Origin: Elusimicrobiota bacterium
GTDB taxonomy: Bacteria > Elusimicrobiota > Elusimicrobia > Elusimicrobiales > UBA9959
Length of the DNA stretch: 64,000 bases
Assembly: GCA_016208085.1 (NCBI GenBank)
Contig: JACQYT010000080.1
Location: forward strand, 56,514 to 120,513
Direction: 5' to 3'
Position numbers and translations under genes: made by a program
Part shown: one piece after another, positions 1 to 64,000 of the stretch
Layout of the letters: every line of letters begins with the position of its first letter
Position numbering within the stretch: position 1 is the stretch's first letter
Notes under the pieces: model-generated
Seen by the model: only the letters and a program-made list of their open reading frames with translations
What the model was told of the DNA's origin: nothing
Databases searched by the model: none

Positions 1-1955
1 AGCCTGCTTTCATAAATGAAGCGGGAAGGCAGGTTCGAATAAGTAACGCCGAAAACCTTTCTCGTGTTCGCCCAGGTAAGGTATAGCCGCTCTTTCGCCC
101 GCGTCATGCCCACGTAAGCCAGCCTGCGCTCCTCTTCCAGCTCTTCGGCTGAAGTGTCGGCCGCGTTTATCGGAAAAAGGTTTTCTTCAAGGCCGGTCAG
201 GAAAGTCACCGGGAACTCCAGCCCCTTCGCCAGGTGCACCGTCATCAGCGTCACGGCGTAAGTGTCGGTGTTCAGCTCGTCCACCTGGGAGGCCAGCATC
301 ACTTCCTCAAGGTATTTATGCAGCGTCGGGGGCTCGTCCGAGCGTTTGGCGCGGTCCTCAAATTCTTTTACAGCGTTGACCAGTTCCTGCAGGTTGCCCA
401 GGCGGTTCAGCGCCGCTTGAGGGTCTTTTTCCGATTCATCCTCAATAAACTGCCAATAACCCGACTTGGTCAACATTTTTTCAAGCATCAGGTGCGGGGC
501 GGTGGAGCACAGGTCCGGCTTTATAGCGTCCTGGATGTTCAGGAAATCCTTTATTCCGCGCCGCGCCGCATTGGTCAGGTCCGGTATCCGGTCTTCTTTG
601 AGAAGGGCATCATAAAGCGACAGTTCATTTGCCAGTGCGTAAGCCGAAACCCTTTCCAGCGCGGTCTTGCCGATGCCGCGGGCCGGCGTGTTTATCACCC
701 GCAGTATGCTTACCGTGTCCCACGGGTTTACCAGTATCTTAAGATAGGACAGCGCGTCCTTTACTTCCTTCCTGTCGTAGAACCTGACCGAGCCGATCAG
801 CCGGTAGGGAATGCGCCCCGCGCGGAAAGTTTCTTCAAAAGAGCGGCTCTGGGCGTTGGTGCGGTAGAAAACGGCGATATCATTATAGGTGTGCGCCCCG
901 CGCGCGGTCAGCCGCTTTATCTTTTCAAGGATGGTCATTGCCTCTTCCGTTTCGGTGGCGCATTCCAGCAATTCAACCGGCTCGCCGTGTGGCTTTTCGG
1001 TCCAGAGGTTCTTGGGCTTGCGGCCTCTGTTATGCTTTATGACCTCGTTGGCGGCGTGCAGGATCTTCGCGGTAGACCGGTAGTTCTGCTCAAGCACTAT
1101 GGTCCGGGCGTCCTTAAAATCTTTTTCGAACTCCAGGATGTTCCTGATGTCCGCCCCGCGCCACCCGTACACGCTTTGATCAGGATCTCCGACCACGCAG
1201 AGGTTCCGATGCCTGGCCGAGAGGGTCTTTATCAGCACGTACTGCGCGTGGTTGGTGTCCTGGTACTCGTCCACCAGTAGGTATTTGAAATGTTCCTGGT
1301 AGTATTCCCTTATGTCTTCTTTTGCCGTCAGCAATTCCGCAGTCCGGATTATCAGGTCGCCGAAATCAAGCGCCCCGGCCTCGTTCAGCTTTTTCTGGTA
1401 GCGCAGGTATATCCGCGCCAGTTTCAGGCGGTTCTGCTCGCCGGAGGCCTCGGCGTTTATCAGGTAGGACTGCGCATCCAGCAGATCGTCCTTGGCCCTG
1501 GAGATAAGCGTGGTATAAAGCCCGGCCTTGTTCTTTTCGTCAAAGCCAAGCTCCTCAAGGCTGAGCTGTATGAGCTTCTTCTGGTCGTCCTCGTCGTATA
1601 TCGCGAAGTCCGGCTTGACGCCTATAAGCTTGCCGTGCCGGCGGAGCAGGCGGGCGCCGAGCGCGTGAAAAGTGTGTATCCACATCCCGCCGGAATTGTG
1701 GACCAGCCTGCCGACGCGGTGCAGCATTTCCTGCGCGGCCTTGTTCGTGAAGGTGATGGCAAGTATCCTGGACGGCGGGACTCCGGAAGCGATCAGTAGC
1801 GCAATCTTTGAGGTGAGCGTTTTTGTCTTGCCGGTGCCGGCCCCGGCCAGTATCAGCAGCGGCCCGCCGAAATACCGGACCGCCTCAAGCTGCTTGGAGT
1901 TCAGTTCCAGTTTCGGGAAGATGTCCGGGTTTATCTGTATGTCCAGAACGCTCAT
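1..1955 (-). CDS. UvrD/PcrA/Rep-family superfamily-1 DNA helicase, N-terminal ~650 aa (C-terminus lies beyond the left window edge)
   Basis: Absent from the ORF track because it has no stop inside the window. My reverse-complement translation from ATG 1955..1953 reads MSVLDIQINPDIFPKLELNSKQLEAVRYFGGPLLILAGAGTGKTKTLTSKIA (Walker A AGAGTGKT), and later FKYLLVDEYQDTNHAQ (motif II). Track ORFs 234..1280 and 1290..1799 (+) are its antisense shadows. Confidence 0.85.
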   Translation of the reverse strand, partial: MSVLDIQINPDIFPKLELNSKQLEAVRYFGGPLLILAGAGTGKTKTLTSKIALLIASGVPPSRILAITFTNKAAQEMLHRVGRLVHNSGGMWIHTFHALGARLLRRHGKLIGVKPDFAIYDEDDQKKLIQLSLEELGFDEKNKAGLYTTLISRAKDDLLDAQSYLINAEASGEQNRLKLARIYLRYQKKLNEAGALDFGDLIIRTAELLTAKEDIREYYQEHFKYLLVDEYQDTNHAQYVLIKTLSARHRNLCVVGDPDQSVYGWRGADIRNILEFEKDFKDARTIVLEQNYRSTAKILHAANEVIKHNRGRKPKNLWTEKPHGEPVELLECATETEEAMTILEKIKRLTARGAHTYNDIAVFYRTNAQSRSFEETFRAGRIPYRLIGSVRFYDRKEVKDALSYLKILVNPWDTVSILRVINTPARGIGKTALERVSAYALANELSLYDALLKEDRIPDLTNAARRGIKDFLNIQDAIKPDLCSTAPHLMLEKMLTKSGYWQFIEDESEKDPQAALNRLGNLQELVNAVKEFEDRAKRSDEPPTLHKYLEEVMLASQVDELNTDTYAVTLMTVHLAKGLEFPVTFLTGLEENLFPINAADTSAEELEEERRLAYVGMTRAKERLYLTWANTRKVFGVTYSNLPSRFIYESR

Positions 1956-2031
1956 TACAGTTAATTTTACAATTTTTGCCCCGCACTTTGGCTTTGTTGA
2001 ATAAATAACAGGAGTAAGAGAAGGCTCGTGC

Positions 2032-3105
2032 TCAATGCGGGCTGAACTTGAAGAAGCAGATATCGCCGTCCTTAATGACGTATTCCCTGCCCTCGGAGCG
2101 GATCAGGCCCTTTTCCTTCAGCGTCTTTTCGTCGCGGTATTTCTCTATGTCTTCAACAGAATAGACCTCGGTGCGGATAAAGCCTTTCTCCATGTCGGTG
2201 TGAACCCGGCCGGCGGCCTGCGGAGCCTTCAGCCCCTGCCTGAGCGTCCACGCCCGGACTTCGTCCTCCCCGACGGTGAAGAAATTTATTATTTTCAGCA
2301 GTTCCTTCCCAGCCAGTATCATCTTTTCAAGCCCGGTGTATTCCTCTCCCATATCCTTTAAAAAGGCCCGTTTTTCCTCTTCCGGCAGCTCGATAAGCTC
2401 CGACTCTATCTTTGCTGATATCTCCACAAGCTTTATGCCGCGGGCCTTGGCGAAATCGCGCAATTTGCCCAGCATGATCGGGTCGGGCTTCTCATCCGTG
2501 TTCGCCGCGTAAAAGACGGGCTTGGTGGTCAGCAGGTTGAAATCGCGCGTTTCTTCCGCCGTATAGCCGGCCTCGCCGGCGAACCTGCCTTCGGCGAGCA
2601 GGGCTTTTAGCTTTTCAAGCTTTTCCTGGCGCTCCTTTGCTTCTTTTTTCCCGCTTTTCAGGTCGCCGGAGTTCTTGTCCAGCATCTTTTCCACGGCCTC
2701 CAGATCGGCCAGCATCAGTTCGGTTTCCACTATCTCCGCATCGCGCAGCGGGTCCACGCTGTTCAGCACGTGCACCACGTTAGGGTCCCTGAAACAGCGC
2801 ACCACGTGAGCGATGACGTCCACTTCCCGTATCGTCCCGAGGAATTTGTTGCCCAACCCCTCGCCCCTGGAGGCGCCCTGGACCAGCCCGGCCACGTCCA
2901 CGAACTTTATATAGGAGGGGACCTTCTTCGGCGGCTTGAAGAGCTCAAAAAGCGCGTCCAGCCGCCGGTCCGGCACCTGCACCGTGCCGACGTTCGCGTC
3001 TTTGGTGCTGAACGGATAGCTGGACGAGGCCGCGCCGGCCCGTGTCAGCGCGTTGAACAGCGTAGATTTGCCGGAATTGGCCAGCCCTACAATGCCGATT
3101 TCCAT
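2032..3105 (-). CDS. ychF: Redox-regulated/ribosome-binding ATPase YchF (Obg-like GTPase family)
   Basis: MEIGIVGLANSGKSTLFNAL P-loop, coiled-coil insert, and C-terminal TGS-like GFIRTEVYSVEDI. The start is moved to the internal Met (MEIGIVG) because the first 20 aa of the track ORF are unrelated. Confidence 0.9.
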   Translation of the reverse strand: MEIGIVGLANSGKSTLFNALTRAGAASSSYPFSTKDANVGTVQVPDRRLDALFELFKPPKKVPSYIKFVDVAGLVQGASRGEGLGNKFLGTIREVDVIAHVVRCFRDPNVVHVLNSVDPLRDAEIVETELMLADLEAVEKMLDKNSGDLKSGKKEAKERQEKLEKLKALLAEGRFAGEAGYTAEETRDFNLLTTKPVFYAANTDEKPDPIMLGKLRDFAKARGIKLVEISAKIESELIELPEEEKRAFLKDMGEEYTGLEKMILAGKELLKIINFFTVGEDEVRAWTLRQGLKAPQAAGRVHTDMEKGFIRTEVYSVEDIEKYRDEKTLKEKGLIRSEGREYVIKDGDICFFKFSPH

Positions 3106-3337
3106 ATAAATGATTATATACAGATTCCGCCCGCGCCCGCCAGGGGATTTTTTCAGTTGTCGCAATTTTTTCAGTTAGAAATTCACTCGCAGCGCGGCCG
3201 CCGGGGCGGCGGTTTCTGTTATCTTCGTAGCACCTGTATGTTTTGTGACGCATGGCATGTTTTCAGGATTTAATATAAGATAAATAGTGTTATTGTATAG
3301 TCATTGATATAGTATAACTATAATCCATATGTAACTG

Positions 3338-3366
3338 TTTACAAACACAGGGACATTTGCTATACT
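3338..3366 (+). promoter_or_regulatory. Sigma70-like promoter for the type I R-M operon (TTTACA - 17 nt - TGCTATACT extended -10)
   Basis: TTTACA at 3338..3343, a 17-nt spacer and TATACT at 3361..3366 preceded by TGC. It sits in an AT-rich divergent intergenic region 42 nt upstream of the hsdM ATG, with an AAGGGGG RBS in between. Confidence 0.5.
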
Positions 3367-3407
3367 AGAAGTGTCTCCACAGCTTCAACGCAAGGGGGTT
3401 TACAATT

Positions 3408-4892
3408 ATGGAAAAACTTGATCTTGAAAAACTTACAGCCCATTTATGGGAATCCGCCAACATCCTGCGCGGCAGCATAGATTCCTCGGACTATAAAAAC
3501 TATATTTTCGGCCTGCTCTTTCTCAAGCGCATCTCGGATGTTTTTGAGGAAGAAGCTGAAAAAATAGTAAAGGAAACCGGCGATAAAAAAATTGCCTACG
3601 AAGACCCGGACGAGCATGAATTTTTTGTTCCGGCCAAGGCTAACTGGAAACATCTGGCATCCCTCACCCACAATCTGGGCGACGCCATAAACAAGGCTAA
3701 CGATATTCTTGAAGAGGAAAACCGTGTGCTTGAAGGCGTGCTTTCAGCCACGGACTTTAACGATAAAGAGCGCCTGCCGGATGAAACCCTTTCAAGGCTT
3801 ATCCTACATTTTTCCGGGCTCAGCCTTCGCAATGACAATCTGGCCGAGCCTGATATCCTTGGCCGGGCATATGAGTACCTTATCGCCCAGTTCGCCGATG
3901 ATGCCGGCAAGAAAGGCGGGGAATTTTACACGCCGAAGGAAGTGGTCACCCTGCTTGTGGAAATTCTGGACCCCAAAGCCGGCATGTATGTATGCGACCC
4001 AGCCTGTGGTTCCGGCGGTATGCTGGTGCAAACCGTCCATCATCTCAAGGCTATAAAGCAGAACCCCAAAAATATAGTTCTGCACGGCCAGGAACGCAAT
4101 ATCGGCACCTGGGCTATATGCAAAATGAACATGCTTTTGCACGGCATCTCCGGCGCGCGCATAGAAAAAGGCGACACAATCCGGGAGCCCAAGCTGCTTC
4201 AAAAGGGGAAGCTTATTGAATACGACATCGTTATAGCCAATCCGCCTTTTTCGCTCAAGAATTGGGGGATAGAATCGGCTGAAAACGACGGTTTTGGCCG
4301 GTTCCGCTATGGTGTACCACCGCAGAGCTATGGCGATTACGCTTTTGTCCAGCACATGATCGCCGTTCTTAAACCTTCCGGTAGGGCCGGCATCGTTCTG
4401 CCTCACGGCGTTCTATTCCGCGGCGGCGCCGAAGGCCGCATTCGCCAGGGGATACTGGAAGAGGACCTTGTGGAGGCCGTCATAGGTCTGCCGCAGAACT
4501 TGTTTTACGGCGCAAGCATCCCTGCCGCCCTGTTGATACTAAACAGGAACAAACCCGCCGACAGGAAGGGGAAAGTATTCTTTATCTACGGCGCGCGGGA
4601 CTTTGAACAACTTAAAAACAAAAACAAGCTGCGGCAGGAAGATATAGACAAGATACTTAACGCTTACCGCTCAACCTCCAATATTGAAAAGTATTCCCGC
4701 CAGGTCGGCTTGGACGAAATCAGGCGCAACGATTATAACCTGAACATTCCGCGCTACATTGACATAACTGAGGAAGAGGAAGCGATAGATGTCCAAACCG
4801 TAATAAATGACCTGGCCAGGCTGAAAAAAGAGCGCCAGGCCGCCGAGGACAAAGTTGAGGGTTATCTGAAAGCTCTCGGTTATAAAATATAA
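3408..4892 (+). CDS. hsdM: Type I restriction-modification system, DNA methyltransferase subunit HsdM (N6-adenine)
   Basis: HsdM N-terminal domain (LWESANILRG...YKNYIFGLLFLKRISD), AdoMet motif DPACGSGGML, catalytic IANPPFS. Confidence 0.95.
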   Translation: MEKLDLEKLTAHLWESANILRGSIDSSDYKNYIFGLLFLKRISDVFEEEAEKIVKETGDKKIAYEDPDEHEFFVPAKANWKHLASLTHNLGDAINKANDILEEENRVLEGVLSATDFNDKERLPDETLSRLILHFSGLSLRNDNLAEPDILGRAYEYLIAQFADDAGKKGGEFYTPKEVVTLLVEILDPKAGMYVCDPACGSGGMLVQTVHHLKAIKQNPKNIVLHGQERNIGTWAICKMNMLLHGISGARIEKGDTIREPKLLQKGKLIEYDIVIANPPFSLKNWGIESAENDGFGRFRYGVPPQSYGDYAFVQHMIAVLKPSGRAGIVLPHGVLFRGGAEGRIRQGILEEDLVEAVIGLPQNLFYGASIPAALLILNRNKPADRKGKVFFIYGARDFEQLKNKNKLRQEDIDKILNAYRSTSNIEKYSRQVGLDEIRRNDYNLNIPRYIDITEEEEAIDVQTVINDLARLKKERQAAEDKVEGYLKALGYKI

Positions 4893-4916
4893 CGCTGATT
4901 TTAAGGAGATGAATCA

Positions 4917-6431
4917 ATGGAAGAAAATAAACATCCGATAGAAAAAAATCCTCTGTTCGGGCAGTTGCCGCTTGAACTTTCAGAAAATATCCGGTCTCTC
5001 AACCCCTGGTGGAGCGATGAGGCCGCACCGACAGTGCCTTCCTTCCATCGTTGGATCTTCAAGCGTTTGAATCACATGCTCCATGAAGGGTTGACGCCTG
5101 CGACCGTACTTCGGGGTCCCCGCCGAGTCGGCAAAACGGTCATTCTCAGGCAAATCATCGAGGACTTGCTGGGATCTGCGGTCATTCCTTCACGCATACT
5201 CTATCTTCCCTTTGACGAGTTGCCCACGATGCAGGGCATCCAGGAACCCATTTTGACCGTCGCCCGGTGGTTCGAAAGGGAGGTTATGGGCTGTACTTTC
5301 AACACCTCGGCCCAACAAAATCAGCCGGCCTATCTGCTGTTGGATGAGGTGCAAAATTTGGAGTCCTGGGCTCCCCAGGTCAAGAATCTGGTGGATAACC
5401 ATTCCATGCGCATGCTCATCACTGGAAGCTCCTCGCTGCGCATAGAGGCTGGGCGCGACAGTCTTGCCGGACGAATCTCGACTGTGGATTTGGGCCCGCT
5501 GTCCACTAGGGAAATCGCCGAGATGCGCTTCGGGGCGCGAACAAAACCGATTTGGAACAACGGCCTCAATGGAATAGCGATTCCCGACTTTTGGCGGCAG
5601 GCCGTCGTCATCTGCCGCAAACAAACGGTTCTGCGCCGGAAAGCGTTCGCCGCTTTTTCCGATCGCGGCGCTTACCCGGTTGCTCATGAGAGGAAGGCTG
5701 CCCCGTGGTCCGAGATCGCGGATTATCTCAACGAAACCGTCATCCAGCGGGCTATCCGGCATGATCTACGCATGGGAGCGTGGGGCCAAAAACGGGATGA
5801 AAAGCTCTTGGAGGAAGTTTTCCGCTTGTGCTGCCGCTATGCGGGGCAGGCTCCGGGACAAAGGATCTTCGTCCCGGAAATCCATCAGGCGCTGTCCGTA
5901 AATATCGGCTGGAATAGGATACTTGACTACCTTCAATTTCTTGACAAGACGCTGCTCATCCGACTCATCAGACCGTTGGAGCTCAGATTAAAACGGCAAT
6001 CATCTCCGCCAAAGGTATGCTTGTGCGACCATTCCCTGCGCGCAAGTTGGCTTCAGGAGGTCGTTCCACTTGACCCTGACGGGCTTTCCAAGAATCCACA
6101 CCTTTCGGATTTGGCAGGACACTTGGCGGAAAGCGCGCTCGGCTACTTTCTGGCCTCGATCCCCAACCTGGATGTCGCATATTTTCCCGCGCGCGGCACG
6201 GAACCGGAGGTGGATTTTGTCATAACGGTGGGAACCAAACGGATTCCCATCGAGGTGAAATACCGCAAGTATATTGATCCCCACGACGACACTTTGGGAC
6301 TGCGCGCATTTTTGGAGAAATCCGTCTACAATGCGCCCTTTGGGCTTCTTGTGACCTTGGAGGATGATGTCACCGTGCTGGACCCGCGCATTATCCCCAT
6401 TTCATTGTCGGCTCTGTTATGGTTGAAATAG
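4917..6431 (+). CDS. AAA_14 / DUF4143-type ATPase with PD-(D/E)xK-like C-terminal region, nested in the R-M operon
   Basis: NPWW motif, Walker A GPRRVGKT, Walker B LLLDEVQ, LITGSSS...SLAGR, and C-terminal EVDFVITVG..IPIEVKYRK. There is a 24-nt gap after hsdM and the gene is on the same strand. Confidence 0.8.
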   Translation: MEENKHPIEKNPLFGQLPLELSENIRSLNPWWSDEAAPTVPSFHRWIFKRLNHMLHEGLTPATVLRGPRRVGKTVILRQIIEDLLGSAVIPSRILYLPFDELPTMQGIQEPILTVARWFEREVMGCTFNTSAQQNQPAYLLLDEVQNLESWAPQVKNLVDNHSMRMLITGSSSLRIEAGRDSLAGRISTVDLGPLSTREIAEMRFGARTKPIWNNGLNGIAIPDFWRQAVVICRKQTVLRRKAFAAFSDRGAYPVAHERKAAPWSEIADYLNETVIQRAIRHDLRMGAWGQKRDEKLLEEVFRLCCRYAGQAPGQRIFVPEIHQALSVNIGWNRILDYLQFLDKTLLIRLIRPLELRLKRQSSPPKVCLCDHSLRASWLQEVVPLDPDGLSKNPHLSDLAGHLAESALGYFLASIPNLDVAYFPARGTEPEVDFVITVGTKRIPIEVKYRKYIDPHDDTLGLRAFLEKSVYNAPFGLLVTLEDDVTVLDPRIIPISLSALLWLK

Positions 6432-6432
6432 T

Positions 6433-6457
6433 AAAAATTTTTGCGGCAAAAATTTTT
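6433..6457. repeat. Palindromic repeat AAAAATTTTTGCGGCAAAAATTTTT (copy 1 of 3)
   Basis: Perfect 10-bp arms around GCGGC, directly followed by AATG, the start of the next ORF. Near-identical copies lie at 32411..32435 and 56696..56720. Confidence 0.85.
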
Positions 6458-6458
6458 A

Positions 6459-7496
6459 ATGAAAGAATATAGAGAACAACTGCTGGACTTGATTCTTAAC
6501 TTCCTCTGGCGGCAGTGGTCCGCCCTGGGCGTATTGGGGACGTCCAGCTCGGAAGATGAATGGATCCTGGACCCGGAGCCTTTGCTTCTCTTCTCCCTTG
6601 AGACGGCGCGCTATGAGCCGCGCCTCTTTGACGAAATCCTTTCCTGGCTTTGGACCAACGGCGCCTTGCTTGATATCGCGCGCATCAAGAAGCTTTTATT
6701 GGAAAGAAATTCCGAGGAAACGGCCCGCGTCGTGGGCGGAACGCTTAATTACCTGGTTGATTTCGCGGACAATCGCAAGTGGCAGGGTATTGTGAAATTC
6801 GCGAATGAAAAGTTCCTGGTCAATTCCAAAGACAAGGCCGTCAGGGCGCTCTTCCGGCTTAGAACGGGCGAGCCTCATCCCATGGCGAAAGACGCGGATT
6901 GGCGGTTCATCCCCTTTAATCTTAACCGGCCGAAAATTTTAAGGATAAGAAGGGGCGCGGACGTCCCAGTAAACGCGCAGACGAATATCCGTTTTTTGTT
7001 AAGGCGGTTGTTCGGGGTCGGCGCGCGTTCCGAGGTGATTCTGTATCTGCTGACGCATGAATCCGGCGCTCCTGCCGAGATAGCCGATGCCACCGGCTAT
7101 TTTTGGCTTACCATACGCGACGTTCTGGAAGATTTGCGCGGCTCCAGGCAAATCCTTACAAAGCAGAAAGGCAAACGGATAGAATACTGGCTCTCGCAGA
7201 ATAAATGGTGGGATTTTATTTCCTCTTCCGCGCAGGAAACGCGGCGGCCCAAGTGGCTTAACTGGGCGGAGATTTATACGGCGTTATATATCCTCTGGAA
7301 TACCGTGGACGAAATAGCCGGGGGTTCGGAGTCCGAATATATGAAAAGCTCGCGCCTGCAGGACAGCCTTGAAAAGCTGTCGTCCGAGTTCGCGCAGGCG
7401 GGCATAGCTGTAGGCAATCCCCCGTCTCCGGGCCTTCCCGCTGAGATGCACCAGAGCGCCGCCTTGAAATTTATATCCGGAGCGCTTGGAGCATAA
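6459..7496 (+). CDS. Hypothetical protein (possible winged-helix segment), partner of the DUF4143 ATPase
   Basis: 345-aa ORF with protein-like composition. I recognise no catalytic motif. The segment RSEVILYLLTHESGAPAEIADATGYFWLTIRDVLEDLRGSRQILTKQKGKRIEYWL looks wHTH-like. The start is set at ATG 6459 because the TTG at 6441 lies inside a palindromic repeat. The 3' end overlaps the hsdS start by 11 nt. Confidence 0.6.
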   Translation: MKEYREQLLDLILNFLWRQWSALGVLGTSSSEDEWILDPEPLLLFSLETARYEPRLFDEILSWLWTNGALLDIARIKKLLLERNSEETARVVGGTLNYLVDFADNRKWQGIVKFANEKFLVNSKDKAVRALFRLRTGEPHPMAKDADWRFIPFNLNRPKILRIRRGADVPVNAQTNIRFLLRRLFGVGARSEVILYLLTHESGAPAEIADATGYFWLTIRDVLEDLRGSRQILTKQKGKRIEYWLSQNKWWDFISSSAQETRRPKWLNWAEIYTALYILWNTVDEIAGGSESEYMKSSRLQDSLEKLSSEFAQAGIAVGNPPSPGLPAEMHQSAALKFISGALGA

Positions 7497-8787
7497 AATG
7501 GGCAACCAGATAAACAGCCTGAAGATGGGCCAGAAGTTCAAAAAAACCCCCGCCGGAGAAATTCCGGTGGACTGGGGCGTTTCAACTGTCGGTGATTTGT
7601 GCCAGGTTAATCCGGAAGTTCTTGGGGAATCTACGCCGCCTGATACACGGTTAAAGTATATTGATATTTCATCAATAGAGCGCACAGGGAACATTTCGGC
7701 TGTTAAGGATATTGAATTTAAAGATGCGCCCTCGCGTGCCAAGCGAATTGTTAAAGCCGGGGATATAATAGTTTCCTCAGTCCGCCCATATCTTAGAGCT
7801 TTCGCCCGGATTATAGACCTGTCAAAGAATCTCATTGCCTCAACAGGTTTTACGGTTCTTCGTCCTCGCTCCAATGTGGATGGCGGCTATATATATCAAC
7901 ATATATTAAGCAGTTCTTTTGTGAAATACTTGGAAGGGCGGATGGTGGGGTCAAATTACCCCGCTGTCAATGCGAGCGATGTGGCAGAATACCAGATGCC
8001 AGTGCCAACAATTGTGGAACAGAAAAAAATCGGCCGAATATTGTCTGATATTGATGGATTAATTGACGCTACTCAAATTGAAATTGAAAAGACCAAAGAA
8101 CTTAAAAGAGGCCTGATGCGACAACTTCTCACCCGCGGCATCGGCCATAAAAAATTTAAAAAAACCGCTATAGGCAAAATTCCAGCGGATTGGGAGATAC
8201 GAAATCTTGACGAGCTTTCTACTGACATTTATCGATACCCGACGTATTTCAATATTAAATATGTCGAAAACGGGGTTCCAGAGGTAAGGGGCGAATTAAT
8301 CGGGGCAAATGGGCAGCTTGAAAAAGACACGAGCAGATATAGATACATTTCTTTGGAAACAGCGGCAAAATTCCCCCGTACGAAGCTAGAAGAGGGAGAT
8401 TTTGTCTTGTCGATCCGTGGAACAATGGGGAAAGTTGCCATTGTTACGAAAGAATTGAGTGGGGCCAACATGACGGCCAATCTTATACGCATTTCTCCAA
8501 ATAGAAAGTTGGTAATACCTCATTGGTTACTACATGTGCTTTTGGGTGAATCTTTTCAAAAAAAACTTGCTGCGGCATCTTCAAGCACAACAATAATGAC
8601 AATAACCACGCCAGAGTTGAAAAACATTAAATTCTTTTGCCCACCTTTAAAAGAGCAACAGAAGATGGTTGATGTTTTAGCAGGATTGGACACTCAATTC
8701 AGAACTGCTGTAAGTATTTGCGAGAAAACAGAAGAATTAAAAAAAGGTTTGATGAAAATGCTTTTAACCGGCAAAGTGCGGGTATAA
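7486..8787 (+). CDS. hsdS: Type I R-M specificity subunit HsdS (two target-recognition domains)
   Basis: Two TRDs, each followed by the conserved helical spacer (ELKRGLMRQLLTRGIGH and ELKKGLMKMLLTGKVRV). Visibly AT-richer than hsdM and hsdR. Confidence 0.9.
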   Translation: MEHKMGNQINSLKMGQKFKKTPAGEIPVDWGVSTVGDLCQVNPEVLGESTPPDTRLKYIDISSIERTGNISAVKDIEFKDAPSRAKRIVKAGDIIVSSVRPYLRAFARIIDLSKNLIASTGFTVLRPRSNVDGGYIYQHILSSSFVKYLEGRMVGSNYPAVNASDVAEYQMPVPTIVEQKKIGRILSDIDGLIDATQIEIEKTKELKRGLMRQLLTRGIGHKKFKKTAIGKIPADWEIRNLDELSTDIYRYPTYFNIKYVENGVPEVRGELIGANGQLEKDTSRYRYISLETAAKFPRTKLEEGDFVLSIRGTMGKVAIVTKELSGANMTANLIRISPNRKLVIPHWLLHVLLGESFQKKLAAASSSTTIMTITTPELKNIKFFCPPLKEQQKMVDVLAGLDTQFRTAVSICEKTEELKKGLMKMLLTGKVRV

Positions 8788-8791
8788 TTTT

Positions 8792-8940
8792 ATGGGTAAA
8801 TTCAACGAAGACACGCTTTCTGAAAAGCCGGCGATTGAGCAGTTGAGGCGGATGAAGTACGAGTTTATACCCGGCGACAAGCTGGACCCGCAGGAAACAG
8901 AAGATTGCGAGCGGACTTTGCGCCGTGAGGTTCAAGCATG
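8792..8940 (+). pseudogene. hsdR 5' stub (49 codons), a duplicated N-terminus of the HsdR gene at 10207
   Basis: MGKFNEDTLSEKPAIEQLRRMKYEFIPGDKLDPQETEDCERTLRRE compares with HsdR MTTPKFNEDTLSEKPAIEQLKRMKYEFLTGDKLDPQEAEECERTSRRD. Nucleotide similarity runs over 8798..8928 versus 10219..10349. Confidence 0.8.
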
Positions 8941-9447
8941 AAAGATTTGATTCCGGCGAAAATCGTTGAAAAGAAAATATTTTTAATACGCAGCCAAAAA
9001 GTAATGCTGGACGCCGATTTGGCGCGGATGTACGGGGTGCCGACAAAATCGCTGAATCTTGCTGTTAAACGGAACATACTGCGATTCCCCGGAGATTTTA
9101 TGTTTCAGTTGACCCCGGCAGAGGTCCAAAACTTGAGGTTTCAAATTGAAACCTCAAGTTGGGGCGGCCGGCGGTATGTGCCGTATGCCTTCACTGAGCA
9201 GGGTGTGGCAATGCTTTCAACCGTCCTGAAGAGCGAACGGGCTATTCTGGTCAATATTGCTATTATGCGGATTTTTGTGAGGTTGAGGGAAATGCTTCTC
9301 GCAAATAAGGAGCTTGCGGAAAAACTAAGACAGCTTGAGAATAAAATTGAAAAGCACGATACGGAAATCCAGGCGATATTTGAGGCAATTCACCGGTTGA
9401 TGAACCAGCCGGGGCAGCCCAAAAAGAAAATAGGTTTTATAAAGTGA
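8938..9447 (+). CDS. ORF6N (KilA-N-like) domain DNA-binding protein
   Basis: IFLIRSQKVMLDADLARMYGVPTKSLNLAVKRNILRFPGDFMFQLT...RYVPYAFTEQGVAMLSTVLKSERA is the typical ORF6N signature, followed by a C-terminal coiled coil. Confidence 0.8.
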   Translation: MKDLIPAKIVEKKIFLIRSQKVMLDADLARMYGVPTKSLNLAVKRNILRFPGDFMFQLTPAEVQNLRFQIETSSWGGRRYVPYAFTEQGVAMLSTVLKSERAILVNIAIMRIFVRLREMLLANKELAEKLRQLENKIEKHDTEIQAIFEAIHRLMNQPGQPKKKIGFIK

Positions 9448-9453
9448 GGAACC

Positions 9454-10203
9454 ATGAAAAAAATACTGGCTGAAATAGACAGGCTTCAGAAAGAGATAAA
9501 TAAACACCGGCCCATAAACAAAACCGTCCTTAAGCAGATCAGGGAGTATTACAAGGTGGGTCTTACCTACGCCTCCAATGCCATTGAGGGCAACTCGCTT
9601 ACCGAGAGCGAAACCAAAATAGTCCTGGAAGACGGCCTTACCATAAACGGCAAGCCGCTCAAGGATCATTTTGAAGCCCTTGGCCACGGCGAGGCCTACG
9701 ACCTGATGCATAACCTTTACAAGAATCAGGCTATGGCCGAGGCGGACATTAAAAAGCTGCACAAGCTGTTCTATTACAGGATAGACGCCAAAAACGCCGG
9801 CAAATACCGCAAGGTCAAGGTTTTCATAAGCGGCTCAAAGTACCCCCTGCCGCTGCCGGAAAATGTCCCCGGTCTTATGGCTGATTTTGTGCGCAAGCTT
9901 TTCGCCATGAAGAAACTACTTCACCCCGTTGAGCTCGCCGCGCGGGTGCACAAGGATTTTGTGTTTATCCACCCCTTTGTGGACGGTAACGGCAGGCTGG
10001 CCCGGCTTTTAATGAACCTGGCGCTGTTGCAGGTCGGCTATAACATAACAATAATCCCGCCGGTCCGCCGCGCGGATTACATAGACGCGCTTGAAAAGGC
10101 GCACGAAGACGACAAGCCATTTACCGCCTTTATAGCCGAGATGGCGCTGGAGACCCAGAAGGACTATATACGCCTGTTTGAGGAAAACAAAAAGATCAAA
10201 TAG
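9454..10203 (+). CDS. Fic/DOC family protein (AMPylase-type)
   Basis: Canonical Fic motif HPFVDGNGRLARLL. Confidence 0.9.
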   Translation: MKKILAEIDRLQKEINKHRPINKTVLKQIREYYKVGLTYASNAIEGNSLTESETKIVLEDGLTINGKPLKDHFEALGHGEAYDLMHNLYKNQAMAEADIKKLHKLFYYRIDAKNAGKYRKVKVFISGSKYPLPLPENVPGLMADFVRKLFAMKKLLHPVELAARVHKDFVFIHPFVDGNGRLARLLMNLALLQVGYNITIIPPVRRADYIDALEKAHEDDKPFTAFIAEMALETQKDYIRLFEENKKIK

Positions 10204-10206
10204 CAT

Positions 10207-13200
10207 ATGACCACACCTAAATTCAACGAAGACACGCTTTCTGAAAAGCCGGCTATTGAGCAGCTTAAGCGGATGAAGTATGAATTCTTGACCGGCGACA
10301 AGCTGGATCCGCAGGAAGCCGAGGAATGCGAGCGGACTTCGCGGCGTGATGTGATATTGGCGGATCGCCTGCGGGCCAAGCTTAAAGAATTGAATCCCAA
10401 TGCCGGCGAAATAGCCATTGAAAAAGCCATAAGGCAGGCAACCAATATACAGGGCACAAGCCTTATGGACGAGAACAAATTATTACATAAGGCGCTTGTT
10501 TCAAATATCTCCATAGAGCAGGAAGGTCCCGCCGGGCGCAGAAGCGTAACCATAAAATTTATAGACTTCGACGAGCCCAAAAACAACGACTTCCTTGCGG
10601 TCAACCAGTTCCGGGTCAAAGGCCCCAAGGTCGCGGACAGGCCGGACATAGTAATTTTCGTGAACGGCATCCCTCTGGCCGTTATTGAGTGCAAAAGCCC
10701 GGTTGCCCGTGAAACCGGCGTGGGCGACGCCATAGCACAGCTCCTGCGCTATCAAAAGGAAATTCCCGCGTTATTCAGGACCAACCAGATAGTTTTGGGG
10801 ACGAATCTGTTCGGCGCGAAATACGGCGTTATCGGCGCCGATTATGGCGCTTTCCATGAATGGAAAAACAAGCCGGAAGAAAAACTTCCGGATTTGACCG
10901 ACCATCCCGGCGTCAGGGAAATGCGGGACCTGGGCCTGCTGGAGGACGGGGAATTGCCTCGCGCGCCTGCGCAGCAGGACGTTACCATAGCGGCGCTTTT
11001 TAATAAGCGCAATTTTCTGGACATAATACGCAACTTTACCGTGTTCCAGGCGGACCAGGGCAAGGTCAGCAAAAAAATATGCCGCTACCAGCAGTTCGCG
11101 GCGGTGCAGCGTCTGAGCGCGCGCGTCCTGGCTGAAAAGGAAAAGAAAGGCATTATCTGGCACTGGCAGGGCTCCGGCAAGTCCCTGACCATGGTCTTCG
11201 CCGCCTTGAAACTCCGGCGGGAGGAGAGACGGCTGAAAAACCCGTATTTCCTGGTCGTAACCGACAGAAAAGACCTGGACAGGCAGATAACCAACACCTT
11301 TAACGACTGCGGTTTCCCCAATCCCATCAGGGCCGCGACCGGCCCGGAGCTTTACCGGATGCTGTCGGAGGGCGTGGGCCGCACCATTATGACCACGGTG
11401 CAGAAATTCCGCACGCCGCCGGACAAGCCGCTTTCCCCTGCCGACAATATTATTGTGCTTACCGACGAGGCCCACCGCACGCAGTACGGCAGTTTCGCCT
11501 TCAATCTGCGCAAAGCCCTGCCGAACGCCGCTTTCTTCGCTTTCACCGGCACGCCGCTGGACAAAAAAGATCGCAGCACCTATAAAGAATTCAGCCCCGC
11601 CGGCGAAAGCTACATGCACCGCTACGGCATAATGGAATCCGAGGCCGACAAAGCCACCGTGCCGATAAAATACATGGGCCGCCTGCCTTCGCTGCGCCTG
11701 GTCGGCGGGTCAATAGACGCGCTGCTGGCCTGCCTGTTCCCGGACAAGAGCAAAAGCGAACTGGCCGGGATCAAGAAGCAATACGCCGGCATGGAGGTCC
11801 TGCACGGCGCGCCTCAGAGAATAGAGCGCGTGGCCATGGATATAGTGGAGCATTACCATCAGGCCATACGCCCCAACGGCCTCAAAGCCATGATAGTGGC
11901 CAAAGACAGGGACGCCGCCGAGCTTTACAAAAACTGCCTGGACAAGCTTGTCCCGCCGGAGGCTTCGGCCGTTATCATGACGATAAACGAGCGCGGGGAT
12001 TGTGAAGAGCGCAAAAAGCGCTTCTCGCTTACCGACAAGGAAGAGGAAAACCTGAAAGAGCGCTTTAAGAATCCCGGCGACCCGCTTTCCTTCTTGATCG
12101 TCTGCGACAAACTGCTGACCGGCTTTGACGCGCCGCTTCTGCAGGCCATGTACCTGGACCAGCGGCTTATCGAGCACGGTTTGCTGCAGGCGGTCGCCCG
12201 CACCAACCGCTGCTATCCGGGCAAGAATTACGGGCTTGTGGTGGATTATGTCGGAATCGGAAGCGAATTGGCCGCTTCGCTCAAAAAATTCAATTCCGAG
12301 GATGTGGCCGGCATGTTCAGCGCCGAGGACGTGGAAAAAGAATTGAAGCAGTTGCCGCTTCTTCATAAGGCCGCGATGGTATTTTTCGCCGGCGTTTCTT
12401 TTGATGCCCAGCCCAGGACTATAATCCAGAAATGCCTTGAGGTTCTAAGGCCGCCCGCCGTAAGAGGCGGGTTTGATGAGGCCTACCGCGCCCTGGCAAA
12501 AAGCATGGATTTTCTGATGCCCGACCTGCGGATTGAGCCTTTCCTCAAGGATTTTAAGTTCCTGGGAGCCGTCCGCGAGGGCGCCAAAAACCTGTACCGC
12601 GATGAGCGTCTTAAGTCCGAGGATTTGAGCGCCAAGGTAAAGGCCCTGATACAAGCGCATATCGCCGCCGAAAAAATAGAAGAGCTTTTAAAGCCCCTGA
12701 CGATTACCGCGCCTGACTTTGCCGGGCAGCTTGCGGCCAAGGGTTCGGATAAAGCCAAGGCGGTGCACCTGGAATACGCTTTGCGCGACACGCTGCGCAG
12801 CGCGTCTGCGGAAAACCCGGCATTTTATGAAACCCTCCAAAAACGGCTGGAAGACGCGATTGCCGCGAATAAAAAAGAACGCCGCGACGACGCGGACCTG
12901 CTGTTGTCGCTTATGCGGATAAAGGAAATAGAGGCGCATAAAGACGAGACGGCGAAAAAACTAGGCCTGGCCGGCGGCAGGGAGTTCGCCTTCTTCGGCC
13001 TTATTGACCGGTCCGAAGACCTGCCGGGCTTGAAAAAGGAAGAGCGGGCCGTTCTCGCCAAAGAAATTATCGGCCTGATAGAAGAGCGGGCCGTAGCCGA
13101 GTGGGCCGAGCGGGAAGATATTCAAAAGGAAATGCGTCGTGAAATAAAACGCCTGCTCAGGCGCAAAGGCTGCGCCGAGGAAAAGCTCCCGGCCCTGACC

Positions 13201-13242
13201 AGGGAGTTGATTGAGCTGGCCCAGCAATGGGTAAAGCGTTAA
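10207..13242 (+). CDS. hsdR: Type I restriction enzyme R subunit HsdR (nuclease + SF2 translocase)
   Basis: PD-(D/E)xK region PDIVIFVNGIPLAVIECK, helicase motif I WQGSGKSLTM, and DEAH box LTDEAHRTQYG. 1011 aa. Confidence 0.95.
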   Translation: MTTPKFNEDTLSEKPAIEQLKRMKYEFLTGDKLDPQEAEECERTSRRDVILADRLRAKLKELNPNAGEIAIEKAIRQATNIQGTSLMDENKLLHKALVSNISIEQEGPAGRRSVTIKFIDFDEPKNNDFLAVNQFRVKGPKVADRPDIVIFVNGIPLAVIECKSPVARETGVGDAIAQLLRYQKEIPALFRTNQIVLGTNLFGAKYGVIGADYGAFHEWKNKPEEKLPDLTDHPGVREMRDLGLLEDGELPRAPAQQDVTIAALFNKRNFLDIIRNFTVFQADQGKVSKKICRYQQFAAVQRLSARVLAEKEKKGIIWHWQGSGKSLTMVFAALKLRREERRLKNPYFLVVTDRKDLDRQITNTFNDCGFPNPIRAATGPELYRMLSEGVGRTIMTTVQKFRTPPDKPLSPADNIIVLTDEAHRTQYGSFAFNLRKALPNAAFFAFTGTPLDKKDRSTYKEFSPAGESYMHRYGIMESEADKATVPIKYMGRLPSLRLVGGSIDALLACLFPDKSKSELAGIKKQYAGMEVLHGAPQRIERVAMDIVEHYHQAIRPNGLKAMIVAKDRDAAELYKNCLDKLVPPEASAVIMTINERGDCEERKKRFSLTDKEEENLKERFKNPGDPLSFLIVCDKLLTGFDAPLLQAMYLDQRLIEHGLLQAVARTNRCYPGKNYGLVVDYVGIGSELAASLKKFNSEDVAGMFSAEDVEKELKQLPLLHKAAMVFFAGVSFDAQPRTIIQKCLEVLRPPAVRGGFDEAYRALAKSMDFLMPDLRIEPFLKDFKFLGAVREGAKNLYRDERLKSEDLSAKVKALIQAHIAAEKIEELLKPLTITAPDFAGQLAAKGSDKAKAVHLEYALRDTLRSASAENPAFYETLQKRLEDAIAANKKERRDDADLLLSLMRIKEIEAHKDETAKKLGLAGGREFAFFGLIDRSEDLPGLKKEERAVLAKEIIGLIEERAVAEWAEREDIQKEMRREIKRLLRRKGCAEEKLPALTRELIELAQQWVKR

Positions 13243-13243
13243 T

Positions 13244-13996
13244 ATGACAGCTACGCTTACGGAGCCGATTGCCTATACCCTGCTTCCCTCTAAAGGGCGC
13301 AAAAGCGTTTTTTTGCGGGTAAACAGGGACGGTACGGTAACGGTGCGCGCCCCCAGGTTTGTGTCAAAGGCTTATATTGAACAGTTTGTGGCCAAACGCT
13401 CCGGCTGGATTACGGAGAAACAGAATTATTTTAACCAGCTTCTGACGCTCTATCCTCCAAAAGAATTTAAGAACGGCGAATCCTTCCAGTTTTTGGGCCG
13501 CAACTTAAGGCTTAGGCTGCGGCATATAGCGGGTTTGAAAATCCCGACGTGCAGGATTGAGGCGGGGCGGATTAAATTATTGCTGAACGGCCGGGCAGGT
13601 GCGGAACTTAAAGCCGCCGCTTCCGGAGCTGTACGCAATTTATATGCCAGGCATACCGCTTTGAGAACCGCCGCTTTTGTCCGCAGGCATTCCGCCGCTT
13701 TGGCTATAAAACCTGGGCGGATTTCAGTAGTGGGCCAGAAGAAACGTTGGGGAAGCTGTTCGCGTAAAGGCGACATCCGAATTAACTGGCGGCTGGCCAT
13801 GATGCCCCCGGCGGTTGTTGAGTATATCATCGTTCACGAGCTGTGCCATTTAAAAGTTCACGACCATTCGCTGAAATTCTGGAGCATCGTTAAATCCGTC
13901 CTCCCCGACTACGAAACCCGCCGCGCCTGGCTGCGCCGGCACGGCCCCGCTGTTTTTCTGATGGCTGATTGGCCGTCTGATGGCCATAGGCCTTGA
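13244..13996 (+). CDS. YgjP-like M48/DUF45 zinc metallohydrolase (commonly linked to type I R-M)
   Basis: HExxH motif in IIVHELCHLKVHDHS. The start is 1 nt after the hsdR stop. Confidence 0.8.
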   Translation: MTATLTEPIAYTLLPSKGRKSVFLRVNRDGTVTVRAPRFVSKAYIEQFVAKRSGWITEKQNYFNQLLTLYPPKEFKNGESFQFLGRNLRLRLRHIAGLKIPTCRIEAGRIKLLLNGRAGAELKAAASGAVRNLYARHTALRTAAFVRRHSAALAIKPGRISVVGQKKRWGSCSRKGDIRINWRLAMMPPAVVEYIIVHELCHLKVHDHSLKFWSIVKSVLPDYETRRAWLRRHGPAVFLMADWPSDGHRP

Positions 13997-14029
13997 TGCG
14001 GCACCCACACAGATATTGGGGGTAATATA

Positions 14030-14743
14030 ATGGATATAGACGAGGCACATATTAATCATCTACTTGCATTGGAGAATGATAAGGTCAAAGAAGCCTTAAT
14101 CAATTACTCCGCCTATCTCAAAATGGCGGACGACATGATATATTTCCTGTCTCGGGAGTTTTTGGATACGATAAAAGATGAAAATGTTATTTTCCTATCA
14201 TTTTTCGCCCAAATTTCCGTGGATCTTGAACTGGCGGTTTTGTCCACGCTAAGGCGGCATGATATACAGGCATGTTGCATGCTTAGACATGCGCTGGAAT
14301 CCACCTGTTTGGCGGCATATGCCTTGTTTTCCAAATCGGTGGCAGATGAGGATAAGGCCATGTCTGAGTACGGACACCCCGCAAAGAAGTTATATAAATG
14401 GATTGCTAAAGAATTTCCGGAACAGTCTGAAAATATCAAAAAGATAAAAGAGAAGATTAACGATAACTTTTCACATGCAAACATAAAAACATCAGCGGCG
14501 AATTTGATTGTGCGAAATGAGAAAATAAATCCCACCTTTTTTGATTCAAACAGCAATGAAACTGTCCCTAAACGGCTTTATGTAATTTCTGAAATAACAT
14601 GGCATGTCTTAGACCTGCTTGATCAAGCTATAAAAAAAGCGAATTGCGGGGTTGCCCTCAAAGAGGATTCCGTTAAAAAAATAAACGAGTTTTCCGGGCG
14701 GATGGATAAGGTGTTTGCCGAGTTTATAACAGCAAAGAATTGA
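14030..14743 (+). CDS. Hypothetical all-helical protein, AT-rich orphan at the end of the R-M island
   Basis: 237-aa ORF with clean coding composition and no recognisable catalytic motif. The segment TLRRHDIQACCMLRHALESTCLAAYAL loosely resembles the R...E/H helices of DUF5677/AbiV-like HEPN proteins, but this is a weak impression only. Confidence 0.5.
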   Translation: MDIDEAHINHLLALENDKVKEALINYSAYLKMADDMIYFLSREFLDTIKDENVIFLSFFAQISVDLELAVLSTLRRHDIQACCMLRHALESTCLAAYALFSKSVADEDKAMSEYGHPAKKLYKWIAKEFPEQSENIKKIKEKINDNFSHANIKTSAANLIVRNEKINPTFFDSNSNETVPKRLYVISEITWHVLDLLDQAIKKANCGVALKEDSVKKINEFSGRMDKVFAEFITAKN

Positions 14744-15163
14744 TGGGCGCGGGCGATAATTTTCGGGGCTGTACGGCGAAGCCGGGGGTGGAGCGAAGCG
14801 ACACAATTCAGGCTTCGAACAGGCGGCCAGCAGGCCGCGCAGAAGGAGGTGATGAGTATGAAACACCTCTTTTCTGCTGGAGCAGAGCGAGTCCGGATCC
14901 GGCCCACCAATGGGCCGGCGAGTGGGCGAGCCTGCGGCCCCTCCTGCGGCAAGGGGTGGACTATACCGCAGTCCTGCGCCACTATGGACACAATTCAGGC
15001 AATCAGGCGGTGGGCGGCCGCGCCGCGTGGCCGCGCCCACGACGGCTTCCCGCGGTTATGGGGGCTTTCAGGCTGCGGGGAAACGGACCGAAGCGGTATT
15101 TATAAAGTTTCCTCGGGATGTTCGGCAAAGCAGGTTCGAACTTTATCCTGAAAGGCCCGTAAT

Positions 15164-15195
15164 AAAAAACCCTTCTGTAAAGAAGGGTTTTTTAT
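15164..15195. terminator. Bidirectional rho-independent terminator
   Basis: AAAAAACCCTTCT-GTAA-AGAAGGGTTTTTT: a 9-bp stem flanked by an A-run and a T-run, immediately 3' of tRNA-Glu on the minus strand. Confidence 0.8.
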
Positions 15196-15196
15196 A

Positions 15197-15270
15197 CGGC
15201 CTGTACGGGATTTGAACCCGTGATCTCTGCCTTGAGAGGGCAGCGTCCTAGGCCGCTAGACGAACAGGCC
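15197..15270 (-). tRNA. tRNA-Glu (anticodon CUC)
   Basis: The reverse complement GGCCTGTTCGTCTAGCGGCCTAGGACGCTGCCCTCTCAAGGCAGAGATCACGGGTTCAAATCCCGTACAGGCCG folds as a cloverleaf. It has a 7-bp acceptor stem, anticodon loop CTCTCAA and T-loop GGTTCAAATCC. Confidence 0.9.
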
Positions 15271-15429
15271 GTAAAAAAACGATTTTTATTATTCTATCAA
15301 AATGGCGGCTTCTTCCTCAATTTAAACTGAAAAAATGTGGGCGAATTTTTTCATGCTCTTCCAGCCGGCGACACCAAAAACACACCGGCGTTTGCCGGCA
15401 CAATCGACCAGCCGGATGTTTTTCAAAAA

Positions 15430-15468
15430 CGAACGACGACCTGAAAATTGCACTGCGCAATTTTCAGG
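15430..15468. repeat. Conserved hairpin element CGAACGA-GACCYGAAAATTGC-loop-GCAATTTTCRGG (copy 1 of 3); acts as an inter-tRNA hairpin
   Basis: 12-bp stem 15440..15451 / 15457..15468. Related copies lie at 27096..27178 and 47715..47752, each with the same CGAACGA head. Confidence 0.75.
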
Positions 15469-15475
15469 TAAAAAC

Positions 15476-15547
15476 AGCCGACGGCCGGGATTGAACCGGC
15501 GACCTACCGCTTACAAGGCGGTTGCTCTACCGCTGAGCTACGTCGGC
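15476..15547 (-). tRNA. tRNA-Thr (anticodon UGU)
   Basis: The reverse complement GCCGACGTAGCTCAGCGGTAGAGCAACCGCCTTGTAAGCGGTAGGTCGCCGGTTCAATCCCGGCCGTCGGCT is a 72-nt cloverleaf with anticodon loop CTTGTAA. Confidence 0.9.
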
Positions 15548-15815
15548 GTTCTTCATTGACATTATAGGATTTTTAGCGGCAACTGTGTCGGCATTTGTGA
15601 CCAAACTGCGACCGTTTAAGCCTATTTCCCGTTCAATTTCTCTTGTGGCGGGAATACATGAATTAAAGGCTTGCCTCTCGGCCCAGAAGTATCCGGGTTC
15701 CTTTTTTTGCCGGATCCGCGGGTTAAAGGTTATAATACCAAAAAGGCGGTAAGCGGGTCAGGCCGGCTGCCGGCGCGGGGGCGTCAATTGCCGAAACATA
15801 TCTCAGGAGACAGAA

Positions 15816-16130
15816 ATGACCCTTAACGAAACGCTAAACAACCAGTACGAAGGATTTCAGGCTGAGTTCTATGACATCATGCATACGGACAGTTCTGACA
15901 TTAATTTCTATATCGAAATGGTTAAAAAAACTGACGGGAATTGTCTTGAAATCGGGAGTGGAACGGGAAGGATTTTAATCCCTGTCGCTAGAGCGGGCTA
16001 TAAAATTGGGTCTTGACGAAATGTCCGGCTTATTACGGGATAACGGATTTGAAATAAAAAACAGCTGGAGAAATTACCGCAAGGAGGCCGCGCAAAAGGA
16101 TGCCGATTTGCTTATAATTCAAGCCGGTTA
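15816..16130 (+). pseudogene. Class I SAM-dependent methyltransferase remnant (N-terminal 66 codons plus an out-of-frame C-terminal ~38 codons; the middle is deleted)
   Basis: Motif I LEIGSGTGRILIPVARAGYKI, then a stop at 16014. In the +1 frame from 16012 the sequence reads LDEMSGLLRDNGFEIKNSWRNYRKEAAQKDADLLIIQAG*, a typical methyltransferase C-terminus. About 150 aa of core are missing. Confidence 0.6.
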
Positions 16131-17017
16131 AAACCGCGCAAAAAATCGGGCGAAAGAGCATAAAAATAAAAAGTACTGCTGTCGCGTGTTTTAAATCCGG
16201 CTTTGCGGTAAATGTTCAACGCTGCGCGGTTGCGGTCATACACGCCAAGTCCGGCTTCAGAAAATGGTTTAACGCCGAATTGATTTATGGTGTGAATAAA
16301 CAAAGCCTTTCCCAGCCCTTTGCCGCGGTGAGCCGGATGTACGGCCAAAGAATTAAGCAATAGCAGTTTATTTTCTTTTTCCGCCAGATGATATCCCACC
16401 AGTTGATTTTTATGCCATAAAGTGTGTCCGCCGATAAATTTTTCATTTTTAATTAAACGCTGCAAATTTTCCAGGCAGCCTGGCGGGGTTTGTAAAGAGA
16501 TTGTTACTAATGAGCTAATGGTTTCTTTATTGCATAAAAAATTAAGTTTCGCGGCTTTGCCGGTATAACGGTTGTGCCAGGATTTAATTTTGTATGCTTC
16601 TGGAAGAAGAAACGTTCTTTTTTTAAAATTTTCAAGAGGCAAGATCATATTTAATTCTTTGAGAGGTTCAAATTTCAGTTTTCTCAATATCCGCGCCTCA
16701 CTGTGGGGTAATTTGGGATACCAAAGGATGCTTTTAGGCGACATATGTTTAAAGAGATGTCCCAGAGCCTGTCTTAGGAGAATTCCCTGGGCAATATTGG
16801 TTTCATGGGCGATTTCCCAATACCAGGCCTCCAGACTACGATTGATTCTTATCCCTCCAAGCAAAGCGATTATCCTGTTTTCTTTGATAAACCACAAAGA
16901 ATAGCGGTTTGCCTGCTTGTATAAATAATCAATTCTCCGCCGGCGGGTTGAAAGATTTTCTATAAACTTTTTCAACTCCGTCGGAGAGGGCGAACATGTT
17001 GAAATTGAAAAGTTCAT
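16112..17017 (-). CDS. GNAT-family N-acetyltransferase (two-domain)
   Basis: Acetyl-CoA motif A LAVHPAHRGKGLGKAL in the C-terminal half. The gene is AT-rich relative to its flanks. Confidence 0.75.
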   Translation of the reverse strand: MNFSISTCSPSPTELKKFIENLSTRRRRIDYLYKQANRYSLWFIKENRIIALLGGIRINRSLEAWYWEIAHETNIAQGILLRQALGHLFKHMSPKSILWYPKLPHSEARILRKLKFEPLKELNMILPLENFKKRTFLLPEAYKIKSWHNRYTGKAAKLNFLCNKETISSLVTISLQTPPGCLENLQRLIKNEKFIGGHTLWHKNQLVGYHLAEKENKLLLLNSLAVHPAHRGKGLGKALFIHTINQFGVKPFSEAGLGVYDRNRAALNIYRKAGFKTRDSSTFYFYALSPDFLRGFNRLEL

Positions 17018-17392
17018 GGTTTTTAATTATTCCAAACCCGTATTTCACGATCAGGATGCAGAACCGGCCGGTTTTTGCTCCAGGAGCCGGAAAATGAATT
17101 TAAGGTTATAATACAAAAAAGACAGTTCAAGAGTCAGATTGGCCGGGAAACATCGCCGTTGTGACTCTTGAATTCCAACTTCCGGCTTATGCTCTTTACG
17201 CTTGAATTTATGCATGTTCCACCCCTTTACTCACGCTGGTTTATCCTCTAAATCCGTTAAATTGCCGGGGATCACCACGACACTATGCTGTCGTGTTGTT
17301 CGGCTGCGCTATTTATGCGGCAATAGCCCGAAAACCCCGGGCCGGGTATGTAAAATGTTGCCGGGCAACATTTTATAGTAAAATTTAAACCG

Positions 17393-18298
17393 ATGAAAAA
17401 ACCTTTTCCGGCGTATCTTGAAAGTTTTGAAAGCGGAGAGCTGGGGAGAATAGCCGGAAAGCTCGGAAGCTTGCTTTCGGCCTGCCGCCTGTGTCCGCGC
17501 AAATGCGGCGCCGACAGGGCGCGCGGCGAGACGGGCTTTTGCGGCGCCGGAAAGAAGCTGAAAATCTCGTCCCATTTTCCGCATTTCGGCGAGGAACCCT
17601 GCCTTGTCGGGCGGAACGGCTCGGGCACGATATTTTTCGCGCACTGCAATCTTAAGTGCGCCTTCTGCCAGAATTACGAAATAAGCCATTCGGCCGAGGG
17701 ACGGGAGGCGGAGACCGAAGAACTTGTCGGCTGTATGCTGGAGCTTCAAAAGCTGGGCTGCCACAATATAAACCTCGTGACGCCCACGCATTTTGCGCCG
17801 CAGATAGTTTCTGCCTTGGAACTCGCTGCCGGCGGCGGGCTGCGGCTGCCGCTGGTTTACAACTGCGGCGGGTATGAATCCGCTGAGGTCCTGGAACTGC
17901 TGGCCGCCGTAGTGGACATTTACATGCCGGACGCGAAGTTCTCCGCTCCGGAGGTTTCGCGGAGATTCTGCGGCGCTCCGGATTATTTTGACGCGCTGAA
18001 GACCGCGCTGAAGATAATGCATTCGCAGGTCGGGGACCTGGCGATAGAGAACGGGCTTGCCAGGCGCGGGCTGCTGATAAGGCATCTCGTTATGCCGCAA
18101 GGCCTGGCTGGCACTGGGGAGATAATGAATTTCATCGCGAAGGAACTGTCGCCGGACGCTTATGTCAACATAATGGCCCAGTACAGGCCGTGCGGCGAAG
18201 CGCGCAAATTCCCGGAGATAAACAGGCCTGTCACGCCCGGTGAATACAGGGATGCGACGCGGCTGGCGGTTGCGGCAGGACTCCGCAGGGTTGACTAA
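17393..18298 (+). CDS. Radical SAM protein, PflX/pyruvate-formate-lyase-activase-like (COG1313-type)
   Basis: N-terminal CRLCPRKCGADR...GFCG cluster and the radical-SAM CX3CX2C motif in FFAHCNLKCAFCQN. Confidence 0.8.
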   Translation: MKKPFPAYLESFESGELGRIAGKLGSLLSACRLCPRKCGADRARGETGFCGAGKKLKISSHFPHFGEEPCLVGRNGSGTIFFAHCNLKCAFCQNYEISHSAEGREAETEELVGCMLELQKLGCHNINLVTPTHFAPQIVSALELAAGGGLRLPLVYNCGGYESAEVLELLAAVVDIYMPDAKFSAPEVSRRFCGAPDYFDALKTALKIMHSQVGDLAIENGLARRGLLIRHLVMPQGLAGTGEIMNFIAKELSPDAYVNIMAQYRPCGEARKFPEINRPVTPGEYRDATRLAVAAGLRRVD

Positions 18299-18594
18299 AA
18301 TTTCATTCCCGGAAGAGGCCCGGCTGCCTGCGAGCGCCGCGGCTTTAAGCCGGCGCGGGCTGTCAGGGGCAGCAGGTTTATCTTCCTTGCGCAGCAGCCG
18401 TACAGGTGATGCGCGCGGGCCCCCTGGGAGAGCAGGTCCAGCGCCAGGCCGGCGTTAAATATCTGCGCGCCGCTTACCATACCGACGCCTTCTTTAAAAA
18501 AAGCGTCGGGCAGGAAACTTGCCGTAGGCACGACAATGGCCGTCCGCGCGCCCGGCGTTATATGGCTTAAAAGCCCATCCACGGTCCCGTTCAT
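18295..18594 (-). pseudogene. Possible C-terminal fragment of a DUF364-like (Rossmann, putative metal-chelation) protein
   Basis: NGTVDGLLSHITPGARTAIVVPTASFLPDAFFKEGVGMVSGAQI resembles DUF364 C-termini. Only 99 codons remain and an in-frame stop lies immediately upstream, so the N-terminal two thirds are missing. Confidence 0.35.
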
Positions 18595-18618
18595 TATTTT
18601 TTATTCAGAGGCGGAGGC

Positions 18619-19152
18619 ATGAAAACAATCGCGATGTTCATCGCGTTCACCGGGTTCAGGGACGAAGAGTATACCGTGCCCAAAAAGCTGCTTGAAGCGG
18701 CGGGCGTCAAAGTGGTCACGGTCTCCACGGCGAAGGGCCTGGCGCGCGGAAAGTTCGGCGCTACGGCTTCGGTGGACAAGACCATTGCCGGGATAAACCC
18801 GGCGGATTATGACGCGCTGGCGCTTGTGGGGGGGCCGGGCGCGCTGGAGCAACTGGATAATCCGGAGGTCCACGGGCTTTTCAAAAAAGCCGCGGAGCTG
18901 GGCAAGGTCATAGGGGCCATCTGCATCTCGCCGGTGGCGCTGGCGCACGCGGGGCTTTTGAAAGGGAAAAAAGCCGCCTGCTGGCCGGACGGAGCAGGGG
19001 AGCTGAAAAAAGCCGGGGCGGATTATACGGGCGCGGAGGTTGAAACGGACGGGAAGCTTGTCACCGCCGGCGGTCCCGTAGCCGCAGAGAAATACGGACG
19101 GGCCCTGGTTGAACTTTTGAAGCCGGCTGGATATAGTAAAAACTACTTCTGA
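18619..19152 (+). CDS. DJ-1/PfpI family protein
   Basis: Nucleophile-elbow AICISPVALAHAGLL and LVGGPG, at a typical ~175-aa length. Confidence 0.85.
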   Translation: MKTIAMFIAFTGFRDEEYTVPKKLLEAAGVKVVTVSTAKGLARGKFGATASVDKTIAGINPADYDALALVGGPGALEQLDNPEVHGLFKKAAELGKVIGAICISPVALAHAGLLKGKKAACWPDGAGELKKAGADYTGAEVETDGKLVTAGGPVAAEKYGRALVELLKPAGYSKNYF

Positions 19153-19162
19153 ATAAATTTTA

Positions 19163-19516
19163 TTAAGGCTTGAACCTTGTCAGGATTTTTAACAGTTTGA
19201 GGACAATCAGCAGATTTTCTTTTTGTAAAGAGCTTTTTTTATGGAATAACGAGCGGAGCTGATGAAGGATTTTAGCATCAAAAAATTCCTCTTTTCTCGG
19301 CGGGTTTGTTTCCCTGAATAAATCCGATACCGGAACTTTTAAACCCCTGGCGATTTTTTCAACGGTAGCCAGACTGGGTGTTTTCTTGCCGTTCTCAATA
19401 TAATTCAGAAACCCGCCGTCAACTTCAGCCAATTCTGCAAGCTGGCTTATGGTCAAGCCCGCCTTTTTTCTTAAGGCGCGGATTCTTGCGCCCATTTTAG
19501 TGCATAAATCGTTCAT
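19163..19516 (-). CDS. XRE-family helix-turn-helix transcriptional regulator
   Basis: HTH segment LRKKAGLTISQLAELAEVDGGFLNYIENGKKTPSLATVEKIARGL. The start is trimmed to MNDLCTKMG. It is divergent from the giant surface-protein gene. Confidence 0.8.
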   Translation of the reverse strand: MNDLCTKMGARIRALRKKAGLTISQLAELAEVDGGFLNYIENGKKTPSLATVEKIARGLKVPVSDLFRETNPPRKEEFFDAKILHQLRSLFHKKSSLQKENLLIVLKLLKILTRFKP

Positions 19517-19711
19517 TTTGTCCTCCAGACATTGTACGCTTAATGTTATAAAGCACAAAATATCCATATGGACAATAAATACTATTGACATATATAGACA
19601 TTTTAAAAATAGAATATCCTTAGAACAAACCGAACAGAGACTTGCATAAAATCTATGATTTTACCATCTGTCTCTAATTTGCGAAATAACAAGCTTGCAG
19701 GAGGGGAATTT

Positions 19712-22700
19712 ATGAAACTTGGAAAAATTATTTCATATGTTTTGCTAATGTTTGTTTTAGCAGCAGTTTGTTCAGACAGGGCAGGGGCAGTTGACTGGAC
19801 ATTCAAAGTTACGGACACACTCCAGAATTACGGCTCTATTAGCACCTCAACAATACCAAACCCTGTCTATAACGACGGCTCAAAAATAATACGGGCGATT
19901 TCACCGGGCACAACCACAAGCTCCAATAACTGGTCTGCGTTCACCAACACCCTCTCAAATGTGACTTTCTACGCGCAATTGGAAGGAACAGCCCTTTCCA
20001 TTCTTGCCTCAGGCCCGACTGAAAGCGCGCTTCGCGCTCTTTGGGCAGGCTATTGGGATGATGAGCCTTACCTTGTAACGGATCCTGTTTCCGGTAACTC
20101 TCTATACCAAAGCTGGGCGGCCACCTACAGCGGGGGAAATTTTACAAGGCCATATGATAAATCGCGGACATTGTTATACCGTTTGGCAAAAGATACTTTA
20201 AGTCAGTTGAAGGGTTTGGGGGCAGTCGGCCAAAACTCGGCTCTAGCCGGCAATTACACTTACGATAGCGTCCAGCCAAAAAAGGTCTTTGTTATACATT
20301 ACAACGTAATGGCGAGCGAATATGGTTATCATGAATCGCTTTCGTCTCGACATTGGCCGTGGGGAAATGCAACCTCTCAATGCAAATACCATCCTTCTCT
20401 GTATGTCTGCGAATATTCCGACGGCGACGTAACCAAAATATTTAATTTTTCCTATCAGAATCCCGCCGCATTCAATTTGGCTGGTTATATCTCTAACGAC
20501 AATTCAGAATGGACAAAATTATACGCAGACTCAACACTATTAATTGAGCAGGTTAACTCTGGCGGTAAGTTAATCGGTATAAGCAGCGCCGCGGCCTTCC
20601 CATCGCAAATTAAGTGGCAGGGGCATAAGACTTGGTCAACCAATTGGGGAAATTTTTGGTACGCCGTCATGGCGGACTCTGTCAGCTACACAGGAACCTC
20701 GCAGGGGAACAGTGAGCCTGTCACCCCGGAATCACTGGATATTTTTGAACTTTTTAATTTTTCCGCCGGGCCGGTCAGCAGCGCGCCGATCGCCGCCATT
20801 CCCGGCAAAGGCTGGCAGATGCCCACCTACGATCTGGGCGCCACTAATTTCTACCCTTCCTCGTCCACGGCCTTTGCCGGCGGGCTTGGCCTTAAGTGGC
20901 AGGCATCCGCGTCAAAAGCGCTGACAGGGGATGTAAACGGCGACGGTTTCCTGGAGGTGGTTACAACCAATGGCAGCTTCCTGAAGGTGTTAGATAAGAA
21001 CGGCGCTGCGCTTGCGGCCGCAGCGACCCCTGCAACGTTGTCCGTTCTTGCGGACGTGACCGGTGACAATATCCCGGAGATATTCCTGTCTTACCGGGAC
21101 GGATTTAACAATCTGAAAATTGACATCTATCAGGGCAACGGGGCGTTTATCAAAACAATCAACCGGGGCGCAAGCGGATATGACAGCAGTTGGGAGGTAA
21201 GAGCGGTAATCGGAGACAAGATACTCACCGGCGAATATACGGGTTACAGCCTAATCCCCAGGGGCGCCGGCGCCTACAGCTATTCATCAGGCAACCAGCT
21301 TTGGTATTACGAAATAGGGCCCTGCTTTGCCGGAGGCGCGGCAAAAGGTTTCGGCATCGGCGACATCAACAGCGACGGGAAGCTGGAGGCGGGGCTTGGC
21401 GCTTACACCTGCCATAACGGAAAGTCGGCGAATGGGACGACTGACGGAGACATCTACAGCATAGTGATAAATGAAGACGGGCAGAATGTCTGGACAAAGA
21501 AAATCGCCGCTGATTGGGTAGCCGGCTGCGCTACGAACGGCTGGATTGAGCATACCTTTGCCGATATAAACGGCGACGGAAATTTAGAAGTCATCGCATT
21601 TGAGCAGCATGACCCGACATATTACCCGGGAACGAATCATATCCATTTAGTAAGCAATACCGGAGCAAACCTGGCGACTTTTGTCGGACCCGACAACGGC
21701 GAGAATTGGCTCTGGGCGATCGCCGATATGAACAATGACGGAAAAAAAGACATTGTTGTCTCCGCTAATAATGAGCAGCGAATTTATATTCTTGACAACC
21801 AGTTGGTCGTTCTGTCGTCAAGCGCTGCCGGCACGGGACAGGTGCTGGCGGTGAACGATATAAACGGCGACGGGAACAACGAAATAATCAGCTACCAGAC
21901 AAGCACATCTAAAATCAGGGTGCTTGGAAGCGATTTCACGGAACTGTATTCTTACGGTGTCAATAATGTGACTCCGTTCGGCAAGATAGTCTCGGATTTG
22001 GACAATGATGGCCAAAACGAGCTTATCGTTTTTACAACCGTAAATCAGATGTATGTTTTGGGGGCAATTGCGTCCGTTGCCACAATCTCCGGCAAGGTGA
22101 CAAAAGCCGACGGAACGACAGCCCTCCCCGGCGCAAAAGTTGAGGTTTTACAAAGTTCGGTTGTAAAGGCTTCGGCAACAGTGGACACAAGCGGCAATTA
22201 CTCTTTGACGATTGCCACCGGGACTTACGACATCAGGGCCTCGTCAAATGGGTATATCACCTCCACCCAAACCGGCAAAACCGTGGCATCAGGTCAAAAC
22301 CCTCCGGTTAATTTTACGCTGAACAGCGCTGTTATTATTGAAAAGATGGTCTTCAGCAAGAATGTCTCCGGCGACGACTATGATATTTACATAATGAATC
22401 CTGACGGCAACGGGCTTCAACAATTGACATCAGGAACTAACAGTGACCGGCGGCCGAGAATATCGCCTGACGGAGAGCTAATTGCTTTTGTAAGAGACGC
22501 GGGCGCAATATATGTAATGAACCCTGATGGCAGCGATGTCCATTCTATAGGTAATACATATTCATTATCATATGATCTGGCATGGTCAACCGACAGCAAA
22601 AAAATATATTACACAACAGGGGAAGGCAGCACCCAAATCCGCTCAATCGCAGTCTCGGGCGGAGCAGACACGCTTGTCTTAAGCAAGACTTCATACCGGT

Positions 22701-25700
22701 TTTTGTCGGTGGATGTGTCTTCCGACGGCAACCGGTTGGTATATATCCTGGACCCTTCAAACTGGACCCCGTACGCAGAACTTCACACGTTCAATCTTTC
22801 CACCCTGCAAGATGCCACTCTGCTGGGCAACGATGGTATTCGGGATTTTTACGCGCGATTTTCCCATGATGGCCAGAAAATAATATGGACAAAAGATACA
22901 AACTCCGAACCTTACGATTTCGGAATGCATATCTGGAAAATGAATACGGACGGTTCAGGCCAAACCGATCTGCACTCCGGGGCTAATTTTGAGGCTGACT
23001 ATCCTGTGGCTTCGCCTGATGACAGCCAAATCGTTTTTGCGCGCAGGGATTCGGCGTCGGGACCATGGAATCTCTGGAAGATGGGCTTTGACGGGACGAA
23101 TCAGGCTCAAATAACAACTATCGGAGGATGTATTGATACGGACTGGGGCCTGGCCGCCGCGCTATCTTCACCAACCGGCTTCATCTCAGGCAAGGTTACA
23201 AAGGCGGACGGGACAACGGCCATCCTGGGCGCAAAAATTGAAGCTTTGCAAAGCTCGGTTGTCAAAGCCTCGTCAACAGCGGACGCAAGCGGCAATTACT
23301 CTTTGACATTGGCCGCCGGAACTTATAACGTCCGTGCTTCTTCAACAGGTTATGTTGCCGCCGTCCAGACAGGTAAAACGGCAACAGCCGGCCAAACCGC
23401 CACGGTCAATTTCAACCTGGACACGGAGATCGTCGGCCAGCCTGACCTGGTTGTGTCAACTATTACCGTGGACTGTTCCACTCCGACAATCAACCAAACC
23501 GTTAATGTGATTATAAAGGTCAAAAACCAGGGCACGGCCGGCGCCAACGGGACTTTCTGGGTGGATTTCTACAAAAATCTCTCCCAGTCGCCGGCTGTGT
23601 CCCAACTGGGCAACGCTTACTGGTCTCAGAGCCCTCTGGAGGCCGGCGCGACAGCCCAATTGACTACGAGCTTCCATTATGACGGGGGCCAGTACAATCT
23701 TTACGCCCAGATTGACTCGGAAAACAACATAGCGGAAAGCAATGAAAGCAATAATATTTATGGACCGGTTTTAGTCAAAGAACAGATGGCAGGCGGGTGG
23801 ATCAGCGGCAAGGTTATTTCCAGGGCCGACGGCAAGGCCGTCCAGGGGGCGGCCATTGCCGCAAAACAGGGCGGGACAGCAATTAACAGTGCGGCGACAA
23901 ATATCGCCGGCAATTATGTTCTCGCTATTGCCTCAGGCGCTTATACGCTGGAAGCGACGGCTCCCGGTTATCTTTCCTCGTCAACGGCTGTTTCTATCCA
24001 GCTGGAGGAGACGAAATACAAAGACTTCGCCCTCTCGCCTATAACGGGTCAGGGCGTGATTACGGGATTTGTCACAAAAGCCGACGGGGTGACTCCCATT
24101 CCGAATGCCGCCATAAAATTGTCAATCGGAGCAATAGTCGTTGACACGAGGCTCGCAAACGCCATCGGCGCATACAGATTCATAACCTCCACCGGCACAT
24201 ACAATCTGGAGGCTAACGCCGCCGGTTATACAACAAAAGTTAACTCAAATATAACTATTTTGGACAACCAGGCGACAGCGGTTAATTTCGCCCTTGCTCT
24301 GGCCAATACGCCGCCGGAGCCTGTTTCTGAGCTTGCCGCTTTGCCTTTGGACAACCTGAAGGTCTTTTTGTCCTGGACCCCGTCCGTGTCCGGCGACGTT
24401 TTCTACTACCGCATTTATTACGCGGCCGGCGCGCTGGATTACCAGACGTTGTATGCCTCGGTAAAGGATACAATCAGCCATCTGGAGCGCTCCTGGACAA
24501 GCCCGGCTTTGAACCGCTCCCAAAATTACTATTTTTCTGTAAGGCCGGTGAATGTTTTTGAAGTGGAAAACCTTGATACCAACAATGAAGTGGAAAACCT
24601 TGATACCAACAATATCGTCAGCGCCGCTATCTCGGAAACCGTCTCCGGCGTCAAAGCGGCGATAAAAGTTCCACAAACAGGCAAAAAGGTCTCCGGCAAC
24701 AGGCTTACCATCGTTGCCGAAGCCGTCCAGGAGCCCTTAAATGTAAGCAAGATTAAATTCATGTACAAAGCGTCCCATCTTGAGGACTGGGAAAGCGTGC
24801 CCGCGGCCGACGCCAGGCATCCCAATCCCGCCGTTGTCTGGCCTTATTTTATCCACTGGGATCTTGCGGATGTTTCTGGCAATTCTTTGCCGGACGGCAA
24901 CTATGATTTAAAAGCCGTCGCATACGATAAAAATAATAACCCGGATCCGTCGCCGATGACCGTGACCATATCAATCAATCATGTGGATAAGGATATAGAG
25001 GAAAAACTGGTTGACGGAAGCCAGCGCAAGACGGAAAAGATACACAACGAGAAAGACAACACAATTAAGGTGGGTGGGGCGGAAGCGGACGCCCTTACCG
25101 AAGTGAAAGTGGCTGCCGGCGCTTTGAACCAGTCGTCGGATTATATCAATGTGACGATTAATCCCTCTCTGGCCTCAAGACCTATCGGAAATTTGGCGCA
25201 AGTGCTGGAATCGCGCGATGTCTTTTTGGACAGCGGCCAGAAAAATCTGTCCAAAGAATCGGAAATAACCATTCCCTATAACGACGCGAATAATGACGGT
25301 GTCGTTGACGGCACAAATATCAAGGCGGATGATTTGCAGGTTTGGTATTTTAATGAAGCGACAAAGTTATGGAAAAAGGAAGATCACTTCACAATAGACA
25401 AGACCAGAAAGGTCGCGACTGTGCTTGCAAGTCATTTCTCCACTTTTGCCCTGGTTTCTTCCCTGGGTGCGGATCTTTCCAATATTAAAGTATATCCCAG
25501 TCCCATCAAGGTTCATGACGGTCATGACAGGGCGACTTTCGCGGGGCTTACCGGCAAGGATGTGAAACTAAGGATATTCAACGTGGCCGGAGAGATCGTC
25601 TTTGAGAAAGAGCATATCTCGACCCCCACCTACGACTGGCTGCTGGTAAACAACAGCGGGAGAGCTGCGGCCGGCGGGGTTTATATATATGCGCTGACCG

Positions 25701-25747
25701 ACAATACCGGCGGGAAAGCCACCGGGAAATTCGGAGTAATAAGATAA
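19712..25747 (+). CDS. Giant (~2010 aa) secreted multidomain surface protein with a T9SS-type C-terminal sorting domain
   Basis: Signal peptide MKLGKIISYVLLMFVLAAVCSDRAGA after a GGAGGGG RBS. There are 7 FG-GAP/VCBS-like blades (GDVNGDGFLEVV, ADINGDGNLEVI, ADMNNDGKKDIV, NDINGDGNNEII, SDLDNDGQNELI ...). Four carboxypeptidase-regulatory-like domains (ISGKVTKADGTT...), TolB-like PD40 repeats, CARDB (PDLVVSTITVD...VKNQG), FN3 and Ig-like modules follow. The C-terminal tail VYPSPIKV...GVYIYALTDNTGGKATGKFGVIR resembles Por_Secre_tail. Confidence 0.85.
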   Translation: MKLGKIISYVLLMFVLAAVCSDRAGAVDWTFKVTDTLQNYGSISTSTIPNPVYNDGSKIIRAISPGTTTSSNNWSAFTNTLSNVTFYAQLEGTALSILASGPTESALRALWAGYWDDEPYLVTDPVSGNSLYQSWAATYSGGNFTRPYDKSRTLLYRLAKDTLSQLKGLGAVGQNSALAGNYTYDSVQPKKVFVIHYNVMASEYGYHESLSSRHWPWGNATSQCKYHPSLYVCEYSDGDVTKIFNFSYQNPAAFNLAGYISNDNSEWTKLYADSTLLIEQVNSGGKLIGISSAAAFPSQIKWQGHKTWSTNWGNFWYAVMADSVSYTGTSQGNSEPVTPESLDIFELFNFSAGPVSSAPIAAIPGKGWQMPTYDLGATNFYPSSSTAFAGGLGLKWQASASKALTGDVNGDGFLEVVTTNGSFLKVLDKNGAALAAAATPATLSVLADVTGDNIPEIFLSYRDGFNNLKIDIYQGNGAFIKTINRGASGYDSSWEVRAVIGDKILTGEYTGYSLIPRGAGAYSYSSGNQLWYYEIGPCFAGGAAKGFGIGDINSDGKLEAGLGAYTCHNGKSANGTTDGDIYSIVINEDGQNVWTKKIAADWVAGCATNGWIEHTFADINGDGNLEVIAFEQHDPTYYPGTNHIHLVSNTGANLATFVGPDNGENWLWAIADMNNDGKKDIVVSANNEQRIYILDNQLVVLSSSAAGTGQVLAVNDINGDGNNEIISYQTSTSKIRVLGSDFTELYSYGVNNVTPFGKIVSDLDNDGQNELIVFTTVNQMYVLGAIASVATISGKVTKADGTTALPGAKVEVLQSSVVKASATVDTSGNYSLTIATGTYDIRASSNGYITSTQTGKTVASGQNPPVNFTLNSAVIIEKMVFSKNVSGDDYDIYIMNPDGNGLQQLTSGTNSDRRPRISPDGELIAFVRDAGAIYVMNPDGSDVHSIGNTYSLSYDLAWSTDSKKIYYTTGEGSTQIRSIAVSGGADTLVLSKTSYRFLSVDVSSDGNRLVYILDPSNWTPYAELHTFNLSTLQDATLLGNDGIRDFYARFSHDGQKIIWTKDTNSEPYDFGMHIWKMNTDGSGQTDLHSGANFEADYPVASPDDSQIVFARRDSASGPWNLWKMGFDGTNQAQITTIGGCIDTDWGLAAALSSPTGFISGKVTKADGTTAILGAKIEALQSSVVKASSTADASGNYSLTLAAGTYNVRASSTGYVAAVQTGKTATAGQTATVNFNLDTEIVGQPDLVVSTITVDCSTPTINQTVNVIIKVKNQGTAGANGTFWVDFYKNLSQSPAVSQLGNAYWSQSPLEAGATAQLTTSFHYDGGQYNLYAQIDSENNIAESNESNNIYGPVLVKEQMAGGWISGKVISRADGKAVQGAAIAAKQGGTAINSAATNIAGNYVLAIASGAYTLEATAPGYLSSSTAVSIQLEETKYKDFALSPITGQGVITGFVTKADGVTPIPNAAIKLSIGAIVVDTRLANAIGAYRFITSTGTYNLEANAAGYTTKVNSNITILDNQATAVNFALALANTPPEPVSELAALPLDNLKVFLSWTPSVSGDVFYYRIYYAAGALDYQTLYASVKDTISHLERSWTSPALNRSQNYYFSVRPVNVFEVENLDTNNEVENLDTNNIVSAAISETVSGVKAAIKVPQTGKKVSGNRLTIVAEAVQEPLNVSKIKFMYKASHLEDWESVPAADARHPNPAVVWPYFIHWDLADVSGNSLPDGNYDLKAVAYDKNNNPDPSPMTVTISINHVDKDIEEKLVDGSQRKTEKIHNEKDNTIKVGGAEADALTEVKVAAGALNQSSDYINVTINPSLASRPIGNLAQVLESRDVFLDSGQKNLSKESEITIPYNDANNDGVVDGTNIKADDLQVWYFNEATKLWKKEDHFTIDKTRKVATVLASHFSTFALVSSLGADLSNIKVYPSPIKVHDGHDRATFAGLTGKDVKLRIFNVAGEIVFEKEHISTPTYDWLLVNNSGRAAAGGVYIYALTDNTGGKATGKFGVIR
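24560..24613 (+). repeat. Perfect 27-bp in-frame tandem duplication (EVENLDTNN x2) inside the giant gene
   Basis: GAAGTGGAAAACCTTGATACCAACAAT occurs twice back to back. Confidence 0.95.
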
Positions 25748-25765
25748 TCTCAGGAGGAAAGCCTT

Positions 25766-27067
25766 ATGGTAAAAAAAGGATTTGTCGTACTAGCTGTCCT
25801 GTCTATGCTTGGTTCAGGGAGCGTTTATGCCGGCCGGGAGGGAAGCACGATCGCCCAATTTCTGAAAATCGGAAGCGGCGCAAGGCTGGCTGCGCTGGGA
25901 GAAAGCTTCGTCGGAATCGCGGACGACGCCGATTCGCTTTATTGGAACCCGGCCGGGCTTGCCAATATTTCGTCTTTGGAAGCCACGGCAAGCGGCGCCA
26001 TGCTCTATGAGGGCATTTTTTACGGCTTCATCGGGGCGGCCGGCAAGGCCGAGAAACTGGGCGGCGCGGTCGGCCTGAGTGTGACCCATCTGGGCATGAG
26101 CGAAATGACGGGATTTGACGCGTCGGGCAACCCGGCGCCGGATTATGGCGCGCATGACCTCGCGGTGGCCATATCCTATGGCCGAAAAGTCAAGCCCGGC
26201 GTTCTGGTCGGCGGCAATATAAAGTCCATCCGCCAGAAAATTGAAAATGAATCCGCTGCCGGGTTTGGAGCGGATATAGGCGGGCTCTATGTTCTGGATA
26301 AAACAAGCGTTGGAATCGCAATCCGCAACATGGGTACATCCATGGGATTTCATGAAAAGTCCGCTCTGCCGCTTTTAATAACGCTCGGCGCCTCCCACAG
26401 GTTACGGCCGGATTTGCTGCTTTGTTCGGACCTTAACCTGCCTTTTGATTATCATGCCAGCCTCCATCTTGGGGGAGAATACTTGTACAGAGAGGCGGTT
26501 ACTTTTCGTGCAGGGCTAAGGACCACAAATATCAGCGCGCTGGGCCTGGTTTCCGCGCTTAGCGTTGGAGTAGGGCTGAAAATAAAGAGCGTAAACTTTG
26601 ATTACGCGCTTCTGCCTTATGGAAACCTGGGAACCGCCCACCGAATCTCAATCAGCAATAAATTCGGCCAGATTCATTCCGGCAGCGCAGATGCCCGGGG
26701 ATCAGCGCGGGCATCGGGAGGGTCCGAGCCCATGGAATCCAAGCCGAAAGCCCAATTCCCCCAGCAACCTGCAGCCGCCCGGCCCGCTGCTCCTGCCCAG
26801 CCTGTTGAACCGAAGACTTCCGATCAACCTGCCGCGGCTGCCGCCGAGACAGCCAAGCCGGAGGAACAAAAGTCTGCAGAACAAATTACACTGTCAACAC
26901 CGACCGTATCGGAGACTGAGATAACAAAGCCAGCCCCGGCCATACCACAAGTCACTCTGCCGGCAGAGCCTGAAAAACCACCAAAGCCTGTTGAAATACC
27001 CGCCGCCCCGGCAGAAGCATCGCCGTCTCCAGCTCCATCCCAGGCTCCAACAACTCCTGGCCAGTAG
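25766..27067 (+). CDS. PorV/PorQ-family outer-membrane beta-barrel protein with a long Pro/Ala/Glu-rich C-terminal tail
   Basis: Signal peptide, then FLKIGSGARLAALGESFVGIADDADSLYWNPAGLANI (the PorV-family N-terminal signature). Alternating beta-strand pattern up to ~aa 300. The last ~125 aa are low-complexity PAAAPAQPVEPK... Confidence 0.7.
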   Translation: MVKKGFVVLAVLSMLGSGSVYAGREGSTIAQFLKIGSGARLAALGESFVGIADDADSLYWNPAGLANISSLEATASGAMLYEGIFYGFIGAAGKAEKLGGAVGLSVTHLGMSEMTGFDASGNPAPDYGAHDLAVAISYGRKVKPGVLVGGNIKSIRQKIENESAAGFGADIGGLYVLDKTSVGIAIRNMGTSMGFHEKSALPLLITLGASHRLRPDLLLCSDLNLPFDYHASLHLGGEYLYREAVTFRAGLRTTNISALGLVSALSVGVGLKIKSVNFDYALLPYGNLGTAHRISISNKFGQIHSGSADARGSARASGGSEPMESKPKAQFPQQPAAARPAAPAQPVEPKTSDQPAAAAAETAKPEEQKSAEQITLSTPTVSETEITKPAPAIPQVTLPAEPEKPPKPVEIPAAPAEASPSPAPSQAPTTPGQ

Positions 27068-27106
27068 GGCGTCATTGGGAAGATTTTGTCGAAAAGCGAA
27101 CGAACA

Positions 27107-27178
27107 CCCGAAAATTTCAGAGGATATTTTTATTCCTCAAGTTGTCAATACAAATCGATATTAATTGAAATTTTCGGG
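27107..27178. terminator. Long hairpin between convergent genes (13-bp arms CCCGAAAATTTCA / TGAAATTTTCGGG)
   Basis: Arms at 27107..27119 and 27166..27178 enclose an inner GAGGA..TCCTC hairpin and are preceded by the GCGAACGAACA head of the repeat family. The element abuts the aroA stop. Confidence 0.5.
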
Positions 27179-28420
27179 TTAATGGAATATTTTTTTAAAG
27201 TCTTTGAAGAATGCCGGGTAGGATTTTTTTACGCAGCCGGGGTTCTTTATTTTAACGGGTTTCGCCGCAAGTATCGCCCCCACGGCGGCCGTCATCGCTA
27301 TGCGGTGGTCGTTGAACGTGTCAACGGCCCTGCCGCCGGCTATCGTCTGCGGGCCCTTGATCACAAGGCTGTCTTTGCCTGCTCCGGCCTTCAGGCCCAG
27401 GGACATGAAAAGCGCCAGGGTGGCCCGTATCCTGTCCGATTCTTTGAGTTTCAGTTCTCCGATCCCGTTTATGACGGTCGTGCCGCTGGCGCGGGCGGCT
27501 AAAAGCGCCAGCAGCGGCAACTCATCCACCATGGCCGGCACTTCGCCCGGCCGTATCCGGATGCCTTTGAGCCGTGAACTCAAAACCGTAAGGTCACCGG
27601 CCGGTTCAGGCGCATAATGCGTCTTTCTGACGGATATTTTCGCGCCCATTGCTTTAAGTATTTTTACCAGGCCGGTCCTGCCGGGGTTCAGTCCGACATT
27701 TTTTATCGTGAGCCTGAAGCCTTCCAGCAGGCAGGCCGCGGCCATAAAAGGCGCGGCCGAAGAGAGGTCTCCCGGCACGCGTATCTCTTTCGCCTTGAGC
27801 CGCCCCGGCTTTAAATAGATAGTCAGGCCGGCCGCCGAGATACGGGCGCCGAGATGTTTAAGCAGGCGCTCCGTATGGTCGCGGGTCCGGAAGCGCCCGG
27901 TTATGGAGGTGGCGCCTTGCGCGTAAAGAGCGGCCAGCAGTATCGCCGATTTTATCTGCGCGCTGGGGACCGTGAGCCTATGAGCCGCGCCTTTTAAAGC
28001 GGAGCCTGAGATATATATCGGCGCTCTGCCGCCGGAAAGGCGGATTTTGGCGCCCATAAGTTCAAGCGGCGCCGCTACCCTGGACATGGGTCTTTTTAAA
28101 AGGGAGTCTTCGCCGGTTATAGCCGAATCAAAATCCTGGCCGGCCAGCAGGCCGCTCAGCAGGCGCAGGGTAGTGCCGGACGCGCCGGCATTAAGAGTCC
28201 CTGTCGGTTTTTTCAGGCCGCCAAGCCCCAAGCCTTTTACCAGCAGGCGGTTTTTTGAAGCGGAAATCCCGACCCCGAGTTTTTTCAGGCAGGCGGCGGT
28301 GGCCAGCGTGTCTTCGCAGAGCGAGGGGTTGTCTACGCGCGTGTTCCCGTCCGCTATGGCGGCGAGTAGCAGCGCCCTGTGGGTTATGGCCTTGTCCGGC
28401 GGCGGAATATAAGGTTTCAT
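27179..28420 (-). CDS. aroA: 3-phosphoshikimate 1-carboxyvinyltransferase (EPSP synthase)
   Basis: MKPYIPPPDKAITHRALLLAAIADGNTRV, LNAGASGTTLRLL, and the C-terminal DHRIAMTAAV. The start is trimmed by 40 codons because the track extension is a read-through of the repeat 28421..28540. Confidence 0.9.
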   Translation of the reverse strand: MKPYIPPPDKAITHRALLLAAIADGNTRVDNPSLCEDTLATAACLKKLGVGISASKNRLLVKGLGLGGLKKPTGTLNAGASGTTLRLLSGLLAGQDFDSAITGEDSLLKRPMSRVAAPLELMGAKIRLSGGRAPIYISGSALKGAAHRLTVPSAQIKSAILLAALYAQGATSITGRFRTRDHTERLLKHLGARISAAGLTIYLKPGRLKAKEIRVPGDLSSAAPFMAAACLLEGFRLTIKNVGLNPGRTGLVKILKAMGAKISVRKTHYAPEPAGDLTVLSSRLKGIRIRPGEVPAMVDELPLLALLAARASGTTVINGIGELKLKESDRIRATLALFMSLGLKAGAGKDSLVIKGPQTIAGGRAVDTFNDHRIAMTAAVGAILAAKPVKIKNPGCVKKSYPAFFKDFKKIFH

Positions 28421-28601
28421 AAGTTGACAAGTTGATAAGTAGGGGAAGTTGATAAAGCGGGGGACAGTTGACAAGGCTGGGGAAGTTGATAAGTAAGGGA
28501 GTGATTTACTCTGTTCACTTATCAACTTGTTGTTTCCCACTTGTCAACTTATCAACCGCCGGTTTCACTTGCCAACTGTTGTTCCCCACTTTGTCAACTA
28601 G
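28421..28601. repeat. ~180-bp imperfect palindrome built from 5 + 5 inverted copies of AGTTGAYAA / TTRTCAACT
   Basis: The left arm has 5 copies of AGTTGA(C/T)AA separated by G-rich spacers. The right arm has 5 copies of the complement. The centre lies near 28505. Confidence 0.85.
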
Positions 28602-31448
28602 TCAATTGGAGCGAAGCAAAAACCTTGCACTAGATTTATAAAACGACTTACATATTATTAAAATAAGTCCAAGCAAAGTTATAAGTAAGATCAAACTTGG
28701 TTCTGTCATTCGTTGAGTGTCTTCTCCTAAGTCTAACGATTGGTTGCTTAAAAGCAATTTGTCCTGTTTTTGTTTCAGAATCGCTTTTTGTGCTTCGTTT
28801 TCAACTACAATATATGAAGTTATAGGTGTCATTATTTTTGAGATAAAACTATGCTTGACTAAATTAAGCCATTCTTTGCCGGATGTTTCAGGATGGAAGG
28901 TTTGTGAAATCCATTTGCCTTGCATTATCAAACCTGTCTGCCAACTTTTTTCAATTATTTCCGAATTATTAACTTCAAATAATGTCTCCTTTAAAACAAT
29001 ACTCGGTTTATTGTGATTTGGTAAATAAGCTATTGGTTTTTGTTTGTTGGGATATGCCAATACCTTATGATTAAAATTTAACTCTAATGTGCCGGTAAGC
29101 GGTATTTTAGGATTTGACAATAAAGAATGAGATTCCAAACCCCATTTTTGGTTAATCACGTAGAACAAATTATTTTCAGGATAAGCTATTTTAAAATCGG
29201 AAAAGTCTTTTTCAATTATTGCATTTTCAATACTATCAGTTACTACCACAATAACAGGATAAGCATTGTTCCTGTCTTTATATGAATTAAATAAAACCGT
29301 CCTAATTGCTCTATCCAAAAAAAACCCGCCATCAAAAATCTGTTGGTCAAATTTCTGTCTCCAATTATTGTCTAAAGGAAGGCTGCGGGTATATGTGTTT
29401 GCAAAACTTATTTTGGCATTCTCCTTGCCAATTAGATTTTTACTTAACAGCGATTTAATTCTTTGAGCAAAATCTTCCTTAAAATTTTCTTTTCCAGATG
29501 AAATGTCAACTATAAAGTGATAATACGGCTTTCTCTGAATTTTTTTCAACGTTGTCTTTTCTTTTGCTGAAACATATACAATATTTTCATTTGAACTGGT
29601 AGTAGTTCTTATTTCTGAGTGCTCTTTGTAATTTCCTAATCTTAATGTGGTTCCATCAATAGTAATTTTAACCGGCTCTTGATGGATAAATTCTATTCCT
29701 GTTTTTCGAGTTTCACCTTTAGAAAACGGAAAAACTCTGAAAACCACTTTATTGCCTGACAGATAATGTAAAATACCAGGGTCCCTATTTTCATTTCTGA
29801 TTTGTGAGAATACCCATATTGCAGATTTTTTCTCCGCTAATATACCCATTTCCTTTTTATTTCCAACATATAAGTAATAATCGCTAATCCAACATCCGAT
29901 GGGCAGTTCAATTGTTGTGGCATATTCTGAAAGCTGGGTGGTTTCACTATGATTTGTAATTTCTAAATCCATCCAACTTGTCCAAGCATTTTGTTTTTCG
30001 TCAAAAGTGCTGCTTGAATTTATCTTTGAGATTTTGACTTGAGTATTGCCGATGTTTTCAGCCCGCAATTTAAATGAGGTTTTGCCGTAAAAAACATTTT
30101 CAATAGTGTTAATCTTTGAATCAGACAGGGTAAGGTTGTCTAAAACCAGCCAATTAAAATAAGAAGACAGATAAGGGATTTGTTTTTCAAAAAGCAAATT
30201 TAAATTTCTGTCTTTGTGATATTTGACTACATCTAGTGTTTTTGAAAGAGAGATTTTGTCAATGTTATAGGTTTTAGAATAGTCCGGTTTATACAAGTAC
30301 TCAAGCGTTTCGTTTAATGCGCGTCTGTCCATTAAATAAGTGGCTGTGATAAATAGTGGTAATACAAAAAAACCTGCTACTGAAAGGAATACCGCTAATT
30401 TTTTAGATAGATAGGTTTGTGGGAATTTATAGTCATTTAAAAGTTCGTTTAAATGGATAATAAAAAGCGCCAACGGCGTAAGCATTAAGAAGCCTGTCCC
30501 GACAGCAGCAATTGCAATGATTGAAAATGGCAAAAAGGGCAGGAAAACCAAGAAAAAATAAAAGGTAAAAGCAAACGTTAAACTCCTTCCTGCAAAAAGA
30601 AATAGTCTATACAATTTATTCTGCGAATTCGGCAGGCAAATAAGCAATCCATTTATTACTGCAAGAATGTAAAACCAGATATTGCTAAAATCACCGAAAG
30701 TGCCTGAATTTTCAACTCCAAATTTATTAAAAAAATATTCCTTGTTATTTAATGCTAAACCTAAAAGTGGAAATATAAGAGCAATGGGGATTTTCCAAGC
30801 CAACTGATATTTAACCCACATAGCGGCTTTTTTAAGACCCAGGATGTAAATCCCCCTAATTAAAAAGAATAAGAAGATAAGTGTCGCGATAATTGCCAGA
30901 ATAACCATCGCGTGCATGCTAAAATTTGAATCAACAGGTTTCCACAAGGGGAATATTAGTTGGGTAAATAAATACCAGGAAATAGGAATAATTAGCGCTA
31001 TTAAAAAATTCTTCCAAACCTTTTGTTCTTTATTCTCAGGCGTTAGAAGTGCAACAAGTGTAAAGAGAGAATATGCAAGTGTCGGCATTAAGAAGGTTCC
31101 GACATACAAGATCATATTTGTTGGAACCATCCATTGCGGGATATCAAAAGGGATTATTACATCAAAATAATTTCCATAGAGATATAAGAATGATATGTAA
31201 CTTAACAATGCTGTAATGGAATAGAATGCCGAAACTTCTTTCTTCTTAATTACAAGGTCAACAGCATAAATAAAATTGAGCGTGCCCAATATCGCTAATG
31301 TGCCGCCAAATTTTTTCCAAAGACCTATGCTCTCAGCCGATAAAAGACTTTTGATAATATTGTATTCTCCCAAAAAGATAGCGAACAGTATTCCGATTGG
31401 AATAGCATTGATTATAAACAACCATTTTGGATTAAGTGAGTTTCGCAT
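28602..31448 (-). CDS. MSEP-CTERM-type exosortase substrate: polytopic membrane N-terminus plus a VIT-like/extracytoplasmic domain plus a C-terminal sorting signal
   Basis: 948 aa. There are ~12 predicted TM helices in the first ~370 aa. The C-terminus is MTEPSLILLITLLGLILIICKSFYKSSARFLLRSN (M-T/S-E-P, a TM helix, then a basic tail). Strongly AT-rich. Confidence 0.7.
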   Translation of the reverse strand: MRNSLNPKWLFIINAIPIGILFAIFLGEYNIIKSLLSAESIGLWKKFGGTLAILGTLNFIYAVDLVIKKKEVSAFYSITALLSYISFLYLYGNYFDVIIPFDIPQWMVPTNMILYVGTFLMPTLAYSLFTLVALLTPENKEQKVWKNFLIALIIPISWYLFTQLIFPLWKPVDSNFSMHAMVILAIIATLIFLFFLIRGIYILGLKKAAMWVKYQLAWKIPIALIFPLLGLALNNKEYFFNKFGVENSGTFGDFSNIWFYILAVINGLLICLPNSQNKLYRLFLFAGRSLTFAFTFYFFLVFLPFLPFSIIAIAAVGTGFLMLTPLALFIIHLNELLNDYKFPQTYLSKKLAVFLSVAGFFVLPLFITATYLMDRRALNETLEYLYKPDYSKTYNIDKISLSKTLDVVKYHKDRNLNLLFEKQIPYLSSYFNWLVLDNLTLSDSKINTIENVFYGKTSFKLRAENIGNTQVKISKINSSSTFDEKQNAWTSWMDLEITNHSETTQLSEYATTIELPIGCWISDYYLYVGNKKEMGILAEKKSAIWVFSQIRNENRDPGILHYLSGNKVVFRVFPFSKGETRKTGIEFIHQEPVKITIDGTTLRLGNYKEHSEIRTTTSSNENIVYVSAKEKTTLKKIQRKPYYHFIVDISSGKENFKEDFAQRIKSLLSKNLIGKENAKISFANTYTRSLPLDNNWRQKFDQQIFDGGFFLDRAIRTVLFNSYKDRNNAYPVIVVVTDSIENAIIEKDFSDFKIAYPENNLFYVINQKWGLESHSLLSNPKIPLTGTLELNFNHKVLAYPNKQKPIAYLPNHNKPSIVLKETLFEVNNSEIIEKSWQTGLIMQGKWISQTFHPETSGKEWLNLVKHSFISKIMTPITSYIVVENEAQKAILKQKQDKLLLSNQSLDLGEDTQRMTEPSLILLITLLGLILIICKSFYKSSARFLLRSN

Positions 31449-31977
31449 TATGTCGTGTTAATTCAGTAAGTGTAAAATTAACCCCTAAATAAAAGATTAT
31501 CAGAAAAAAAAGGTAGATAAAAGTCCCTTCGGCTTGGTGTAACCAGGAAATGTGTCCGTCTGCCAGTTTCGCTCCTGATCTGTGTATAAAAACAGAAAAT
31601 AAAATTCTGGAAGTATTTGCAAAAATTGTAAAAATGTATGCGGCAAGCAGCGTAATTGGTAAAGCGGCTATTTTTCTGTTTCTGTCTTGTAAGAATTTAA
31701 TAACCGCGAATGCAAGCATTATAAAACACAATATCCAAAAGTTGAAACCTGAACAAGATTTGTCAATTACAACGTTCAGTTTATCGTGAAAATATCCACC
31801 GTCATTGACACAAATCGAGTTTGAGTTTGTAATTATTTCAATGATTTTGTCGGTTGGTTTAAGTAGAAAATAAAGGTCGGTATTGTCGGCAAGCGTATAA
31901 GCGAATTTTAAAAGTATAAAAACCGCTATCACTGTAAAATAGTATGGTGTATTTCTGTTCGCAGTCATTTTTGTCAA
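31432..31977 (-). CDS. Small exosortase-family transpeptidase (XrtK-like)
   Basis: The exosortase catalytic triad motifs are visible: IDKSCSGFNFW (Cys), FANTSRILF (Arg) and WLHQAEGTFIY (His). 181 aa and polytopic. It overlaps the substrate gene by 17 nt. Confidence 0.75.
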   Translation of the reverse strand: MTKMTANRNTPYYFTVIAVFILLKFAYTLADNTDLYFLLKPTDKIIEIITNSNSICVNDGGYFHDKLNVVIDKSCSGFNFWILCFIMLAFAVIKFLQDRNRKIAALPITLLAAYIFTIFANTSRILFSVFIHRSGAKLADGHISWLHQAEGTFIYLFFLIIFYLGVNFTLTELTRHNAKLT

Positions 31978-32409
31978 CTAGAACTTTCTGTTAAGGCAAA
32001 AATCAATAGCTTTGATGTATGAAATGGGTCCCAGGCCGCGTATCTGTCCGGCGCAGGCGGCTTTTGTCACCGAGAGCCGGCGGAACGGTTCCCTTTTCTT
32101 TATGTCGGAAAGATGCACCTCAACGGCCGGGAGCCCGGAGGCTTTTATGGCGTCCCTTATGGCGTAGCTGTAATGGGTGTACGCGGCGGGGTTTATTATA
32201 AGAGAGTCCGCCCAGTTTAAATTCCGCGCTATCAGGTCTATTATGCGGCCTTCGCAATTTGACTGGAATATCCTTGTTTTTACGCGTTTTGAGGCGGCAT
32301 ATTTTCTGATAAGGGCGTTCAGCTCTTTAAGCGTGAGCCTGCCGTATATTTCGGGCTCCCTTAAGCCCAGGAAATTAAGATTGGGGCCGTGGATTATAAG
32401 TATGTTCAT
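31978..32409 (-). CDS. aroQ: Type II 3-dehydroquinate dehydratase
   Basis: MNILIIHGPNLNFLGLREPEIYG is the type II DHQase N-terminus, and INPAAYTHYSYAIRDA is also present. The start is trimmed to Met7 because the track extension MRQKFL is a translated palindromic repeat. Confidence 0.9.
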   Translation of the reverse strand: MNILIIHGPNLNFLGLREPEIYGRLTLKELNALIRKYAASKRVKTRIFQSNCEGRIIDLIARNLNWADSLIINPAAYTHYSYAIRDAIKASGLPAVEVHLSDIKKREPFRRLSVTKAACAGQIRGLGPISYIKAIDFCLNRKF

Positions 32410-33557
32410 TAAAAATTTTTGTCGCAAAAATTTTTACCATACCCCGCCCGCAAGCCGCGGGGTAACCTTAATGCGGTCAGCGTTCCTTTAAGTATGCCGG
32501 GCGCGATATTGTTCACGGCCTTTATCCGCCCGGGCCGTTCTATCAGCAGGAACCGGTTTTTACCGGCTCCGGCTTTTTTATCATAGCAAATCAGCCTGTG
32601 AAAAGCGCGGAAGTCAAAGCATTTCGCGGCGAGCGGCGGGGCCTGCGTTTTCCATAATATGCCGGATACGGTTTTTTGATGCGCGGGTTTGAGGATTTTA
32701 AGTTTTATGGATAACAGGCACGCGTAGCGCATACCCCACAGCACGGCAGCCCCGTGCGCGAGGCGTCCGCCTGAGGCGGATTCAAAAGCGTGGCCGGCCG
32801 TATGGCCGAAATTTAAGCGTTCCCTTACGCCGGTCTTGTCCCGCTCGTCGCGCGCCGTCAGCGACAGCTTGAAATCCGCGCAGGCGCTCACCAGTTTCAC
32901 AAGGGCCGCCGTTTCGCCTTTCAGGGCGCGTCCGAGATTTTTAAGAACGCGGCGCCGCAAAGCCGCCGGCCCGATCAGCGCGTATTTCACCAGTTCGCCC
33001 GCGCCCGCGCTCAGCTCGTCCCGGCCCAGGGTTTGAAGAAAAGCGGCGTCGCAGACGGTCAGAGCGGGCTGGTAAAATGCGCCGGCCATATTCTTAATCC
33101 CGGCGAGGTCCACGGCCGTCTTCCCGCCGAGGCCCGCATCTATCTGGCCCAGAAAAGTGGTCGGCACGCTTATCCAGCTTATGCCGCGCATATAAAGAGA
33201 AGCCGCCAGGCCCGCCAGGTCAGTGACCGAGCCCCCGCCCGCCGCGATCAAAAGGGAGTTTCTTGAAAAGCCGCGCTTCAGCATGAACGAGAGGAGTTCT
33301 TCAAGCGCGCGGAAAGTTTTGGCGGGGCGTCCCGCCGGCAGGACGAAAATATGCGTTCCGGCCCGCCGCCGTCCCAGCATTTTTTTAAAGGTTCTTTTAA
33401 ATTTCTTCAGGCAGCCCCGGTCGGTCGCCAGGCAGATATGGCCGGCCCTGGCGAAAAGCTCCGGCGCCAGATCGGTAAGCGGCGGCAGATCCCGGCCGCA
33501 GACGGCCCGGACGGTCTTAGCGGTCTTTATATCGCGCTTTAAAAAAGTTTTTGTCAT
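32409..33557 (-). CDS. aroB: 3-dehydroquinate synthase
   Basis: AAGGGSVTDLAGLAAS glycine-rich NAD motif and the metal-binding H residues in NFGHTAGHAFE. There is a 1-nt stop/start overlap (TAATG) with aroQ. Confidence 0.85.
   Translation of the reverse strand: MTKTFLKRDIKTAKTVRAVCGRDLPPLTDLAPELFARAGHICLATDRGCLKKFKRTFKKMLGRRRAGTHIFVLPAGRPAKTFRALEELLSFMLKRGFSRNSLLIAAGGGSVTDLAGLAASLYMRGISWISVPTTFLGQIDAGLGGKTAVDLAGIKNMAGAFYQPALTVCDAAFLQTLGRDELSAGAGELVKYALIGPAALRRRVLKNLGRALKGETAALVKLVSACADFKLSLTARDERDKTGVRERLNFGHTAGHAFESASGGRLAHGAAVLWGMRYACLLSIKLKILKPAHQKTVSGILWKTQAPPLAAKCFDFRAFHRLICYDKKAGAGKNRFLLIERPGRIKAVNNIAPGILKGTLTALRLPRGLRAGYGKNFCDKNF
32411..32470. repeat. Two-hairpin repeat element (AAAAATTTTTGTCGCAAAAATTTTT + CCCCGC..GCGGGGTAACCTTA), copy 2 of 3, embedded in the aroB 3' end
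   Basis: Same architecture as 56696..56753 in the opposite orientation. It encodes the last ~20 aa and the stop of aroB, and it abuts the aroQ start codon. Confidence 0.8.
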
Positions 33558-34065
33558 GTTTTTTGACCGCGGCTTCTATTTTGGCTGCCGTCTGCGCCGG
33601 GGTTAAGAAAGAAACGTTTATTTGAATATACGCGCGTTCGTAGTAAGGCCGGCGGCTTTTAAGCAGGCGGCTTATGAGCGCCGGCCTTTTTTCAGGGTCC
33701 GTTCCCAGAAGCGGCCTTGAGCCGGGAGCTTCGGCCAGCCTTTTTAAAAGCTCTCTTTCAGAGCAGGCCAGATAGACCGTGACACCGGTGCGCGTTAAAA
33801 AGCCCCGCTTTTTTGTAAGCGTCACCCCGCCGCCCATAGCTACCACCTGGTTATCGGCGCGCGAAACATCCTTGAGAACGGAGTCCTCAAGCCGCCGGAA
33901 CGCTTTAAGCCCGCGCTTACTTATTATATCCGCGGCGCTCAGGTCCGAGGCTTTCTTCACCTCGGCGTCGGTGTCTTTGAAGGCCAATCCCGTTTTCCCG
34001 GCCAGCCGCCGTCCGGCCGAATTCTTGCCGGCGCCCATAAAGCCGAGGAGATATATGTTCTTCAT
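33517..34065 (-). CDS. aroK: Shikimate kinase
   Basis: MKNIYLLGFMGAGKNSAGRRLA Walker A. The start is trimmed to give a 4-nt overlap with aroC. Confidence 0.85.
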   Translation of the reverse strand: MKNIYLLGFMGAGKNSAGRRLAGKTGLAFKDTDAEVKKASDLSAADIISKRGLKAFRRLEDSVLKDVSRADNQVVAMGGGVTLTKKRGFLTRTGVTVYLACSERELLKRLAEAPGSRPLLGTDPEKRPALISRLLKSRRPYYERAYIQINVSFLTPAQTAAKIEAAVKKHDKNFFKARYKDR

Positions 34066-35144
34066 GCCCCGCGTAAAAGTTTTTTTATCCGCCTGCGCCA
34101 CGCGTCCACCCTCGGCTTTATTTCCGAAAGGGAATCGCCGCCGAACTTCTCAAGCAGCGTGTTGGTTATTTCAAAAGCGGTCATGGCTTCGGCTATGACC
34201 GCCGCGGCCGGCACGGCGGTGACATCATGGCGGACCGGCCTGAACGCGGTTTTTTTCCCGGTTTTTAAATTAACGGAGGGGACCGGCCAGTCGAACGCGG
34301 GCGGCGGTTTCAGCCAGCAGCATATTACGAGCTGCGAGCCGTTGGTTATGCCGCCCTCTATTCCGCCGGCGCGGTTAGTGCGAAAAACCACCCTGCCGGA
34401 GTCTATTTCAGGGAAGTCCACCGTATTTTCGGTGCTGGCCGCCGCGAGCTGGAAACCGCCGCCTATTTCCACGCCTTTGACGGAATTAATGGCGAACATC
34501 GCGGAGGCAAGGCGCGCGCTGAGGCGCCGGTCGGCCTGCGCGTGCGACCCCAGCCCCGCCGGCACGCCGTCGGCGCAAATCTCAAAAGCTCCGCCAAGCG
34601 TGCGGCCTTGCCTGCGCGCTTTGTTTATTATAGCGAGCATTCCGGCGGCGACTGCCGGATCGGGAGAACGCGCCGAAGCGAGATTCACCCCCCCGTCGAT
34701 AATGGTCACGCGGCTCGTTATCTCTATGCCCAGAAGCTCCAGCAGCCGCAGCGGGAACGCGCCGAGGGCCGTACGCACAGCGGTCTCGCGGGCGCTGGCC
34801 CTTTCCCGGATGACGGCCGGGGGCACGTCATATTTGAGCGAACCGGCCAGATCCGCGTGTCCGGGCTTTACGATCCATGGATCCGCGTGGTCCGGCAGGC
34901 CGGCGGCGTTCGGGAGAAGGAGCGCTATCGGCGCGCCGGTGGTCAGGCCTTTGCTGACTCCGCCGGTTATTTCCACGGCGTCGGACTCGATTTCCTGGCG
35001 GGCGCTCCGCCCGGGCGCTCTCCGCCTGCGCTCAAGCCCCCGCGCTACGCGAGCGGCGTCTATCCTTACGCCCGCCGGGAATCCGTCCAGGATGCCGGTC
35101 AGGGTCTTGCCGTGCGATTCTCCGGCGGTCAGATATCTAAGCAT
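34062..35144 (-). CDS. aroC: Chorismate synthase
   Basis: MLRYLTAGESHGKTL N-terminal signature and RSARETA. The 412-aa + strand ORF 34159..35397 is its shadow. Confidence 0.9.
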   Translation of the reverse strand: MLRYLTAGESHGKTLTGILDGFPAGVRIDAARVARGLERRRRAPGRSARQEIESDAVEITGGVSKGLTTGAPIALLLPNAAGLPDHADPWIVKPGHADLAGSLKYDVPPAVIRERASARETAVRTALGAFPLRLLELLGIEITSRVTIIDGGVNLASARSPDPAVAAGMLAIINKARRQGRTLGGAFEICADGVPAGLGSHAQADRRLSARLASAMFAINSVKGVEIGGGFQLAAASTENTVDFPEIDSGRVVFRTNRAGGIEGGITNGSQLVICCWLKPPPAFDWPVPSVNLKTGKKTAFRPVRHDVTAVPAAAVIAEAMTAFEITNTLLEKFGGDSLSEIKPRVDAWRRRIKKLLRGA

Positions 35145-35959
35145 GCGTCCCTCGCCTTGTTTTTCAATTTTACAATTTCACCCGCGCTTAAACGCCTGCC
35201 GCTCCAAAGCGCCGCGCTCGCCAGCGCCTGGTAAATCAGCAGGTCAAGGCCGGTTATCGTTTTCCCCGGCCGGTCCTTCAAAAAAGGCGTGCCGCCCGGG
35301 GCGTAGGCGAAATCGCAATACAGTCCTGTTTTCAGGTCAGGGACTTTCAGGGCCGGCGGAAGCGGCTTATACATGCCCAGCGGCGTGGCGTTTATGAAAA
35401 CCGCGGCTTTTGCGGGAACCGGCGAAAAAAAGTTTCCGGCTTTAAATCTTACGCGCGGGAACTGTTTTGAAAAATACGAGGCCAGCGCCCGGGCTTTGGC
35501 GTAAGAACGGTTATATATGCGTATTTCCCCTGCGCCCCTGGCCGCCAGGGTCCAGGCTGCCGCCTTTGCCGCGCCCCCCGCGCCCCAGATGACGCAAGTC
35601 ACGCCCCTGACGCCGGCTTTGACTTCTTTTAACGAGTATTCAAGCGCTTTAGCGTCGGTGTTGAAGCCTTCCAGAGCGCCGTCCCGGATCAGCACCGCGT
35701 TGACCGCGCCTATGCCCTCGGCGTCTTTATGCGCTTTTGCCAGGAAGGGGGAGACGCGTTCTTTCAGCGGCAAAGTGACATTGAACCCGCGCCAGCCGGA
35801 TTTTTTAATTTCTTCTATCGCTTTTCCGAGGCCCGGCGGCCCGACTTCTTTAAGGGTATAGCTGAATTTTTCGTCCAGCAGGCCTGAAAATATGTTGAAC
35901 AGCCGCGGTGAAAGGGATCTTTTAAGGGGTTTGCCTATCAGACCTGTTTTAATGGCCAC
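35129..35959 (-). CDS. aroE: Shikimate 5-dehydrogenase
   Basis: GLIGKPLKRSLSPRLFN, GFNVTLPLK, and VIWGAGGAAKAAA (the NADP site). Confidence 0.9.
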   Translation of the reverse strand: MAIKTGLIGKPLKRSLSPRLFNIFSGLLDEKFSYTLKEVGPPGLGKAIEEIKKSGWRGFNVTLPLKERVSPFLAKAHKDAEGIGAVNAVLIRDGALEGFNTDAKALEYSLKEVKAGVRGVTCVIWGAGGAAKAAAWTLAARGAGEIRIYNRSYAKARALASYFSKQFPRVRFKAGNFFSPVPAKAAVFINATPLGMYKPLPPALKVPDLKTGLYCDFAYAPGGTPFLKDRPGKTITGLDLLIYQALASAALWSGRRLSAGEIVKLKNKARDACLDI

Positions 35960-35976
35960 TTGGGAGCCTCCGCCTG

Positions 35977-36963
35977 CTACCTCAGTTTCCTTATTTCTTT
36001 AAGCAGTCCGGCGAACGCGGGTATTGTAAGCGTCTGTCTGCCGTCCATAATGGCGGATTCGGGATTTAAGGCGGTTTCCAGCATAAGGCCGTCGGCGCCG
36101 GCCCTTACCGCGGCCAGGGCCTGCGCCGGCACGAGGTCATTGTCGCCGGCGGCGTGGCTCGGGTCGGCTATCACGGGCAAGGCGGCGGCTGTCAGAGCCC
36201 GGCGGATCATTTTCAGGTCCAGGCCGCGCGGGTCGGGCTTGGAGAAAGAATCGCCCCGCTCGCAAAGTATGATGTTTTCATTGCCGTATTTGATCAGGTA
36301 TTCCGCCGAAAGCAGCCATTCCTTAAGCGTCGCGCCGGGCGCGCGTTTTAAAAGGACCGGTTTTCCGGAGACGGCCGCCGCTTTTAAAAGCTCGTAATTG
36401 CGCATGTTCCGGGCGCCGATCTGGACGACGTCGCAGAAACGGCTGATATCCGCAAGCTGGGTTTCGGAGGTGGCTTCGGTGACGGCGGCAAGCCCCGTGC
36501 GGGACTTTGCCTTTTTGATTATGGCGAAACCTTTCCCGCCCACGCCCTGGAACGAGTAAGGCGAGGTGCGGGGCTTGAACAGGGCCGCCCTCAGGGCGCC
36601 GACGCCGGCGGCTTTAAGCCGGACCGCGGCGGCCAGATACGAAGCTTCGTCTTCTATCGCGCAGGGCCCGGCTATAATAATAAATTTTTTGGCGGCATTT
36701 TTTTTGAAGAGCCCGGCCAGTTCGGGAGGCGGGGCCGCGAGCGTCCGCGGGCAGGTCTCTTTAAGGCTGAGCTCGGTCTTGTGAACGCCGGGCAGGTTCT
36801 CTATAAGCGCCAGCCGCTCGCCCAGCAGTTCGGGCCGGCAGGTCCGCACTGAAATAAAACCGCGGCCGAGCGCCAGCGCGGCCCCGGGCAGCAGGTCTGC
36901 GATTTTATCCTGAATTCTATTAAGTTCCGCGGCCCGGCATCCCGGCTTAAACCGTATGATCAT
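35977..36963 (-). CDS. aroF: 3-deoxy-7-phosphoheptulonate (DAHP) synthase, type I-beta with an N-terminal regulatory (ferredoxin-like) domain
   Basis: IIAGPCAIEDE, FKPRTSPYSFQG and DPSHAAG are KdsA/DAHPS I-beta signatures. An ~80-aa N-terminal extension is present. Confidence 0.85.
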   Translation of the reverse strand: MIIRFKPGCRAAELNRIQDKIADLLPGAALALGRGFISVRTCRPELLGERLALIENLPGVHKTELSLKETCPRTLAAPPPELAGLFKKNAAKKFIIIAGPCAIEDEASYLAAAVRLKAAGVGALRAALFKPRTSPYSFQGVGGKGFAIIKKAKSRTGLAAVTEATSETQLADISRFCDVVQIGARNMRNYELLKAAAVSGKPVLLKRAPGATLKEWLLSAEYLIKYGNENIILCERGDSFSKPDPRGLDLKMIRRALTAAALPVIADPSHAAGDNDLVPAQALAAVRAGADGLMLETALNPESAIMDGRQTLTIPAFAGLLKEIRKLR

Positions 36964-37208
36964 TTTTGCATGCGCCTGCCCTGTCTGAAGATTTCTTTGT
37001 AAACGGCTGCGACGGCGAACCTTAGCTCTTTGCTTCCGGCAAGGCCGCCGGCTGTTTTGAGCACTGCCGCTTCGCGTTTGGGGTCCCGGATGGTTTTTTT
37101 AAGCCCGGCCAGCGATTTTACCAAGCCGAACCTTTTAACCAACAGGCCGGCCAGGCGCGAATCTATGGCGTCTATCTTTTTCCTCTTTTTCTCAAGGGCG
37201 CTTATCAT
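36960..37208 (-). CDS. Chorismate mutase (AroQ-class, monofunctional)
   Basis: RKKIDAIDSRLAGLLVKRFGLVKSLAGLK is the CM type 2 helix-1 pattern. 82 aa, with an ATGA overlap onto the DAHP synthase gene. Confidence 0.75.
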   Translation of the reverse strand: MISALEKKRKKIDAIDSRLAGLLVKRFGLVKSLAGLKKTIRDPKREAAVLKTAGGLAGSKELRFAVAAVYKEIFRQGRRMQK

Positions 37209-37289
37209 GGCAACCCTAATTCTATTAAATTTTCCCGTATATATCTATGGAAGCATTGTCCCCCCGGCGGAAATTGCTAAAATAAAGCT

Positions 37290-38417
37290 ATGGCGGAAAC
37301 GCTTGAATTAAAAGATATAGCCAATAAAATAGATCGGCTTGATAAATTTTTAGCGGATATAGCGGAGCTTTACGGCCTTGAAAGCAAGCGCGCGGAGCTG
37401 AAAAAGAAAGAGGACGCTTCCGCGGCTTTGGACTTCTGGAACAATACCGAAAAAGCCCAGGCTCATCTTAAAATAGTGAACGATATCAAAAAAGACGTAT
37501 CGCTGATGGACGCCGTAAAGGCGGAGCTGGAAGATTTCAAAGTGCATTTCGTCCTGGCCAGGGAGTCCGGCGACGCCGCGGAGCTCGCCCTTGTCATGGA
37601 GGGGCTCAGAGAAGTAGAAAAGAAACTGTCCGGGGTTGATTTTGAGCTGAAGCTGTCCGAACCGCTGGATAAAAACGACGCCATAATCAGCATCCACTCC
37701 GGCGCCGGCGGCACCGAGGCCTGCGACTGGGCGCAGATGCTGCTAAGGATGTACACCCGCTGGGCCCAGGCCAAGGGATTTCCGTTTGCGATAACCGATA
37801 TCCTGCAGGGCGACGAAGCCGGCGTGAAAAGCGTGACCGCCCTCGTCAAGGGCAAATACGCCTACGGCTACCTTAAAAGCGAGACAGGCGTGCACCGCCT
37901 GGTGCGCATCTCGCCGTTTGATTCCAATAAAAGAAGGCACACCTCTTTCGCGTCAATGGACGTGCTGGCCGACATAGAAGACCTTGTGGAGATAAAGATA
38001 GAGGATAAAGACCTGAAAGTGGACACCTACCGGGCCGGCGGCGCCGGCGGCCAGAACGTGAACAAGGTGGAGACCGCCGTGCGCATCACCCACGCCCCGT
38101 CCGGCATAGTGGTGGCCTGCCAGGTGGAGCGGTCGCAGCATCAGAACCGGGAAACGGCGATGAAGATGCTGAAAGCCAAACTGTATGAAGTGGAGATGGA
38201 TAAAAAGCGCTCCGAGATGGAGCGCCATTACGACGCAAAGGGCGACATCGGCTGGGGGCACCAGATACGCTCTTATGTTTTCATGCCTTACCAACTGGTA
38301 AAGGACCTGCGCACCGGTTACGAGACCTCCCAGGTGGACGCCGTCATGGACGGGAATCTCGACGGCTTCATGCATTCCTACCTGACCTGGCGCGCCGCCG
38401 GGAATAAAAAGAAATAA
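37290..38417 (+). CDS. prfB: Peptide chain release factor 2 (single uninterrupted frame)
   Basis: SPF tripeptide ([16 protein letters not shown]) and the GGQ motif ([21 protein letters not shown]). Confidence 0.9.
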
Positions 38418-38545
38418 CCCGGATTTTACAAGCAAAATGGGAATCTCTTTAGCCAATTGAAGTTCGCCGGTGATATTTTTCGCGATTGCCCAAAGAAATT
38501 CTTTTTTGCTGGACTCGGCAGCCTGCCTTTTGCTAATCTGGATGT

Positions 38546-39415
38546 ATGGACAGCGTCTATCGCATTCAGGGCCGGGACTTGCGGGAACAGGATATTGCCC
38601 AAATCAAATGTTTTCTAAACGACAATCCTGATTGGAGCCGCAATCGCCTTTCCATAGAATTAGCACAGGTTTGGAACTGGCGAACCCCAACTGGGCAGCT
38701 AAAGGATATGGCTGCTCGGAGCTTATTGCTCAAGCTGGAGCGATGTAATTTGATTGTCCTGCCGCCGCGTCGTCATAAAGCTTCCAAGCGCCTTCCCCAT
38801 GCGCCCGAGCTTGTCTTCCCAGAGTACGAAGCCTCTGTCACAGCCAAGCTCAGAGATCTGACTCCACTCTCCTTTGAGATAGTAGCCCCCAATCACACTA
38901 TATTCTCTCGACACCTTAAGCAACATCATTATCTCGGTTATCATGGGCCGGTCGGAGAAAGCATGGCCTACCTTGTTGGTGACCGATATGGACGCGACTT
39001 GGCATGCGTCCTTTTCGGCGCCGCGGCTTGGAAAGTAGCCGATCGTGACAATTACATTGGCTGGACTCCCGATGTACGGACATGTGGCCTCCATTGGCTG
39101 GCCAATAACACCCGCTTCTTGATTTTACCCTGGGTCAGAGTGGACCATCTGGCCAGTCACATCTTAGGCCGCATAGCCCGGCGCATAAGCGCAGACTGGG
39201 AACTCAAGTATGGCCACGGCATCTATTTGATTGAAACCTTTGTGGAGCGCGATCGTTTTAAAGGAACCTGCTACCGCGCAGCCAACTGGACATGCGTTGG
39301 ACAAACTCAGGGACGCAGCCGGCAGGATCGTAATCGGAAGCTGCATGTTCCCGTCAAAAACATTTACCTCTATCCCCTGCGTCGGGATTATAAGGAAGTC
39401 CTCTGCCATGGATAG
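38546..39415 (+). CDS. DUF4338 domain protein (DruA-like domain; commonly transposon-associated)
   Basis: Recognised from the overall pattern QIKCFLNDNPDWSRNRLSIELAQVWNWRTPTGQLKDMAARSLLLKLE...HHYLGY...FLILPWV...ETFVERDRFKGTCYRAANW. Its GC content is lower than that of the flanks. Confidence 0.6.
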   Translation: MDSVYRIQGRDLREQDIAQIKCFLNDNPDWSRNRLSIELAQVWNWRTPTGQLKDMAARSLLLKLERCNLIVLPPRRHKASKRLPHAPELVFPEYEASVTAKLRDLTPLSFEIVAPNHTIFSRHLKQHHYLGYHGPVGESMAYLVGDRYGRDLACVLFGAAAWKVADRDNYIGWTPDVRTCGLHWLANNTRFLILPWVRVDHLASHILGRIARRISADWELKYGHGIYLIETFVERDRFKGTCYRAANWTCVGQTQGRSRQDRNRKLHVPVKNIYLYPLRRDYKEVLCHG

Positions 39416-39734
39416 AAGCGAGGCGATTCAATTCTACCGTAGCGGCCAGGACATAACAGTGGAGAAGCTTTTGGAGTTGAGCGCGAAGGTTGACGCGCTT
39501 GAAAAAGAAAATGCCGCACTCAAAAAGAAATTTACCGTTCTGAACAATTACAGAAGCAAAAAATCTAAGAAGAATAAAAGTAAACCGTGGTGGCGATGGG
39601 GCAGGAAGAAAGGACATAAGGGGTCTTTCCGTCCCTTACCCGATCACATAGACCGCACGGTAAATGTAACAACCCGCAAGTGCCCGCAGTGTGAAGGCAA
39701 GCTGAGTGGTTGCCAAGAGGAATTCCCTGAATGA
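39408..39734 (+). mobile_element. IS66-family transposase, N-terminal fragment only (leucine zipper + zf-IS66), a decayed mobile element
   Basis: LEKENAALKKK coiled coil, basic stretch, then GSFRPLPDHIDRTVNVTTRKCPQCEGKL (the IS66 zinc-finger region). The ORF stops after 108 codons and no DDE core follows. Confidence 0.55.
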
Positions 39735-39794
39735 TTTGCTCTGTCATAGTGTCTCCTGTAGGGATCAAACTTAATTCTTACCAATTACTGTTTA

Positions 39795-40145
39795 CTAAAA
39801 TACCAGCACCTTGTCAGCCCAGGCGGTCCATTCGGTAAGGATGGCCATGGTGCCGCGCCTGGCGCTCTCGGCCAGCATGTCCTCGGCTATGCCGCGGGCG
39901 TCCATGCAGGAACCGCAGACGCTTATCTCGCCGCCCTGCTTGCCCACAAGTTTCAGCATGTGCTCTATGTTGTAATAGCCCTGCGGAGTTTTCTGGTTTT
40001 TAAGGCCGCAGGGGGCGCCGTCGCCCATAAGGAATACCCGGATCTTTTCATCCTGGCTTTTGCCGAGTGACACGGCCAGCCGCAGACCGTTATAACTTCT
40101 TTCACCGCCGTAGGGCTGCTCGTTGAGTATGAACAGGTTCTTCAT
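39795..40145 (-). CDS. DsrE/DsrF-like sulfur-relay family protein
   Basis: 116 aa. MKNLFILNEQPYGGERSYNGLRLA...VCGSCMDARGI follows the DsrE-family pattern. Confidence 0.7.
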   Translation of the reverse strand: MKNLFILNEQPYGGERSYNGLRLAVSLGKSQDEKIRVFLMGDGAPCGLKNQKTPQGYYNIEHMLKLVGKQGGEISVCGSCMDARGIAEDMLAESARRGTMAILTEWTAWADKVLVF

Positions 40146-40247
40146 TTGTTTCTCCTTAACCTTATCCGATCAAAATTCGTACCGCAGAATGAAAGACGCT
40201 GCTCTGTCTCAATTATACTGGACGGGATATTTACATGACCAACGTAA

Positions 40248-41561
40248 CTAGGAAACTTCCGCGAGGTGGTCTTTATTATTATTGACCGTGATGCGGGCTG
40301 TGCCGGCAACCGCCCCGGCGAATAAAGCGAGACCGGTAAACACAACGGCCCGCGGTTTATGCGCCCCCAGCCGCGCGAGGCGCGCGAGAAACCGGGAGAT
40401 ATGGCTGGACTGGGCGTCTTCGCTGCGAGAAGCCTTCTCGATGGACTTTTCCCCGACGAAGGTGAACATGGCCGGGATGAAACTGAAGCTCAGTATCCTC
40501 AATAGGACGGTGCCGAAGGCCACCAGGCCGCCGAAAATTTTGACCGGGACGATGTGCATGAACAGCAGGACGGAGGACCCGGCCGCGGTAGCCAGCGCAA
40601 TATAGCGCACTGGGCGTCCCACCGCCTCCATGGTTTTTATGATGGCGGTCTTTTTGTCCTTCTCTTCGCGGTAACGGAAGTAGAATTCATTGAAGATGTG
40701 GATAGAATCCGTGGCGATGGCCATCAGGAACACCGGGGCCATGGAGCTCATGACATGGATAGGGTAGCCCAGGGCGATAAGCAGGCCCATGCTCCAGACG
40801 GTGGCTATCATGGCGTCCAGCATAAGCGCGGCGGAGAGGAAAAGGTCGCCGAACATAAGATAGCGGGCCGCGAACATGAGCAGCCCGGCCATGGGCGCGA
40901 AGATGGCCATCAGTTTGAACATCTCCGCGCCGAAGGTGTCCCGCGCCACGGGATCGCCGGCAACGTGGTAATTTTCCGGACCGCCTTCGGTTTTGACTAG
41001 CTCGCGTATCTTGTCGGCGATGGATTTGCCGTTGGCGCCCTTTTCCAGGGGGATATAGATAGCCGCTGTTTTACTGTCCGGGGAAATAATACGTTCGACG
41101 AACATCGGGTTCTCGAAAAGCTGTTTGCGCAGCGCTTCCAGAGCGAGCGGGTCGCCGGGCGCTTCTGGCATGAGAGGGCCCACCTGGAGCGTCCCTTTGT
41201 CCACGGTGACATTGTCTATGGTGGAGAAGCCGGCTACGTCACGGGCGGCTACTCCGGGGATCAGGAGTATGCCGTCGCTGATGCGCTTTATTTTCTCAAG
41301 CGTGGACCTGTTCAGGACGGTGTCTTTGTGTGTGATGCCGACCACAATCATGTCCTCGTAGAGGCCGAAAGTTTTTTCCACCGCGTCGTTGGAAACCCGG
41401 ACCTCGGAGTCGGCCGAGAGCATGTTCTTGGGATTGGTGTCGGTCCGGACTTTAGGAAAAGCCGACAGGGCGATAGCGGTCACCAGGAGCGTGACGGCCA
41501 CCACCCGCAGGGGATGGTCTACGGAAAAGTGAACCAGGGAGAAGTCCCGCAGCTTACGCAT
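40248..41561 (-). CDS. RND-superfamily exporter (COG1033/MMPL-like), first half only, probably truncated
   Basis: An N-terminal TM helix, a periplasmic loop and a 5-helix SSD-like bundle are present. The ORF ends just after the next TM helix and the start of a second loop (ARITVNNNKDHLAEVS*). Family members are normally about twice this length. Confidence 0.6.
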   Translation of the reverse strand: MRKLRDFSLVHFSVDHPLRVVAVTLLVTAIALSAFPKVRTDTNPKNMLSADSEVRVSNDAVEKTFGLYEDMIVVGITHKDTVLNRSTLEKIKRISDGILLIPGVAARDVAGFSTIDNVTVDKGTLQVGPLMPEAPGDPLALEALRKQLFENPMFVERIISPDSKTAAIYIPLEKGANGKSIADKIRELVKTEGGPENYHVAGDPVARDTFGAEMFKLMAIFAPMAGLLMFAARYLMFGDLFLSAALMLDAMIATVWSMGLLIALGYPIHVMSSMAPVFLMAIATDSIHIFNEFYFRYREEKDKKTAIIKTMEAVGRPVRYIALATAAGSSVLLFMHIVPVKIFGGLVAFGTVLLRILSFSFIPAMFTFVGEKSIEKASRSEDAQSSHISRFLARLARLGAHKPRAVVFTGLALFAGAVAGTARITVNNNKDHLAEVS

Positions 41562-41904
41562 GTGGTTTGCCTCCTATCCGATCCGCCACGTTCCCCTGCT
41601 CCCGCAGGCGCTCGATGAGGACCTGCCTTAACAGGTCGTAAGCTTTGAGCATTTTTGGGAAAGACAGGCGGTAGTAGATGCGCTGGCCCTCGCGGCGGGA
41701 CGCCAGGATTCCCTTGTGCCGCAGGATGGTCAGTTGCTGCGAGACGTTGGGTTTGGGGATTTCCATCTCCCTTGTGAGGTCGCCGGCGGTTTTTTCGCCC
41801 GAGCGCAGCAGGTCGATGATTTCAAGGCGTTTGGCGTTGGAGAGCACGGAACAGACCTGCGCGTGCATACCGTAAATGAGCCGCCGGGTTTCCTTCTTTG
41901 TCAT
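41554..41904 (-). CDS. ArsR/SmtB-family metalloregulatory transcriptional repressor
   Basis: VLSNAKRLEIIDLLRSGEKTAGDLTREMEIPKPNVSQQLTILRHKGIL is a wHTH. The start is trimmed to MTKKETRR behind a GGAGGGG RBS. Confidence 0.85.
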   Translation of the reverse strand: MTKKETRRLIYGMHAQVCSVLSNAKRLEIIDLLRSGEKTAGDLTREMEIPKPNVSQQLTILRHKGILASRREGQRIYYRLSFPKMLKAYDLLRQVLIERLREQGNVADRIGGKPHA

Positions 41905-41921
41905 GACGCCCCTCCGTAATA

Positions 41922-41943
41922 TAGTTGCGTAGTTTCGCAACTA
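41922..41943. promoter_or_regulatory. Candidate ArsR operator: inverted repeat TAGTTGCG-N6-CGCAACTA
   Basis: Perfect 8-bp arms 18 nt upstream of the arsR-like start codon. ArsR/SmtB repressors typically autoregulate through such 12-2-12-like palindromes. Confidence 0.5.
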
Positions 41944-42195
41944 CATTATAAGCATTACGTATTTAACCTGTCAAGGAGCACCTTAGAATATAAAGATTTG
42001 CCTTTACAAGGGGCCGCGGTTGTTGGCGCGGCCGCTTCCAGCCTGCAGGATGGGCGCGCTTGCGAGCGTCTATGGATGGGGCGGAGAGTTGTTTCCCGCC
42101 TTTTCCATATTTTATTTGCAAGTAGACAGGTTATCTTTTTAAATAAAAGCCTGTTAGGCTTTCATGGGGGGCCGGGAAATGATTTAATATTGATA

Positions 42196-43014
42196 ATGTT
42201 CATTGAAACGCACGCGCATCTGAACGACAAAGCGTTTGACGCGGACCGGGACGCCGTGCTGGATAAATGCCGCGCCGCCGGCGTGGACAAGCTGGTGGAA
42301 ATAGCCTGCGCCGCGGGGGAATGGGGGGCAGGGGAAAAACTCGCGGCCGCGCGGCAAGGGGCCGTGTTCTGCGCCTTCGGCCTGCACCCGGAAAACATTG
42401 AAGACGCCGGGCCCCGGCAGCTGGCAGAACTGCCGGCCTGGCTTGAGAAGAAATGCTGCGTGGCGCTGGGCGAGATAGGCCTTGACTACTGGTGGAAGCC
42501 GGAAAAGAAAACCGAACAGCTCCGCCTGCTGGCCGAGCTGCTGCCGCTCTCGGTAAAATTCTCAAAGCCGGTGGTTTTTCATACGCGCAACGGCCGGGAT
42601 TTGAAAACCGGCAACGCATATTTTGAGCTGGCGCAGGAACTTAAAGATTGGACGTTCAATAATAAAAAAAAGGCGCGCGGAGTTTTACACTGCTTTTCCG
42701 GCGGCTGGGAAGACGCCAAAGCAGCTCTGGACCTGGGCCTGCTGCTGGGCATAAACGGCACGTTCACCTATAAAAACAACGGGCCGCTGCGCGAGATAGT
42801 GAAAAAGGCCGGGCTTGAAAATATCGTGCTTGAGACCGATTGCCCGTACCTGAGCGTCCAGAGCATGCGGGGCAAAAGGAACGACCCGTCATATATACCG
42901 GAGATAGCCCGGGCCGCGGCAGAATATCTGAATATTAAAGTTGAGGCGCTGGCTGTTGCCACCACCGCCAACGCGGTTGAACTGTTTTTCCGGAATTGCA
43001 AAAATCTCCCCTAA
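42196..43014 (+). CDS. tatD: TatD-family metal-dependent hydrolase/DNase
   Basis: MFIETHAHLND (HxH), FHTRN and ETDCPYL motifs. The start is trimmed from the 338-aa track ORF to the conserved N-terminus. Confidence 0.85.
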   Translation: MFIETHAHLNDKAFDADRDAVLDKCRAAGVDKLVEIACAAGEWGAGEKLAAARQGAVFCAFGLHPENIEDAGPRQLAELPAWLEKKCCVALGEIGLDYWWKPEKKTEQLRLLAELLPLSVKFSKPVVFHTRNGRDLKTGNAYFELAQELKDWTFNNKKKARGVLHCFSGGWEDAKAALDLGLLLGINGTFTYKNNGPLREIVKKAGLENIVLETDCPYLSVQSMRGKRNDPSYIPEIARAAAEYLNIKVEALAVATTANAVELFFRNCKNLP

Positions 43015-43047
43015 CCCCTCTTTTCAAAAGAGGGGAATACTCGCACA

Positions 43048-43287
43048 ATGAACAAGGAGCTGAAAAAAGCGGTAAAAGAGCGCATCCTGATCTTTGACGG
43101 GGCGCTGGGCACCTATCTGGGAAAGTTCGGACTTGTCCACGGAGATTTTAAAGGCCACGAGGGATTGAACGAATATCTTTCCGTTTCAAGGCCCGAGGTC
43201 ATAAAACAAACACATTCCGATTACCTCGCCGCGGGCGCCGACGTCGTGGAAACCAACACCCAATATCTCCTCGGTGAAACTGGCTAA
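43048..43287 (+). pseudogene. metH: metH 5' fragment (first ~70 codons of the homocysteine-binding domain), separated from the rest by a frameshift and small deletion
   Basis: ILIFDGALGTYL...HSDYLAAGADVVETNT is a MetH/BHMT N-terminus. The frame then runs QYLLGETG* instead of the expected FGAN... Confidence 0.7.
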
Positions 43288-46200
43288 AGAGGCCGTCGCG
43301 CGCTGTCGGACCGCGGGCAAGCCCAGGTTCGTGGCAGGCGCGGTGGGCCCCACCAACAAGGCGCTGTTCGTGACCGGCGGAACCGATTTTGACGAATTCA
43401 CAGAAGTCTATTTTGAGCAGATAACGGCCCTGCTGGAAGGGGGGGCGGACCTGCTTTTAATAGAGACCGCGCACGATATCCTGAACATCAAGGCCGCGCT
43501 GGCCGCCGCCTCAAAAGCTTTTGCGGCTGCCTGCCGCAAATTGCCGGTGATAGTTTCGGTAACCATGGACAGGAAAAATACCATGCTGAGCGGCCAGGAC
43601 CCCCGGGCCGTCCATGTGGCCCTGGAGCATTTCCCGCTTTTCGCGCTGGGTTTCAACTGTTCCACCGGCCCCGAAGACATGGCCTTGCGGCTTGAAGAAC
43701 TGTCCGGGATGTCCGGCTTCCCCGTTTTGGCCATGCCCAACGCCGGGCTGCCTGATGAGAACGGCAGGTATAATGAAACCCCGGAGAAATTCGCCCGGAC
43801 CATTAAAAATTATGCCCTTGGCGGGTTTATCAATATCGCCGGCGGCTGCTGCGGCACCACCCCCGCTCATATAAAAGCGCTGGCCGAAGCGCTGAAGGGC
43901 GTTGCGCCCCGGCGTCATAAGAGCGGCCAGGCCTGGGCGGTTTCCGGCATAGAGCCGCTGTTCTATTCGGAGATTGACCCGCCGCTCCTGGCCGGCGAGC
44001 GCAACAATTCCATAGGGTCAAAAAAATTCCGCGACGTCGTGGCCGCCGGCGGGTGGGACCAGGCCGTGGAAATGGCGAAAGCGCAGGTGCGCGCCGGCGC
44101 GCATATCCTGGACGTCTGCCTCTCAAACCCCGACAGGAACGAGCCGGCGGACGTCAAAATATTCCTGCCGATGCTCTTCCGCGCCGTAAGGGCGCCGGTG
44201 ATGATAGATACCACGGATATCAAAGTGATGGAAGAGGTTTTGAAGCTGGCGCCGGGCAAGTGCGTATTAAATTCGGTCAATTTTGAGTTCGGTCCCCAAA
44301 AGCCCGCGAAGGCCGCAGAGCTTGTGAAACTCTACGGCGCGAAACTCGTCGTTGGGCTTATAGACGAGGCTAAAGAACAAGGCCTGCCGCTGACCGCCGG
44401 ACGCAAGCTCGCTATAGCGCGCAGGGCGTATGACTTTTTCACCAACAAGTGCGCGCTCCGTCCCGAAGACATAATATTCGACGCCCTGGTGTTCCCGGTC
44501 GGGGTCGGCGGGGAATACGCCCGGAGCGCCGGCGAAACGCTTAAAGCCGTGGAACTGATAAAAAAAGAATTCCCGCTTACAAAAACGGCGCTGGGAGTGA
44601 GCAACGTGTCTTTCGGCCTGCCGCCCGAAAGCAGGGAGATCTTGAACGCCGTTTTCCTGCATCACGCCATAAAGGCCGGGCTGGACATCGCCATCGTCAA
44701 TGTCGAGAAACATAAACGATATTCCCTGATACCCGCGCGCGAGCTGGAACTGGCCGAAAACCTGATATTCGCCCGCGCGCAGGACGGAGCAGCGGTATTT
44801 GCCGGCTATTTCAGGGAGAAAAAGAAGCGCGCGCCCGCTCAAGGCGCCGCCGCGCCGCCAGGCTTCGGCTTCATCCCTCATCCTTCATCCCTCATACCTC
44901 ACTTTGGAGCTCAGGCCGCGCCTTCTTCCCCCCAAGAAAAGCTTTACCGGCTGATAATGGACGGTTCAAAAGCGGAGGTGCAGGACACCGTGCGCGAACT
45001 GCTGGCCGCCCGGAGCCCGCTTGAGATAATAAACGGCCCGGTGCTTAAAGCCATGGCCGAAGTGGGAAAATTATTCGCCGAAGGCGAGCTGATAATAACC
45101 GAAGTCCTGCAGAGCGCCGAAGCGACTGCATCCGCCGTGTCCGTTTTAGGGCCGGCGCTGAAGGCGGGGAATGTCCCCAGGCGGGGAAAACTCCTGCTTG
45201 CCACCGTGAAGGGAGATGTGCACGATATAGGGAAGAATCTTGTCCATATTATTTTTGAATCCAACGGCTTTGAGGTGATAGACCTGGGCGTTAAAGCCGC
45301 CCCCGAGACCATAACGGCTTCGGCCCTGGCCGAAAAACCGGATTTTATAGGGCTTTCCGGCCTGCTGGTCCGCTCCACGGAGCAGATGGCGATAACGGCC
45401 AGGGAACTGGCCAAAGCCGGCGTTTCGGCGCCGTTGCTGGCCGGCGGGGCCGCGCTGACCGAAAAGTTCGTCGCCGCCGGTATGGCGCCGCTGTATAAGG
45501 GGCCGGTGTTTTATGCGCCGGACGCGATGGACGGCCTTAACACCGCGCTGAAACTTATCATGGATAAGGGTATAGGGGATAGGGTAGAGGGTATAGGGTG
45601 CGGATGGCAGGGGAAGGGACCGGAGATACAAGACGAAAAAATCAAGTTGAAAAGGGCGCGGGCCAACGCCGGTTTCCGGCCCGAGGAACTGCCCGAGCCC
45701 AAAGACCTCGCGCGGCACTTTTTCGGGGAATACCCCCTGCCGGAGTTGTTCGCCTGGCTGGACGAGGACCTTTTCAACCTGCGGTTTCTGAAGCTTAAAA
45801 AGACCGACGGGAAGAAGGCCGGCGGCGCAAAAAAGCTTCTGGCGGGTATAAAGGACGAAATAATAAAGGGTGGGATAATAAAACCACGCGGCGTGTACCG
45901 GTTCTTCCCGGCGGCCGCGGACGGAGACAGCCTGCTGTTCTACGGTCCGGACGGCAGGGCCATGGAGACGATAAATTTTCCGAGGCAGCACGACGGCGAG
46001 CGGCTCTGCATAGCCGATTTCATCGCGCTTCACGGCGGGCAAAAGGACCACGTGGCCCTGCTGGCCGTATCCTGCGGCGAAGGGATCTCAGAATTTTCCC
46101 GCGGCGAAAGGGAGAAAGGCAACTATTTAAAATCATATATCGTCGAGGCGCTGGCCTTGAGCCTGACGGAAGCCTTCGCCGAGGTCCTGCATCACAGAAT

Positions 46201-46450
46201 ACGCGCCGACTGGGGCTTTGCCGAACCAAAAACAGGCGGGCCGTTGCACCGCTCGCATTACCGCGGCAGAAGATATTCGTTCGGCTGGCCGCCCTGCCCG
46301 GACCTCTCCGGCCAGAGGAAGCTTTTCAATATGCTGAAGCCCGAAGGCGATGTGGGAATAAAACTGACGGAGCATTACATGATGGAGCCGGAGGCATCCG
46401 TTTCCGCTTTCGCGCTGCATAATCCGAAAGCGAAGTATTTTAATATATAG
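43274..46450 (+). CDS. metH: Cobalamin-dependent methionine synthase MetH (remainder: Hcy domain C-part, pterin-binding, B12 cap + B12-binding, AdoMet-activation domains)
   Basis: GGCCGTTPAHI (Zn site), a pterin-binding barrel, GDVHDIGKNL (DxHxxG), GLSGLL (SxL), and the activation domain RYSFGWPPCPDL. It is in a different frame from 43048..43287. Confidence 0.9.
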   Translation: MKLAKEAVARCRTAGKPRFVAGAVGPTNKALFVTGGTDFDEFTEVYFEQITALLEGGADLLLIETAHDILNIKAALAAASKAFAAACRKLPVIVSVTMDRKNTMLSGQDPRAVHVALEHFPLFALGFNCSTGPEDMALRLEELSGMSGFPVLAMPNAGLPDENGRYNETPEKFARTIKNYALGGFINIAGGCCGTTPAHIKALAEALKGVAPRRHKSGQAWAVSGIEPLFYSEIDPPLLAGERNNSIGSKKFRDVVAAGGWDQAVEMAKAQVRAGAHILDVCLSNPDRNEPADVKIFLPMLFRAVRAPVMIDTTDIKVMEEVLKLAPGKCVLNSVNFEFGPQKPAKAAELVKLYGAKLVVGLIDEAKEQGLPLTAGRKLAIARRAYDFFTNKCALRPEDIIFDALVFPVGVGGEYARSAGETLKAVELIKKEFPLTKTALGVSNVSFGLPPESREILNAVFLHHAIKAGLDIAIVNVEKHKRYSLIPARELELAENLIFARAQDGAAVFAGYFREKKKRAPAQGAAAPPGFGFIPHPSSLIPHFGAQAAPSSPQEKLYRLIMDGSKAEVQDTVRELLAARSPLEIINGPVLKAMAEVGKLFAEGELIITEVLQSAEATASAVSVLGPALKAGNVPRRGKLLLATVKGDVHDIGKNLVHIIFESNGFEVIDLGVKAAPETITASALAEKPDFIGLSGLLVRSTEQMAITARELAKAGVSAPLLAGGAALTEKFVAAGMAPLYKGPVFYAPDAMDGLNTALKLIMDKGIGDRVEGIGCGWQGKGPEIQDEKIKLKRARANAGFRPEELPEPKDLARHFFGEYPLPELFAWLDEDLFNLRFLKLKKTDGKKAGGAKKLLAGIKDEIIKGGIIKPRGVYRFFPAAADGDSLLFYGPDGRAMETINFPRQHDGERLCIADFIALHGGQKDHVALLAVSCGEGISEFSRGEREKGNYLKSYIVEALALSLTEAFAEVLHHRIRADWGFAEPKTGGPLHRSHYRGRRYSFGWPPCPDLSGQRKLFNMLKPEGDVGIKLTEHYMMEPEASVSAFALHNPKAKYFNI

Positions 46451-46462
46451 GTAAGGAACCAT

Positions 46463-47665
46463 ATGAAAAACGATCATTCGCCGGATAAGACAGGGAACGA
46501 AGAAAATTTCGCGCAAATGCTGGAGGCCAATTACAAAGAACCAGCGAGACTCTGTCCGGGCCAGAGCATAATGGCGGCTATCGTCAAGATAACGGCGGAC
46601 TGGGTTTTGATCGAAGTGGGTGGCAAAGGCGAGGGGTATCTGGACAAGGCGGAACTGCTGGACGCCGGCGGTAACCTGACCGCCAAAGAGGGCGACAAGC
46701 TCCGGGCCTGGTTTGTGTTCTCGGAAAACGGCGAAATGCATTTTACCTCAAAGATCGGCTCCGGTCCTTCGGCGCATGTCCAACTGGCGGAGGCCATGCG
46801 CGGCGGCGTCCTGGTGGACGGGACGGTGGCCAAAGAGCTGAAGGGCGGATTTGAGATCATCATCAGCGGCGGCGCGCGCGCCTTCTGTCCTTTTTCGCAG
46901 ATGGGCCTCCGGCGGGAAGACAATAAAGAAAACTATATCGGCAGGTCCCTGGCGTTCGAGATAATCGAGTGCGCCGAGCGCAACGTAGTCCTTTCCCGCA
47001 AGGGCATCCTGGCTGCGGAGCGGCAGGAAAAAGCGCGGGTTTTGAAAGGCGCGCTGGAAGAGGGGGCGAGGATAAAGGGAATTGTGACCTCCATCCGGAA
47101 ATTCGGCGCTTTTGTGGACATCGGCGGCGTGGAAGGCCTGCTTCCCGTCTCCGAGATCGCCTGGGACCGGACCGAGAACGTCGGCGACAGGCTTTCGGTC
47201 GGCCAGGCGGTGGAAGTGGTCGTCAAAAAGCTGGACTGGGAGAACGAACGGATATCTTTCAGCCTGAGGGAGATCCTGCCCAATCCCTGGGACAGCGCTG
47301 AGCGGACCTGGCCCCCCGGTTCCTATCATACGGGGACGGTTACCCGGCTTGCCCCGTTCGGCGCGTTCGTCGCTCTTGGCGAAGGGGTGGAGGGGCTTAT
47401 CCATATTTCACGGCTGGGAGGGGATAAAAGGATACAGCATCCGGAGCAAGCGCTTAAGGCGGGACAGGCTATAGAGGTGAAGGTGGAGGCGGTGGACCGG
47501 GAAAACAAAAAGATCTCGCTTGTTCCGGCGGCCGCGGCGCGGGAAGAAGACGAGGACGCCGCCGCCGTAAAAAAATATCAGCAGCCGGATTCGCCGGAGG
47601 CGGAAAGCCTGGGCACGCTGGGGGAGATCCTTAAAAAACAGCTGGAGAAGAAAAAGGGGCAATAA
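46463..47665 (+). CDS. rpsA: 30S ribosomal protein S1 (four S1 domains)
   Basis: Repeated S1 OB-fold motifs, e.g. GIVTSIRKFGAFVDIGGVEGLLPVSEI and GTVTRLAPFGAFVALGEGVEGLIHISRL. Confidence 0.85.
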   Translation: MKNDHSPDKTGNEENFAQMLEANYKEPARLCPGQSIMAAIVKITADWVLIEVGGKGEGYLDKAELLDAGGNLTAKEGDKLRAWFVFSENGEMHFTSKIGSGPSAHVQLAEAMRGGVLVDGTVAKELKGGFEIIISGGARAFCPFSQMGLRREDNKENYIGRSLAFEIIECAERNVVLSRKGILAAERQEKARVLKGALEEGARIKGIVTSIRKFGAFVDIGGVEGLLPVSEIAWDRTENVGDRLSVGQAVEVVVKKLDWENERISFSLREILPNPWDSAERTWPPGSYHTGTVTRLAPFGAFVALGEGVEGLIHISRLGGDKRIQHPEQALKAGQAIEVKVEAVDRENKKISLVPAAAAREEDEDAAAVKKYQQPDSPEAESLGTLGEILKKQLEKKKGQ

Positions 47666-47721
47666 CCCGTAAAATTTAGCCGGTAAAACCTATTGGCCCC
47701 AGGTTGATAGACAAGCGAACG

Positions 47722-47766
47722 AAGACCCGAAAATTGCTCCGCAATTTTCGGGATAGGTCTTTTTTG
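47722..47766 (+). terminator. rpsA terminator hairpin (copy 3 of the CGAACGA..CCCGAAAATTGC family)
   Basis: 12-bp stem CCCGAAAATTGC / GCAATTTTCGGG (47726..47752) followed by a TCTTTTTT run. Confidence 0.7.
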
Positions 47767-47770
47767 GGTC

Positions 47771-47798
47771 TTGACAACCGGGAACCGTCTGCTATACT
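47771..47798 (+). promoter_or_regulatory. Orphan near-consensus sigma70 promoter (TTGACA - 16 nt - TGCTATACT)
   Basis: TTGACA at 47771..47776 and TATACT at 47793..47798 with a TGC extended -10, the same TGCTATACT as the hsdM promoter. No + strand CDS lies downstream. Confidence 0.45.
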
Positions 47799-47895
47799 AT
47801 AAACGTCGCCGCGCCTCCGGGCCCGGCACAAGAGCCCGCGGCTCCATTAAACGGAGATTTCGCGGGTTCTGCTTTTAGTAGCCTCCTTAGGGCGG

Positions 47896-48882
47896 TTATT
47901 TTTTGAAATATTCCTTTCCACGCCGGTCTATATAGAAAACTTTCCCTTTCAGGACGACTCTGGCAATGCCGCCTTTAAACGAGGCGACCTCGTCATATTT
48001 GAAAGGTATCAGCTCTTTTCCGGTCTTGTCTATAAAGCCCCATTTGCCGCTTAAAGTCTTTAATACCGGGGCCAGGCCTTCGCTGAAAGAACCGCACATG
48101 AAGTAATTAAAGGGCAGCCGCCCGGCGCCATTCACGTCTATATAGCCGCAGCGCCCCGGGTCGCCGGCCAGCTTTTCGGCATGGGCCAGCCCCTCGCTGA
48201 CAGGCCCGATGTTAAAAAATTCCCTGGCCTTAAAAATTTTTGTTTCCCTGTTTATAAATCCGAAAGTCCGGCGGAACTGCGCGGCGGCGAAACCGCCGTC
48301 AAAGGGAAACGCCGCCTCATAAACCGGCGGCAGGGCCTCCGCGCCCTGTTTGTCTATATAGCCGTAGAACCCGCCGGACTTTACCCTGGCCAGGCCTTCG
48401 CTGAAAGGGTATATTTCGTCATACTTCGTCGGGATGAACTGTTTGGTTCCAAGCGGTATTATGCCCCAGCGTTTGTCCTTTTTCGCAGCGGCCATGCCGT
48501 CGTTGACGGTCAACGCTTCTTCATACTCAAACGGTATCGCGGATGCCCCGTCTTTATCTATGTAGCCCCAGCGCCCTTTTGATTTAGCCGGCGCCAATCC
48601 TTCGCTGAAAGCCCCGGCCGACTGGTAAGACGCCTTTATTGCAAACCGCCCCGAAACGTCAATGTAGCCGTATTTGCCGCCGGACATAACAAGGGCCAGG
48701 CCTTCGCTGAACGGCTTGGCCGCGTTATAGCGCGGGGAAATAATTATTTTCCCGTCCTGGTCCGCGTAGCCCCATTTTGAGCCGGCACGGTACGGAATAA
48801 GTTCCTTGTCCGGGCTTTGGGCCGGCGCGGCGGAAAGGCAGAATGCCGCGGAAAGAAGCGAAAGCGACAGTTTTTTTAGCAT
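47896..48882 (-). CDS. Secreted WG-repeat (KWG) protein
   Basis: Signal peptide MLKKLSLSLLSAAFCLSAAPAQ and about 9 repeats of the form KWGYID..G...IP.KYD.A..FSEGLA.V. Confidence 0.8.
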   Translation of the reverse strand: MLKKLSLSLLSAAFCLSAAPAQSPDKELIPYRAGSKWGYADQDGKIIISPRYNAAKPFSEGLALVMSGGKYGYIDVSGRFAIKASYQSAGAFSEGLAPAKSKGRWGYIDKDGASAIPFEYEEALTVNDGMAAAKKDKRWGIIPLGTKQFIPTKYDEIYPFSEGLARVKSGGFYGYIDKQGAEALPPVYEAAFPFDGGFAAAQFRRTFGFINRETKIFKAREFFNIGPVSEGLAHAEKLAGDPGRCGYIDVNGAGRLPFNYFMCGSFSEGLAPVLKTLSGKWGFIDKTGKELIPFKYDEVASFKGGIARVVLKGKVFYIDRRGKEYFKK

Positions 48883-48987
48883 ATGCCGGGTAAGGTTATT
48901 GTATGCCTTTATCGGGTTTTAAGCAATATCCCCCTTTTAAAAAGGGGGAAAGAGGGGGATTTTTTTATAGGCGGGCTGAAATTTCAG

Positions 48988-49037
48988 CTAGTGTAGCGTC
49001 CCGCAAATAACTAGACATTTGCGGGACGCTACACTAG
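48988..49037. repeat. REPIN-like perfect 21-bp inverted repeat with GTAG head (CTAGTGTAGCGTCCCGCAAAT / ATTTGCGGGACGCTACACTAG)
   Basis: Arms at 48988..49008 and 49017..49037. The 9-bp direct repeat TAGGCGGGC lies at 48968..48976 and 49035..49043. Confidence 0.8.
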
Positions 49038-49104
49038 GCGGGCGGTTGCCGGATGAACCGTTATAATGTTTTTGTATAATGGGGGTTAAGGATTAAGGAG
49101 CTTT

Positions 49105-49581
49105 ATGAAAATTAAAACAGCTATTTACCCCGGCAGTTTTGACCCGATCACGTTCGGCCACCTGGACATAATAAGGCGGGCTGGAAAGATCTTTGACCGG
49201 CTTATCGTAAGCGTTTTCACCCATAGCGCCAAGAAGCCGATGTTCACGGTGGAGGAGCGGGTGGACATGCTCAGGAGCGCGCTCAAAGGAAATAAAAAGG
49301 TGAAGATAGAGCGCTTTGAGGGCCTGCTGGTGGATTATCTCAGGAAAAAGAAGGTGAACGTGGTGATAAGGGGCCTGCGGGCCATCTCCGATTTGGAGTA
49401 CGAATTCCAGATAGCGGCCATAAACCGCACGCTTTACGGCGGCGTTGAAACGGTTTTCTTCATGCCGCGCCAGCGTTACACCTACCTGTCCTCCAGCGTG
49501 GTGCGCGACATAGCCCATTTCGGCGGCGACGTTTCCAAGCTAGTCCCGCCCTACGTGATAAAAAAAATAAAATCAAGATAA
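49105..49581 (+). CDS. coaD: Phosphopantetheine adenylyltransferase
   Basis: AIYPGSFDPITFGHLDIIRRA (T/HxGH motif), ISDLEYE, and a length of 158 aa. Confidence 0.9.
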   Translation: MKIKTAIYPGSFDPITFGHLDIIRRAGKIFDRLIVSVFTHSAKKPMFTVEERVDMLRSALKGNKKVKIERFEGLLVDYLRKKKVNVVIRGLRAISDLEYEFQIAAINRTLYGGVETVFFMPRQRYTYLSSSVVRDIAHFGGDVSKLVPPYVIKKIKSR

Positions 49582-49784
49582 CCAACCAAGTCAAAAACCC
49601 GGAAAACAGCCTTTGACAAACCTACGAATCGGCGCGTATTTCCACGCCCGGAGAACAGATACGGCCTGTCTGCGCGGCGTGGAAATCCGGTCCGAAAAGC
49701 GGGGTTTCCGCCGTGTCCATGCGCATATTATAAAGGCTGTCCGCGACAGCATAGGCTTGATTTTTGGAGAAAATAGTGGTACAC

Positions 49785-49815
49785 TATAATGCGATAAGTT
49801 ATCACTATAGATAAC
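49785..49815 (+). promoter_or_regulatory. Candidate abiE promoter -10 (TATAAT) plus operator-like inverted repeats GATAAGTTATC-ACTATA-GATAAC
   Basis: TATAAT at 49785..49790. Interlocking GATAA/TTATC palindromes at 49793..49815 end 8 nt before the AbiEi start. AbiEi antitoxins are known autorepressors that bind inverted repeats. Confidence 0.4.
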
Positions 49816-49823
49816 AAAATGCT

Positions 49824-50465
49824 ATGAAATGGGGAGAGTTTCTTGGTTTGGTAGCTGAGCAACCGATTTTTTCGGCGGAAATGCTGCGTGTCGGGAAGGC
49901 CGCCCCCGGAGCCGTAAATGTGCAGCTTAGCCGCTGGAAAAAGGCGGGCAAAATCACACAATTCAGAAGAGGTGTGTATATGGTAAACCCGCCATATGCC
50001 AAACTGCTTCCCGGCTATGACCTGTATACTGCCGCGCTGCTGCAATCTCCCTCTTATTTAAGCCTGGAAAAAGCGCTGGAACATCACGGCCTTATCCCGG
50101 AGGGCGTAGCTGTTTACACTTCAGTAACCACGCGAAGGCCGGTTGAGCTGAAAACTCCGGCGGGCAGGTATTCGTACAGGCATCTTGCGCGAAATTTGTT
50201 CTGGGGTTACGAGCGGCTTGCCGCCGGCGGCGGAGCGACCTTTATGGCCCTGCCTGAAAAAGCCGTTCTGGATATGTTTTATCTTAACGGGGTTAATATT
50301 ACGGCGGCTTATCTGGAGGAACTGCGGCTTCAGAATCTGGATAATATTGACTTGCCGCGCCTGGCCGCTTTCGCCGACAGGTTCGGCAAGCCTGGAGTGA
50401 AGCGGGCCGCCCAAAAACTTGCCGAATACGTACTGACGCGCGGCCGCGAAAGAAAATCATTATGA
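49824..50465 (+). CDS. Type IV toxin-antitoxin / abortive infection antitoxin AbiEi
   Basis: N-terminal wHTH LSRWKKAGKITQFRRGVYMV plus a C-terminal AbiEi_4-like domain. There is a 4-nt overlap with the toxin gene. Confidence 0.75.
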   Translation: MKWGEFLGLVAEQPIFSAEMLRVGKAAPGAVNVQLSRWKKAGKITQFRRGVYMVNPPYAKLLPGYDLYTAALLQSPSYLSLEKALEHHGLIPEGVAVYTSVTTRRPVELKTPAGRYSYRHLARNLFWGYERLAAGGGATFMALPEKAVLDMFYLNGVNITAAYLEELRLQNLDNIDLPRLAAFADRFGKPGVKRAAQKLAEYVLTRGRERKSL

Positions 50466-51268
50466 AAGACTATATTGTTGACTTGGTTTTAAAGCAGGCC
50501 GGCCATAACGCGCGGCTTAACCTCCTGCGAGAATATCTGCAGGCGTACATCCTGCGCGTAATGCATGACGCCGGCGTTTTCCGGTCTACCGCTTTTCTGG
50601 GGGGAACCGCCCTGCGGTTTTTATACGGCCTGCCGAGGTTCTCGGAAGACCTTGATTTCTCCGCGGTTGAAGGCGAGGGGATGCCTTTTCCCGTGCTTCT
50701 CAAAAAAATCAAGGGGGAACTTGTCCTGGCCGGGTATGATGTCGCCGTGGATTATGATGACGAAAAAACCGTGCGCAGCGCCTTTGTGAAATTTGCCGGC
50801 TTGTTGCTGGCGGCGGGGCTTTCCGGGCATAAAAACCAGCGGCTTTTAATTAAAATCGAAATTGATTCCAGGCCTCCCGCCGGCGCGAGGCTTGAGGTCC
50901 GCGTAGTGAACAAGTATTTCCCTATCGCCTTTCAATCATATGACGTGCCCTCGCTGTTTGCCGGCAAGGTTCATTGCGTTTTCTCGCGCAAGTATATTAA
51001 AGGCAGGGATTTTTTTGATATCGGCTGGTACTTATCCAAATGGCCCGGGCTCAAGCCGAACATTGTCCTGTTGAATAACGCCCTGGCGCAGACAGGCTGG
51101 AAAGGCGAATTTCCGGGGGAAAATAACTGGCGGGATATGCTTTATGAAAAAACGGCCCGGACCGATTGGGAAAAAGTCAGGCGCGATGTGGAAAATTTTC
51201 TGGAAAACCCGTCCGACCGGGAGATCTTTACCAAAGAAAATATTCTGGGCCTTATAAAACATCCGTAA
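50462..51268 (+). CDS. AbiEii/AbiGii nucleotidyltransferase toxin (DUF1814)
   Basis: FLGGTALRFLYGLPRFSEDLDFS, the NTase motif of AbiEii. Confidence 0.85.
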   Translation: MKDYIVDLVLKQAGHNARLNLLREYLQAYILRVMHDAGVFRSTAFLGGTALRFLYGLPRFSEDLDFSAVEGEGMPFPVLLKKIKGELVLAGYDVAVDYDDEKTVRSAFVKFAGLLLAAGLSGHKNQRLLIKIEIDSRPPAGARLEVRVVNKYFPIAFQSYDVPSLFAGKVHCVFSRKYIKGRDFFDIGWYLSKWPGLKPNIVLLNNALAQTGWKGEFPGENNWRDMLYEKTARTDWEKVRRDVENFLENPSDREIFTKENILGLIKHP

Positions 51269-51270
51269 TA

Positions 51271-51303
51271 AAAACAGCCCGGAGGGATTCCGGGCTGCTT
51301 TAT
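51271..51303. terminator. Bidirectional terminator between convergent abiEii and the clostripain-like gene
   Basis: AAAACAGCCCGG-AGGGATT-CCGGGCTGCTTTATT. Confidence 0.7.
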
Positions 51304-51320
51304 TGAGGCGCGGGGTAAAA

Positions 51321-52757
51321 TCAGTTCTGCCAGACCTTGTCGGTCCAGACCATAAACTCGTCCCACTGCGAGGTCTGCGACAGCTCAAGGTCGGAATACT
51401 TCGTCTCGTAGATATCGGCCAGTTGCGGCGGGGGTTTCTTTATTTTCATGGTCATGTTTATCGCGATGCCGCCGACCCTGGAATAGTCGTAGCCGTTCTC
51501 GGAGTCCGCGTTGAGGCCGACGCTCCTGAAGACCAGCCCGGACTTTATGAAGCCCATAAGCTCTTCAGCCGCCTGTCTGGCCGCCCGGGACGCGGCGTTG
51601 GCGCCCGTTATTGCGGCGAAATCATACAGGTCTACGTAGGGCGCCAGCATTTTTTTCTTGTCGTTCTTCGGGTCCAGGCTTGAGAACCTGACGGCTTTTT
51701 CAATGGCGATCTTGACCGCCCCGGTCTCATTGTTTTCCATGACCGCGCCGGCGAAAGCGTTAAGATACCCCGGCAGCTCATTCAAAGCCTGGGGCCTCAC
51801 CGTGGACATCGTAGCGGTTATTGAGCCCAGCGGGATGTGTATGGGGCCCACCGGCGCGCCTTCGGAGAAGAACTGCTTCTGCCAGTTGATGAAAAAATCG
51901 CTTATCCGTTCGTTCGTCGCGGCGGGCTCGGTGTTCATGAAGCCGAGCAGCTTCTGGTAATCAAAGCCGTAGGCCAGCATGCTCTCTTCGGAGGCGACTA
52001 TAAGCCCGGCGTTGTCTCTGACCTCGTAGGCCACTTCCGCCATCTGCATCAGGCAGGCATTCATCACGAACACATCCATGTAGCCGGAGGCCCGCAGGAT
52101 CTCGCCGAGCTGCTTCGTGCGCACGTAATTCTTGGTTTCGTCGTCAAAAAGTATGCCCTTGTTCCCGCCTGTGCCGGTGCCGGCGGAATGGTTCTGAAGG
52201 TTCGGGTCTATCCAGCCGAGCCCGTGGTTCCACAGGATGAGCATGTACTTTTTGGCCGGGAAATTGGTCTTGGCCCATTTGGCGAACTCTATAACCCGTT
52301 TATAATCGCCCATGTCGGCGTTCGGGTCCTGGCTGTAGACGGTCTCGCCGTTTGAAAGCAGGCTTTTTTTGCCTACAAGCAGCCGCTTGGCGCCTTTGCC
52401 CGCGGTACCGTAATCCACGACGACATTGACCTTATCGGTGGTGCCGACCTTCTTCATCTCGGCCAGGTCTTTCTCGGCCCATTTGCCCGCGAGGCCGAAA
52501 AGGGCGCTGTCGGCCAGATCGTTCTTGGCGTTCATAAAGACCATGACGGTCCATTCTTTAGCGGCGGCGGGTTTGGCCGGTTCGTCGGGCTTTATCCAGT
52601 CCAGGATGCCCTTCTGTCCACCTAAGGCGGACGAATTTTGAATATCTTCGGCATTAAGGGAGTTCAGGTTGAAGGGTTCTCCGGCTTTAAGGGATAAGGC
52701 GTTAAAAAATAAAAAGGACGCGGTAAACAGGGCGAGTCCGGCGGCTGTTTTCTTCAT
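51321..52757 (-). CDS. Secreted clostripain-family (peptidase C11) cysteine protease
   Basis: Signal peptide MKKTAAGLALFTASFLFFNALSL after a GGAGGGA RBS. WTVMVFMNAKNDL, the catalytic His in ILWNHGLGW, and the catalytic Cys in VFVMNACLM. The start is trimmed by 105 codons. Confidence 0.85.
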   Translation of the reverse strand: MKKTAAGLALFTASFLFFNALSLKAGEPFNLNSLNAEDIQNSSALGGQKGILDWIKPDEPAKPAAAKEWTVMVFMNAKNDLADSALFGLAGKWAEKDLAEMKKVGTTDKVNVVVDYGTAGKGAKRLLVGKKSLLSNGETVYSQDPNADMGDYKRVIEFAKWAKTNFPAKKYMLILWNHGLGWIDPNLQNHSAGTGTGGNKGILFDDETKNYVRTKQLGEILRASGYMDVFVMNACLMQMAEVAYEVRDNAGLIVASEESMLAYGFDYQKLLGFMNTEPAATNERISDFFINWQKQFFSEGAPVGPIHIPLGSITATMSTVRPQALNELPGYLNAFAGAVMENNETGAVKIAIEKAVRFSSLDPKNDKKKMLAPYVDLYDFAAITGANAASRAARQAAEELMGFIKSGLVFRSVGLNADSENGYDYSRVGGIAINMTMKIKKPPPQLADIYETKYSDLELSQTSQWDEFMVWTDKVWQN

Positions 52758-53094
52758 TAATCCCTCCGTAACAATATAAATCAATATATACATGATAGTA
52801 AGTATTTGTCCGTTCCGTAAGGGGCCTGCGGCCCAGAGGGGGGAAGAATTTAGGCCTATACGGGGATAGGCCCTTTTGTCACTCCCGGTTGCTCGGCGCC
52901 ATAAGAAGATATAATGCCAAAAAAACGCGAGGCGCAAAAAATTGCCGGTTCCGGGTTCAGGAAAAGTGGTTCCGTCTACCGCCTTGCCTCTCATGGCGCG
53001 CGCCGGTAAAAAAATAAAGTATAATGATAGCTGAATTTTATGGCTAAAGAGCGCATCCTTATAGCCGGTCAATACGAACGATCTTTATAAATTA

Positions 53095-53277
53095 GTGGAA
53101 GGCGTGGATAACACAGGCCTGTCAAAGGCGCTTGATATTCTTTTGAACCGGTTAAGGAAGGCTCTCCCCAACGAGGTATCAAAAAATATTATAAATGTTA
53201 AAAATTTCGGTTATGTGTATATTTCCGCCGGTTCCAGCGAGCCTCCCGCAGAACACCAGCCTGAAAAACTCAACTGA
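53095..53277 (+). pseudogene. Possible remnant of an OmpR-type response-regulator C-terminal (winged-helix) domain
   Basis: LDILLNRLRKALPNEVSKNIINVKNFGYVY resembles the trans_reg_C pattern VDVHI.RLRKKL....I.TVRG.GY. Only 60 codons remain, with no receiver domain. Confidence 0.3.
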
Positions 53278-53313
53278 ATTTCTGTAAATATTCGGTGAAC
53301 CCATCATTTGCTC

Positions 53314-53458
53314 CTGTAGTGGCAAAGCTTGCTTTGCCTCTTTTCCCTGTAGCGGTCGCATTTATGCGACCTGTTCACTCCAATTGTGTCGCTTTGCTCC
53401 ACCCTTTCCTGGCGGATAAATCCGCCCGCTACAGGCAGAGCAAGCTCTGCGACTACAT
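53314..53458. repeat. Nested REP/REPIN-like cluster: four ~25-bp GTAG-headed hairpin units in the order A, B, B-inverted, A-inverted
   Basis: A is 53314..53338, CTGTAGTGGCAAAGCTTGCTTTGCC. B is 53347..53371, CTGTAGCGGTCGCATTTATGCGACC. B' is 53411..53434 and A' is 53435..53458. By hand alignment A/A' match 20 of 24 and B/B' 20 of 24. The outer 8-bp inverted repeat is GTGAACCC / GGGTTCAC at 53295..53302 and 53488..53495. Confidence 0.8.
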
Positions 53459-53589
53459 ACCGGGCGGAGAACCCACGAAGGATACACGGGTTCACTGAAA
53501 GTTTACGAATTTTTCGGGTTGGTTTTCCCCAATTGCCTCTTGGAGCCGTGCCGGCCGGGCAACTCATTTGCCCGTTAAAACAGTAAACA

Positions 53590-56500
53590 ATGAACGGAGA
53601 CGGCAGGCCGGAGATGCTGGGGGGTACTACTTCCGGCAACCAGATACAGGCCTTTGACCGTTTTGCCAGGTGGGTCTGGAGATACATACTGGGCAGTCAT
53701 GCTATCTCCACACCGGCGGTTGAACGGCTGACGGCTGACGGAACTCCTGCGGTGTTTGCAGGCAGTTTTGACAGGTATTTACGTTCCATTGACGGGAAAA
53801 CCGGGGTTTTGAACTGGGCATTCCCCGCTTATAACTGGATCTGGTCCTCTCCCGCTGTGGCGGATCTGGATGGCGATGGAGGCAAAGAAGTGGTGTTTGC
53901 GTCAGATACAGGCGCGCCGAACTTATACGTATTAAACGCATCTCAGGGGGCCCTGAAATGGAGCGCGTCCATCGGAGGTTCAGCGCGGGCTTCCGCAGGC
54001 ATTGCGGATTTGAATTCCGACGGCATCAAAGAGGTATTGATCGGCTCGGCCGGCGGCGCTTTCTATTGCCTGAACGGCAAGACAGGAGCGGTTCAATGGA
54101 CCTTCCAGACAGGCGGCGAAATCGTTTCCTCGGCTGCTATCGGAGACCTGGACGGAGACGGGGATTTGGAGGTGGTATTCGGTTCTACCGACGGTTTCCT
54201 CTACGTTCTGGATGGAAAAGGCGTTTTGCTTTGGAAGACGAACCTTGGGAGCCCGGTTTACTCTTCACCGGCTCTGGCCCGGCGGGGCAGCGATACGAGA
54301 CTGGATATCTATATAACCACCCTGGCCGGGAGACTGGCTATTTTGAGGGGAACTGACGGGTTCCTGCTGGGAGGATTTCAGGTGGATGCCCAGGTGGTGT
54401 CCTCGCCTGTCGTAGCAGACATAGACGGAGACGGAAAACTGGAGATATTCTTCCATGACCGCAAAGGGGACACCAACTCTGTAATGTCGGGCGACAGGTT
54501 CTGGGCGGTCCGGGACGTAAATTCCTCGGTTTCTCCGTATGCGCGGGAATGGCCCATGTTCAGGCGGGATTCAGCACATACCGGCGTCTATCCTTTGCCT
54601 GATTCGCCTCCGGCAAAAGTCACCGGTCTTTCAGTGAACGCTCCGGCCGAGGGCGGCAGGCTTGAACTTCTCTGGACCGCGAATGCCGAGCCCGACATCG
54701 CTTCGTACAGAATCTACCGGAACGGGGAATTTAAAATTCAATTAAGCTCCTTATCATACACGGACACGGGGCTTGTCGATGGAACGACCTGCACCTATCA
54801 GGTCGGCGCCGTTGACAGGTCGGGCAATGAAGGGCCGAAGTCCGATTCGGTATCCGGCATGCCAAAGGACCGATTAGCGCCTGTTTCAAGGATCGTGTCG
54901 CCTTCAGACGGGACAAAACTTTCCGCTGCAAGCGTGACTATTTCCGGCACAGCCCGGGATAACGGCGTTGCAGGGGTAAAAAAGGTTGAAATCCGCATAT
55001 TTGATTTACAGGAGGGCGCCACGTGGTTTTTGGCATCTGAAACATCTGCCATATTTAATTTTGAAATGACTGGTTTAAAGGATAACCGCACGTATCAGAT
55101 TGATTCAAGGGCTGAGGATTGGGAAGGCAACCGGGAACAGACGCCTGTTGAGGTTCAGTTCAATGTGATTCTGCCCCCGCTCGCAATAACCGGGCTTACA
55201 GCAATCGTACATGCAACCGGCAATTCAGCAACACTTAGCTGGAACCCTGTGTCTGAAGCGGATATTGCAGGATATAGAATTTATTCCGGAGACGGGAATT
55301 TAATTGCAACAATTTCGACAACAACTTTTGAATTGACAAACCTGACCTATGGCGCCGGCTATACTTATTATGTAAGCGCCGTGGATGCAACCGGACTGGA
55401 AAGCCCGCGAGCCGGTGTTTCATTTACAACGCCTGTGAACGGTTCAGCCAGGGCCGTTATAGGGGTACCTAAAGACGGCAAAAAAATCTGGGGCAATGCA
55501 GTGACCATTAAGGCTGACGCTACGGATTCCGCTTCCAAAGTTCAGTTCCAGTGCCGGAAGGAAGGAGAAGCTGTTTACACAGACATCTCGTCCGCCGACT
55601 CAAACGCGCCGTATGCCGTTTATTGGAATGTGAGCGATGCCCGGATCAGCACCGGCACTTACTATCTGAGAGCGGTGGCTTTTGACTCAGACGGCCTGCC
55701 GGATTTGTCTCCTCCCGAGATTCGCGTACTCGTGGATGACGCAAATGCGGACATTGTGGAAGACGGAAACCCGGAAGTGGATCCAAATGCGCAGCACAGG
55801 AAGATGGAAAAACTCATCTCAGACAATAACGCGCAGAAAATCGAGACTCTGGACGGCACGAATATTGTCATTCCGCCGGGAGCAGTGCCGGAAGGCGAAC
55901 AAATCCAGATCCAGGTTGTCGGCAATGTTGAAGCCTCTCTTCAAGCCGGCGGCAAGATTTTAAAACCTGCGGGCGTATTCCGCAGGTTTACGTTCATCAG
56001 CGGCGCCACGCAATTCAAAGGGAAACTGACTCTAACCCTTCCTGTGCCCGACGGGAATGGAGACGGCATTGTGGACGGGACGGACATCAAGATAAGCTTG
56101 CTGAAGGTTTATTTCTTTTCAGAATCCAAAGGAGAATGGGTTGCCGTGGAATCTTTGAATTCAAATACTCCGGCGCCTTTGTCGGCTGTCGTAACTTCGG
56201 CATCTCCTGCGCAGAATCAGAAATCTGTTTCCGTTCAGGTGGATCACTTTACGCTTTTCGGTCTGTTCCAGGAACAGCTGGTTTCGGAGGAGTTGCGGTT
56301 AGGCGAGCTGTATGTCTACCCGAACCCGGTCCGGGGCAATGACCGGCCGACTTTGCATATAGAAGCCGGAAAGGCGGACCGGCTGGAAATCCGGATTCAT
56401 GACCTTGCAGGGGATCTGATTCACTCCATAGACATAAATTCTCTTCCTTCCATTGTAGATGGTAAGTATGTCTACAGATATCAATGGGACACAGCCGGCG

Positions 56501-56592
56501 TTCCCAGCGGAATATACATCTTCCTGGTGAAGGCTGTCAAAGCCGGCCAGGGAAGCGTGAAAGGAAAAGGCAAGATAGCCTTGATTAAATAA
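53590..56592 (+). CDS. PQQ/FG-GAP beta-propeller + FN3/Ig surface protein with a T9SS-type C-terminal domain; it lacks a signal peptide and is probably 5'-truncated
   Basis: ADLDGDGGKEVVF, ADLNSDGIKEVLI, GDLDGDGDLEVVF and ADIDGDGKLEIFF, with BamB-like G..KW strands. FN3 modules are present. The segment AVIGVPKDGKKIWGNAVTIKADA... is paralogous to 24650..24990 of the giant gene. The C-terminal tail is VYPNPVRGNDRPTLHI...GIYIFLVKAVKAG...GKIALIK. Confidence 0.75.
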   Translation: MNGDGRPEMLGGTTSGNQIQAFDRFARWVWRYILGSHAISTPAVERLTADGTPAVFAGSFDRYLRSIDGKTGVLNWAFPAYNWIWSSPAVADLDGDGGKEVVFASDTGAPNLYVLNASQGALKWSASIGGSARASAGIADLNSDGIKEVLIGSAGGAFYCLNGKTGAVQWTFQTGGEIVSSAAIGDLDGDGDLEVVFGSTDGFLYVLDGKGVLLWKTNLGSPVYSSPALARRGSDTRLDIYITTLAGRLAILRGTDGFLLGGFQVDAQVVSSPVVADIDGDGKLEIFFHDRKGDTNSVMSGDRFWAVRDVNSSVSPYAREWPMFRRDSAHTGVYPLPDSPPAKVTGLSVNAPAEGGRLELLWTANAEPDIASYRIYRNGEFKIQLSSLSYTDTGLVDGTTCTYQVGAVDRSGNEGPKSDSVSGMPKDRLAPVSRIVSPSDGTKLSAASVTISGTARDNGVAGVKKVEIRIFDLQEGATWFLASETSAIFNFEMTGLKDNRTYQIDSRAEDWEGNREQTPVEVQFNVILPPLAITGLTAIVHATGNSATLSWNPVSEADIAGYRIYSGDGNLIATISTTTFELTNLTYGAGYTYYVSAVDATGLESPRAGVSFTTPVNGSARAVIGVPKDGKKIWGNAVTIKADATDSASKVQFQCRKEGEAVYTDISSADSNAPYAVYWNVSDARISTGTYYLRAVAFDSDGLPDLSPPEIRVLVDDANADIVEDGNPEVDPNAQHRKMEKLISDNNAQKIETLDGTNIVIPPGAVPEGEQIQIQVVGNVEASLQAGGKILKPAGVFRRFTFISGATQFKGKLTLTLPVPDGNGDGIVDGTDIKISLLKVYFFSESKGEWVAVESLNSNTPAPLSAVVTSASPAQNQKSVSVQVDHFTLFGLFQEQLVSEELRLGELYVYPNPVRGNDRPTLHIEAGKADRLEIRIHDLAGDLIHSIDINSLPSIVDGKYVYRYQWDTAGVPSGIYIFLVKAVKAGQGSVKGKGKIALIK

Positions 56593-56675
56593 TTGTTCTT
56601 TGTTTTCTCCTTGACCCGCCGCTTTCATCGGTAAATCCCGCATTATTTACGAGAGCAAACCCGGAAGCCCCCCGA

Positions 56676-56895
56676 CTGTAGCGGCAGAGTTTACTAAAAA
56701 TTTTTGCGGCAAAAATTTTTATAATGCCCCGACCTTTGGTCGGGGTAACCTTAGGGCAAGAGGGAGTTTGAGGGAGAAAGAAATTTCTCCCTCATCCCCG
56801 GCAAGGTGTTGAAGAAAACCCCGTGCCGGGTACGATAAAATGTTGCTTCAACATTTTATTCTGTCCAAAAAGGCAAGGCAAGCTTTGCCGCTACA
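56676..56895. repeat. 220-bp array of six different short hairpins bracketed by inverted GTAG-headed units (CTGTAGCGG ... CCGCTACA)
   Basis: Contains the two-hairpin element 56696..56753 and GAGGGAGAAA-GAAA-TTTCTCCCTC (56771..56794). It also holds a CCCGGCA..TGCCGGG hairpin, AAAATGTTG-CTT-CAACATTTT (56837..56857), and unit A in inverted orientation (56872..56895, 22 of 25 matches to 53314..53338). Confidence 0.8.
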
Positions 56896-56934
56896 ATGTA
56901 TAATATTAAGTACGATTTCGCGGACGGAGGATTT

Positions 56935-58896
56935 ATGGACAAGGAAGCGCCTGTTTTTGACTATACTGCTGAAAATATCGGAACCCTGGCCGGCAAAGCT
57001 ATCGCCGATTTTGAAGCGGACGTTAAAAATCTGGCGGACCTGCCCGGAGAAAAACGCACTTTTGCCAACACCGTGCTGGCTTTTGAGCGCGCGGTCGGGA
57101 ATTTGAGCGAAGCGGTCAATATCCCCGTAATTTTAGCCTATGTCTCGGACAACGCCGAAGTGCGCAAGGCCGCCCAGGAGCTTGAACTCAAGATCAACCA
57201 GTACTCGGTGGACATCTACACCAGAGAAGATATATTCAACGCTTTGACCGGATACGCCGCGAAAAACGAAAAACTGGGCGAAGTGGAAAGCCGGCTGCTG
57301 GCCAAAACCCTGCTTGACTTCAAAAAAAACGGGCTGGGTCTGGAACCCCGCAAAAAAAACAAGGTAAAAAAACTGCTTAAAGCGCTTGTTGAATTGGAAC
57401 TTCAGTTTTCCAAAAATCTGCGCGAAGTGACCGACAGCGTTGAAGTGACGGAGGAAGAGCTTAAAGGCCTGCCGCAGGATTACATCGAGCGGCTCAAGAA
57501 GACCCCGGACGGGAAATATACGGTTACGATGAACTATCCCGATTATATTCCGTTCATGGACAACGCCGAATCGGACGGGGCGCGCAAGCGGCTTGAGGCC
57601 GTCTTCAACAACCGCTGCGCGGCCCAGAATTTGAAGCTGATGGAAGACGCCATAGCCCTGCGGCGCAAAACAGCGAAACTCATCGGCTATCCGAATTTTG
57701 CCGATTACATGCTGGACGACCGCATGGCCAAAAACAGCGCCACCGTCATGGATTTCCTGGGGCGAACCTGGGCCAAACTCAAAAAGAAGGGCCGCAAGGA
57801 GCTTCGCCAGAGGGCAAAGCTTAAAAACAAAAAAACCGGCGGCGCCGACATTACGCTGAACGCCTGGGAGTGGCGCTATTACAACAATCAGCTCAAAAAA
57901 GAGAAGTACGCGCTGGACCACGAGAAGATAAAGGAATATTTTCCGCTTGAGACCGTCATCGGCGGGATGTTCGGCATTTTCGGGCGCGTGCTCGCCGTAA
58001 AGTTCGAGCCGGCGGATCTGAGCGTCTGGCACAAGGACGTGCGCGCCTTTTCGGTCAGGAATGCGGACGGCTCCCTGGCGGCTTATTTCTACTTTGACCT
58101 ATTCCCGCGCGACGGCAAGTACAAGCACGCGGCCTGCTTCGCCTTGCGCCGCGGGCGCGAACTGAGCGACGGCTCCTATGCGCTGCCCGCAGCGGCCATC
58201 GTGGCCAATTTTCCCGGCCCTTCCGGGGGCGCGCCGTCGCTGATGAAATTCGACGATGTGGTTACGCTTTTCCATGAATTCGGCCACGTGACGCACCAGC
58301 TTCTTACAAAGGCCAAATACTGCAAATTCTCCGGCACCAGCGTCTCCCGGGACTTCGTGGAAGTGCCGTCCAAAATATTCGAGAACTGGGCTTATTACGG
58401 AGAGGTCCTGAAGGCTGTTTCCGGGCATTACAAAAACCCGGCCGAGAAGCTGCCGGACAAACTGATAAAGAAACTTATAGACACTAAAAATATGGATTCC
58501 GGGCTGGTTTACCTGCGGCAGCTCTTCTTCAGCCTGCTGGATATGAAATACCACATGGCCAAAGGCAAGGCGGACACCACCAGGCTTTATGGGAAGATGA
58601 TGAAGAAAATCTCCCTTATTCCGATGAGCGAGGGCACCCATCCGCAGGCAAGCTTCGGTCACCTGATGGGCGGCTATGAGGCCGGCTATTACAGCTACCT
58701 GTGGTCCGAAGTGATAGCGGCGGATCTCTTTTCTGTCTTTCAGGAAAAAGGCGTTATGGACCCGGAAACCGGCGCCCGCTACCGGGAACTGATACTGGCG
58801 CCCGGCCGGAGCTATGACGAGGCGGGGCAAGTGGAGAAATTCCTCGGCCGAGCGTCGGCTGAAGACGCGTTTTTAAAAAGCATAGGCGCGGCGTAA
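56935..58896 (+). CDS. M3-family zinc metallopeptidase (thimet oligopeptidase / Dcp-like)
   Basis: HEFGH zinc motif in TLFHEFGHVTHQLL, and downstream EVPSKIFENW. The start is set at the ATG behind a GGACGGAGGA RBS; the alternative start is 56896. Confidence 0.85.
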   Translation: MDKEAPVFDYTAENIGTLAGKAIADFEADVKNLADLPGEKRTFANTVLAFERAVGNLSEAVNIPVILAYVSDNAEVRKAAQELELKINQYSVDIYTREDIFNALTGYAAKNEKLGEVESRLLAKTLLDFKKNGLGLEPRKKNKVKKLLKALVELELQFSKNLREVTDSVEVTEEELKGLPQDYIERLKKTPDGKYTVTMNYPDYIPFMDNAESDGARKRLEAVFNNRCAAQNLKLMEDAIALRRKTAKLIGYPNFADYMLDDRMAKNSATVMDFLGRTWAKLKKKGRKELRQRAKLKNKKTGGADITLNAWEWRYYNNQLKKEKYALDHEKIKEYFPLETVIGGMFGIFGRVLAVKFEPADLSVWHKDVRAFSVRNADGSLAAYFYFDLFPRDGKYKHAACFALRRGRELSDGSYALPAAAIVANFPGPSGGAPSLMKFDDVVTLFHEFGHVTHQLLTKAKYCKFSGTSVSRDFVEVPSKIFENWAYYGEVLKAVSGHYKNPAEKLPDKLIKKLIDTKNMDSGLVYLRQLFFSLLDMKYHMAKGKADTTRLYGKMMKKISLIPMSEGTHPQASFGHLMGGYEAGYYSYLWSEVIAADLFSVFQEKGVMDPETGARYRELILAPGRSYDEAGQVEKFLGRASAEDAFLKSIGAA

Positions 58897-58908
58897 GGGC
58901 GCCGCGCC

Positions 58909-59050
58909 CGCCATAAGCCGTATGCTTTAGGCCATAGGCAGAAAGGCTGCCATAAGCTTTAAGCCGTAAGCCATAAGCTTTATTAAGAAAGGTTCTTTAC
59001 GGCTTAAGATATCGGTTTCTGCGTATGGCATATGGCATATTGCCTACGGC
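58909..59050. repeat. Imperfect palindrome built from GCCATAAGC / TTAAGCCGTAAG words
   Basis: The left arm GGCCATAGGCAGAAAGGC...TTTAAGCCGTAAGCC pairs with the right arm TTTACGGCTTAAG...GGTTTCTGCGTATGGC. It is preceded by the GC-rich hairpin GGCGCGGCG-TAAGGG-CGCCGCGCC, which spans the M3 stop codon (58885..58908). Confidence 0.7.
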
Positions 59051-59071
59051 AAAAAAGACGAAGTCTTTTTT
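59051..59071. terminator. A/T-flanked hairpin AAAAAAGAC-GAA-GTCTTTTTT
   Basis: 9-bp stem with symmetric A and T runs, 3 nt before the next start codon. Confidence 0.4.
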
Positions 59072-59074
59072 ATT

Positions 59075-60121
59075 ATGAAAACCAAATTATCCATACTTAT
59101 CGGCCTGCTGGTGAGCGCGGCGCTCCTCTATTTCGCTTTCAGGAACGTGGATTTCAGAAAACTCTGCGTTATCTACGGCGGCGTGAATAATATTTTTATC
59201 ATCCCCATAGCGGCGGTGATCATGCTGGAGCTTTTTTTGAGGGGGTTGAGATGGAAGCTGTTGCTTGATCCGGGCGCGCGGCACCCCTTCCGGGGGATTA
59301 AGCCACAGGTGGACACCGCACTAGCGGTTTCCCCTGCGGTGCGGGTCTGGGACGCGTTCCGCCTTGAGACCGCCGGCCTTGCTTTGAATAATATCCTGCC
59401 CCTGCGCCTCGGCGAGATAATGAGGGGCACTTCCGGGGCGGGATTCTTTCAGATCCCGATGATGACGGTTTTTGCGACCATCCTGGTGGAGCGCGCGCTG
59501 GATACCATCGTGCTTTTCGCCCTGTTCGCGGCGGCGGCCGGGCTGGGCGGCGTCACGGGCGGGCTCGGCGCCTATAGCGGATATTTCTGGACCCTTCTGG
59601 GAGGCCTGGCGGCCGTCATAGCCGCGCTGATCTTTATAGACGAGATAACGGCCCAGCGCTTTTTTTCCGGTTTTTTCGGGAAATTTCCGCGCGTTAAAAA
59701 AGGCCTTGCCAATCTCGCGCTGGGCATAAAGGCTTTTCATTCTTTTAAGACCGGCTGCGCCGTTATCGCCCTTGCAATCCTGCAGTGGCTTCTGGACGCC
59801 CTCAACTTTTACCTGGTGGCCCTGGCTTTCGGCATAGAGGGCGTCATAAACCTGTATAAATGCGTTGTTGTGCTGTTCACCACGGCGATGGCGGCTTCAA
59901 TACCGGGAGTGCCGGGCTATTTCGGCAATTTTGAGTTCGCGGTAGCCAGGGTGTTGAATACCTGGGGAGTGGCGGACGAAGTCGGCTTCGCCTTTGCCGC
60001 CTATATCCATATGCTTACGTATCTGATAGTAACGGTTCTCGGCCTGATATTCGTCTATCAAATGGGCCAGTCGCTCGGCAAGGTGTGGGCGCAGTTCCGC
60101 GGGAAAACAGCGGTGCGGTAA
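59075..60121 (+). CDS. Lysylphosphatidylglycerol-synthase-TM-like / UPF0104 flippase-like membrane protein
   Basis: 8 predicted TM helices and a conserved LRGLRWKLLL ... NNILPLRLGE pattern. Confidence 0.65.
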   Translation: MKTKLSILIGLLVSAALLYFAFRNVDFRKLCVIYGGVNNIFIIPIAAVIMLELFLRGLRWKLLLDPGARHPFRGIKPQVDTALAVSPAVRVWDAFRLETAGLALNNILPLRLGEIMRGTSGAGFFQIPMMTVFATILVERALDTIVLFALFAAAAGLGGVTGGLGAYSGYFWTLLGGLAAVIAALIFIDEITAQRFFSGFFGKFPRVKKGLANLALGIKAFHSFKTGCAVIALAILQWLLDALNFYLVALAFGIEGVINLYKCVVVLFTTAMAASIPGVPGYFGNFEFAVARVLNTWGVADEVGFAFAAYIHMLTYLIVTVLGLIFVYQMGQSLGKVWAQFRGKTAVR

Positions 60122-60125
60122 GGAA

Positions 60126-60202
60126 GTAAATAGGTAGATACTGTTGATAAGGTGATACAGAAAAACTCCGTATTAACGTATTCACGTATAAACGTATCAA
60201 CG
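60126..60202. repeat. Word-repeat hairpin region including 4 tandem 8-mers CGTATNAA
   Basis: CGTATTAA CGTATTCA CGTATAAA CGTATCAA lie at 60169..60200. Upstream, GTAGATACTGTTGATAAGGTGATACAG carries the complementary GTTGATA / TGATAC words. Confidence 0.7.
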
Positions 60203-60210
60203 CTTTAATA

Positions 60211-61368
60211 ATGGGCAAAATAAATTCGGTTCTGATGCTCAGCCAGACTTTTTATCCGGCCATAGGCGGCTCGGAAAAACAGGCCCTGGAGCTTTCGCGC
60301 GCGCTCGCGGCCAGGGGCATCAAGGTCGTCGTGCTGACCCGCCGCATAGAGAACGCGCCGCCGCGGGAAACGATCGACGGCGTGGCGGTCCGCAGGCTCC
60401 GGACGCTGGGTTCCGGGGCCGTGGATTCCATCGTATTCATGATAAAAAGCTTTTTCTATCTGCTGAAGAACGCCGCCGATTACGATGTCGTGCACGTCCA
60501 CCTGGCCTCCTCGCCCGCCGTGGCGGCGTCGCTGGCTTCCATGGTAACCGGCAAAAGGTCGGTCGTCAAACTGGGCGGGGGCAGGGGGGTGGACGAGATA
60601 ACGCTGTCCATGAAGACGCTGCTCGGCCGGCTTAAGCTCAAATTTTTCCAGTTTGCCGGGCCTGAATTGCTGGTAATGAACAACGAAGTCTATAACTGGC
60701 TTAAAAACGAGCCCGCTTTTTCGGGTTTAAAGCTCCGGCACTTCCGGAACGGCGTGGACACGGGCAAATACTCGCCGCTCTCCTATCAGGAGAAGATAAG
60801 CGCTAAAAGCGCCCTGGGCTTTGAAAATTTCACCATTTTCCTGTTCGTCGGACGGCTGTCTCCCGAGAAAAGGATAAAGGAATTCGTGGAGACCTGGGCG
60901 GAAGTGTTCTTGGAAGAGCGTGTAAAGCCCAGGATGAGGCTGGTCATAGTGGGCAAGGGACCGGAAAGCGAAAATATAAGAAAAGCGGTCAATGACCTGG
61001 GAGTAAGCGAAACCGTGACGTTGGCCGGCGCCAGGGACGACCTTAAGCCGTATTACGGCGCAGCCGATGTCTTTGTGTTGCCGTCCATCTCCGAAGGCCT
61101 GTCCAACTCCATGCTTGAGGCCATGGCTTGCGGCGACGCCATCATGGCGGGGCGGGTGGGCGGAGCGAGGGAGGCCGTGGTTGAAGGTGTAAACGGCTGT
61201 CTTTTTGACCCGCAAAGCCGCCAGGAAATAAAGGCCTGCATCAAAAAACTGATGTCGGATAAGACCATGCCGCTTAAGATGGGCGAAAAATCCAGAGAGA
61301 TAGCGGTAAATAAATACTCCATGGCCAAAGTCACAGAAGAACTGCTGAAGATTTACGAGGAGGCATAG
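60211..61368 (+). CDS. Glycosyltransferase family 4 (GT-B, EX7E)
   Basis: GGSEKQALELSRALAARG N-terminus, and VLPSISEGLSNSMLEAMACG with the EX7E motif. Confidence 0.85.
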   Translation: MGKINSVLMLSQTFYPAIGGSEKQALELSRALAARGIKVVVLTRRIENAPPRETIDGVAVRRLRTLGSGAVDSIVFMIKSFFYLLKNAADYDVVHVHLASSPAVAASLASMVTGKRSVVKLGGGRGVDEITLSMKTLLGRLKLKFFQFAGPELLVMNNEVYNWLKNEPAFSGLKLRHFRNGVDTGKYSPLSYQEKISAKSALGFENFTIFLFVGRLSPEKRIKEFVETWAEVFLEERVKPRMRLVIVGKGPESENIRKAVNDLGVSETVTLAGARDDLKPYYGAADVFVLPSISEGLSNSMLEAMACGDAIMAGRVGGAREAVVEGVNGCLFDPQSRQEIKACIKKLMSDKTMPLKMGEKSREIAVNKYSMAKVTEELLKIYEEA

Positions 61369-61369
61369 G

Positions 61370-61415
61370 CTGTAGAAGTCAGAAGTAAGATGTCAGAGGT
61401 CAGAAATAGGAAGTT
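61370..61415. repeat. GTAG-headed word repeat upstream of asnB (CTGTAGAAGTCAGAAGTAAGATGTCAGAGGTCAG...)
   Basis: 32 nt (61372..61403) match the reverse complement of 63409..63440 at 28 of 32 positions by hand count. Confidence 0.85.
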
Positions 61416-63323
61416 ATGTGCGGAATCTGCGGAATATATAACTACAAAACGGACGAACCGGTCGAGCGCGAAGAACTTGAAAAAATGAACAGTCTTCTCG
61501 TCCACCGCGGGCCGGACGACGCGGGCTTTTACCAGCAGGACGGGATAGGCCTGGCCATGCGGCGCCTGTCCATAATAGACCTTTCAAGCGGGCATCAGCC
61601 GATCCCGAACGAGGACGGTTCCGTCTGGATTGTCTTTAACGGCGAGATATACAATTTTCAAACCCTGCGCGAAGAATTGCTGGCCACGGGCCACCGGTTC
61701 AAAACAAAGTCCGACACTGAAACCATAGTGCATCTTTACGAGGAAAAAGGGCTTGCCTTTGTCACATATCTGCGGGGTATGTTCGCCATAGCGCTCTGGG
61801 ACTCCCGAAGAAAGCGCCTGGCGCTCGCCCGCGACCAGGTCGGCAAGAAACCGCTTTACTACGCCGTGAACGGCTCTTCAATAGCTTTCGCTTCCGAATT
61901 GCGCCCGCTTACGACCGTCAAATGGTTCATGCGCGACCTGGACCCGGCAGCCGTGGACGCCTATCTCACTTTGCAGTATATACCGAGCCCGCTCAGCATA
62001 TTTAAGAACGTCAGGAAGCTCGAGCCCGCCTCCATGCTGGTGGTTTCGGACGGCGCGGTCAAGAGCGAGAAATACTGGGACCTGCCGCTTGCGGCCGAGA
62101 AGCTGGACTATATGCCGCTCGCTGAGATAAAGGAGCGGCTTTACAGCGAGCTTTTTGAGGCCACAAAGATAAGGCTGATCTCTGAAGTGCCGCTCGGGGC
62201 GTTCCTGTCCGGCGGGATAGATTCCTCCATCGTGACGGCGCTTATGGCAAAGAGTTCGCCGGACCCGGTCAAAACCTTCTCAATAGGCTTCAAGGAGGCG
62301 GAGTTCTCGGAGCTCGGCTACGCCAGGCAGGTCGCGCGGATGTACGGCACAAAGCACACCGAGTTCATAGTGGAAGCCAATATGGCGGACGTCTTTGAGA
62401 AGCTGGTCGCGCATTACGGCGAACCTTACGCCGACGCCAGCGCTCTGCCTTCTTATTTTGTCTCAAGAGAGACGCGCAAAGCCGTCACTGTGGCTTTAAA
62501 CGGCGACGGCGGCGACGAGAATTTCGGCGGCTACCTGCGCTATATGGCCATAAAAATAGATTCCGTCTGGGGACGCACGCCGGCGGCCCTGAAAAGAGCG
62601 CTGCTGAACTTCACGTACTTGTTCCCGAAGAAGGCCCCTTACAACGTGTTCTGGCGCGCGGAAAAGTTCATGAAAGCGTCGCTGCTCGAAAGCCTGCCCC
62701 TGCGCTATCTCTCGACGGTCGCGTTTTTCGGCCCGAACGACAAGGCAGGGCTGTTCAGCAGGGAATTCATCAACGCGCGCTGCGGCAGCGCCGATTACGC
62801 GGAAAAATATATAGCCGGTCTGTTCGAAATACCGGCGGGGCAGGACCTGCTTAATAAGCTCATATACGTCGACTTCCGTTCCTATCTGCCGGAATGCCTG
62901 ATGACAAAAATGGACATAGCCTCTATGGCGAATTCGCTGGAAACCAGATCGCCTTTCCTGGACCAGAAGGTGATAGAGTTCGCTTTCAGGCTGCCTGGCA
63001 GCCTGAAACTTAGGGGCTTGAGGGGAACCAAGTGGATACTTAAGGAAACTTTTAAGGATATGCTTCCGGCGCGGATTTACAAAAGGGGCAAGATGGGCTT
63101 CGGCATACCGCTGGGCCCGTGGTTCAAGGGAGAGCTGAAAGACCGCTGGGCCGGGACCTGCCTGTCCGAGAAGGCGCTCTCGCGCGGCTATTTCAACAGG
63201 GAGCACCTGTTCAGGATCTGGGACGAACATCAGAACGGCTCGCGCGACCACGGCTATCACCTGTGGGCGCTGCTGATGCTTGAACTATGGCATAATCAAT
63301 TCGCCGACGATTTTAAGCTGTAG
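61416..63323 (+). CDS. asnB: Asparagine synthase (glutamine-hydrolysing)
   Basis: N-terminal nucleophile MCGICGI and the PP-loop FLSGGIDSS. 635 aa. Confidence 0.9.
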   Translation: MCGICGIYNYKTDEPVEREELEKMNSLLVHRGPDDAGFYQQDGIGLAMRRLSIIDLSSGHQPIPNEDGSVWIVFNGEIYNFQTLREELLATGHRFKTKSDTETIVHLYEEKGLAFVTYLRGMFAIALWDSRRKRLALARDQVGKKPLYYAVNGSSIAFASELRPLTTVKWFMRDLDPAAVDAYLTLQYIPSPLSIFKNVRKLEPASMLVVSDGAVKSEKYWDLPLAAEKLDYMPLAEIKERLYSELFEATKIRLISEVPLGAFLSGGIDSSIVTALMAKSSPDPVKTFSIGFKEAEFSELGYARQVARMYGTKHTEFIVEANMADVFEKLVAHYGEPYADASALPSYFVSRETRKAVTVALNGDGGDENFGGYLRYMAIKIDSVWGRTPAALKRALLNFTYLFPKKAPYNVFWRAEKFMKASLLESLPLRYLSTVAFFGPNDKAGLFSREFINARCGSADYAEKYIAGLFEIPAGQDLLNKLIYVDFRSYLPECLMTKMDIASMANSLETRSPFLDQKVIEFAFRLPGSLKLRGLRGTKWILKETFKDMLPARIYKRGKMGFGIPLGPWFKGELKDRWAGTCLSEKALSRGYFNREHLFRIWDEHQNGSRDHGYHLWALLMLELWHNQFADDFKL

Positions 63324-63440
63324 AAGTAAGAAATCAGAAGTAAGAAAAGCAAAACTTAAAACCGATAAAGCAAACTATTGGATTTATAAAGTGCGGTTTC
63401 CACAGAATCTTACCTCTGACATCTTACCTCTTACTTCTAT
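63318..63440. repeat. REPIN-like pair downstream of asnB: a direct unit CTGTAGAAGTAAGAAATCAGAAGTAAGAAAAG and an inverted unit CTTACCTCTGACATCTTACCTCTTACTTCTAT
   Basis: The units lie at 63318..63349 and 63409..63440, separated by ~60 nt. The first unit contains the asnB stop codon (TAG of CTGTAG). Confidence 0.8.
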
Positions 63441-63445
63441 TCCCT

Positions 63446-63895
63446 ATGAAAATCGTCCTGATAAACCCCGACATCCCCTGGAACGTAGGCAACATCGGGC
63501 GCACCTGCGTCGCTACAGATACGGCGCTGGTTTTTGTGGGGAAAATGGGCTTTGAGATAAACTCAAAAGAGATACGACGGTCCGGCCTGGATTACTGGCG
63601 GTTTTTGAAATATTCCGTCCATAAGAATTTTGACGATTTCCTGGATACGCTCGGGGAAAACCCTTCGCTTATATTTTTATCCACCCGCGGCAAAAAGCTG
63701 TATTGGAACGCGCCGTATAAAAAGGATTCCTGCCTTATTTTCGGCAGCGAGGGCACCGGCCTTCCACGGGCGATGTACGGGAAATACGCGGATAAACTTT
63801 ACCGCATACCGATGTCCTCCGACCACACCCGCTCGTTGAACCTGTCCACCGCCGCCGGCGTAGTCCTGTACGAAGCCCTCCGTCAGACAAGGTAA
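63446..63895 (+). CDS. trmL: tRNA (cytidine/uridine-2'-O)-methyltransferase TrmL (SpoU family)
   Basis: MKIVLINPDIPWNVGNIGRTC, LIFGSEGTGLP, and the SLNLSTAAGVVLYEALRQ trefoil-knot motifs. Confidence 0.85.
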   Translation: MKIVLINPDIPWNVGNIGRTCVATDTALVFVGKMGFEINSKEIRRSGLDYWRFLKYSVHKNFDDFLDTLGENPSLIFLSTRGKKLYWNAPYKKDSCLIFGSEGTGLPRAMYGKYADKLYRIPMSSDHTRSLNLSTAAGVVLYEALRQTR

Positions 63896-64000
63896 ACCGA
63901 ACTGATTCGCTGACGCTGGCTGAACAATCGGCGCAGGGCCTGCCGACCCCGTCGTCACCCGTGCAGCCAATCACCTAGTCCTTCGCTTTTATATAAATAT

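Follow-up and report, generated by a model that had tools for sequence, protein, structure and literature searches.

The window analysed here, a stretch of 64,000 nucleotides from an Elusimicrobiota bacterium, carries one and the same short palindrome at three gene junctions, in two of which it runs directly into the start codon of a gene. The locus thus raises the question of what kind of element this palindrome represents: a repeat that has been copied into the junctions between genes, a signal that the host maintains at those junctions, or merely a local likeness of coding and spacer sequences.

The palindrome and its copies in the window

The unit common to the three sites is a perfect AT-rich palindrome of 27 bp, TAAAAATTTTTGCNGCAAAAATTTTTA (hereafter P), which consists of a 25-base core and a conserved flanking T and A. 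A search of the 64-kb window allowing for three mismatches recovered P at three sites and no others (cores at 6433-6457, 32411-32435 and 56696-56720), exactly where the initial annotation had placed it, and 100 dinucleotide-preserving shuffles of the window returned no match, i.e. three sites observed as against none expected. Half-sites of P are almost never present on their own. The central base is as frequently G as C, and P accordingly has no intrinsic polarity. Two of its three frames are free of stop codons, and an in-frame TTG inside it gives rise to the MRQKFLM N-termini of the ORF track, which had correctly been recognized as false and traced to the repeat. The predicted hairpin has a stem that is almost entirely A-U, with a folding energy of -5.8 kcal/mol as RNA and -7.6 as DNA. 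The copies of P, the further hairpin modules associated with them (H1 to H4) and the genes that adjoin them are the following:

6432..6458, no strand assigned: P copy 1, a solo 27-bp palindrome, TAAAAATTTTTGCGGCAAAAATTTTTA
6459..7496, plus strand: gene for a 345-aa conserved hypothetical protein of the R-M operon, its ATG flush with P
17330..17376, plus strand: module fragment without P, made up of the H3 3' arm and an H4-like hairpin, with the ATG at 17393 following 16 nt downstream
31978..32409, minus strand: aroQ, type II dehydroquinase, 143 aa, its ATG flush with P
32409..33557, minus strand: aroB, 3-dehydroquinate synthase, with its last 19 codons (RLPRGLRAGYGKNFCDKNF) and stop from the element
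32410..32436, no strand assigned: P copy 2, with the centre GTCGC; aroB on the minus strand reads through it as codons ..GKNFCDKNF
32437..32470, plus strand: inner flank of copy 2, comprising the linker CCATA, H1 at 32442-32462 (CCCCGC..GCGGGG) and TAACCTTA
56695..56721, no strand assigned: P copy 3, serving as the P terminus of a full-length mosaic
56722..56859, plus strand: remainder of that mosaic (165 nt including P), comprising the linker TAATG, H1 at 56727-56745, a linker with AAGAGGGAG, H2 at 56770-56793, H3 at about 56797-56830 and H4 at 56834-56859

Copy 1 lies inside a type I R-M operon, where it alone makes up the spacer that separates the TAG stop (6429-6431) of a gene for a 504-aa AAA_14/DUF4143 ATPase from the ATG at 6459; in relatives the upstream position is taken by a 196-aa overlapping ORF. 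The NCBI model of the 345-aa protein (P0121) begins at this same ATG. The protein starts with MKEYREQ and its homologues with M(S/L)LKEYREQ; the flush ATG thus corresponds to codon 3 (CTG) of the relatives and leaves an N-terminus two residues shorter than that of most of them. The earlier observation that the palindrome passes directly into an ATG both here and, on the minus strand, at aroQ (32409) is confirmed.

At copy 2, in the junction between aroB and aroQ, the outer end of the element reads TAATG, in which the aroB stop overlaps the aroQ start at 32409, the position at which gene callers place the start of AroQ. The aroB ORF passes through both the hairpin and the palindrome and ends at the TAA of this TAATG, with 32437..32470 read on the minus strand as the residues RLPRGLRAGYG; AroB proteins of relatives end upstream of these residues. 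The 119 other AroB homologues listed have lengths of 306-372 aa, apart from one 596-aa fusion, the closest of those listed reach no more than 95% coverage of the 382-aa query, and none has the 19-residue tail. The closest relative among them (84% identity) ends with ..GTLTALKRR where the AroB of the window ends with ..GTLTALRLPRGLRAGYGKNFCDKNF, and its aroB-aroQ spacer, 140 nt long, is made up of unrelated tandem repeats; another relative, 76% identical, has aroB and aroQ overlapping by ATGA (4 nt). The order aroE-aroC-aroK-aroB-aroQ is itself that of a conserved operon. Given that the AroB ends and the junctions of relatives lack the element, the tail and stop of the window version are derived from the element, whereas the aroQ ATG is ancestral. 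The initial annotation had attributed the last ~20 codons of aroB and its stop to the repeat; the ORF indeed runs through it, and the aligned C-termini, in which orthologs without the repeat do not share the tail, support an insertion.

Copy 3 is found between the gene for a 1000-aa beta-propeller/fn3 protein (stop at 56592) and an M3 peptidase gene (ATG at 56896). Copies 2 and 3 display a single order on the plus strand, namely P, a TAYYAT-type linker (CCATA and TAATG, respectively), a GC-rich hairpin and GGGGTAACCTTA, the latter two spanning 32442-32470 and 56727-56753. Thus, a second hairpin does follow two of the copies as originally described, but the opposite orientations reported for them hold only relative to the genes and not for the DNA itself. 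At copy 2 the mosaic is truncated (32437..32470), such that this copy amounts to P+H1.

Architecture, range and gene context of the family

The fullest elements are about 165-168 nt in length and contain up to five hairpins in the order P, H1, H2, H3, H4. Their parts are P, the linker TAYYAT, H1 (CCCCGCCC..GGGCGGGG), a second linker with AAGAGGGAG, H2 (GAGGGAGAAA..TTTCTCCCTC), H3 (CCGACACGGGG..CCCCGTGTCGG) and H4 (GATAAAATGTCG..CGACATTTTAT). The window version (56695-56859) is 80-86% identical to stretches in other genomes, and RNAalifold predicts five helices for the composite, with compensatory changes at four pairs. The modules occur in full, partial and solo arrangements; some lack P, as does the H3'+H4 fragment at 17330-17376, and one element (L038/L096) has P at both of its ends. 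We identified 28 unique elements bounded by P and H4, ranging from 54 nt, in which P is joined directly to H4, to 168 nt, and these look like an internal-deletion series. Both ends of the element read TAAAA inward, the H4 end as ATAAAATG, which is likewise a source of stop codons, and the outward-facing ends have only A(T/A)TAAAA in common. Accordingly, of the small two-hairpin element initially described, the repeated palindromic unit stands and the fixed two-hairpin form does not, as it is one end of a mosaic with up to five hairpins. In the population from which the window comes, independent short-read assemblies are interrupted within the element, as is expected of a repeat. There is in addition a second palindrome family, P2, with the form CCCGAAAATTGC-S-GCAATTTTCGGG, which has the same TTGC-S-GCAA centre as P and is also found after stop codons at gene ends.

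A census with up to five mismatches and removal of duplicates yielded at least 96 unique P sites, 59 of them exact and 14, 13, 5, 3 and 2 with one to five mismatches, respectively, thereby answering the doubt raised in the initial annotation as to whether further copies exist beyond the window. P-bearing sequences come from at least four related Elusimicrobia assemblies (UBA9634, SO_2016_GW1_47, X2_MetaBAT.4 and the window genome) and from a few JGI contigs. A scan for the P core using one genome per species returned at least 66 stretches; about half of the matches listed belong to UBA9634, SO_2016_GW1_47 and X2_MetaBAT.4, with many copies each, and the remaining ones listed are single look-alikes in unrelated taxa that satisfy the loose pattern. 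A hairpin conserved in the groES-groEL spacer of Rhodanobacter/Dyella is one such loose-pattern match and looks like an unrelated convergent case. The JGI metagenomes contributed 43 further stretches, nearly all from the source sample of SO_2016_GW1_47, while the viral contigs scanned contained no copy of P. A MAG labelled 'Elusimicrobia bacterium' encodes a protein with 100% identity to the window AroB. P is identical in the window genome and SO_2016_GW1_47, which have 74% nucleotide identity in one long orthologous coding stretch, and its density is about 1 per 20 kb. This distribution is best read as that of a lineage-specific family restricted to a narrow clade of uncultured Elusimicrobia. 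A search of the literature found no mention of the P sequence in such a context or of repeats of this kind in Elusimicrobia.

We then surveyed the gene context of 73 P sites, with genes called by a codon-usage model trained on long ORFs, and found 45 to be tandem, 10 convergent and 6 divergent, with none inside a gene. Among 70 gene ends beside P, 16 have their stop at P's own TAA, another 8 end 0-1 nt from P, and 3, including aroB, belong to ORFs that run on into the element. Given that TAAAA is present at both termini and that P is stop-free in two of three frames, ORFs entering the element are either stopped at once or extended. At 15 of 64 adjacent starts the ATG immediately follows the 27-mer, placing about a quarter of them at distance zero. 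It is the outer 'clean' side of P that adjoins genes, with the linker and hairpins on the opposite side, and the 28 elements bounded by P and H4 are oriented 11:9 with respect to transcription. The left flanks of P often read TCAT, TGAT or TTAT, a tendency confounded with the start and stop codons located there. The excess of convergent over divergent spacers, together with the presence of both orientations, is the pattern of REP-like repeats and the opposite of that of promoters or operators. Hence, the proposal that the repeat provides stop codons and adjoins starts can be extended from the window to the family, whose 73 classified sites account for 16 stops and 15 flush starts.

The companion proposal, that the hairpin may sequester the ribosome-binding site or start codon, found no support. 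P has no Shine-Dalgarno sequence, the stem does not include the flush ATG, folding of the RNA hairpin is weak at -5.8 kcal/mol, and 10 copies are situated between convergent genes with no start codon in the vicinity. The window genome does use Shine-Dalgarno sequences, for instance AAGGAG before the ATPase gene. We infer that the flush genes must start either by reinitiation, as offered by the TAATG of aroB and aroQ, or by Shine-Dalgarno-independent initiation on an AU-rich leader.

Origin of the copies and competing explanations

Orthologous sites bear on how P came to occupy these junctions. In four comparisons beyond the window junctions described above (L062 with window position 48882, L051 with L029, L078 with L100, and L112 with L099) the element is present in one genome and an unrelated spacer in the other. 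At one further orthologous pair (L065/L080, 77% identical overall) P is retained at 27 of 27 positions next to a spacer that has diverged and acquired indels. Since the spacers at 'empty' sites are unrelated at the divergence sampled, insertion is not separable from replacement there, and look-ups for strain-level empty sites by exact AroB, AroQ and edge proteins returned only assemblies with an identical arrangement or contigs interrupted within the element. For the mobile or recombinogenic unit inserting at operon junctions envisaged at the outset, insertion relative to close relatives is upheld by the AroB tail and the junctions, whereas mobility as such is deduced from presence and absence and from the subfamily structure of the copies, with neither a transposase nor a target-site duplication found. 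The recombinogenic part of that claim has one anecdotal case in its favor, copy 1 with its differing upstream gene, as opposed to four other orthologous comparisons in which the genes flanking on both sides are unchanged.

The subfamily structure emerges from the variant copies of P. In these, 9 arm pairs have changed on both sides and are still complementary while 3 are not complementary, as compared to about 0.2 complementary double changes expected under independence by our own estimate. Individual symmetric variants are each found at more than one locus (TATAAATTTTTGCSGCAAAAATTTATA and TAAAAATTTTCGCSGCGAAAATTTTTA at three loci apiece), implying that copies were made of variant copies with the dyad symmetry preserved. 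As judged from these sequences, the symmetric variants argue for propagation via a possible hairpin intermediate, which they would fit better than the independent evolution of protein-binding sites. Clustering of neighbors across a part of each genome recovered no recurrent gene family beside P, phmmer, run with E. coli RayT as the query over 684 kb that represent a small part of each genome, matched none of the ORFs of 80 aa or more, and neither a clear target-site duplication nor a long terminal inverted repeat was found.

Based on these observations we propose, with a probability of roughly 0.6, that P is the conserved terminal module of a non-coding, hairpin-forming interspersed mosaic repeat whose functional counterparts are REP/BIME, REPIN or MITE-type elements. 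This family looks like a new one of this familiar kind, with any function being a candidate only. New copies would be made from existing ones by a trans-acting enzyme that recognizes the terminal hairpins in single-stranded DNA, with recombination being a less likely route of copying, and only insertions at cistron boundaries would survive. An incoming ORF would be stopped at once by the TAA of the element or would extend as far as the next stop; with its outer end (..TTTTTA) P could adjoin an ATG directly, such that the element comes to provide stops and abut starts. Effects on expression would be secondary, the candidates being an AU-rich mRNA hairpin at the cistron boundary and, at flush genes, a loss of the Shine-Dalgarno sequence followed by reliance on reinitiation or Shine-Dalgarno-independent initiation. 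Apart from the searches for a transposase and a target-site duplication, which found neither, further observations weigh against this mobile repeat. First, its copies are far better conserved than neutral DNA, with exact copies dominating and the one orthologous copy (L065/L080) intact, a pattern suggestive of selection, of gene conversion or of activity that is very recent in every genome. Second, random insertion does not readily account for the sharp peak of starts at distance zero.

These same observations lend some weight to the possible, albeit unlikely, alternative that P is a host cis-element under purifying selection, with the dyad bound by a dimeric protein as DNA or by a factor as an RNA hairpin. 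Such an element would mark cistron boundaries for 3'-end protection, processing, weak bidirectional termination or reinitiation, with the other hairpin modules being accessory. The predominance of exact sites with few decayed ones, the intact P amidst the diverged spacer of L065/L080, the peak of starts at distance zero and the tie to gene ends, with stops flush with P and convergent contexts outnumbering divergent ones, would all be in keeping with it, as would the presence of the same centre in P2. However, most orthologous sites lack P, and the modular mosaic and the variant subfamilies at several loci are typical of copied repeats rather than of evolution in place. Moreover, the RNA hairpin is weak and lacks the GC stem and free U-tract of a canonical terminator. 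Intrinsic terminators as such were rejected in view of the weak A-U stem with its U-run inside the stem, the absence of a U-tract from H1 in most copies and a terminator scan that does not flag P. A more elaborate proposal, which we regard as doubtful, is that P and P2 jointly constitute a host-maintained 'punctuation' signal, in which a hairpin read by a dedicated protein would define cistron boundaries at positions that turn over, mediating mRNA 3'-end formation or processing and a Shine-Dalgarno-independent restart at the abutting ATG, with selection keeping it perfect.

It is very unlikely that P is a promoter or the operator of a global regulator with TAYYAT as the -10 box. TACCAT, TATAAT or TACTAT is indeed seen beside one side of P in about half of the copies, and some copies are 25-50 nt upstream of a Shine-Dalgarno sequence and ATG (L060, L039), but the side with TAYYAT faces gene 3' ends and gene starts with roughly equal frequency, no -35 is present at a workable distance, and ten convergent contexts are set against six divergent ones. 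Furthermore, a transcript start could not be accommodated where an ATG abuts P, the orthologous pair L065/L080 does not conserve TACCAT, and canonical TTGACA/TTGCAA-N16-18-TATAAT promoters are found elsewhere in the same genomes. Sigma-70, sigma-54 and Bacteroidetes-type readings of P with TAYYAT were each rejected based on misfitting spacings, convergent spacers and antisense orientation. A site of the attC or dif type for site-specific recombination, bounding gene cassettes, is equally improbable. The two inverted arms of 10-13 bp around a short centre, the single genes with P on both sides (folE in L018 and an FGE-like gene in L016) and the differing gene upstream of copy 1 are reminiscent of such sites. 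Yet the genes flanked are housekeeping genes in conserved operon order, their neighbors are unchanged in four orthologous comparisons, no integrase is found beside the copies, there are no GTTRRRY cores, and the centre is merely 1-5 nt long.

We give still less credence to the idea that the 165-nt composite is a gene for a structured non-coding RNA or a Moco-like riboswitch, with P as its promoter or first helix. Apart from the five predicted helices, which show a few compensatory changes, this idea draws on a match of the window composite to the whole model of the Rfam Moco riboswitch RF01055 at 25.9 bits (E ~3e-4), which is below the gathering score of 36 bits. The match uses bases specific to the window that form helix H3 in the family alignment and is not reproduced in five other composites; a scan of the window against Rfam at gathering thresholds returned nothing. 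The occurrence of both orientations (11:9), the deletion series and the lack of molybdenum-related genes nearby also speak against it. That P is a chance similarity or an assembly artefact has a negligible probability, since the isolated loose-pattern matches in unrelated genomes are countered by the absence of matches in shuffles and by identical copies in assemblies whose studies and samples are independent of one another (NCBI MAGs, JGI, ENA and Logan), always between intact ORFs. A DNA-uptake sequence was likewise rejected, as half-sites are almost never seen alone and the density is far below that of known uptake sequences.

Relationship to known repeats and implications

Close parallels to P are the REP/BIME elements of enterobacteria and the REPIN-RAYT systems of Pseudomonas, which are also short extragenic palindromes present in tens to hundreds of copies at the 3' ends of genes and between the genes of operons. 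Further points of resemblance are the variable mosaics, the above-neutral conservation within a genome and the preservation of hairpin symmetry in variants, and the variable combination of a few short motifs that defines BIME architecture is seen in P and H1-H4. However, there is no sequence relation: the GTAG head of REPs is absent from P, which begins with (A)TTAAAAA, as well as from H1-H4 and the flanks of aligned copies. REPs are imperfect GC-rich dyads as opposed to the perfect AT-rich P, which does not form inverted doublets. No RAYT was found for P in the parts of the genomes searched. REP sequences usually differ between species. Unlike them, the P 27-mer is common to genomes that are about 74% identical in a coding stretch.

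Other families match particular aspects of the element. The Correia elements of Neisseria (CREE/NEMIS) and the MITEs of IS630/mariner type are comparable non-coding, intergenic and co-transcribed units of 100-170 nt with internal deletion variants and TA boundaries. In contrast to them, the element lacks terminal inverted repeats of ~20-30 bp, its ends are two different hairpins (P and H4), and no parent IS is known for it. As regards the TA duplication of MITEs, a TA bounds P on both sides but belongs to the dyad, and the H4 end has no consistent TA. The MIRUs of Mycobacterium are similarly intercistronic and overlap upstream stop and downstream start codons, but are tandem units of 40-100 bp whose small in-frame ORFs point the same way as the operon, whereas the P elements are single, palindromic and found in either orientation (11:9). 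The Rickettsia palindromic elements provide a precedent for a palindromic repeat being translated within a host protein, as in the 19-residue AroB tail and the two other read-throughs; these elements, however, insert in-frame inside genes, while P is mostly intergenic and yields C-terminal extensions only. Finally, the IS200/IS605-derived PATEs, which are substrates of HUH transposases, share with the element the two different terminal hairpins, the lack of an evident target duplication and the symmetric variants, but no TnpA was found for P and no defined target of 4-5 nt emerged.

At a practical level, the repeat creates false N-terminal extensions, such as MRQKFLM, and C-terminal tails derived from the element, such as that seen on AroB in the present MAG. 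Short-read assemblies are broken by it as well, and annotators of Elusimicrobia MAGs should mask it. More generally, the phylum, in which such elements have no cultured model, gains a repeat family with unusual traits, namely a 27-bp AT-rich dyad shared at about 74% coding-stretch identity, the TAAAA ends, and a position flush with roughly a quarter of the adjacent starts in the absence of a Shine-Dalgarno sequence. If it belongs to an active, hairpin-dependent system of transposition, the enzyme concerned is still to be found. If, on the other hand, its conservation reflects a host function, it would offer a handle on the punctuation of operon mRNAs and on translation without a Shine-Dalgarno sequence in this phylum.

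Assembly breaks and gene replacement at the element

Independent short-read (Logan) contigs from the same population begin within the mosaic element formed by the palindrome P and hairpin modules H1-H4, one inside H1/P (L119, 1-45) and the other inside H4 (L123, 1-30), and the element is therefore a break point of assemblies. The sub-threshold Rfam match at 56715-56824, to the Moco riboswitch (25.9 bits; cut-off 36 bits), was judged spurious, because none of five homologous composites gives this match.

In the type I R-M operon the gene upstream of the 345-aa gene differs between the window and its relatives. The latter carry a 196-aa ORF that shares 20 nt with the 345-aa gene (L120, 1930-2520; L121, 1927-2520), in the place of which the window has a 504-aa AAA_14/DUF4143 ATPase (4917-6431) followed by P; P is thus placed at a gene-replacement boundary.

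Repeats in orthologous spacers

In the closest relative (L067, 4104-4243) the aroB-aroQ spacer is 140 nt long and consists of short tandem repeats (CCGGTATCCGGTGG.., TACCGGTTACTGATTACCGGTTACCGCCGT..), and hence a different repeat has colonised the junction that holds P in the window. Directly downstream of aroQ, a low-GC island (about 28600-32000; GC about 33% vs about 55%) carries the genes of an exosortase EpsH-like protein and of a membrane protein of 948 aa; this position is occupied by aroA in L067, and the island was probably inserted into the aro operon by horizontal transfer.

On the minus strand of the window (48925-49060), two further strong hairpins, CTAGTGTAGCGTCCCGCAAAT..ATTTGCGGGACGCTACACTAG and TCCCCCTTTTTAAAAGGGGGA, lie upstream of the gene that starts at 48882; at the orthologous gene in another genome (L062), H4 and P stand in their place.

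Other palindromes and a predicted promoter

A second conserved palindrome family, P2, reads CCCGAAAATTGC-(S or 3-5 nt)-GCAATTTTCGGG and has the same TTGC-S-GCAA centre as P. P2 often lies just after a stop codon or the 3' end of a tRNA and was flagged as terminator-like on the minus strand; the window copies bear a conserved tail, GCGAACGAAGA.

Copies of P2 and of a look-alike palindrome
15440-15469: P2, window
47726-47752: P2, window
about 27107-27180: P2, split copy, window
L013:3301; L029:5269; L031:4625; L039:5884; L043:4843: P2, outside the window
L005, L006, L015, L020, L026, L034, L045, L054, L057, L066: groES-groEL look-alike, Rhodanobacter/Dyella

At 47771-47798 (plus strand) lies a near-consensus TG-extended promoter, TTGACA-16-TATACT, ahead of which a gap of about 90 nt, with no ORF and no Rfam match, extends to the 3' end of a gene on the minus strand; a small RNA or an antisense RNA may be transcribed from this predicted promoter.

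In at least 10 Rhodanobacter/Dyella genomes the look-alike, AAAATTTTTGAGGCAAAAATTTT, lies between groES and groEL, flush with the groEL ATG. As its loop holds GAGG, a likely SD, this palindrome may act as a conserved AU-rich hairpin in the control of groEL translation.

Follow-up and report, generated by a model that had tools for sequence, protein, structure and literature searches.

Embedded ORF6N and Fic genes lie between diverged copies of the hsdR 5' end in a type I restriction operon of an uncultured Elusimicrobia bacterium

Here we report that two candidate phage-defence genes, encoding an ORF6N-domain protein and a Fic protein, are inserted in the restriction operon of an uncultured Elusimicrobia bacterium between two diverged copies of the 5' end of hsdR, the first of which forms a short open reading frame (the stub). 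The explanation that we favour, with moderate confidence, is that a cassette bearing its own hsdR 5' end entered the operon by homologous recombination, the stub being then the displaced resident 5' end. The window referred to below is the whole stretch of DNA analysed (64,000 nt), and its features are listed in Table 1.

A repeat search, with which a MAFFT alignment agrees, bore out the direct repeats claimed in the original prediction: they extend over 135 nt (45 codons) without gaps, are 87% identical, are spaced 1421 nt apart and form a single repeat family. The 49-codon stub, its ATGA overlap, the ORF6N and Fic genes, the intact hsdR and the 3-nt gap between the Fic stop and the hsdR ATG also lie where they had been placed. 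The copies are identical over their first 35 nt (8798-8832 and 10219-10253), the longest identical run between them, and this 35-mer has only two sites in the 64 kb (0 expected; 100 shuffles). About 35 nt is close to the minimal length for RecA-type exchange. The stub occupies the native position of hsdR, its ATG being 4 nt after the end of hsdS. An NCBI contig of 122,923 nt from an Elusimicrobia MAG has the 49-aa stub annotated as a protein, and loci L089, L090 and L183, from independent assemblies of other samples, have the same architecture as the window, so the arrangement cannot be put down to faulty assembly of this one contig.

Table 1. Features of the restriction locus, in window coordinates
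Feature	Coordinates	Strand	Basis
Sigma-70-like promoter, best of the locus, TTTACA-17-TATACT with TG	3338..3366	+	5' of hsdM
hsdM, 494 aa	3408..4892	+	Pfam N6_Mtase 1.6e-109, HsdM_N 7.5e-29
AAA_14/DUF4143 ATPase, embedded, PADLOC candidate PDC-S01	4917..6431	+	Pfam; PDC-S01 2e-33
351-aa protein, family unassigned, overlaps hsdS start	6441..7496	+	Comparison with L172
hsdS, two target-recognition domains	7486..8787	+	Pfam Methylase_S, 2 stretches
hsdR 5' stub ORF, 49 codons, MGKFNEDTLSEKPAIEQLRRMKYEFIPGDKLDPQETEDCERTLRREVQA and stop	8792..8941	+	Annotated HY796_08810 in Elusimicrobia MAG
Direct repeat copy 1	8797..8931	+	Repeat search, MAFFT alignment
Junction: SD-like GAGG 8927-8930, 7-nt spacer, ATGA 8938-8941 (stub stop/ORF6N start)	8927..8941	+	Read from sequence
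ORF6N-domain protein, 169 aa, PADLOC PDC-S05	8938..9447	+	Pfam ORF6N 1.4e-33; PDC-S05 1e-60, full length
Perfect palindrome, 15-nt arms, inside ORF6N (codons 65-75)	9130..9160	.	Repeat search; homologue comparison
Fic, class II (FICD-like), 249 aa, PADLOC PDC-S04	9454..10203	+	Pfam Fic 1.5e-20
hsdR, intact, 1011 aa	10207..13242	+	Pfam HSDR_N 5-207, SWI2_SNF2, T1R_D3-like, T1RH-like_C
Direct repeat copy 2 = live hsdR 5' end	10218..10352	+	Repeat search, MAFFT alignment
YgjP-like metallopeptidase, final operon gene	13244..13996	+	Pfam YgjP-like 5.8e-55
tRNA-Glu, flanks locus (context)	15196..15271	-	

From hsdS to the YgjP-like gene all genes are spaced by 0-6 nt or overlap, no promoter-like site was found on the + strand of 8700-10300, and the inside of the cassette has neither a promoter-like nor a strong terminator-like site; the operon promoter is likely to be that preceding hsdM. 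The interval between hsdM and hsdS holds a third embedded candidate, the AAA_14/DUF4143 ATPase, overlooked in the original prediction. The 351-aa protein has no match in Pfam or PADLOC and is 41% identical (E 6e-92) to the product of a 350-aa gene in the equivalent position in L172; its gene is an accessory one conserved in this type I lineage. The YgjP-like gene has the equivalent position in L081 and L085, and beyond the same tRNA-Glu L085 carries an integrase.

The copies show 19 differences, of which 10.5 are synonymous and 8.5 non-synonymous, giving a dN/dS of 0.16 (binomial P = 0.002 against neutrality), and that between the L089 stub and its hsdR 5' end is 0.12 (P = 0.0008); values range from 0.08 to 0.16 for the window stub against hsdR 5' ends and from 0.14 to 0.16 for stubs against stubs. 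Because the differences are mostly synonymous, most of the divergence accrued while both copies belonged to working hsdR genes, which upholds the view that the copies did not arise as a recent target-site duplication. When the window was compared with its nearest relative, L085, dS was 0.37 in Fic and 0.35 in hsdR codons 1-50, against 0.82 in codons 51-100, 1.13 in codons 101-200 and 1.28 in codons 51-1011 (Fisher P = 3e-4 and P = 1e-13), the 45-50 codon block containing only about 30 synonymous sites. The identity profile of this pair falls immediately past the repeat, and the rise of dS from 0.35 to 1.3 along hsdR is gradual with no sharp breakpoint. Relative to the hsdR group of L085, L089, L176 and L182, dS amounts to 0.76-1.04 for the stub, 0.35-0.67 for the live 5' end and 1.2-1.5 for the hsdR body, the divergence of the stub being nearer to that of the body than is that of the live 5' end. 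Stubs differ from the hsdR 5' end of their own locus at 19 and 12 nucleotides, and from one another across loci at 24.

The Fic gene has a different history from that of its neighbours. Its copy in L081, located between hsdM and hsdS, is 86.5% identical in nucleotides and 89% in protein, while the hsdM and hsdR genes of that locus are saturated in dS against the window. The homology block with L081 spans 9432-10196, and the block shared with L081 and L182 starts about 22 nt 5' of the Fic ATG, leaving ORF6N outside. Fic is also placed between hsdM and hsdS in L181, behind an abiF-like leader in L085, L088 and L176, and behind RhuM::Doc in L182; it occurs with differing hsdR alleles and is mosaic relative to its neighbours. 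Judging from these placements, Fic is a separately mobile module. The exchange of cassettes with other type I loci, as originally proposed, is therefore supported by the low-dS block of Fic and hsdR codons 1-50 together with the presence of Fic in unrelated loci. The protein shares with human FICD/HYPE and BtFic (3CUC) the catalytic loop HPFVDGNGRLAR and an N-terminal inhibitory motif, SNAIEGN, aligning to TVAIEGN of FICD (7e-35), but at 249 aa has neither the TPR nor the membrane part of FICD. It likewise matches the PADLOC model of the defence protein SoFic (8e-24) without some 110 extra residues of that model, and its best PADLOC family, PDC-S04, is a defence candidate only.

A survey of other loci identified hsdR stubs in L089, L090 and L183, and decayed ones in L088 and L171, where the downstream gene is lost; that the stub recurs and is kept open in related loci had escaped the original prediction. 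Related-locus stubs have 49-56 codons and stop within hsdR codons ~44-48, nearly a common end-point, and four loci retain an intact frame (49, 49, 51 and 56 codons). The stub overlaps the start of the next gene, RhuM::Doc in L089, RhuM in L090 and Bro-N in L183, with the GTGAGGTTnAAnnATGA of the window junction present also in L089 and L090 and an analogous AGGAGG...GTGA in L183. The insert of L089 is exactly one ORF, starting 5 nt past the stub homology and ending 2 nt before the hsdR ATG, and the sequence directly 3' of the stub is not conserved across loci. No additional stub of this hsdR family was found in 80 ORF6N metagenome loci. Independent 5'-stub footprints were seen in L042, with a different hsdR family, in L120, where a cas8b stub, ORF6N and cas8b follow one another, and in L055, where the PDDEXK_3 5' end brackets a 97-aa gene and Fic. 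Bracketing direct repeats are commoner around Fic and ORF6N genes (11 of 131) than around control ORFs (10 of 711; P = 8e-5), and cleaning of the set left the enrichment in place (9 of 129; P = 9e-4); the figure is heterogeneous, as some of the repeats are REP/MITE-like non-coding elements (L078).

We propose that a promoterless cassette with about the first 48 hsdR codons at its downstream end would have come from another type I locus, related to this one but distinct from it. The 5' end already present would have been left behind after hsdS as the stub, and the incoming one would now head the live hsdR. Between hsdS and hsdR the two 135-nt copies would define a slot, in which single-gene defence candidates (of ORF6N, RhuM and Bro-N types and, separately, Fic) would be swapped among loci of this hsdR clade. 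The likely vehicle would be a repeat-flanked DNA segment that loops out or circularises via its terminal repeats and integrates again at a different hsdR 5' end through one crossover of the Campbell type, generating a new stub every time; homology-facilitated illegitimate recombination would be a plausible origin of the first such junction. When a circle sharing a segment with its target integrates in the Campbell manner, this segment is duplicated as direct repeats around the insert, and the copies differ by the divergence between donor and recipient. As in Campbell-type or homology-facilitated illegitimate recombination and in IS26 translocatable units, direct repeats of a shared segment surround the insert of the window; here, however, the repeat stems from the beginning of a host defence gene rather than from an IS or vector fragment, and no circle, donor or recombinase dependence was observed. 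As neither an empty site nor a circular junction nor a donor locus has been observed, we infer the pathway and the direction of transfer, and likewise the coupling function of the stub. The stub would be a translational coupling leader: ribosomes would initiate at the native hsdR site, translate 49 codons, stop on ATGA after GAGG (hsdR bears GATG at the matching position) and be handed on to ORF6N, in an operon without internal promoter. Such a role would account for the stub staying an open frame, although its low dN/dS would also fit a functional stub peptide.

Against homologous recombination stands the nearly identical end-point of the stubs, which with differing downstream genes demands either one ancient junction kept through many swaps or a site preference, and which a site-specific mechanism explains more directly. 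Integrative elements that bring a replacement end of their target gene include tRNA-targeting islands and e14 and phage 21 in icd; their inserts are bordered by imperfect direct repeats derived from a part of the target gene, which stays intact thanks to the substitute end. The window resembles them in its imperfect partial-gene repeats and intact hsdR. The repeats might accordingly be attL/attR remnants of a tyrosine-integrase element that targeted hsdR at about codons 45-48 and brought a replacement 5' end, as the low-dS block would suggest, with ORF6N/RhuM/Bro-N and Fic as border cargo surviving deletion of the element interior (a CIME-like remnant). This we consider rather unlikely. Those elements swap the 3' end of the target and encode their own integrase, while the window swaps the 5' end, its insert is one or two tightly coupled ORFs, and the cassettes of the window, L089, L182 and L183 neither contain an integrase nor have one nearby. 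In its favour, the decayed stub of L171 and a spacer like that of L088 (81% over 88 nt) lie 330 nt 5' of a tyrosine integrase on a phage-like contig without R-M genes, ORF6N genes often adjoin integrases on plasmids and ICEs (site-specific ones on a Legionella conjugative plasmid and a Bacteroides element), and in L121, L170 and L131, which are not defence loci, ORF6N lies between direct repeats of 50-180 nt. Yet the single ORF of L089 leaves no space for arm sites, the unconserved sequence right after the stub does not favour an att remnant, the genes all point the same way, lack promoters and are coupled in translation, which is not what a deleted prophage would be expected to leave, and searches for the stub in viral contigs and phage genomes and for relatives of the L171 integrase gave no match.

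Quite improbable is a duplication in situ during one insertion (by replication slippage, template switching or a long staggered break), with the stub kept as a 49-aa HsdR N-terminal micro-protein or regulatory leader and its likeness to hsdR maintained by selection and gene conversion rather than import. The intact frames with stop-start overlap in four loci, the low dN/dS between stubs, the decay of the stub upon loss of the downstream gene, and the within-locus co-variation of stub and hsdR, as gene conversion predicts, would all agree with it. It leaves unexplained, nevertheless, the 3.5-fold lower dS of Fic and hsdR codons 1-50 compared with the rest of hsdR and the occurrence of Fic with different hsdR alleles and at other junctions; moreover, the stub reaches no further than the first helix and strand of the nuclease domain (HSDR_N) and matches no separate Pfam family, and coupling demands an open frame only, not sequence conservation.

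The recombination part of the original interpretation was supported, and the toxin-antitoxin-like pairing of ORF6N with Fic was not. That both form a two-gene toxin-antitoxin or abortive-infection module moved as a single unit is very improbable: they are adjacent, co-oriented and 6 nt apart, both families occur embedded in defence loci, and L089 fuses RhuM and a Doc-type Fido domain in a single protein (PDC-S23), a recurrent functional link of the domain classes, but the five closest Fic relatives (96, 92, 91, 89 and 87% aa identity) all lack an upstream ORF6N, the closest ORF6N relative (73%) adjoins neither Fic nor R-M genes, the two genes are neighbours in only 1 of 80 genome loci, PADLOC treats the two as separate single-gene candidates (PDC-S05 and PDC-S04), the Fic homology block leaves ORF6N out, and the (S/T)xxxE(G/N) inhibitory motif is carried by Fic itself and absent from the ORF6N sequence of the window. 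Most likely each works independently as an accessory defence module that is expressed together with the R-M system; Fic, FICD-like and self-inhibited, would act through regulated AMPylation, and ORF6N as a DNA-binding PDC-S05 protein. In E. coli, phages T7 and T5 plated about 1000-fold less well in the presence of a PDC-S05 representative with a RhuM domain (bioRxiv 10.1101/2024.09.26.614923). The window protein matches PDC-S05 over its full length, although it is of the ORF6N type and the assayed member of the RhuM type, and BLASTP between it and the L089 RhuM gave no similarity (E 0.78). A 14-bp palindrome within ORF6N genes is conserved and shows covariation among homologues.

Accessory genes nested in type I R-M operons are known, as PrrC in EcoprrI and the PDC candidates. 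Payne et al. found embedded genes to be co-oriented in 96.7% of cases (bioRxiv 10.1101/2024.01.29.577857). TgvAB of Vibrio cholerae VPI-2 illustrates that embedded genes can form an independent defence system. The window too has co-oriented genes nested between hsd genes, three of them matching PDC-S01, PDC-S05 and PDC-S04. Whereas the papers on embedded genes cover which genes are involved and their functions, the window adds a duplicated and diverged host-gene 5' end and a putative reusable slot. Payne et al. write of the significance of embedding that it 'remains to be explored', their one suggestion being a 'genomic sink'; in a search of their text, neither recombination nor truncated or duplicated ends of flanking genes came up (bioRxiv 10.1101/2024.01.29.577857). 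Gene embedding in type I R-M systems is thus already known, while the 5'-stub footprint appears to be undescribed in the literature searched. Its recurrence hints at a route by which defence genes embed within other immune operons.

The alignment bore out the original prediction that the ORF6N and Fic genes of the type I restriction-modification (R-M) operon are bracketed by a duplicated 5' end of hsdR: positions 8797-8931 and 10218-10352 form a direct repeat of 135 nt, ungapped and 87% identical, whose copies are identical over their first 35 nt, a 35-mer found at only these two sites in the window (0 expected from shuffles). Copy 1 starts at codon 3 of a short ORF following hsdS (hereafter the stub) and copy 2 at codon 5 of the intact hsdR. 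Because the stub reads GTT CAA GCA TGA past the end of the homology, GAGG lies seven bases 5' of the ORF6N ATG, and stop and start overlap as ATGA; the predicted length of 49 codons and the overlap hold at their coordinates. The genes form a single, tightly packed operon on the plus strand (see table), in which neighbours from hsdS to the YgjP-like gene overlap or are 0-6 nt apart, and the gaps further upstream measure 24 nt (hsdM to the ATPase gene) and 9 nt (the next). The top promoter-like site lies upstream of hsdM (3338-3366), and neither a promoter-like nor a convincing terminator-like site was found on the plus strand between 8700 and 10300. The subunits of a predicted type I system are all encoded: HsdM, HsdS and, in an unbroken frame, a full-length HsdR whose N-terminal nuclease is followed by an SF2 motor and a C-terminal domain. 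Elsewhere the window holds ordinary chromosomal content, and a second type I locus is absent. In the NCBI record of an Elusimicrobia MAG, both the stub protein and the ORF6N protein are annotated, on a contig of 122,923 nt.

Features of the R-M operon and its 3' neighbourhood in the window
Feature	Position	Strand	Domains and remarks
hsdM	3408-4892	+	N6_Mtase 1.6e-109, HsdM_N 7.5e-29
AAA_14/DUF4143 ATPase, PADLOC PDC-S01	4917-6431	+	between hsdM and the 351-aa gene
351-aa protein, family unassigned	6441-7496	+	without Pfam or PADLOC family; overlaps hsdS start
hsdS	7486-8787	+	Pfam Methylase_S in 2 stretches (two target-recognition domains)
49-codon stub ORF	8792-8941	+	
ORF6N-domain gene	8938-9447	+	
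Fic gene	9454-10203	+	
hsdR, 1011 aa, complete	10207-13242	+	HSDR_N 5-207, SWI2_SNF2 295-517, T1R_D3-like, T1RH-like_C
YgjP-like peptidase	13244-13996	+	
tRNA-Glu, then tRNA-Thr	15196-15547		past the operon

The 19 differences between the two copies comprise 10.5 synonymous and 8.5 non-synonymous changes, where neutral decay predicts about 4.5 to 14.5 (P = 0.002), and dN/dS between the stub and the start of the intact hsdR (the live 5' end) is 0.16. At L089, a related locus, the repeat spans 138 nt at 91% identity with a dN/dS of 0.12 (P = 0.0008). With such dN/dS values at both loci, the repeat is no recent duplication, and no pseudogene remnant in decay either: the copies diverged as working genes. 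A fresh target-site duplication had already been doubted, rightly so: those made by transposases are 2-14 bp long and initially identical, and a repeat of 135 nt, 87% identical and with coding-type divergence, is not of that kind. Neither a transposase nor terminal inverted repeats were found at the cassette (ORF6N plus Fic). The stub is not the true N-terminal exon of a split hsdR, since the downstream hsdR has its own complete N-terminus, nor is the arrangement an assembly artefact, as independent assemblies carry it too.

The nearest relative of the Fic-hsdR-YgjP segment is L085/L086, from another Elusimicrobia MAG. Synonymous divergence from it is low in Fic (dS = 0.37) and in hsdR codons 1-50 (0.35), and rises to 0.82 in codons 51-100 and 1.13 in codons 101-200 (1.28 over codons 51-1011), with YgjP at 0.81; the contrast with the rest is significant for hsdR codons 1-50 (P = 3e-4) and for Fic (P = 1e-13). 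Nucleotide identity between the window and L085 drops from about 92% to 84% just past the repeat and then to about 75%. The low dS of Fic and of hsdR codons 1-50 relative to the hsdR body supports the proposal that the cassette entered by recombination with another type I locus. Measured against the hsdR 5' ends of L085, L089, L176 and L182, the stub gives dS values of 0.76-1.04 and the live 5' end 0.35-0.67, so that the stub lies nearer to the hsdR body (1.2-1.5), a trend rather than proof with some 29 synonymous sites per comparison. These data fit a scenario in which the cassette would have come in together with hsdR codons 1 to about 50, the resident 5' end being displaced and left behind as the stub.

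The HsdR N-terminal type to which the stub belongs is rare, because an exhaustive phmmer search with the stub yielded only 22 cluster representatives, many of them short; a word-indexed search added two further stub ORFs. In L089 the order is hsdS, a 365-aa gene, a 49-codon stub, a RhuM::Doc fusion gene (PADLOC PDC-S23) and hsdR; in L090, a HigBA-like pair, a 51-codon stub and RhuM; and in L183, a 229-aa gene, a 56-codon stub and a Bro-N-domain gene, the stub overlapping each neighbour by 4 nt. The stubs end in GTGAGGTTnAAnnATGA in the window, L089 and L090 and in AGGAGG...GTGA in L183, and in all four the hsdR homology stops within codons 44-48 or so. In L088 and L171, where the gene past the stub has been lost, indels and drift towards AT have degraded the stub. 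Stubs differ from their own live 5' ends at 19 and 12 positions and from one another across loci at 24, a within-locus closeness to be expected if resident ends were displaced repeatedly, and equally under gene conversion. Short hsdR N-terminal ORFs in L172-L175 were rejected as cassette stubs; there IS elements (rve or DDE_Tnp_1 fragments) truncate or interrupt hsdR at differing break points, and hence members of the clade also commonly lose hsdR through IS insertion.

None of 80 ORF6N metagenome loci carried a stub of this hsdR family, and therefore the stub goes with this hsdR clade and not with ORF6N generally. Searches further afield gave no matches to the exact stub-cassette junction (CCGCAGGAA-N28-GTGAGGTTNAANNATGA) in JGI metagenome contigs, none to the hsdR 5' pattern in IMG/VR viral contigs, and none to the HsdR N-terminus by tblastn in 50,697 phage genomes; the same tblastn search of plasmids found no stubs, only distant full-length hsdR below 44% identity. 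The contig of L088 begins and ends with the same 19-mer (1-19 and 982-1000), L085 1-15 also lies within the repeat, and several short contigs of the related MAG start or stop inside the stub or the hsdR 5' repeat. Short-read assemblies therefore break at the repeat, and metagenome data probably under-represent stubs. The decayed stub of L171 lies in a phage-like contig devoid of R-M genes, between an 89-aa gene without a Pfam family (S24/LexA-like by eye) and a tyrosine integrase gene (region 6084-8635); Gp3-like, M15 peptidase and N6_N4 methylase genes are found on the same contig.

Self-BLAST of all fetched loci revealed that 11 of 131 had direct repeats bracketing Fic or ORF6N, compared with 10 of 711 control ORFs (P = 8e-5), and that 9 of 129 had them (P = 9e-4) once a contig-wrap artefact and a repeat-rich locus were dropped. 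Three of these are clear duplications of the downstream gene's 5' end. In L042, from a Francisella MAG with another hsdR family, the duplication covers 43 nt beginning at the ATG, and the resulting 30-codon hsdR stub overlaps, at its stop, the beginning of a Schlafen/AlbA_2 gene. In L120 (796-951, 1493-2641) a 51-codon stub of the cas8b (Cas_TM1802) 5' end overlaps the start of ORF6N, and in L055 the first 55 nt or so of a PDDEXK_3 gene are duplicated, frameshifted, 5' of a 97-aa gene and Fic within a type I locus. The class is mixed, since it also takes in target duplications of non-coding sequence (L121/L170, L131, L117) and REP/MITE-like elements, such as the palindromic non-coding element that led us to reject the repeat of L078 as a target duplication. 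The ORF6N gene of L120 lies within a type I-B CRISPR-Cas operon, where it immediately precedes cas8b. The L121 (231-350/943-1067) and L170 (105-232/823-947) repeats, about 125 nt long and 87% and 73% identical, flank a single ORF6N gene outside any defence locus; they consist of the upstream gene's 3' end plus intergenic sequence, and the two neighbours of the ORF6N gene are, by eye from translations, the 3' end of a probable proC and a gene resembling acyltransferases.

The Fic protein (Pfam Fic, 1.5e-20) carries the catalytic motif HxFx(D/E)GNGRxxR as HPFVDGNGRLAR, and its closest solved structures are those of FICD/HYPE (7e-35). Because its N-terminal SNAIEGN aligns to the inhibitory TVAIEGN of FICD, placing an (S/T)xxxE(G/N) helix on the same polypeptide, it is a self-inhibited class II Fic, with predicted AMP-transferase activity. 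The SoFic profile matched at 8e-24 (profile positions 61-275 of 361), and the PDC-S04 profiles matched better and over their full length. In L081-L084 hsdM and hsdS are separated by a Fic gene (dS = 0.56; 89% protein identity) in a locus whose hsdM and hsdR are dS-saturated relative to the window, and in which DUF4917 and patatin genes precede hsdR; the context of Fic in L181 is similar. The shared block runs from about 22 nt 5' of the Fic ATG through its stop. In L182 Fic lies between a RhuM::Doc fusion gene and an L089-type hsdR without a stub of its own, and in L085, L088 and L176 it is preceded by promoter-like sequence and a hairpin. Fic is a separately mobile module.

A promoter-like, hairpin and U-run leader is conserved in L088 (135-224), L176 (1-85) and L171 (7113-7200), and in L088 and L176 it takes the place of ORF6N upstream of Fic in these closest relatives. 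The L088/L176 spacer aligns full-length but sub-threshold to the Rfam abiF RNA (RF03085; 23-24 bits against a gathering score of 37), and the L171 leader has no Rfam match; it precedes a short ORF beside the integrase, which we take to have an AbiD/F-like N-terminus (MKYNKPPLTFEAQADLL).

ORF6N matches the PDC-S05 profile PDLC04856 at 9.7e-61 (residues 2-167 on profile positions 2-175 of 177). In this family antiphage activity is reported for only a single member, of the RhuM type, which gave strong protection in E. coli (bioRxiv 10.1101/2024.09.26.614923). It is tempting to read ORF6N and Fic as a toxin-antitoxin-like pair, as had been suggested, yet this misreading needs correction. ORF6N is upstream of Fic in none of the five closest Fic relatives, and of 80 genome loci only 1 has the two side by side; ABC transporter genes, not Fic, adjoin the closest ORF6N relative (73%). 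A partner of the class I Fic-VbhA or Doc-Phd type was rejected, for the ORF6N sequence contains no (S/T)xxxE(G/N) inhibitory motif and Fic carries its own. PADLOC assigns them, like the AAA_14 protein, to different single-gene candidates (PDC-S05, PDC-S04 and PDC-S01). Given also the mobility of Fic, the toxin-antitoxin reading is therefore not supported.

Complete plasmids yielded 18 ORF6N records, and among the six inspected none was embedded in R-M genes and three lay beside integrases or a Tn3 transposase. These plasmid or ICE-like hosts are a Legionella oakridgensis plasmid and Bacteroides ovatus (site-specific integrases) and Sulfuricurvum (Tn3 transposase), with ORF6N directly adjoining the recombinase gene in L184 (2671-4894), L186 (2118-4561) and L187 (939-4567), positions that we read as element borders. 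ORF6N also contains a perfect palindrome (9130-9160, 15-nt arms, codons 65-75). Across 34 aligned homologues (L091-L170) a 14-bp stem with a 3-nt loop is conserved: pairing is seen in 92% of cells (78.6% in shuffles), both sides have changed in a compensatory manner in 9 of the 14 pairs, and covariation is 0.37 against 0.145 (reached in 0 of 500 shuffles; slid controls 0.05-0.11). The encoded residues shift so that pairing is kept (FQIE, CHFG, SQIV). G-U pairs are rare, which points to a palindrome at the level of DNA. Rfam found nothing in 8600-10400, palindrome included, and L102, L140, L154 and L142 have insertions at the hairpin.

The AAA_14/DUF4143 ATPase is a third embedded defence candidate of the operon, and L172 has a different, 193-aa gene in its place between hsdM and the 351-aa-type gene; a stub footprint beside it was rejected, its flanking gaps leaving no room for one. 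The 351-aa protein probably represents an accessory subunit, conserved in this type I lineage but as yet unnamed, because a 350-aa homologue occupies the equivalent position in L172-L174 (L172 4247-5299; 41% identity, E = 6e-92). The R-M locus adjoins tRNA-Glu (15196-15271), and past the equivalent tRNA of L085 (5124-6423; 96% identity across 82 nt) come a phage-type integrase gene and an HTH_17 gene, which makes this tRNA an island integration site in the lineage. In L176 (836-900) a 45-nt GC-rich insert separates Fic from hsdR, whose ATG reads ATA, and a 37-nt stretch spanning the Fic stop and the insert start is 86% identical to the end region of the YgjP gene (window 13968-14004), suggesting a small dispersed repeat.

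We favour, with about an even chance of its being right, homologous recombination anchored on the conserved hsdR start. The repeat-flanked segment would circularise through its terminal repeats, and the circle could re-enter another hsdR start by one crossover, making a new stub and carrying the junction along, which would explain a shared junction while most of each stub matches its own locus. The stub, as displaced resident end, would be kept as a translational coupling leader, and the two repeat copies would define a reusable slot. An identical run of 35 nt is roughly the shortest that suffices for RecA-type exchange. The main rival, which we consider unlikely, is a site-specific element that targets hsdR near codons 45-48 and brings a replacement 5' end. 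Such an element would account directly for the common end-point of the stubs; target-gene-derived direct repeats do flank the insert, the L171 stub and spacer lie beside an integrase, and ORF6N adjoins integrases on plasmids and ICEs. However, this reading is difficult to reconcile with supposed elements that amount to exactly one ORF, lack a promoter and leave no space for arm sites, and the searches for such elements all came up empty. No integrase was found in the window, L089, L182 or L183, the one adjoining the decayed stub of L171 is not in an R-M locus, and no relatives of it were found in viral contigs. As to a core, a 35-nt identical block is present at the 5' end of the repeat, but the low-dS block spans the whole repeat, and the sequence past the stub is not conserved between loci. 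Somewhat less probable still is an in-situ duplication with a functional stub, which accounts for the open frames but not for the dS block or the mosaicism.

Many antiphage genes sit within other immune operons, and this nesting has already been used for discovering defence systems. For accessory defence genes it is an established feature of type I R-M operons (PrrC, TgvAB and the guilt-by-embedding survey from which the PDC families come; Payne et al., bioRxiv 10.1101/2024.01.29.577857). That literature leaves the route of embedding open, as a 'genomic sink', and a text search of the survey found no mention of duplicated flanking gene ends (bioRxiv 10.1101/2024.01.29.577857). The components are known; the novelty lies in the footprint, in its recurrence and in the slot mechanism that they imply. 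We also suggest, as a reading that we consider unlikely, a general, integrase-free class of mobile cassettes for which a spare copy of a host immune gene's 5' end (hsdR, cas8b or others) would serve as 'attachment site' by homology. Host recombination would let them loop out and insert anew, with the host gene left intact and the cassette translationally coupled through the stub; this would be the route of embedding in R-M, CRISPR-Cas and similar operons, with the ORF6N/RhuM/Bro-N genes past the stubs and the ORF6N palindrome maybe active in mobility. The window locus and its relatives offer a concrete, checkable footprint of embedding: a leftover open copy of the host gene's first 45 codons or so, 5' of the insert, the substitute copy arriving with the insert. 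If general, this footprint would provide a sequence signature for embedded cassettes and their boundaries, would explain how promoterless inserts and the downstream restriction gene are alike expressed, and would suggest that the conserved starts of immune genes may serve as landing pads for the exchange of accessory defences between strains.

Follow-up and report, generated by a model that had tools for sequence, protein, structure and literature searches.

A multidomain protein gene and its neighbouring PorV/PorQ-family barrel gene as a candidate cargo-and-dock cassette in Elusimicrobiota

Introduction

In type B systems of type IX secretion (T9SS), the barrel is encoded beside the adhesin gene. 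Such type B cargos are bound by PorP-like barrels (PMC9143113), and PorE, which has TPR, propeller, CarboxypepD_reg, and OmpA domains, has also been described (PMC12204202). PorU and PorZ are anchored via PorV and PorQ (PMC5562754). The C-terminal sorting domain (CTD) is wrapped by the loops of PorV, with one conserved CTD lysine touching PorV, and in the solved T9SS PorV only receives the CTD inside SprA (PMC10994853). For CTDs that are retained, protection by cognate PorV-like barrels has been proposed (PMC10202324). Both the T9SS and its CTDs have been described as confined to Bacteroidota (PMC10202324; PMC10994853), and a literature search for a T9SS or PorV in Elusimicrobia and Endomicrobia turned up no relevant paper.

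Here, we analyzed a 64-kb stretch of an Elusimicrobia metagenome-assembled genome (64,000 nucleotides, hereafter the window). A sequence-only reading of this DNA had proposed a dedicated pair of secreted cargo and PorV-like shuttle in a GC-rich genome. The last point was contradicted by the base composition of the window, which is 52.4% GC.

Results

The features of the locus are listed in Table 1. The cargo open reading frame (ORF) spans 19655-25747 on the plus strand. Translation probably begins at the ATG at 19712, preceded by GGAGGGG, for a product of 2011 aa (19712-25747). This is in agreement with the secreted multidomain protein of about 2010 aa first read from the sequence, as are its signal peptide-like N-terminus and its multiple Pfam and NCBIfam domains. 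The barrel gene (25766-27067) encodes 433 aa and begins exactly where it had been placed, 18 nt downstream of the cargo gene. The two genes probably form one operon, since the 18-nt spacer contains AGGAGG and no terminator-like site. Recent horizontal transfer of the two-gene cassette was rejected because its GC content (50-57%) is close to that of the window (52%) and unlike that of a nearby island. This island has 33% GC. One protein at the edge of the window is also found on a short contig, where the only gene added is a SpoU methylase.

The divergently transcribed XRE regulator claimed upstream of the cargo is real. The region between the two genes is AT-rich, as had been stated, but it measures 120 nt when counted from the first ATG of XRE, and the 195 bp originally given applies only if XRE starts at Met26. 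By eye, a candidate plus-strand promoter begins at 19585 (TTGACA, 19-nt spacer, TAGAAT), with a spacer one nucleotide above the limit of the promoter scan used. When 89 sources were searched with phmmer, the XRE gene was found at the window's own locus alone; of the 84 non-duplicate sources, no other one has it. It was therefore rejected as part of the cassette and is regarded as local context outside the conserved unit.

Table 1. Coordinates in the window of the features discussed in the text.
Feature	Position	Strand	Basis or remarks
XRE-family helix-turn-helix gene	19163..19591	-	HTH_3 51 bits, HTH_31 51 bits
Divergent intergenic region	19592..19711		AT-rich, about 31-31.7% GC
Putative Sec signal peptide of cargo, aa 1-26	19712..19789	+	MKLGKIISYVLLMFVLAAVCSDRAGA, by eye
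N-terminal domain of ~330 aa, rare uncharacterised family	19790..20761	+	Homologue alignment
FG-GAP/VCBS beta-propeller, aa ~400-785	20909..22066	+	PF01839 48.9 bits, PF13517 41.6 bits
CarboxypepD_reg 1 (aa 789-876), PD40/TolB-like propeller (aa ~880-1155), CarboxypepD_reg 2 (aa 1158-1241)	22076..23434	+	Pfam/NCBIfam
CARDB (aa 1243-1350), CarboxypepD_reg 3 (aa 1364-1424) and 4 (aa 1450-1528)	23438..24295	+	Pfam
C-terminal stalk, aa 1533-1926, common to other cassette cargos	24308..25489	+	phmmer
C-terminal sorting/anchor domain, aa 1927-2011, and stop codon	25490..25747	+	Type A T9SS-like, PorZ/PorU-like tail
Spacer between cargo and barrel genes	25748..25765	+	18 nt; AGGAGG 8 nt ahead of barrel ATG
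PorV/PorQ-family outer-membrane protein	25766..26665	+	Putative signal peptide aa 1-22, N-terminal segment aa 28-70, barrel aa 71-300
Disordered Pro/Ala/Glu-rich barrel tail, aa 303-433	26672..27067	+	pLDDT <50 throughout
Second protein with same C-terminal domain (FG-GAP, fn3, Big_7), no adjacent barrel	53590..56592	+	Domain and tail matches

A lipoprotein cargo was rejected by eye, since the residues before Cys20 (A-A-V) make a poor lipobox. The N-terminal region (aa 27 to ~350) has no match in Pfam or the PDB, which fits the unassigned domain claimed there, although its size is about 330 aa rather than 400. A profile of this domain gave only a chance match in the PDB (E 1.2), and a single-sequence AlphaFold model had a pLDDT of 30, which is unusable for the fold. 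Among 1.84 billion representative proteins, 22 matched the domain (best E 1.7e-56, 37% identity). Its motifs are (F)HNWPWG..., C.Y, CEYSDG, NDN.E, and KTWS, and its relatives bear PKD, CARDB, NosD, and SdrD_B domains, with a PGF-CTERM tag in one case.

The propeller that follows belongs to the FG-GAP family as expected, but the seven blades assigned to it were not borne out, with six clear calcium-binding-type D-x-N-x-D-G-x-x-E motifs (aa 407, 551, 618, 672, 716, and 762). Pfam and NCBIfam supported the four CarboxypepD_reg domains, the CARDB domain, and the TolB-like PD40 propeller of the sequence-only reading; the last is also matched by TolB chains in the PDB. CarboxypepD_reg copies 1 and 2 are 67% identical. 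For the FN3/Ig modules that had been listed, the cargo has no Pfam match at E <= 0.01. A stalk relative from Firestonebacteria aligns with cargo aa 1533-2011 (phmmer, E 1.3e-83). Judging by this domain content, a role of the cargo as an adhesin or S-layer protein is plausible.

The tail of the cargo matched positions 664-756 of the 757 in the PorZ model (34.5 bits, E 7.7e-9). It scored 18.5-20.9 bits with TIGR04183 (cutoff 23; model positions 1-69 of 72 aligned) and 17-24 bits with CHU_C (cutoff 27), and it lies under the curated cutoff of every CTD model. For the Por_Secre_tail-like C-terminus originally assigned (type A sorting domain, TIGR04183 / PF18962), the window tail taken alone is below threshold, and support comes from the tail family, in which 70 of 77 related tails matched TIGR04183 at E <= 0.01 (best 3.4e-14). 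The C-terminus of PorZ was matched by 68 of these 77 tails and that of PorU by 60, while the type B model TIGR04131 matched just nine. These comparisons show a resemblance of the tails to type A CTDs of the T9SS, most of all to the CTDs of PorZ and PorU. The conserved motifs are YP(N/S)P, G-E-(L/I)-V, W, G-V-Y, and G-K-x-x-x-I-(K/R); the P of YPNP is kept in 73-74 of the 77 tails, W in 72, and G-V-Y in 75-76. Lysine is found at position -6 in 65/77 and a final K or R in 68/77, which gives a candidate counterpart of RemZ Lys1110. All 80 tail-bearing ORFs have the tail at their extreme C-terminus.

The second tail-bearing protein of the window matches aa 1640-1980 of the cargo (phmmer) and is possibly truncated at its N-terminus. 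Since it has the same tail and no neighbouring barrel, one barrel might serve several cargos. None of the T9SS core genes (SprA/Sov, PorK/L/M/N = GldK/L/M/N, PorU) was found within the 64-kb window, and no core family recurs in the flanks of the 84 sources. The pair is at most a putative member of a T9SS.

The second product of the pair was confirmed as a PorV/PorQ-like barrel, with 155.3 bits for the family model NF033709 (cutoff 90, model positions 2-325 of 326). Its scores for the equivalogs were all under cutoff: 60 of 250 bits for PorV (NF033710), 106.2 of 220 for PorQ (NF033711), which was the highest, and 76 of 325 for PorV2. The N-terminal segment contains the motif F-L-K-I-G...W-N-P-A-G-L. 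In an AF2 model, 14 strands were formed over aa 71-300, with block-mean pLDDT values mostly of 73-96 and one loop at 47. Foldseek placed PorV first with this model (8gl6_F, E 3.9e-12; 6h3i_F, 7.4e-11), followed by FadL, TodX, and TbuX, and PorV was the sole match in a PDB sequence search. The likeness to FadL and TodX is one of fold only, as Toluene_X (PF03349) gave 15.3 bits for a cutoff of 29.7. Some sources name relatives of the barrel "long-subunit fatty acid transport protein."

Pfam gave no match of the window barrel to PorP/SprF (PF11751), and across the related barrels there was a single faint one. Pfam and NCBIfam also found no POTRA or Omp85 features in the barrel and no TPS domain in the cargo. 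The disordered tail of the barrel consists to 86% of P, A, E, K, S, T, Q, or G. It is presumed to be periplasmic because the number of strands is even and because relatives carry an OmpA domain fused at this position. Sister barrels have C-terminal OmpA, TPR, or CarboxypepD_reg extensions, and many of them are fused to an OmpA domain of the peptidoglycan-binding kind.

Conservation of the pair was examined by hand and by a genome scan with an HMM profile built from 10 sequences, with counts made over 84 non-duplicate sources. A large multidomain gene lies directly 5' of the barrel in all five homologue neighbourhoods inspected by hand. In the scan, 66 of the 80 tail-bearing ORFs end just 5' of a barrel on the same strand. 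Under stricter criteria, 59 pairs were counted for 85 barrels compared with 6.9 expected (P ~5e-56), and across phyla adjacency is about nine times chance. The pair is present at 33 of 44 Elusimicrobiota loci, and the cassette was also found in Zixibacteria and Krumholzibacteriota. Some genomes have three to four copies, each barrel behind a different cargo, and cargo lengths range from 191 to >3198 aa. In one genome, three barrels that are ~85% identical follow cargos of 1068, 2450, and >1692 aa. No third gene family recurs beside the cassettes of the 84 sources, where just the barrel (78 loci) and cargo subfamilies do. Next to some Elusimicrobia cassettes is a cluster for a MotA/MotB/FliG-like non-flagellar motor; their barrel is 41% identical to that of the window and among its closest relatives.

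Distances between barrels correlate with those between tails (Mantel r 0.69, with none of 2000 permutations higher). This may reflect co-inheritance only, since ranks were mixed when the specificity of cargo for barrel was examined by permutation within genomes (1/2, 1/2, 3/24, and 5/6). The dedicated pairing that was first proposed is strongly supported as a general, multi-copy arrangement, and "shuttle" is probably the wrong word for the barrel.

Discussion

We lean, with moderate confidence, toward a joint reading of these data. In it, the pair would be a single copy of a cassette that is modular in build, with a PorV-like barrel after a variable cargo, and that has expanded in Elusimicrobiota and in neighbouring candidate phyla. 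The barrel would be a dedicated dock by which its own cargo is kept at the cell surface, and it would work in the manner of PorZ-PorQ or SprB-SprF more than as a free shuttle. That the dock is fixed and not a mobile carrier is suggested by the scores leaning to PorQ and PorZ (PorQ 106 vs PorV 60; PorZ tail 34.5 bits, above generic type A), by the OmpA-fused sisters, and by the several cargo-specific copies per genome. That the dock may be tethered to the wall is suggested by sister barrels with OmpA, TPR, and CarboxypepD_reg, the domain set of PorE.

The putative signal peptides suggest that both products would be exported by Sec. The second, as its family and fold show, is an outer-membrane barrel of the PorV/PorQ family with 14 strands, and its Pro/Ala-rich tail of 130 aa probably reaches into the periplasm. 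By homology and conserved gene order, the final ~85 residues of the cargo may fold as a type A T9SS-like beta-sandwich and stay attached, and the extracellular loops of the neighbour-encoded barrel would grip this CTD as in PorQ-PorZ, PorV-PorU, and SprF-SprB. The rest of the cargo, as judged from its domains, would project outward as a binding or adhesive array of the N-terminal domain, two propellers, CarboxypepD_reg, CARDB, and the stalk. Crossing of the outer membrane presumably occurs through a translocon encoded elsewhere; none lies in the window or beside the related cassettes.

It is also conceivable, though we think it unlikely, that an ordinary T9SS is encoded elsewhere in the genome, with the barrel acting as a general PorV carrier, the CTD being cleaved, the cargo being linked to lipopolysaccharide or released, and adjacency reflecting co-expression. 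The homology of the tail to type A CTDs, PorV as the nearest solved structure to the barrel, and the second CTD protein without a barrel of its own would all fit, as would the cassettes in Zixibacteria and Krumholzibacteriota. These phyla belong to the FCB group, where a T9SS is expected. Such a carrier is harder to reconcile with genomes that hold three to four paralogous barrels, every one of them following a different cargo, and diffusion as a shuttle would be impossible for the OmpA-fused barrels. The PorV equivalog score is also far from its cutoff (60 vs 250), no core gene was found in the 64 kb or recurring beside the 84 sources, and CTD proteins and the T9SS are stated to be confined to Bacteroidota (PMC10202324), with no paper found on a T9SS in Elusimicrobia.

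Another explanation is that export and retention of the partner are both the work of the PorV-like barrel, perhaps together with BAM, in a two-partner-like unit that needs no T9SS. The lack of a third recurring gene family, the duplication of the cassette as a unit with new cargos, as seen with the three ~85% identical barrels of one genome, and the fact that a T9SS is not known in the host phylum speak for it. Nevertheless, a 14-strand FadL-type barrel with its N-terminal segment inside would be too narrow for folded propellers, and protein conduction is not known for any FadL or PorV relative. The barrel also has no POTRA or Omp85 features, and PorV in the solved T9SS only takes the CTD inside SprA (PMC10994853). 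Self-contained export is, in our judgment, quite improbable. Very improbable indeed is that the two genes are unrelated neighbours, a FadL-like channel for hydrophobic molecules and an independent large protein, secreted or periplasmic. FadL, TodX, and TbuX are strong structural matches, and the fatty acid transport label of some relatives would agree with such a channel, but adjacency at about nine times chance across phyla and a tail at the exact C-terminus in 80/80 would not. Moreover, Toluene_X reached 15 bits vs 29.7, and PorV outranked FadL by sequence and by fold.

The dock reading can be taken further. The cassette might display its cargo at the surface as an autonomous module, with no need of the Bacteroidota T9SS core, and could be an ancestral "cargo and dock" unit that later gave rise to the T9SS attachment complex; a coupling to the MotA/MotB/FliG-like non-flagellar motor is conceivable in some Elusimicrobia. 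We put this forward as speculation that is much more likely to be wrong than right.

In contrast to the Bacteroidota-only description, Elusimicrobiota and several candidate phyla have operons in which a homologous tail is paired with a PorV/PorQ-type barrel. These operons are modular and multi-copy, and some of their barrels appear to be linked to the cell wall. If the barrels do act as docks specific to a cargo, the surface proteome of uncultured diderm lineages could be found in their genomes by a simple rule, the idea that CTDs are retained by cognate PorV-like barrels would gain support, and the origin of the T9SS attachment machinery would become open to testing. The analysis also flags the rare N-terminal domain, which is shared with surface proteins of archaeal type.

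As a two-gene unit of a large exoprotein and a dedicated barrel, the cassette is like two-partner secretion (TpsA-TpsB), but its barrel is not of the Omp85/POTRA type, its recognition domain is C-terminal instead of an N-terminal TPS domain, and the gene order is reversed. With FadL/TodX and Treponema UPF0164, the barrel shares a 14-strand fold, an N-terminal segment inside the barrel, and weak UPF0164 and Toluene_X matches, whereas the cassette is not associated with genes for lipids or hydrocarbons and its pairing with a CTD protein is conserved. The PorV of Flavobacterium johnsoniae (6H3I, 8GL6) has the N-terminal motif F-L...A-R-A-x-G-L-G...W-N-P-A in common with the barrel. However, the two are 17-18% identical, and the window barrel has shorter loops (~300 vs ~370 aa), an extra disordered tail, and no known SprA partner.

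In the type B systems SprB-SprF and PG1035-PorP-PorE, each big adhesin is anchored by its own barrel (PMC9143113), as we propose for the cassette. The TPR, propeller, CarboxypepD_reg, and OmpA kinds of domain that make up PorE (PMC12204202) are fused to cassette-family barrels or occur in the window cargo. Unlike in type B systems, the cassette barrel is of the PorV/PorQ and not the PorP/SprF family, and the tail is type A-like. The cassette differs from PorZ-PorQ and PorU-PorV of the Porphyromonas gingivalis attachment complex in its adjacent genes, its multiple copies with unrelated cargos, and its Elusimicrobiota host; its cargo has neither the PorZ nor the PorU body, with scores far under the equivalog cutoffs, and it implies no sortase or lipopolysaccharide-attachment role. 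In that complex, as proposed here, a surface protein keeps its type A-like CTD and is held by a barrel of the PorV/PorQ family (PMC5562754; PMC10202324), and it was the C-terminus of PorZ that the window tail matched best and PorQ that the window barrel matched best.

Organization of the cargo and barrel genes

The large secreted protein proposed in the sequence-only reading, referred to here as the cargo, occupies a single long ORF and has a signal-peptide-like N-terminus. Its domains were mapped with Pfam, NCBIfam, and self-comparison, as seen in the table below, and Pfam/NCBIfam recovered the four CarboxypepD_reg domains, the TolB-like propeller, and CARDB that had been proposed.

Features of the window with their nucleotide and residue positions
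Feature	Window (nt)	Strand	Residues (aa)	Remarks
XRE gene	19163-19591			divergent from the cargo gene
ORF of the cargo	19655-25747	+		
Cargo gene	19712-25747	+	2011 aa	ATG start after GGAGGGG
Portion omitted from MBI4802619.1	19655-20725			signal peptide and N-terminal domain
Cargo, N-terminal region				without family assignment in Pfam/NCBIfam
Cargo, FG-GAP region			407-770	six clear calcium-type motifs
Cargo, CarboxypepD_reg copy 1			789-876	
Cargo, PD40/TolB-like propeller			~880-1155	
Cargo, CarboxypepD_reg copy 2			1158-1241	67% identity with copy 1
Cargo, CARDB			1243-1350	
Cargo, CarboxypepD_reg copies 3 and 4			1364-1528	
Cargo, stalk			~400 aa	between CarboxypepD_reg copy 4 and the tail
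Repeat in the stalk	24566-24619		1619-1636	EVENLDTNN twice, an exact 9-residue tandem duplication
Cargo, C-terminal tail			1927-2011 (~85 aa)	
Barrel gene	25766-27067	+	433 aa	preceded by AGGAGG
Barrel, 14 strands			71-300	AlphaFold model
Barrel, disordered tail			303-433	Pro/Ala/Glu-rich, 130 aa; AlphaFold model
Low-GC island	28602-31977	-		33% GC
Second protein with a cargo-type C-terminal domain	53590-56592	+		FG-GAP, fn3, Big_7
Defence-type genes	3408-13242; 38546-39415; 49824-51268			

The barrel gene lies 18 nt beyond the cargo stop codon, exactly the spacing claimed, and no terminator-like site was found in this spacer. The PorV/PorQ-like identity proposed for the barrel was upheld by the family model (155 bits versus a cutoff of 90). 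The equivalog cutoffs were missed for PorQ (106 versus 220), PorV2 (76 versus 325), and PorV (60 versus 250). The sequence is identical to NCBI MBI4802620.1, annotated "PorV/PorQ family protein," and its only PDB match by sequence is F. johnsoniae PorV. An AlphaFold model, for which ten homologues were the input, had mostly high confidence over the strands. With this model, Foldseek ranked PorV highest (8gl6_F at E 3.9e-12, then 6h3i_F), ahead of FadL, TodX, and TbuX.

The XRE gene is real and divergently transcribed, and the region between it and the cargo gene is AT rich (31% GC), both as proposed. The window is 52.4% GC overall and, therefore, the description of a GC-rich genome fails.

The N-terminal domain of the cargo

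The NCBI model of the cargo, MBI4802619.1, has just 1692 aa and begins at an internal methionine, so that it includes neither the signal peptide nor the N-terminal domain. This domain is genuine coding sequence, since homologues were found at E 1.7e-56. When 1.84 billion representative proteins were searched in full with HMMER, just 22 relatives emerged, the top one with 37% identity, and no match was found in Pfam or PDB. The domain spans ~330 aa, and its conserved motifs include Cys at two positions (alignment A4 of these relatives). The partner domains in the relatives are PKD, CARDB, NosD beta-helix, or SdrD_B, and the C-terminus of one relative is a PGF-CTERM tag, an archaeal sorting signal. 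A natural guess is that the domain is an extracellular binding or enzymatic head.

Conservation of the cargo-barrel pair

In five of five homologue neighbourhoods inspected by hand, the gene immediately before the barrel, in the same orientation, was large and multidomain; these upstream genes encode 706 to 1947 aa with varying domain content. We then refer to such a pair, a variable cargo gene bearing a C-terminal domain (CTD, or tail) with a PorV-like barrel gene directly downstream, as a cassette. For a broader survey, 80 loci of species-representative genomes were fetched with the barrel alignment, and their six-frame ORFs were searched with the barrel HMM and a second HMM derived from the tails of seven cargos. 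In the nonduplicate sources, the tail was at the extreme C-terminus of all 80 tail-bearing ORFs, 66 of which had a barrel gene just downstream. Stricter criteria gave 59 pairs per 85 barrels, compared to ~7 by chance (P 5e-56; 986 nonoverlapping genes). By the lineages named in the records, the pair was present at 33 of 44 Elusimicrobiota loci, four of five Firestonebacteria loci, both Desantisbacteria loci, and single loci of Zixibacteria, Krumholzibacteriota, and Aerophobetes. It was not found at the three Poribacteria loci or the one Ignavibacteriaceae locus surveyed.

Single genomes carry three or four cassettes with differing cargos. In one, three barrels share ~85% identity and follow cargos of 1068, 2450, and >1692 aa, indicating that the cassette was recently duplicated as a unit. 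The barrel and tail distance matrices are correlated (Mantel r 0.69, exceeded in 0 of 2000 permutations), which either specificity or co-inheritance could give. No third recurring gene family was found in the flanks of the surveyed sources, and both the XRE gene and the cargo N-terminal domain were seen only at the window's own locus among the cassette sources compared. The cargo and barrel genes are almost certainly coupled in function.

In one cassette subfamily (loci L005, L039, L043, and L081), the unit has four genes, in the order FecR-domain protein of ~520 aa, unknown protein of ~410 aa, cargo of ~1640 aa, and barrel. The second window protein with a cargo-type C-terminal domain has no adjacent barrel. 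Its ORF opens within an FG-GAP repeat without a signal peptide, downstream of ~500 nt of noncoding DNA, and it may be N-terminally truncated.

Other loci

One of the five closest homologues of the window barrel (P0004, 41% identity) belongs to a conserved cluster in other Elusimicrobia (L004, 1-12116; also L028, L035, and L055). The cluster opens with a >6000-aa protein with a cargo-type tail and a TPR fusion of a divergent PorV-like barrel. These are followed by a FliG C-terminal-like protein, a PomA/MotA-like stator (175 bits), two MotB/OmpA-like proteins, a CheY-like receiver, a 706-aa CTD cargo, and a PorV-like barrel. It may be a nonflagellar motor tied to surface proteins.

In the low-GC island, TIGR04286 identified an MSEP-CTERM protein (916 bits) and TIGR04287 an exosortase K (139 bits). 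The island splits a shikimate-pathway operon between aroA and aroQ/aroB; L001 and L002 are laid out alike. As a pair, these two proteins are typical of Bacteroidota, and the island thus looks like a sorting system gained by horizontal transfer. The defence-type genes include HsdM, HsdS, and HsdR of a type I restriction-modification system, with AAA_14/DUF4143, ORF6N, and Fic genes interrupting it; the others are a DruA-like gene and an AbiEi/AbiEii pair.

The barrel as a probable dock for the cargo

Alignment of 77 cargo tails (A3) showed common YPNP, G-E-L-V, and G-V-Y motifs, an invariant-like Trp, and a terminal Lys or Arg, and 65 have a Lys six residues before the C-terminal end. Scanned singly, 70 of the 77 matched TIGR04183 (type A CTD), 68 the PorZ C-terminus, 60 the PorU C-terminus, 57 CHU_C, 55 Por_Secre_tail, and 53 FlgD_ig. 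The window tail is subthreshold on the generic type A model (20.9 bits versus 23), and the PorZ tail model gives it 34.5 bits (E 7.7e-9). PorZ and PorU are the two T9SS proteins that retain their CTDs, held by PorQ and PorV (PMC5562754, PMC10202324). In the solved translocon, PorV surrounds the CTD with its extracellular loops and is touched by one conserved lysine of the CTD (PMC10994853).

The best-supported reading is that the barrel is probably a cargo-specific dock. Both proteins would leave the cytoplasm through Sec, the outer membrane would take in the barrel, and its loops would grip the retained CTD, so that the remaining ~1900 aa of the cargo would face outward on display. The mode of CTD binding and the surface location of the cargo are predictions from homology. 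Another possible explanation is an ordinary T9SS with the barrel as a general PorV carrier. The barrel folds most like PorV, and no T9SS core genes were found across the 64-kb window; we consider this explanation unlikely. That the cassette is a self-contained, two-partner-like exporter seems quite unlikely. Given how often the pair recurs relative to chance, it is very improbable that the cargo and barrel are unrelated neighbours.

The literature searches found no account of a conserved operon that pairs a cargo bearing a type A-like CTD with a PorV/PorQ-family barrel, of cassettes multiplying within single genomes in Elusimicrobiota and neighbouring phyla, or of wall-binding fusions on PorV/PorQ-family barrels. 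A T9SS review describes CTD proteins as restricted to Bacteroidota (PMC10202324), and NCBI already assigns family names to such proteins automatically.

A C-terminal extension of at least 50 aa is present in 27 of 85 barrels. Ten extensions were scanned, with an OmpA peptidoglycan-binding domain in five, CarboxypepD_reg in three, and TPR repeats in three. A barrel bolted to the wall is a dock rather than a shuttle. The same domain types, OmpA, CarboxypepD_reg, and TPR, occur in PorE, which partners the PorP barrel and its type B cargo on the periplasmic side (PMC9143113, PMC12204202), whereas the window barrel has its disordered proline-rich tail in their place. Cargo-specific PorV-like or PorP-like docks are already known, and the cassette would be a variant of these.
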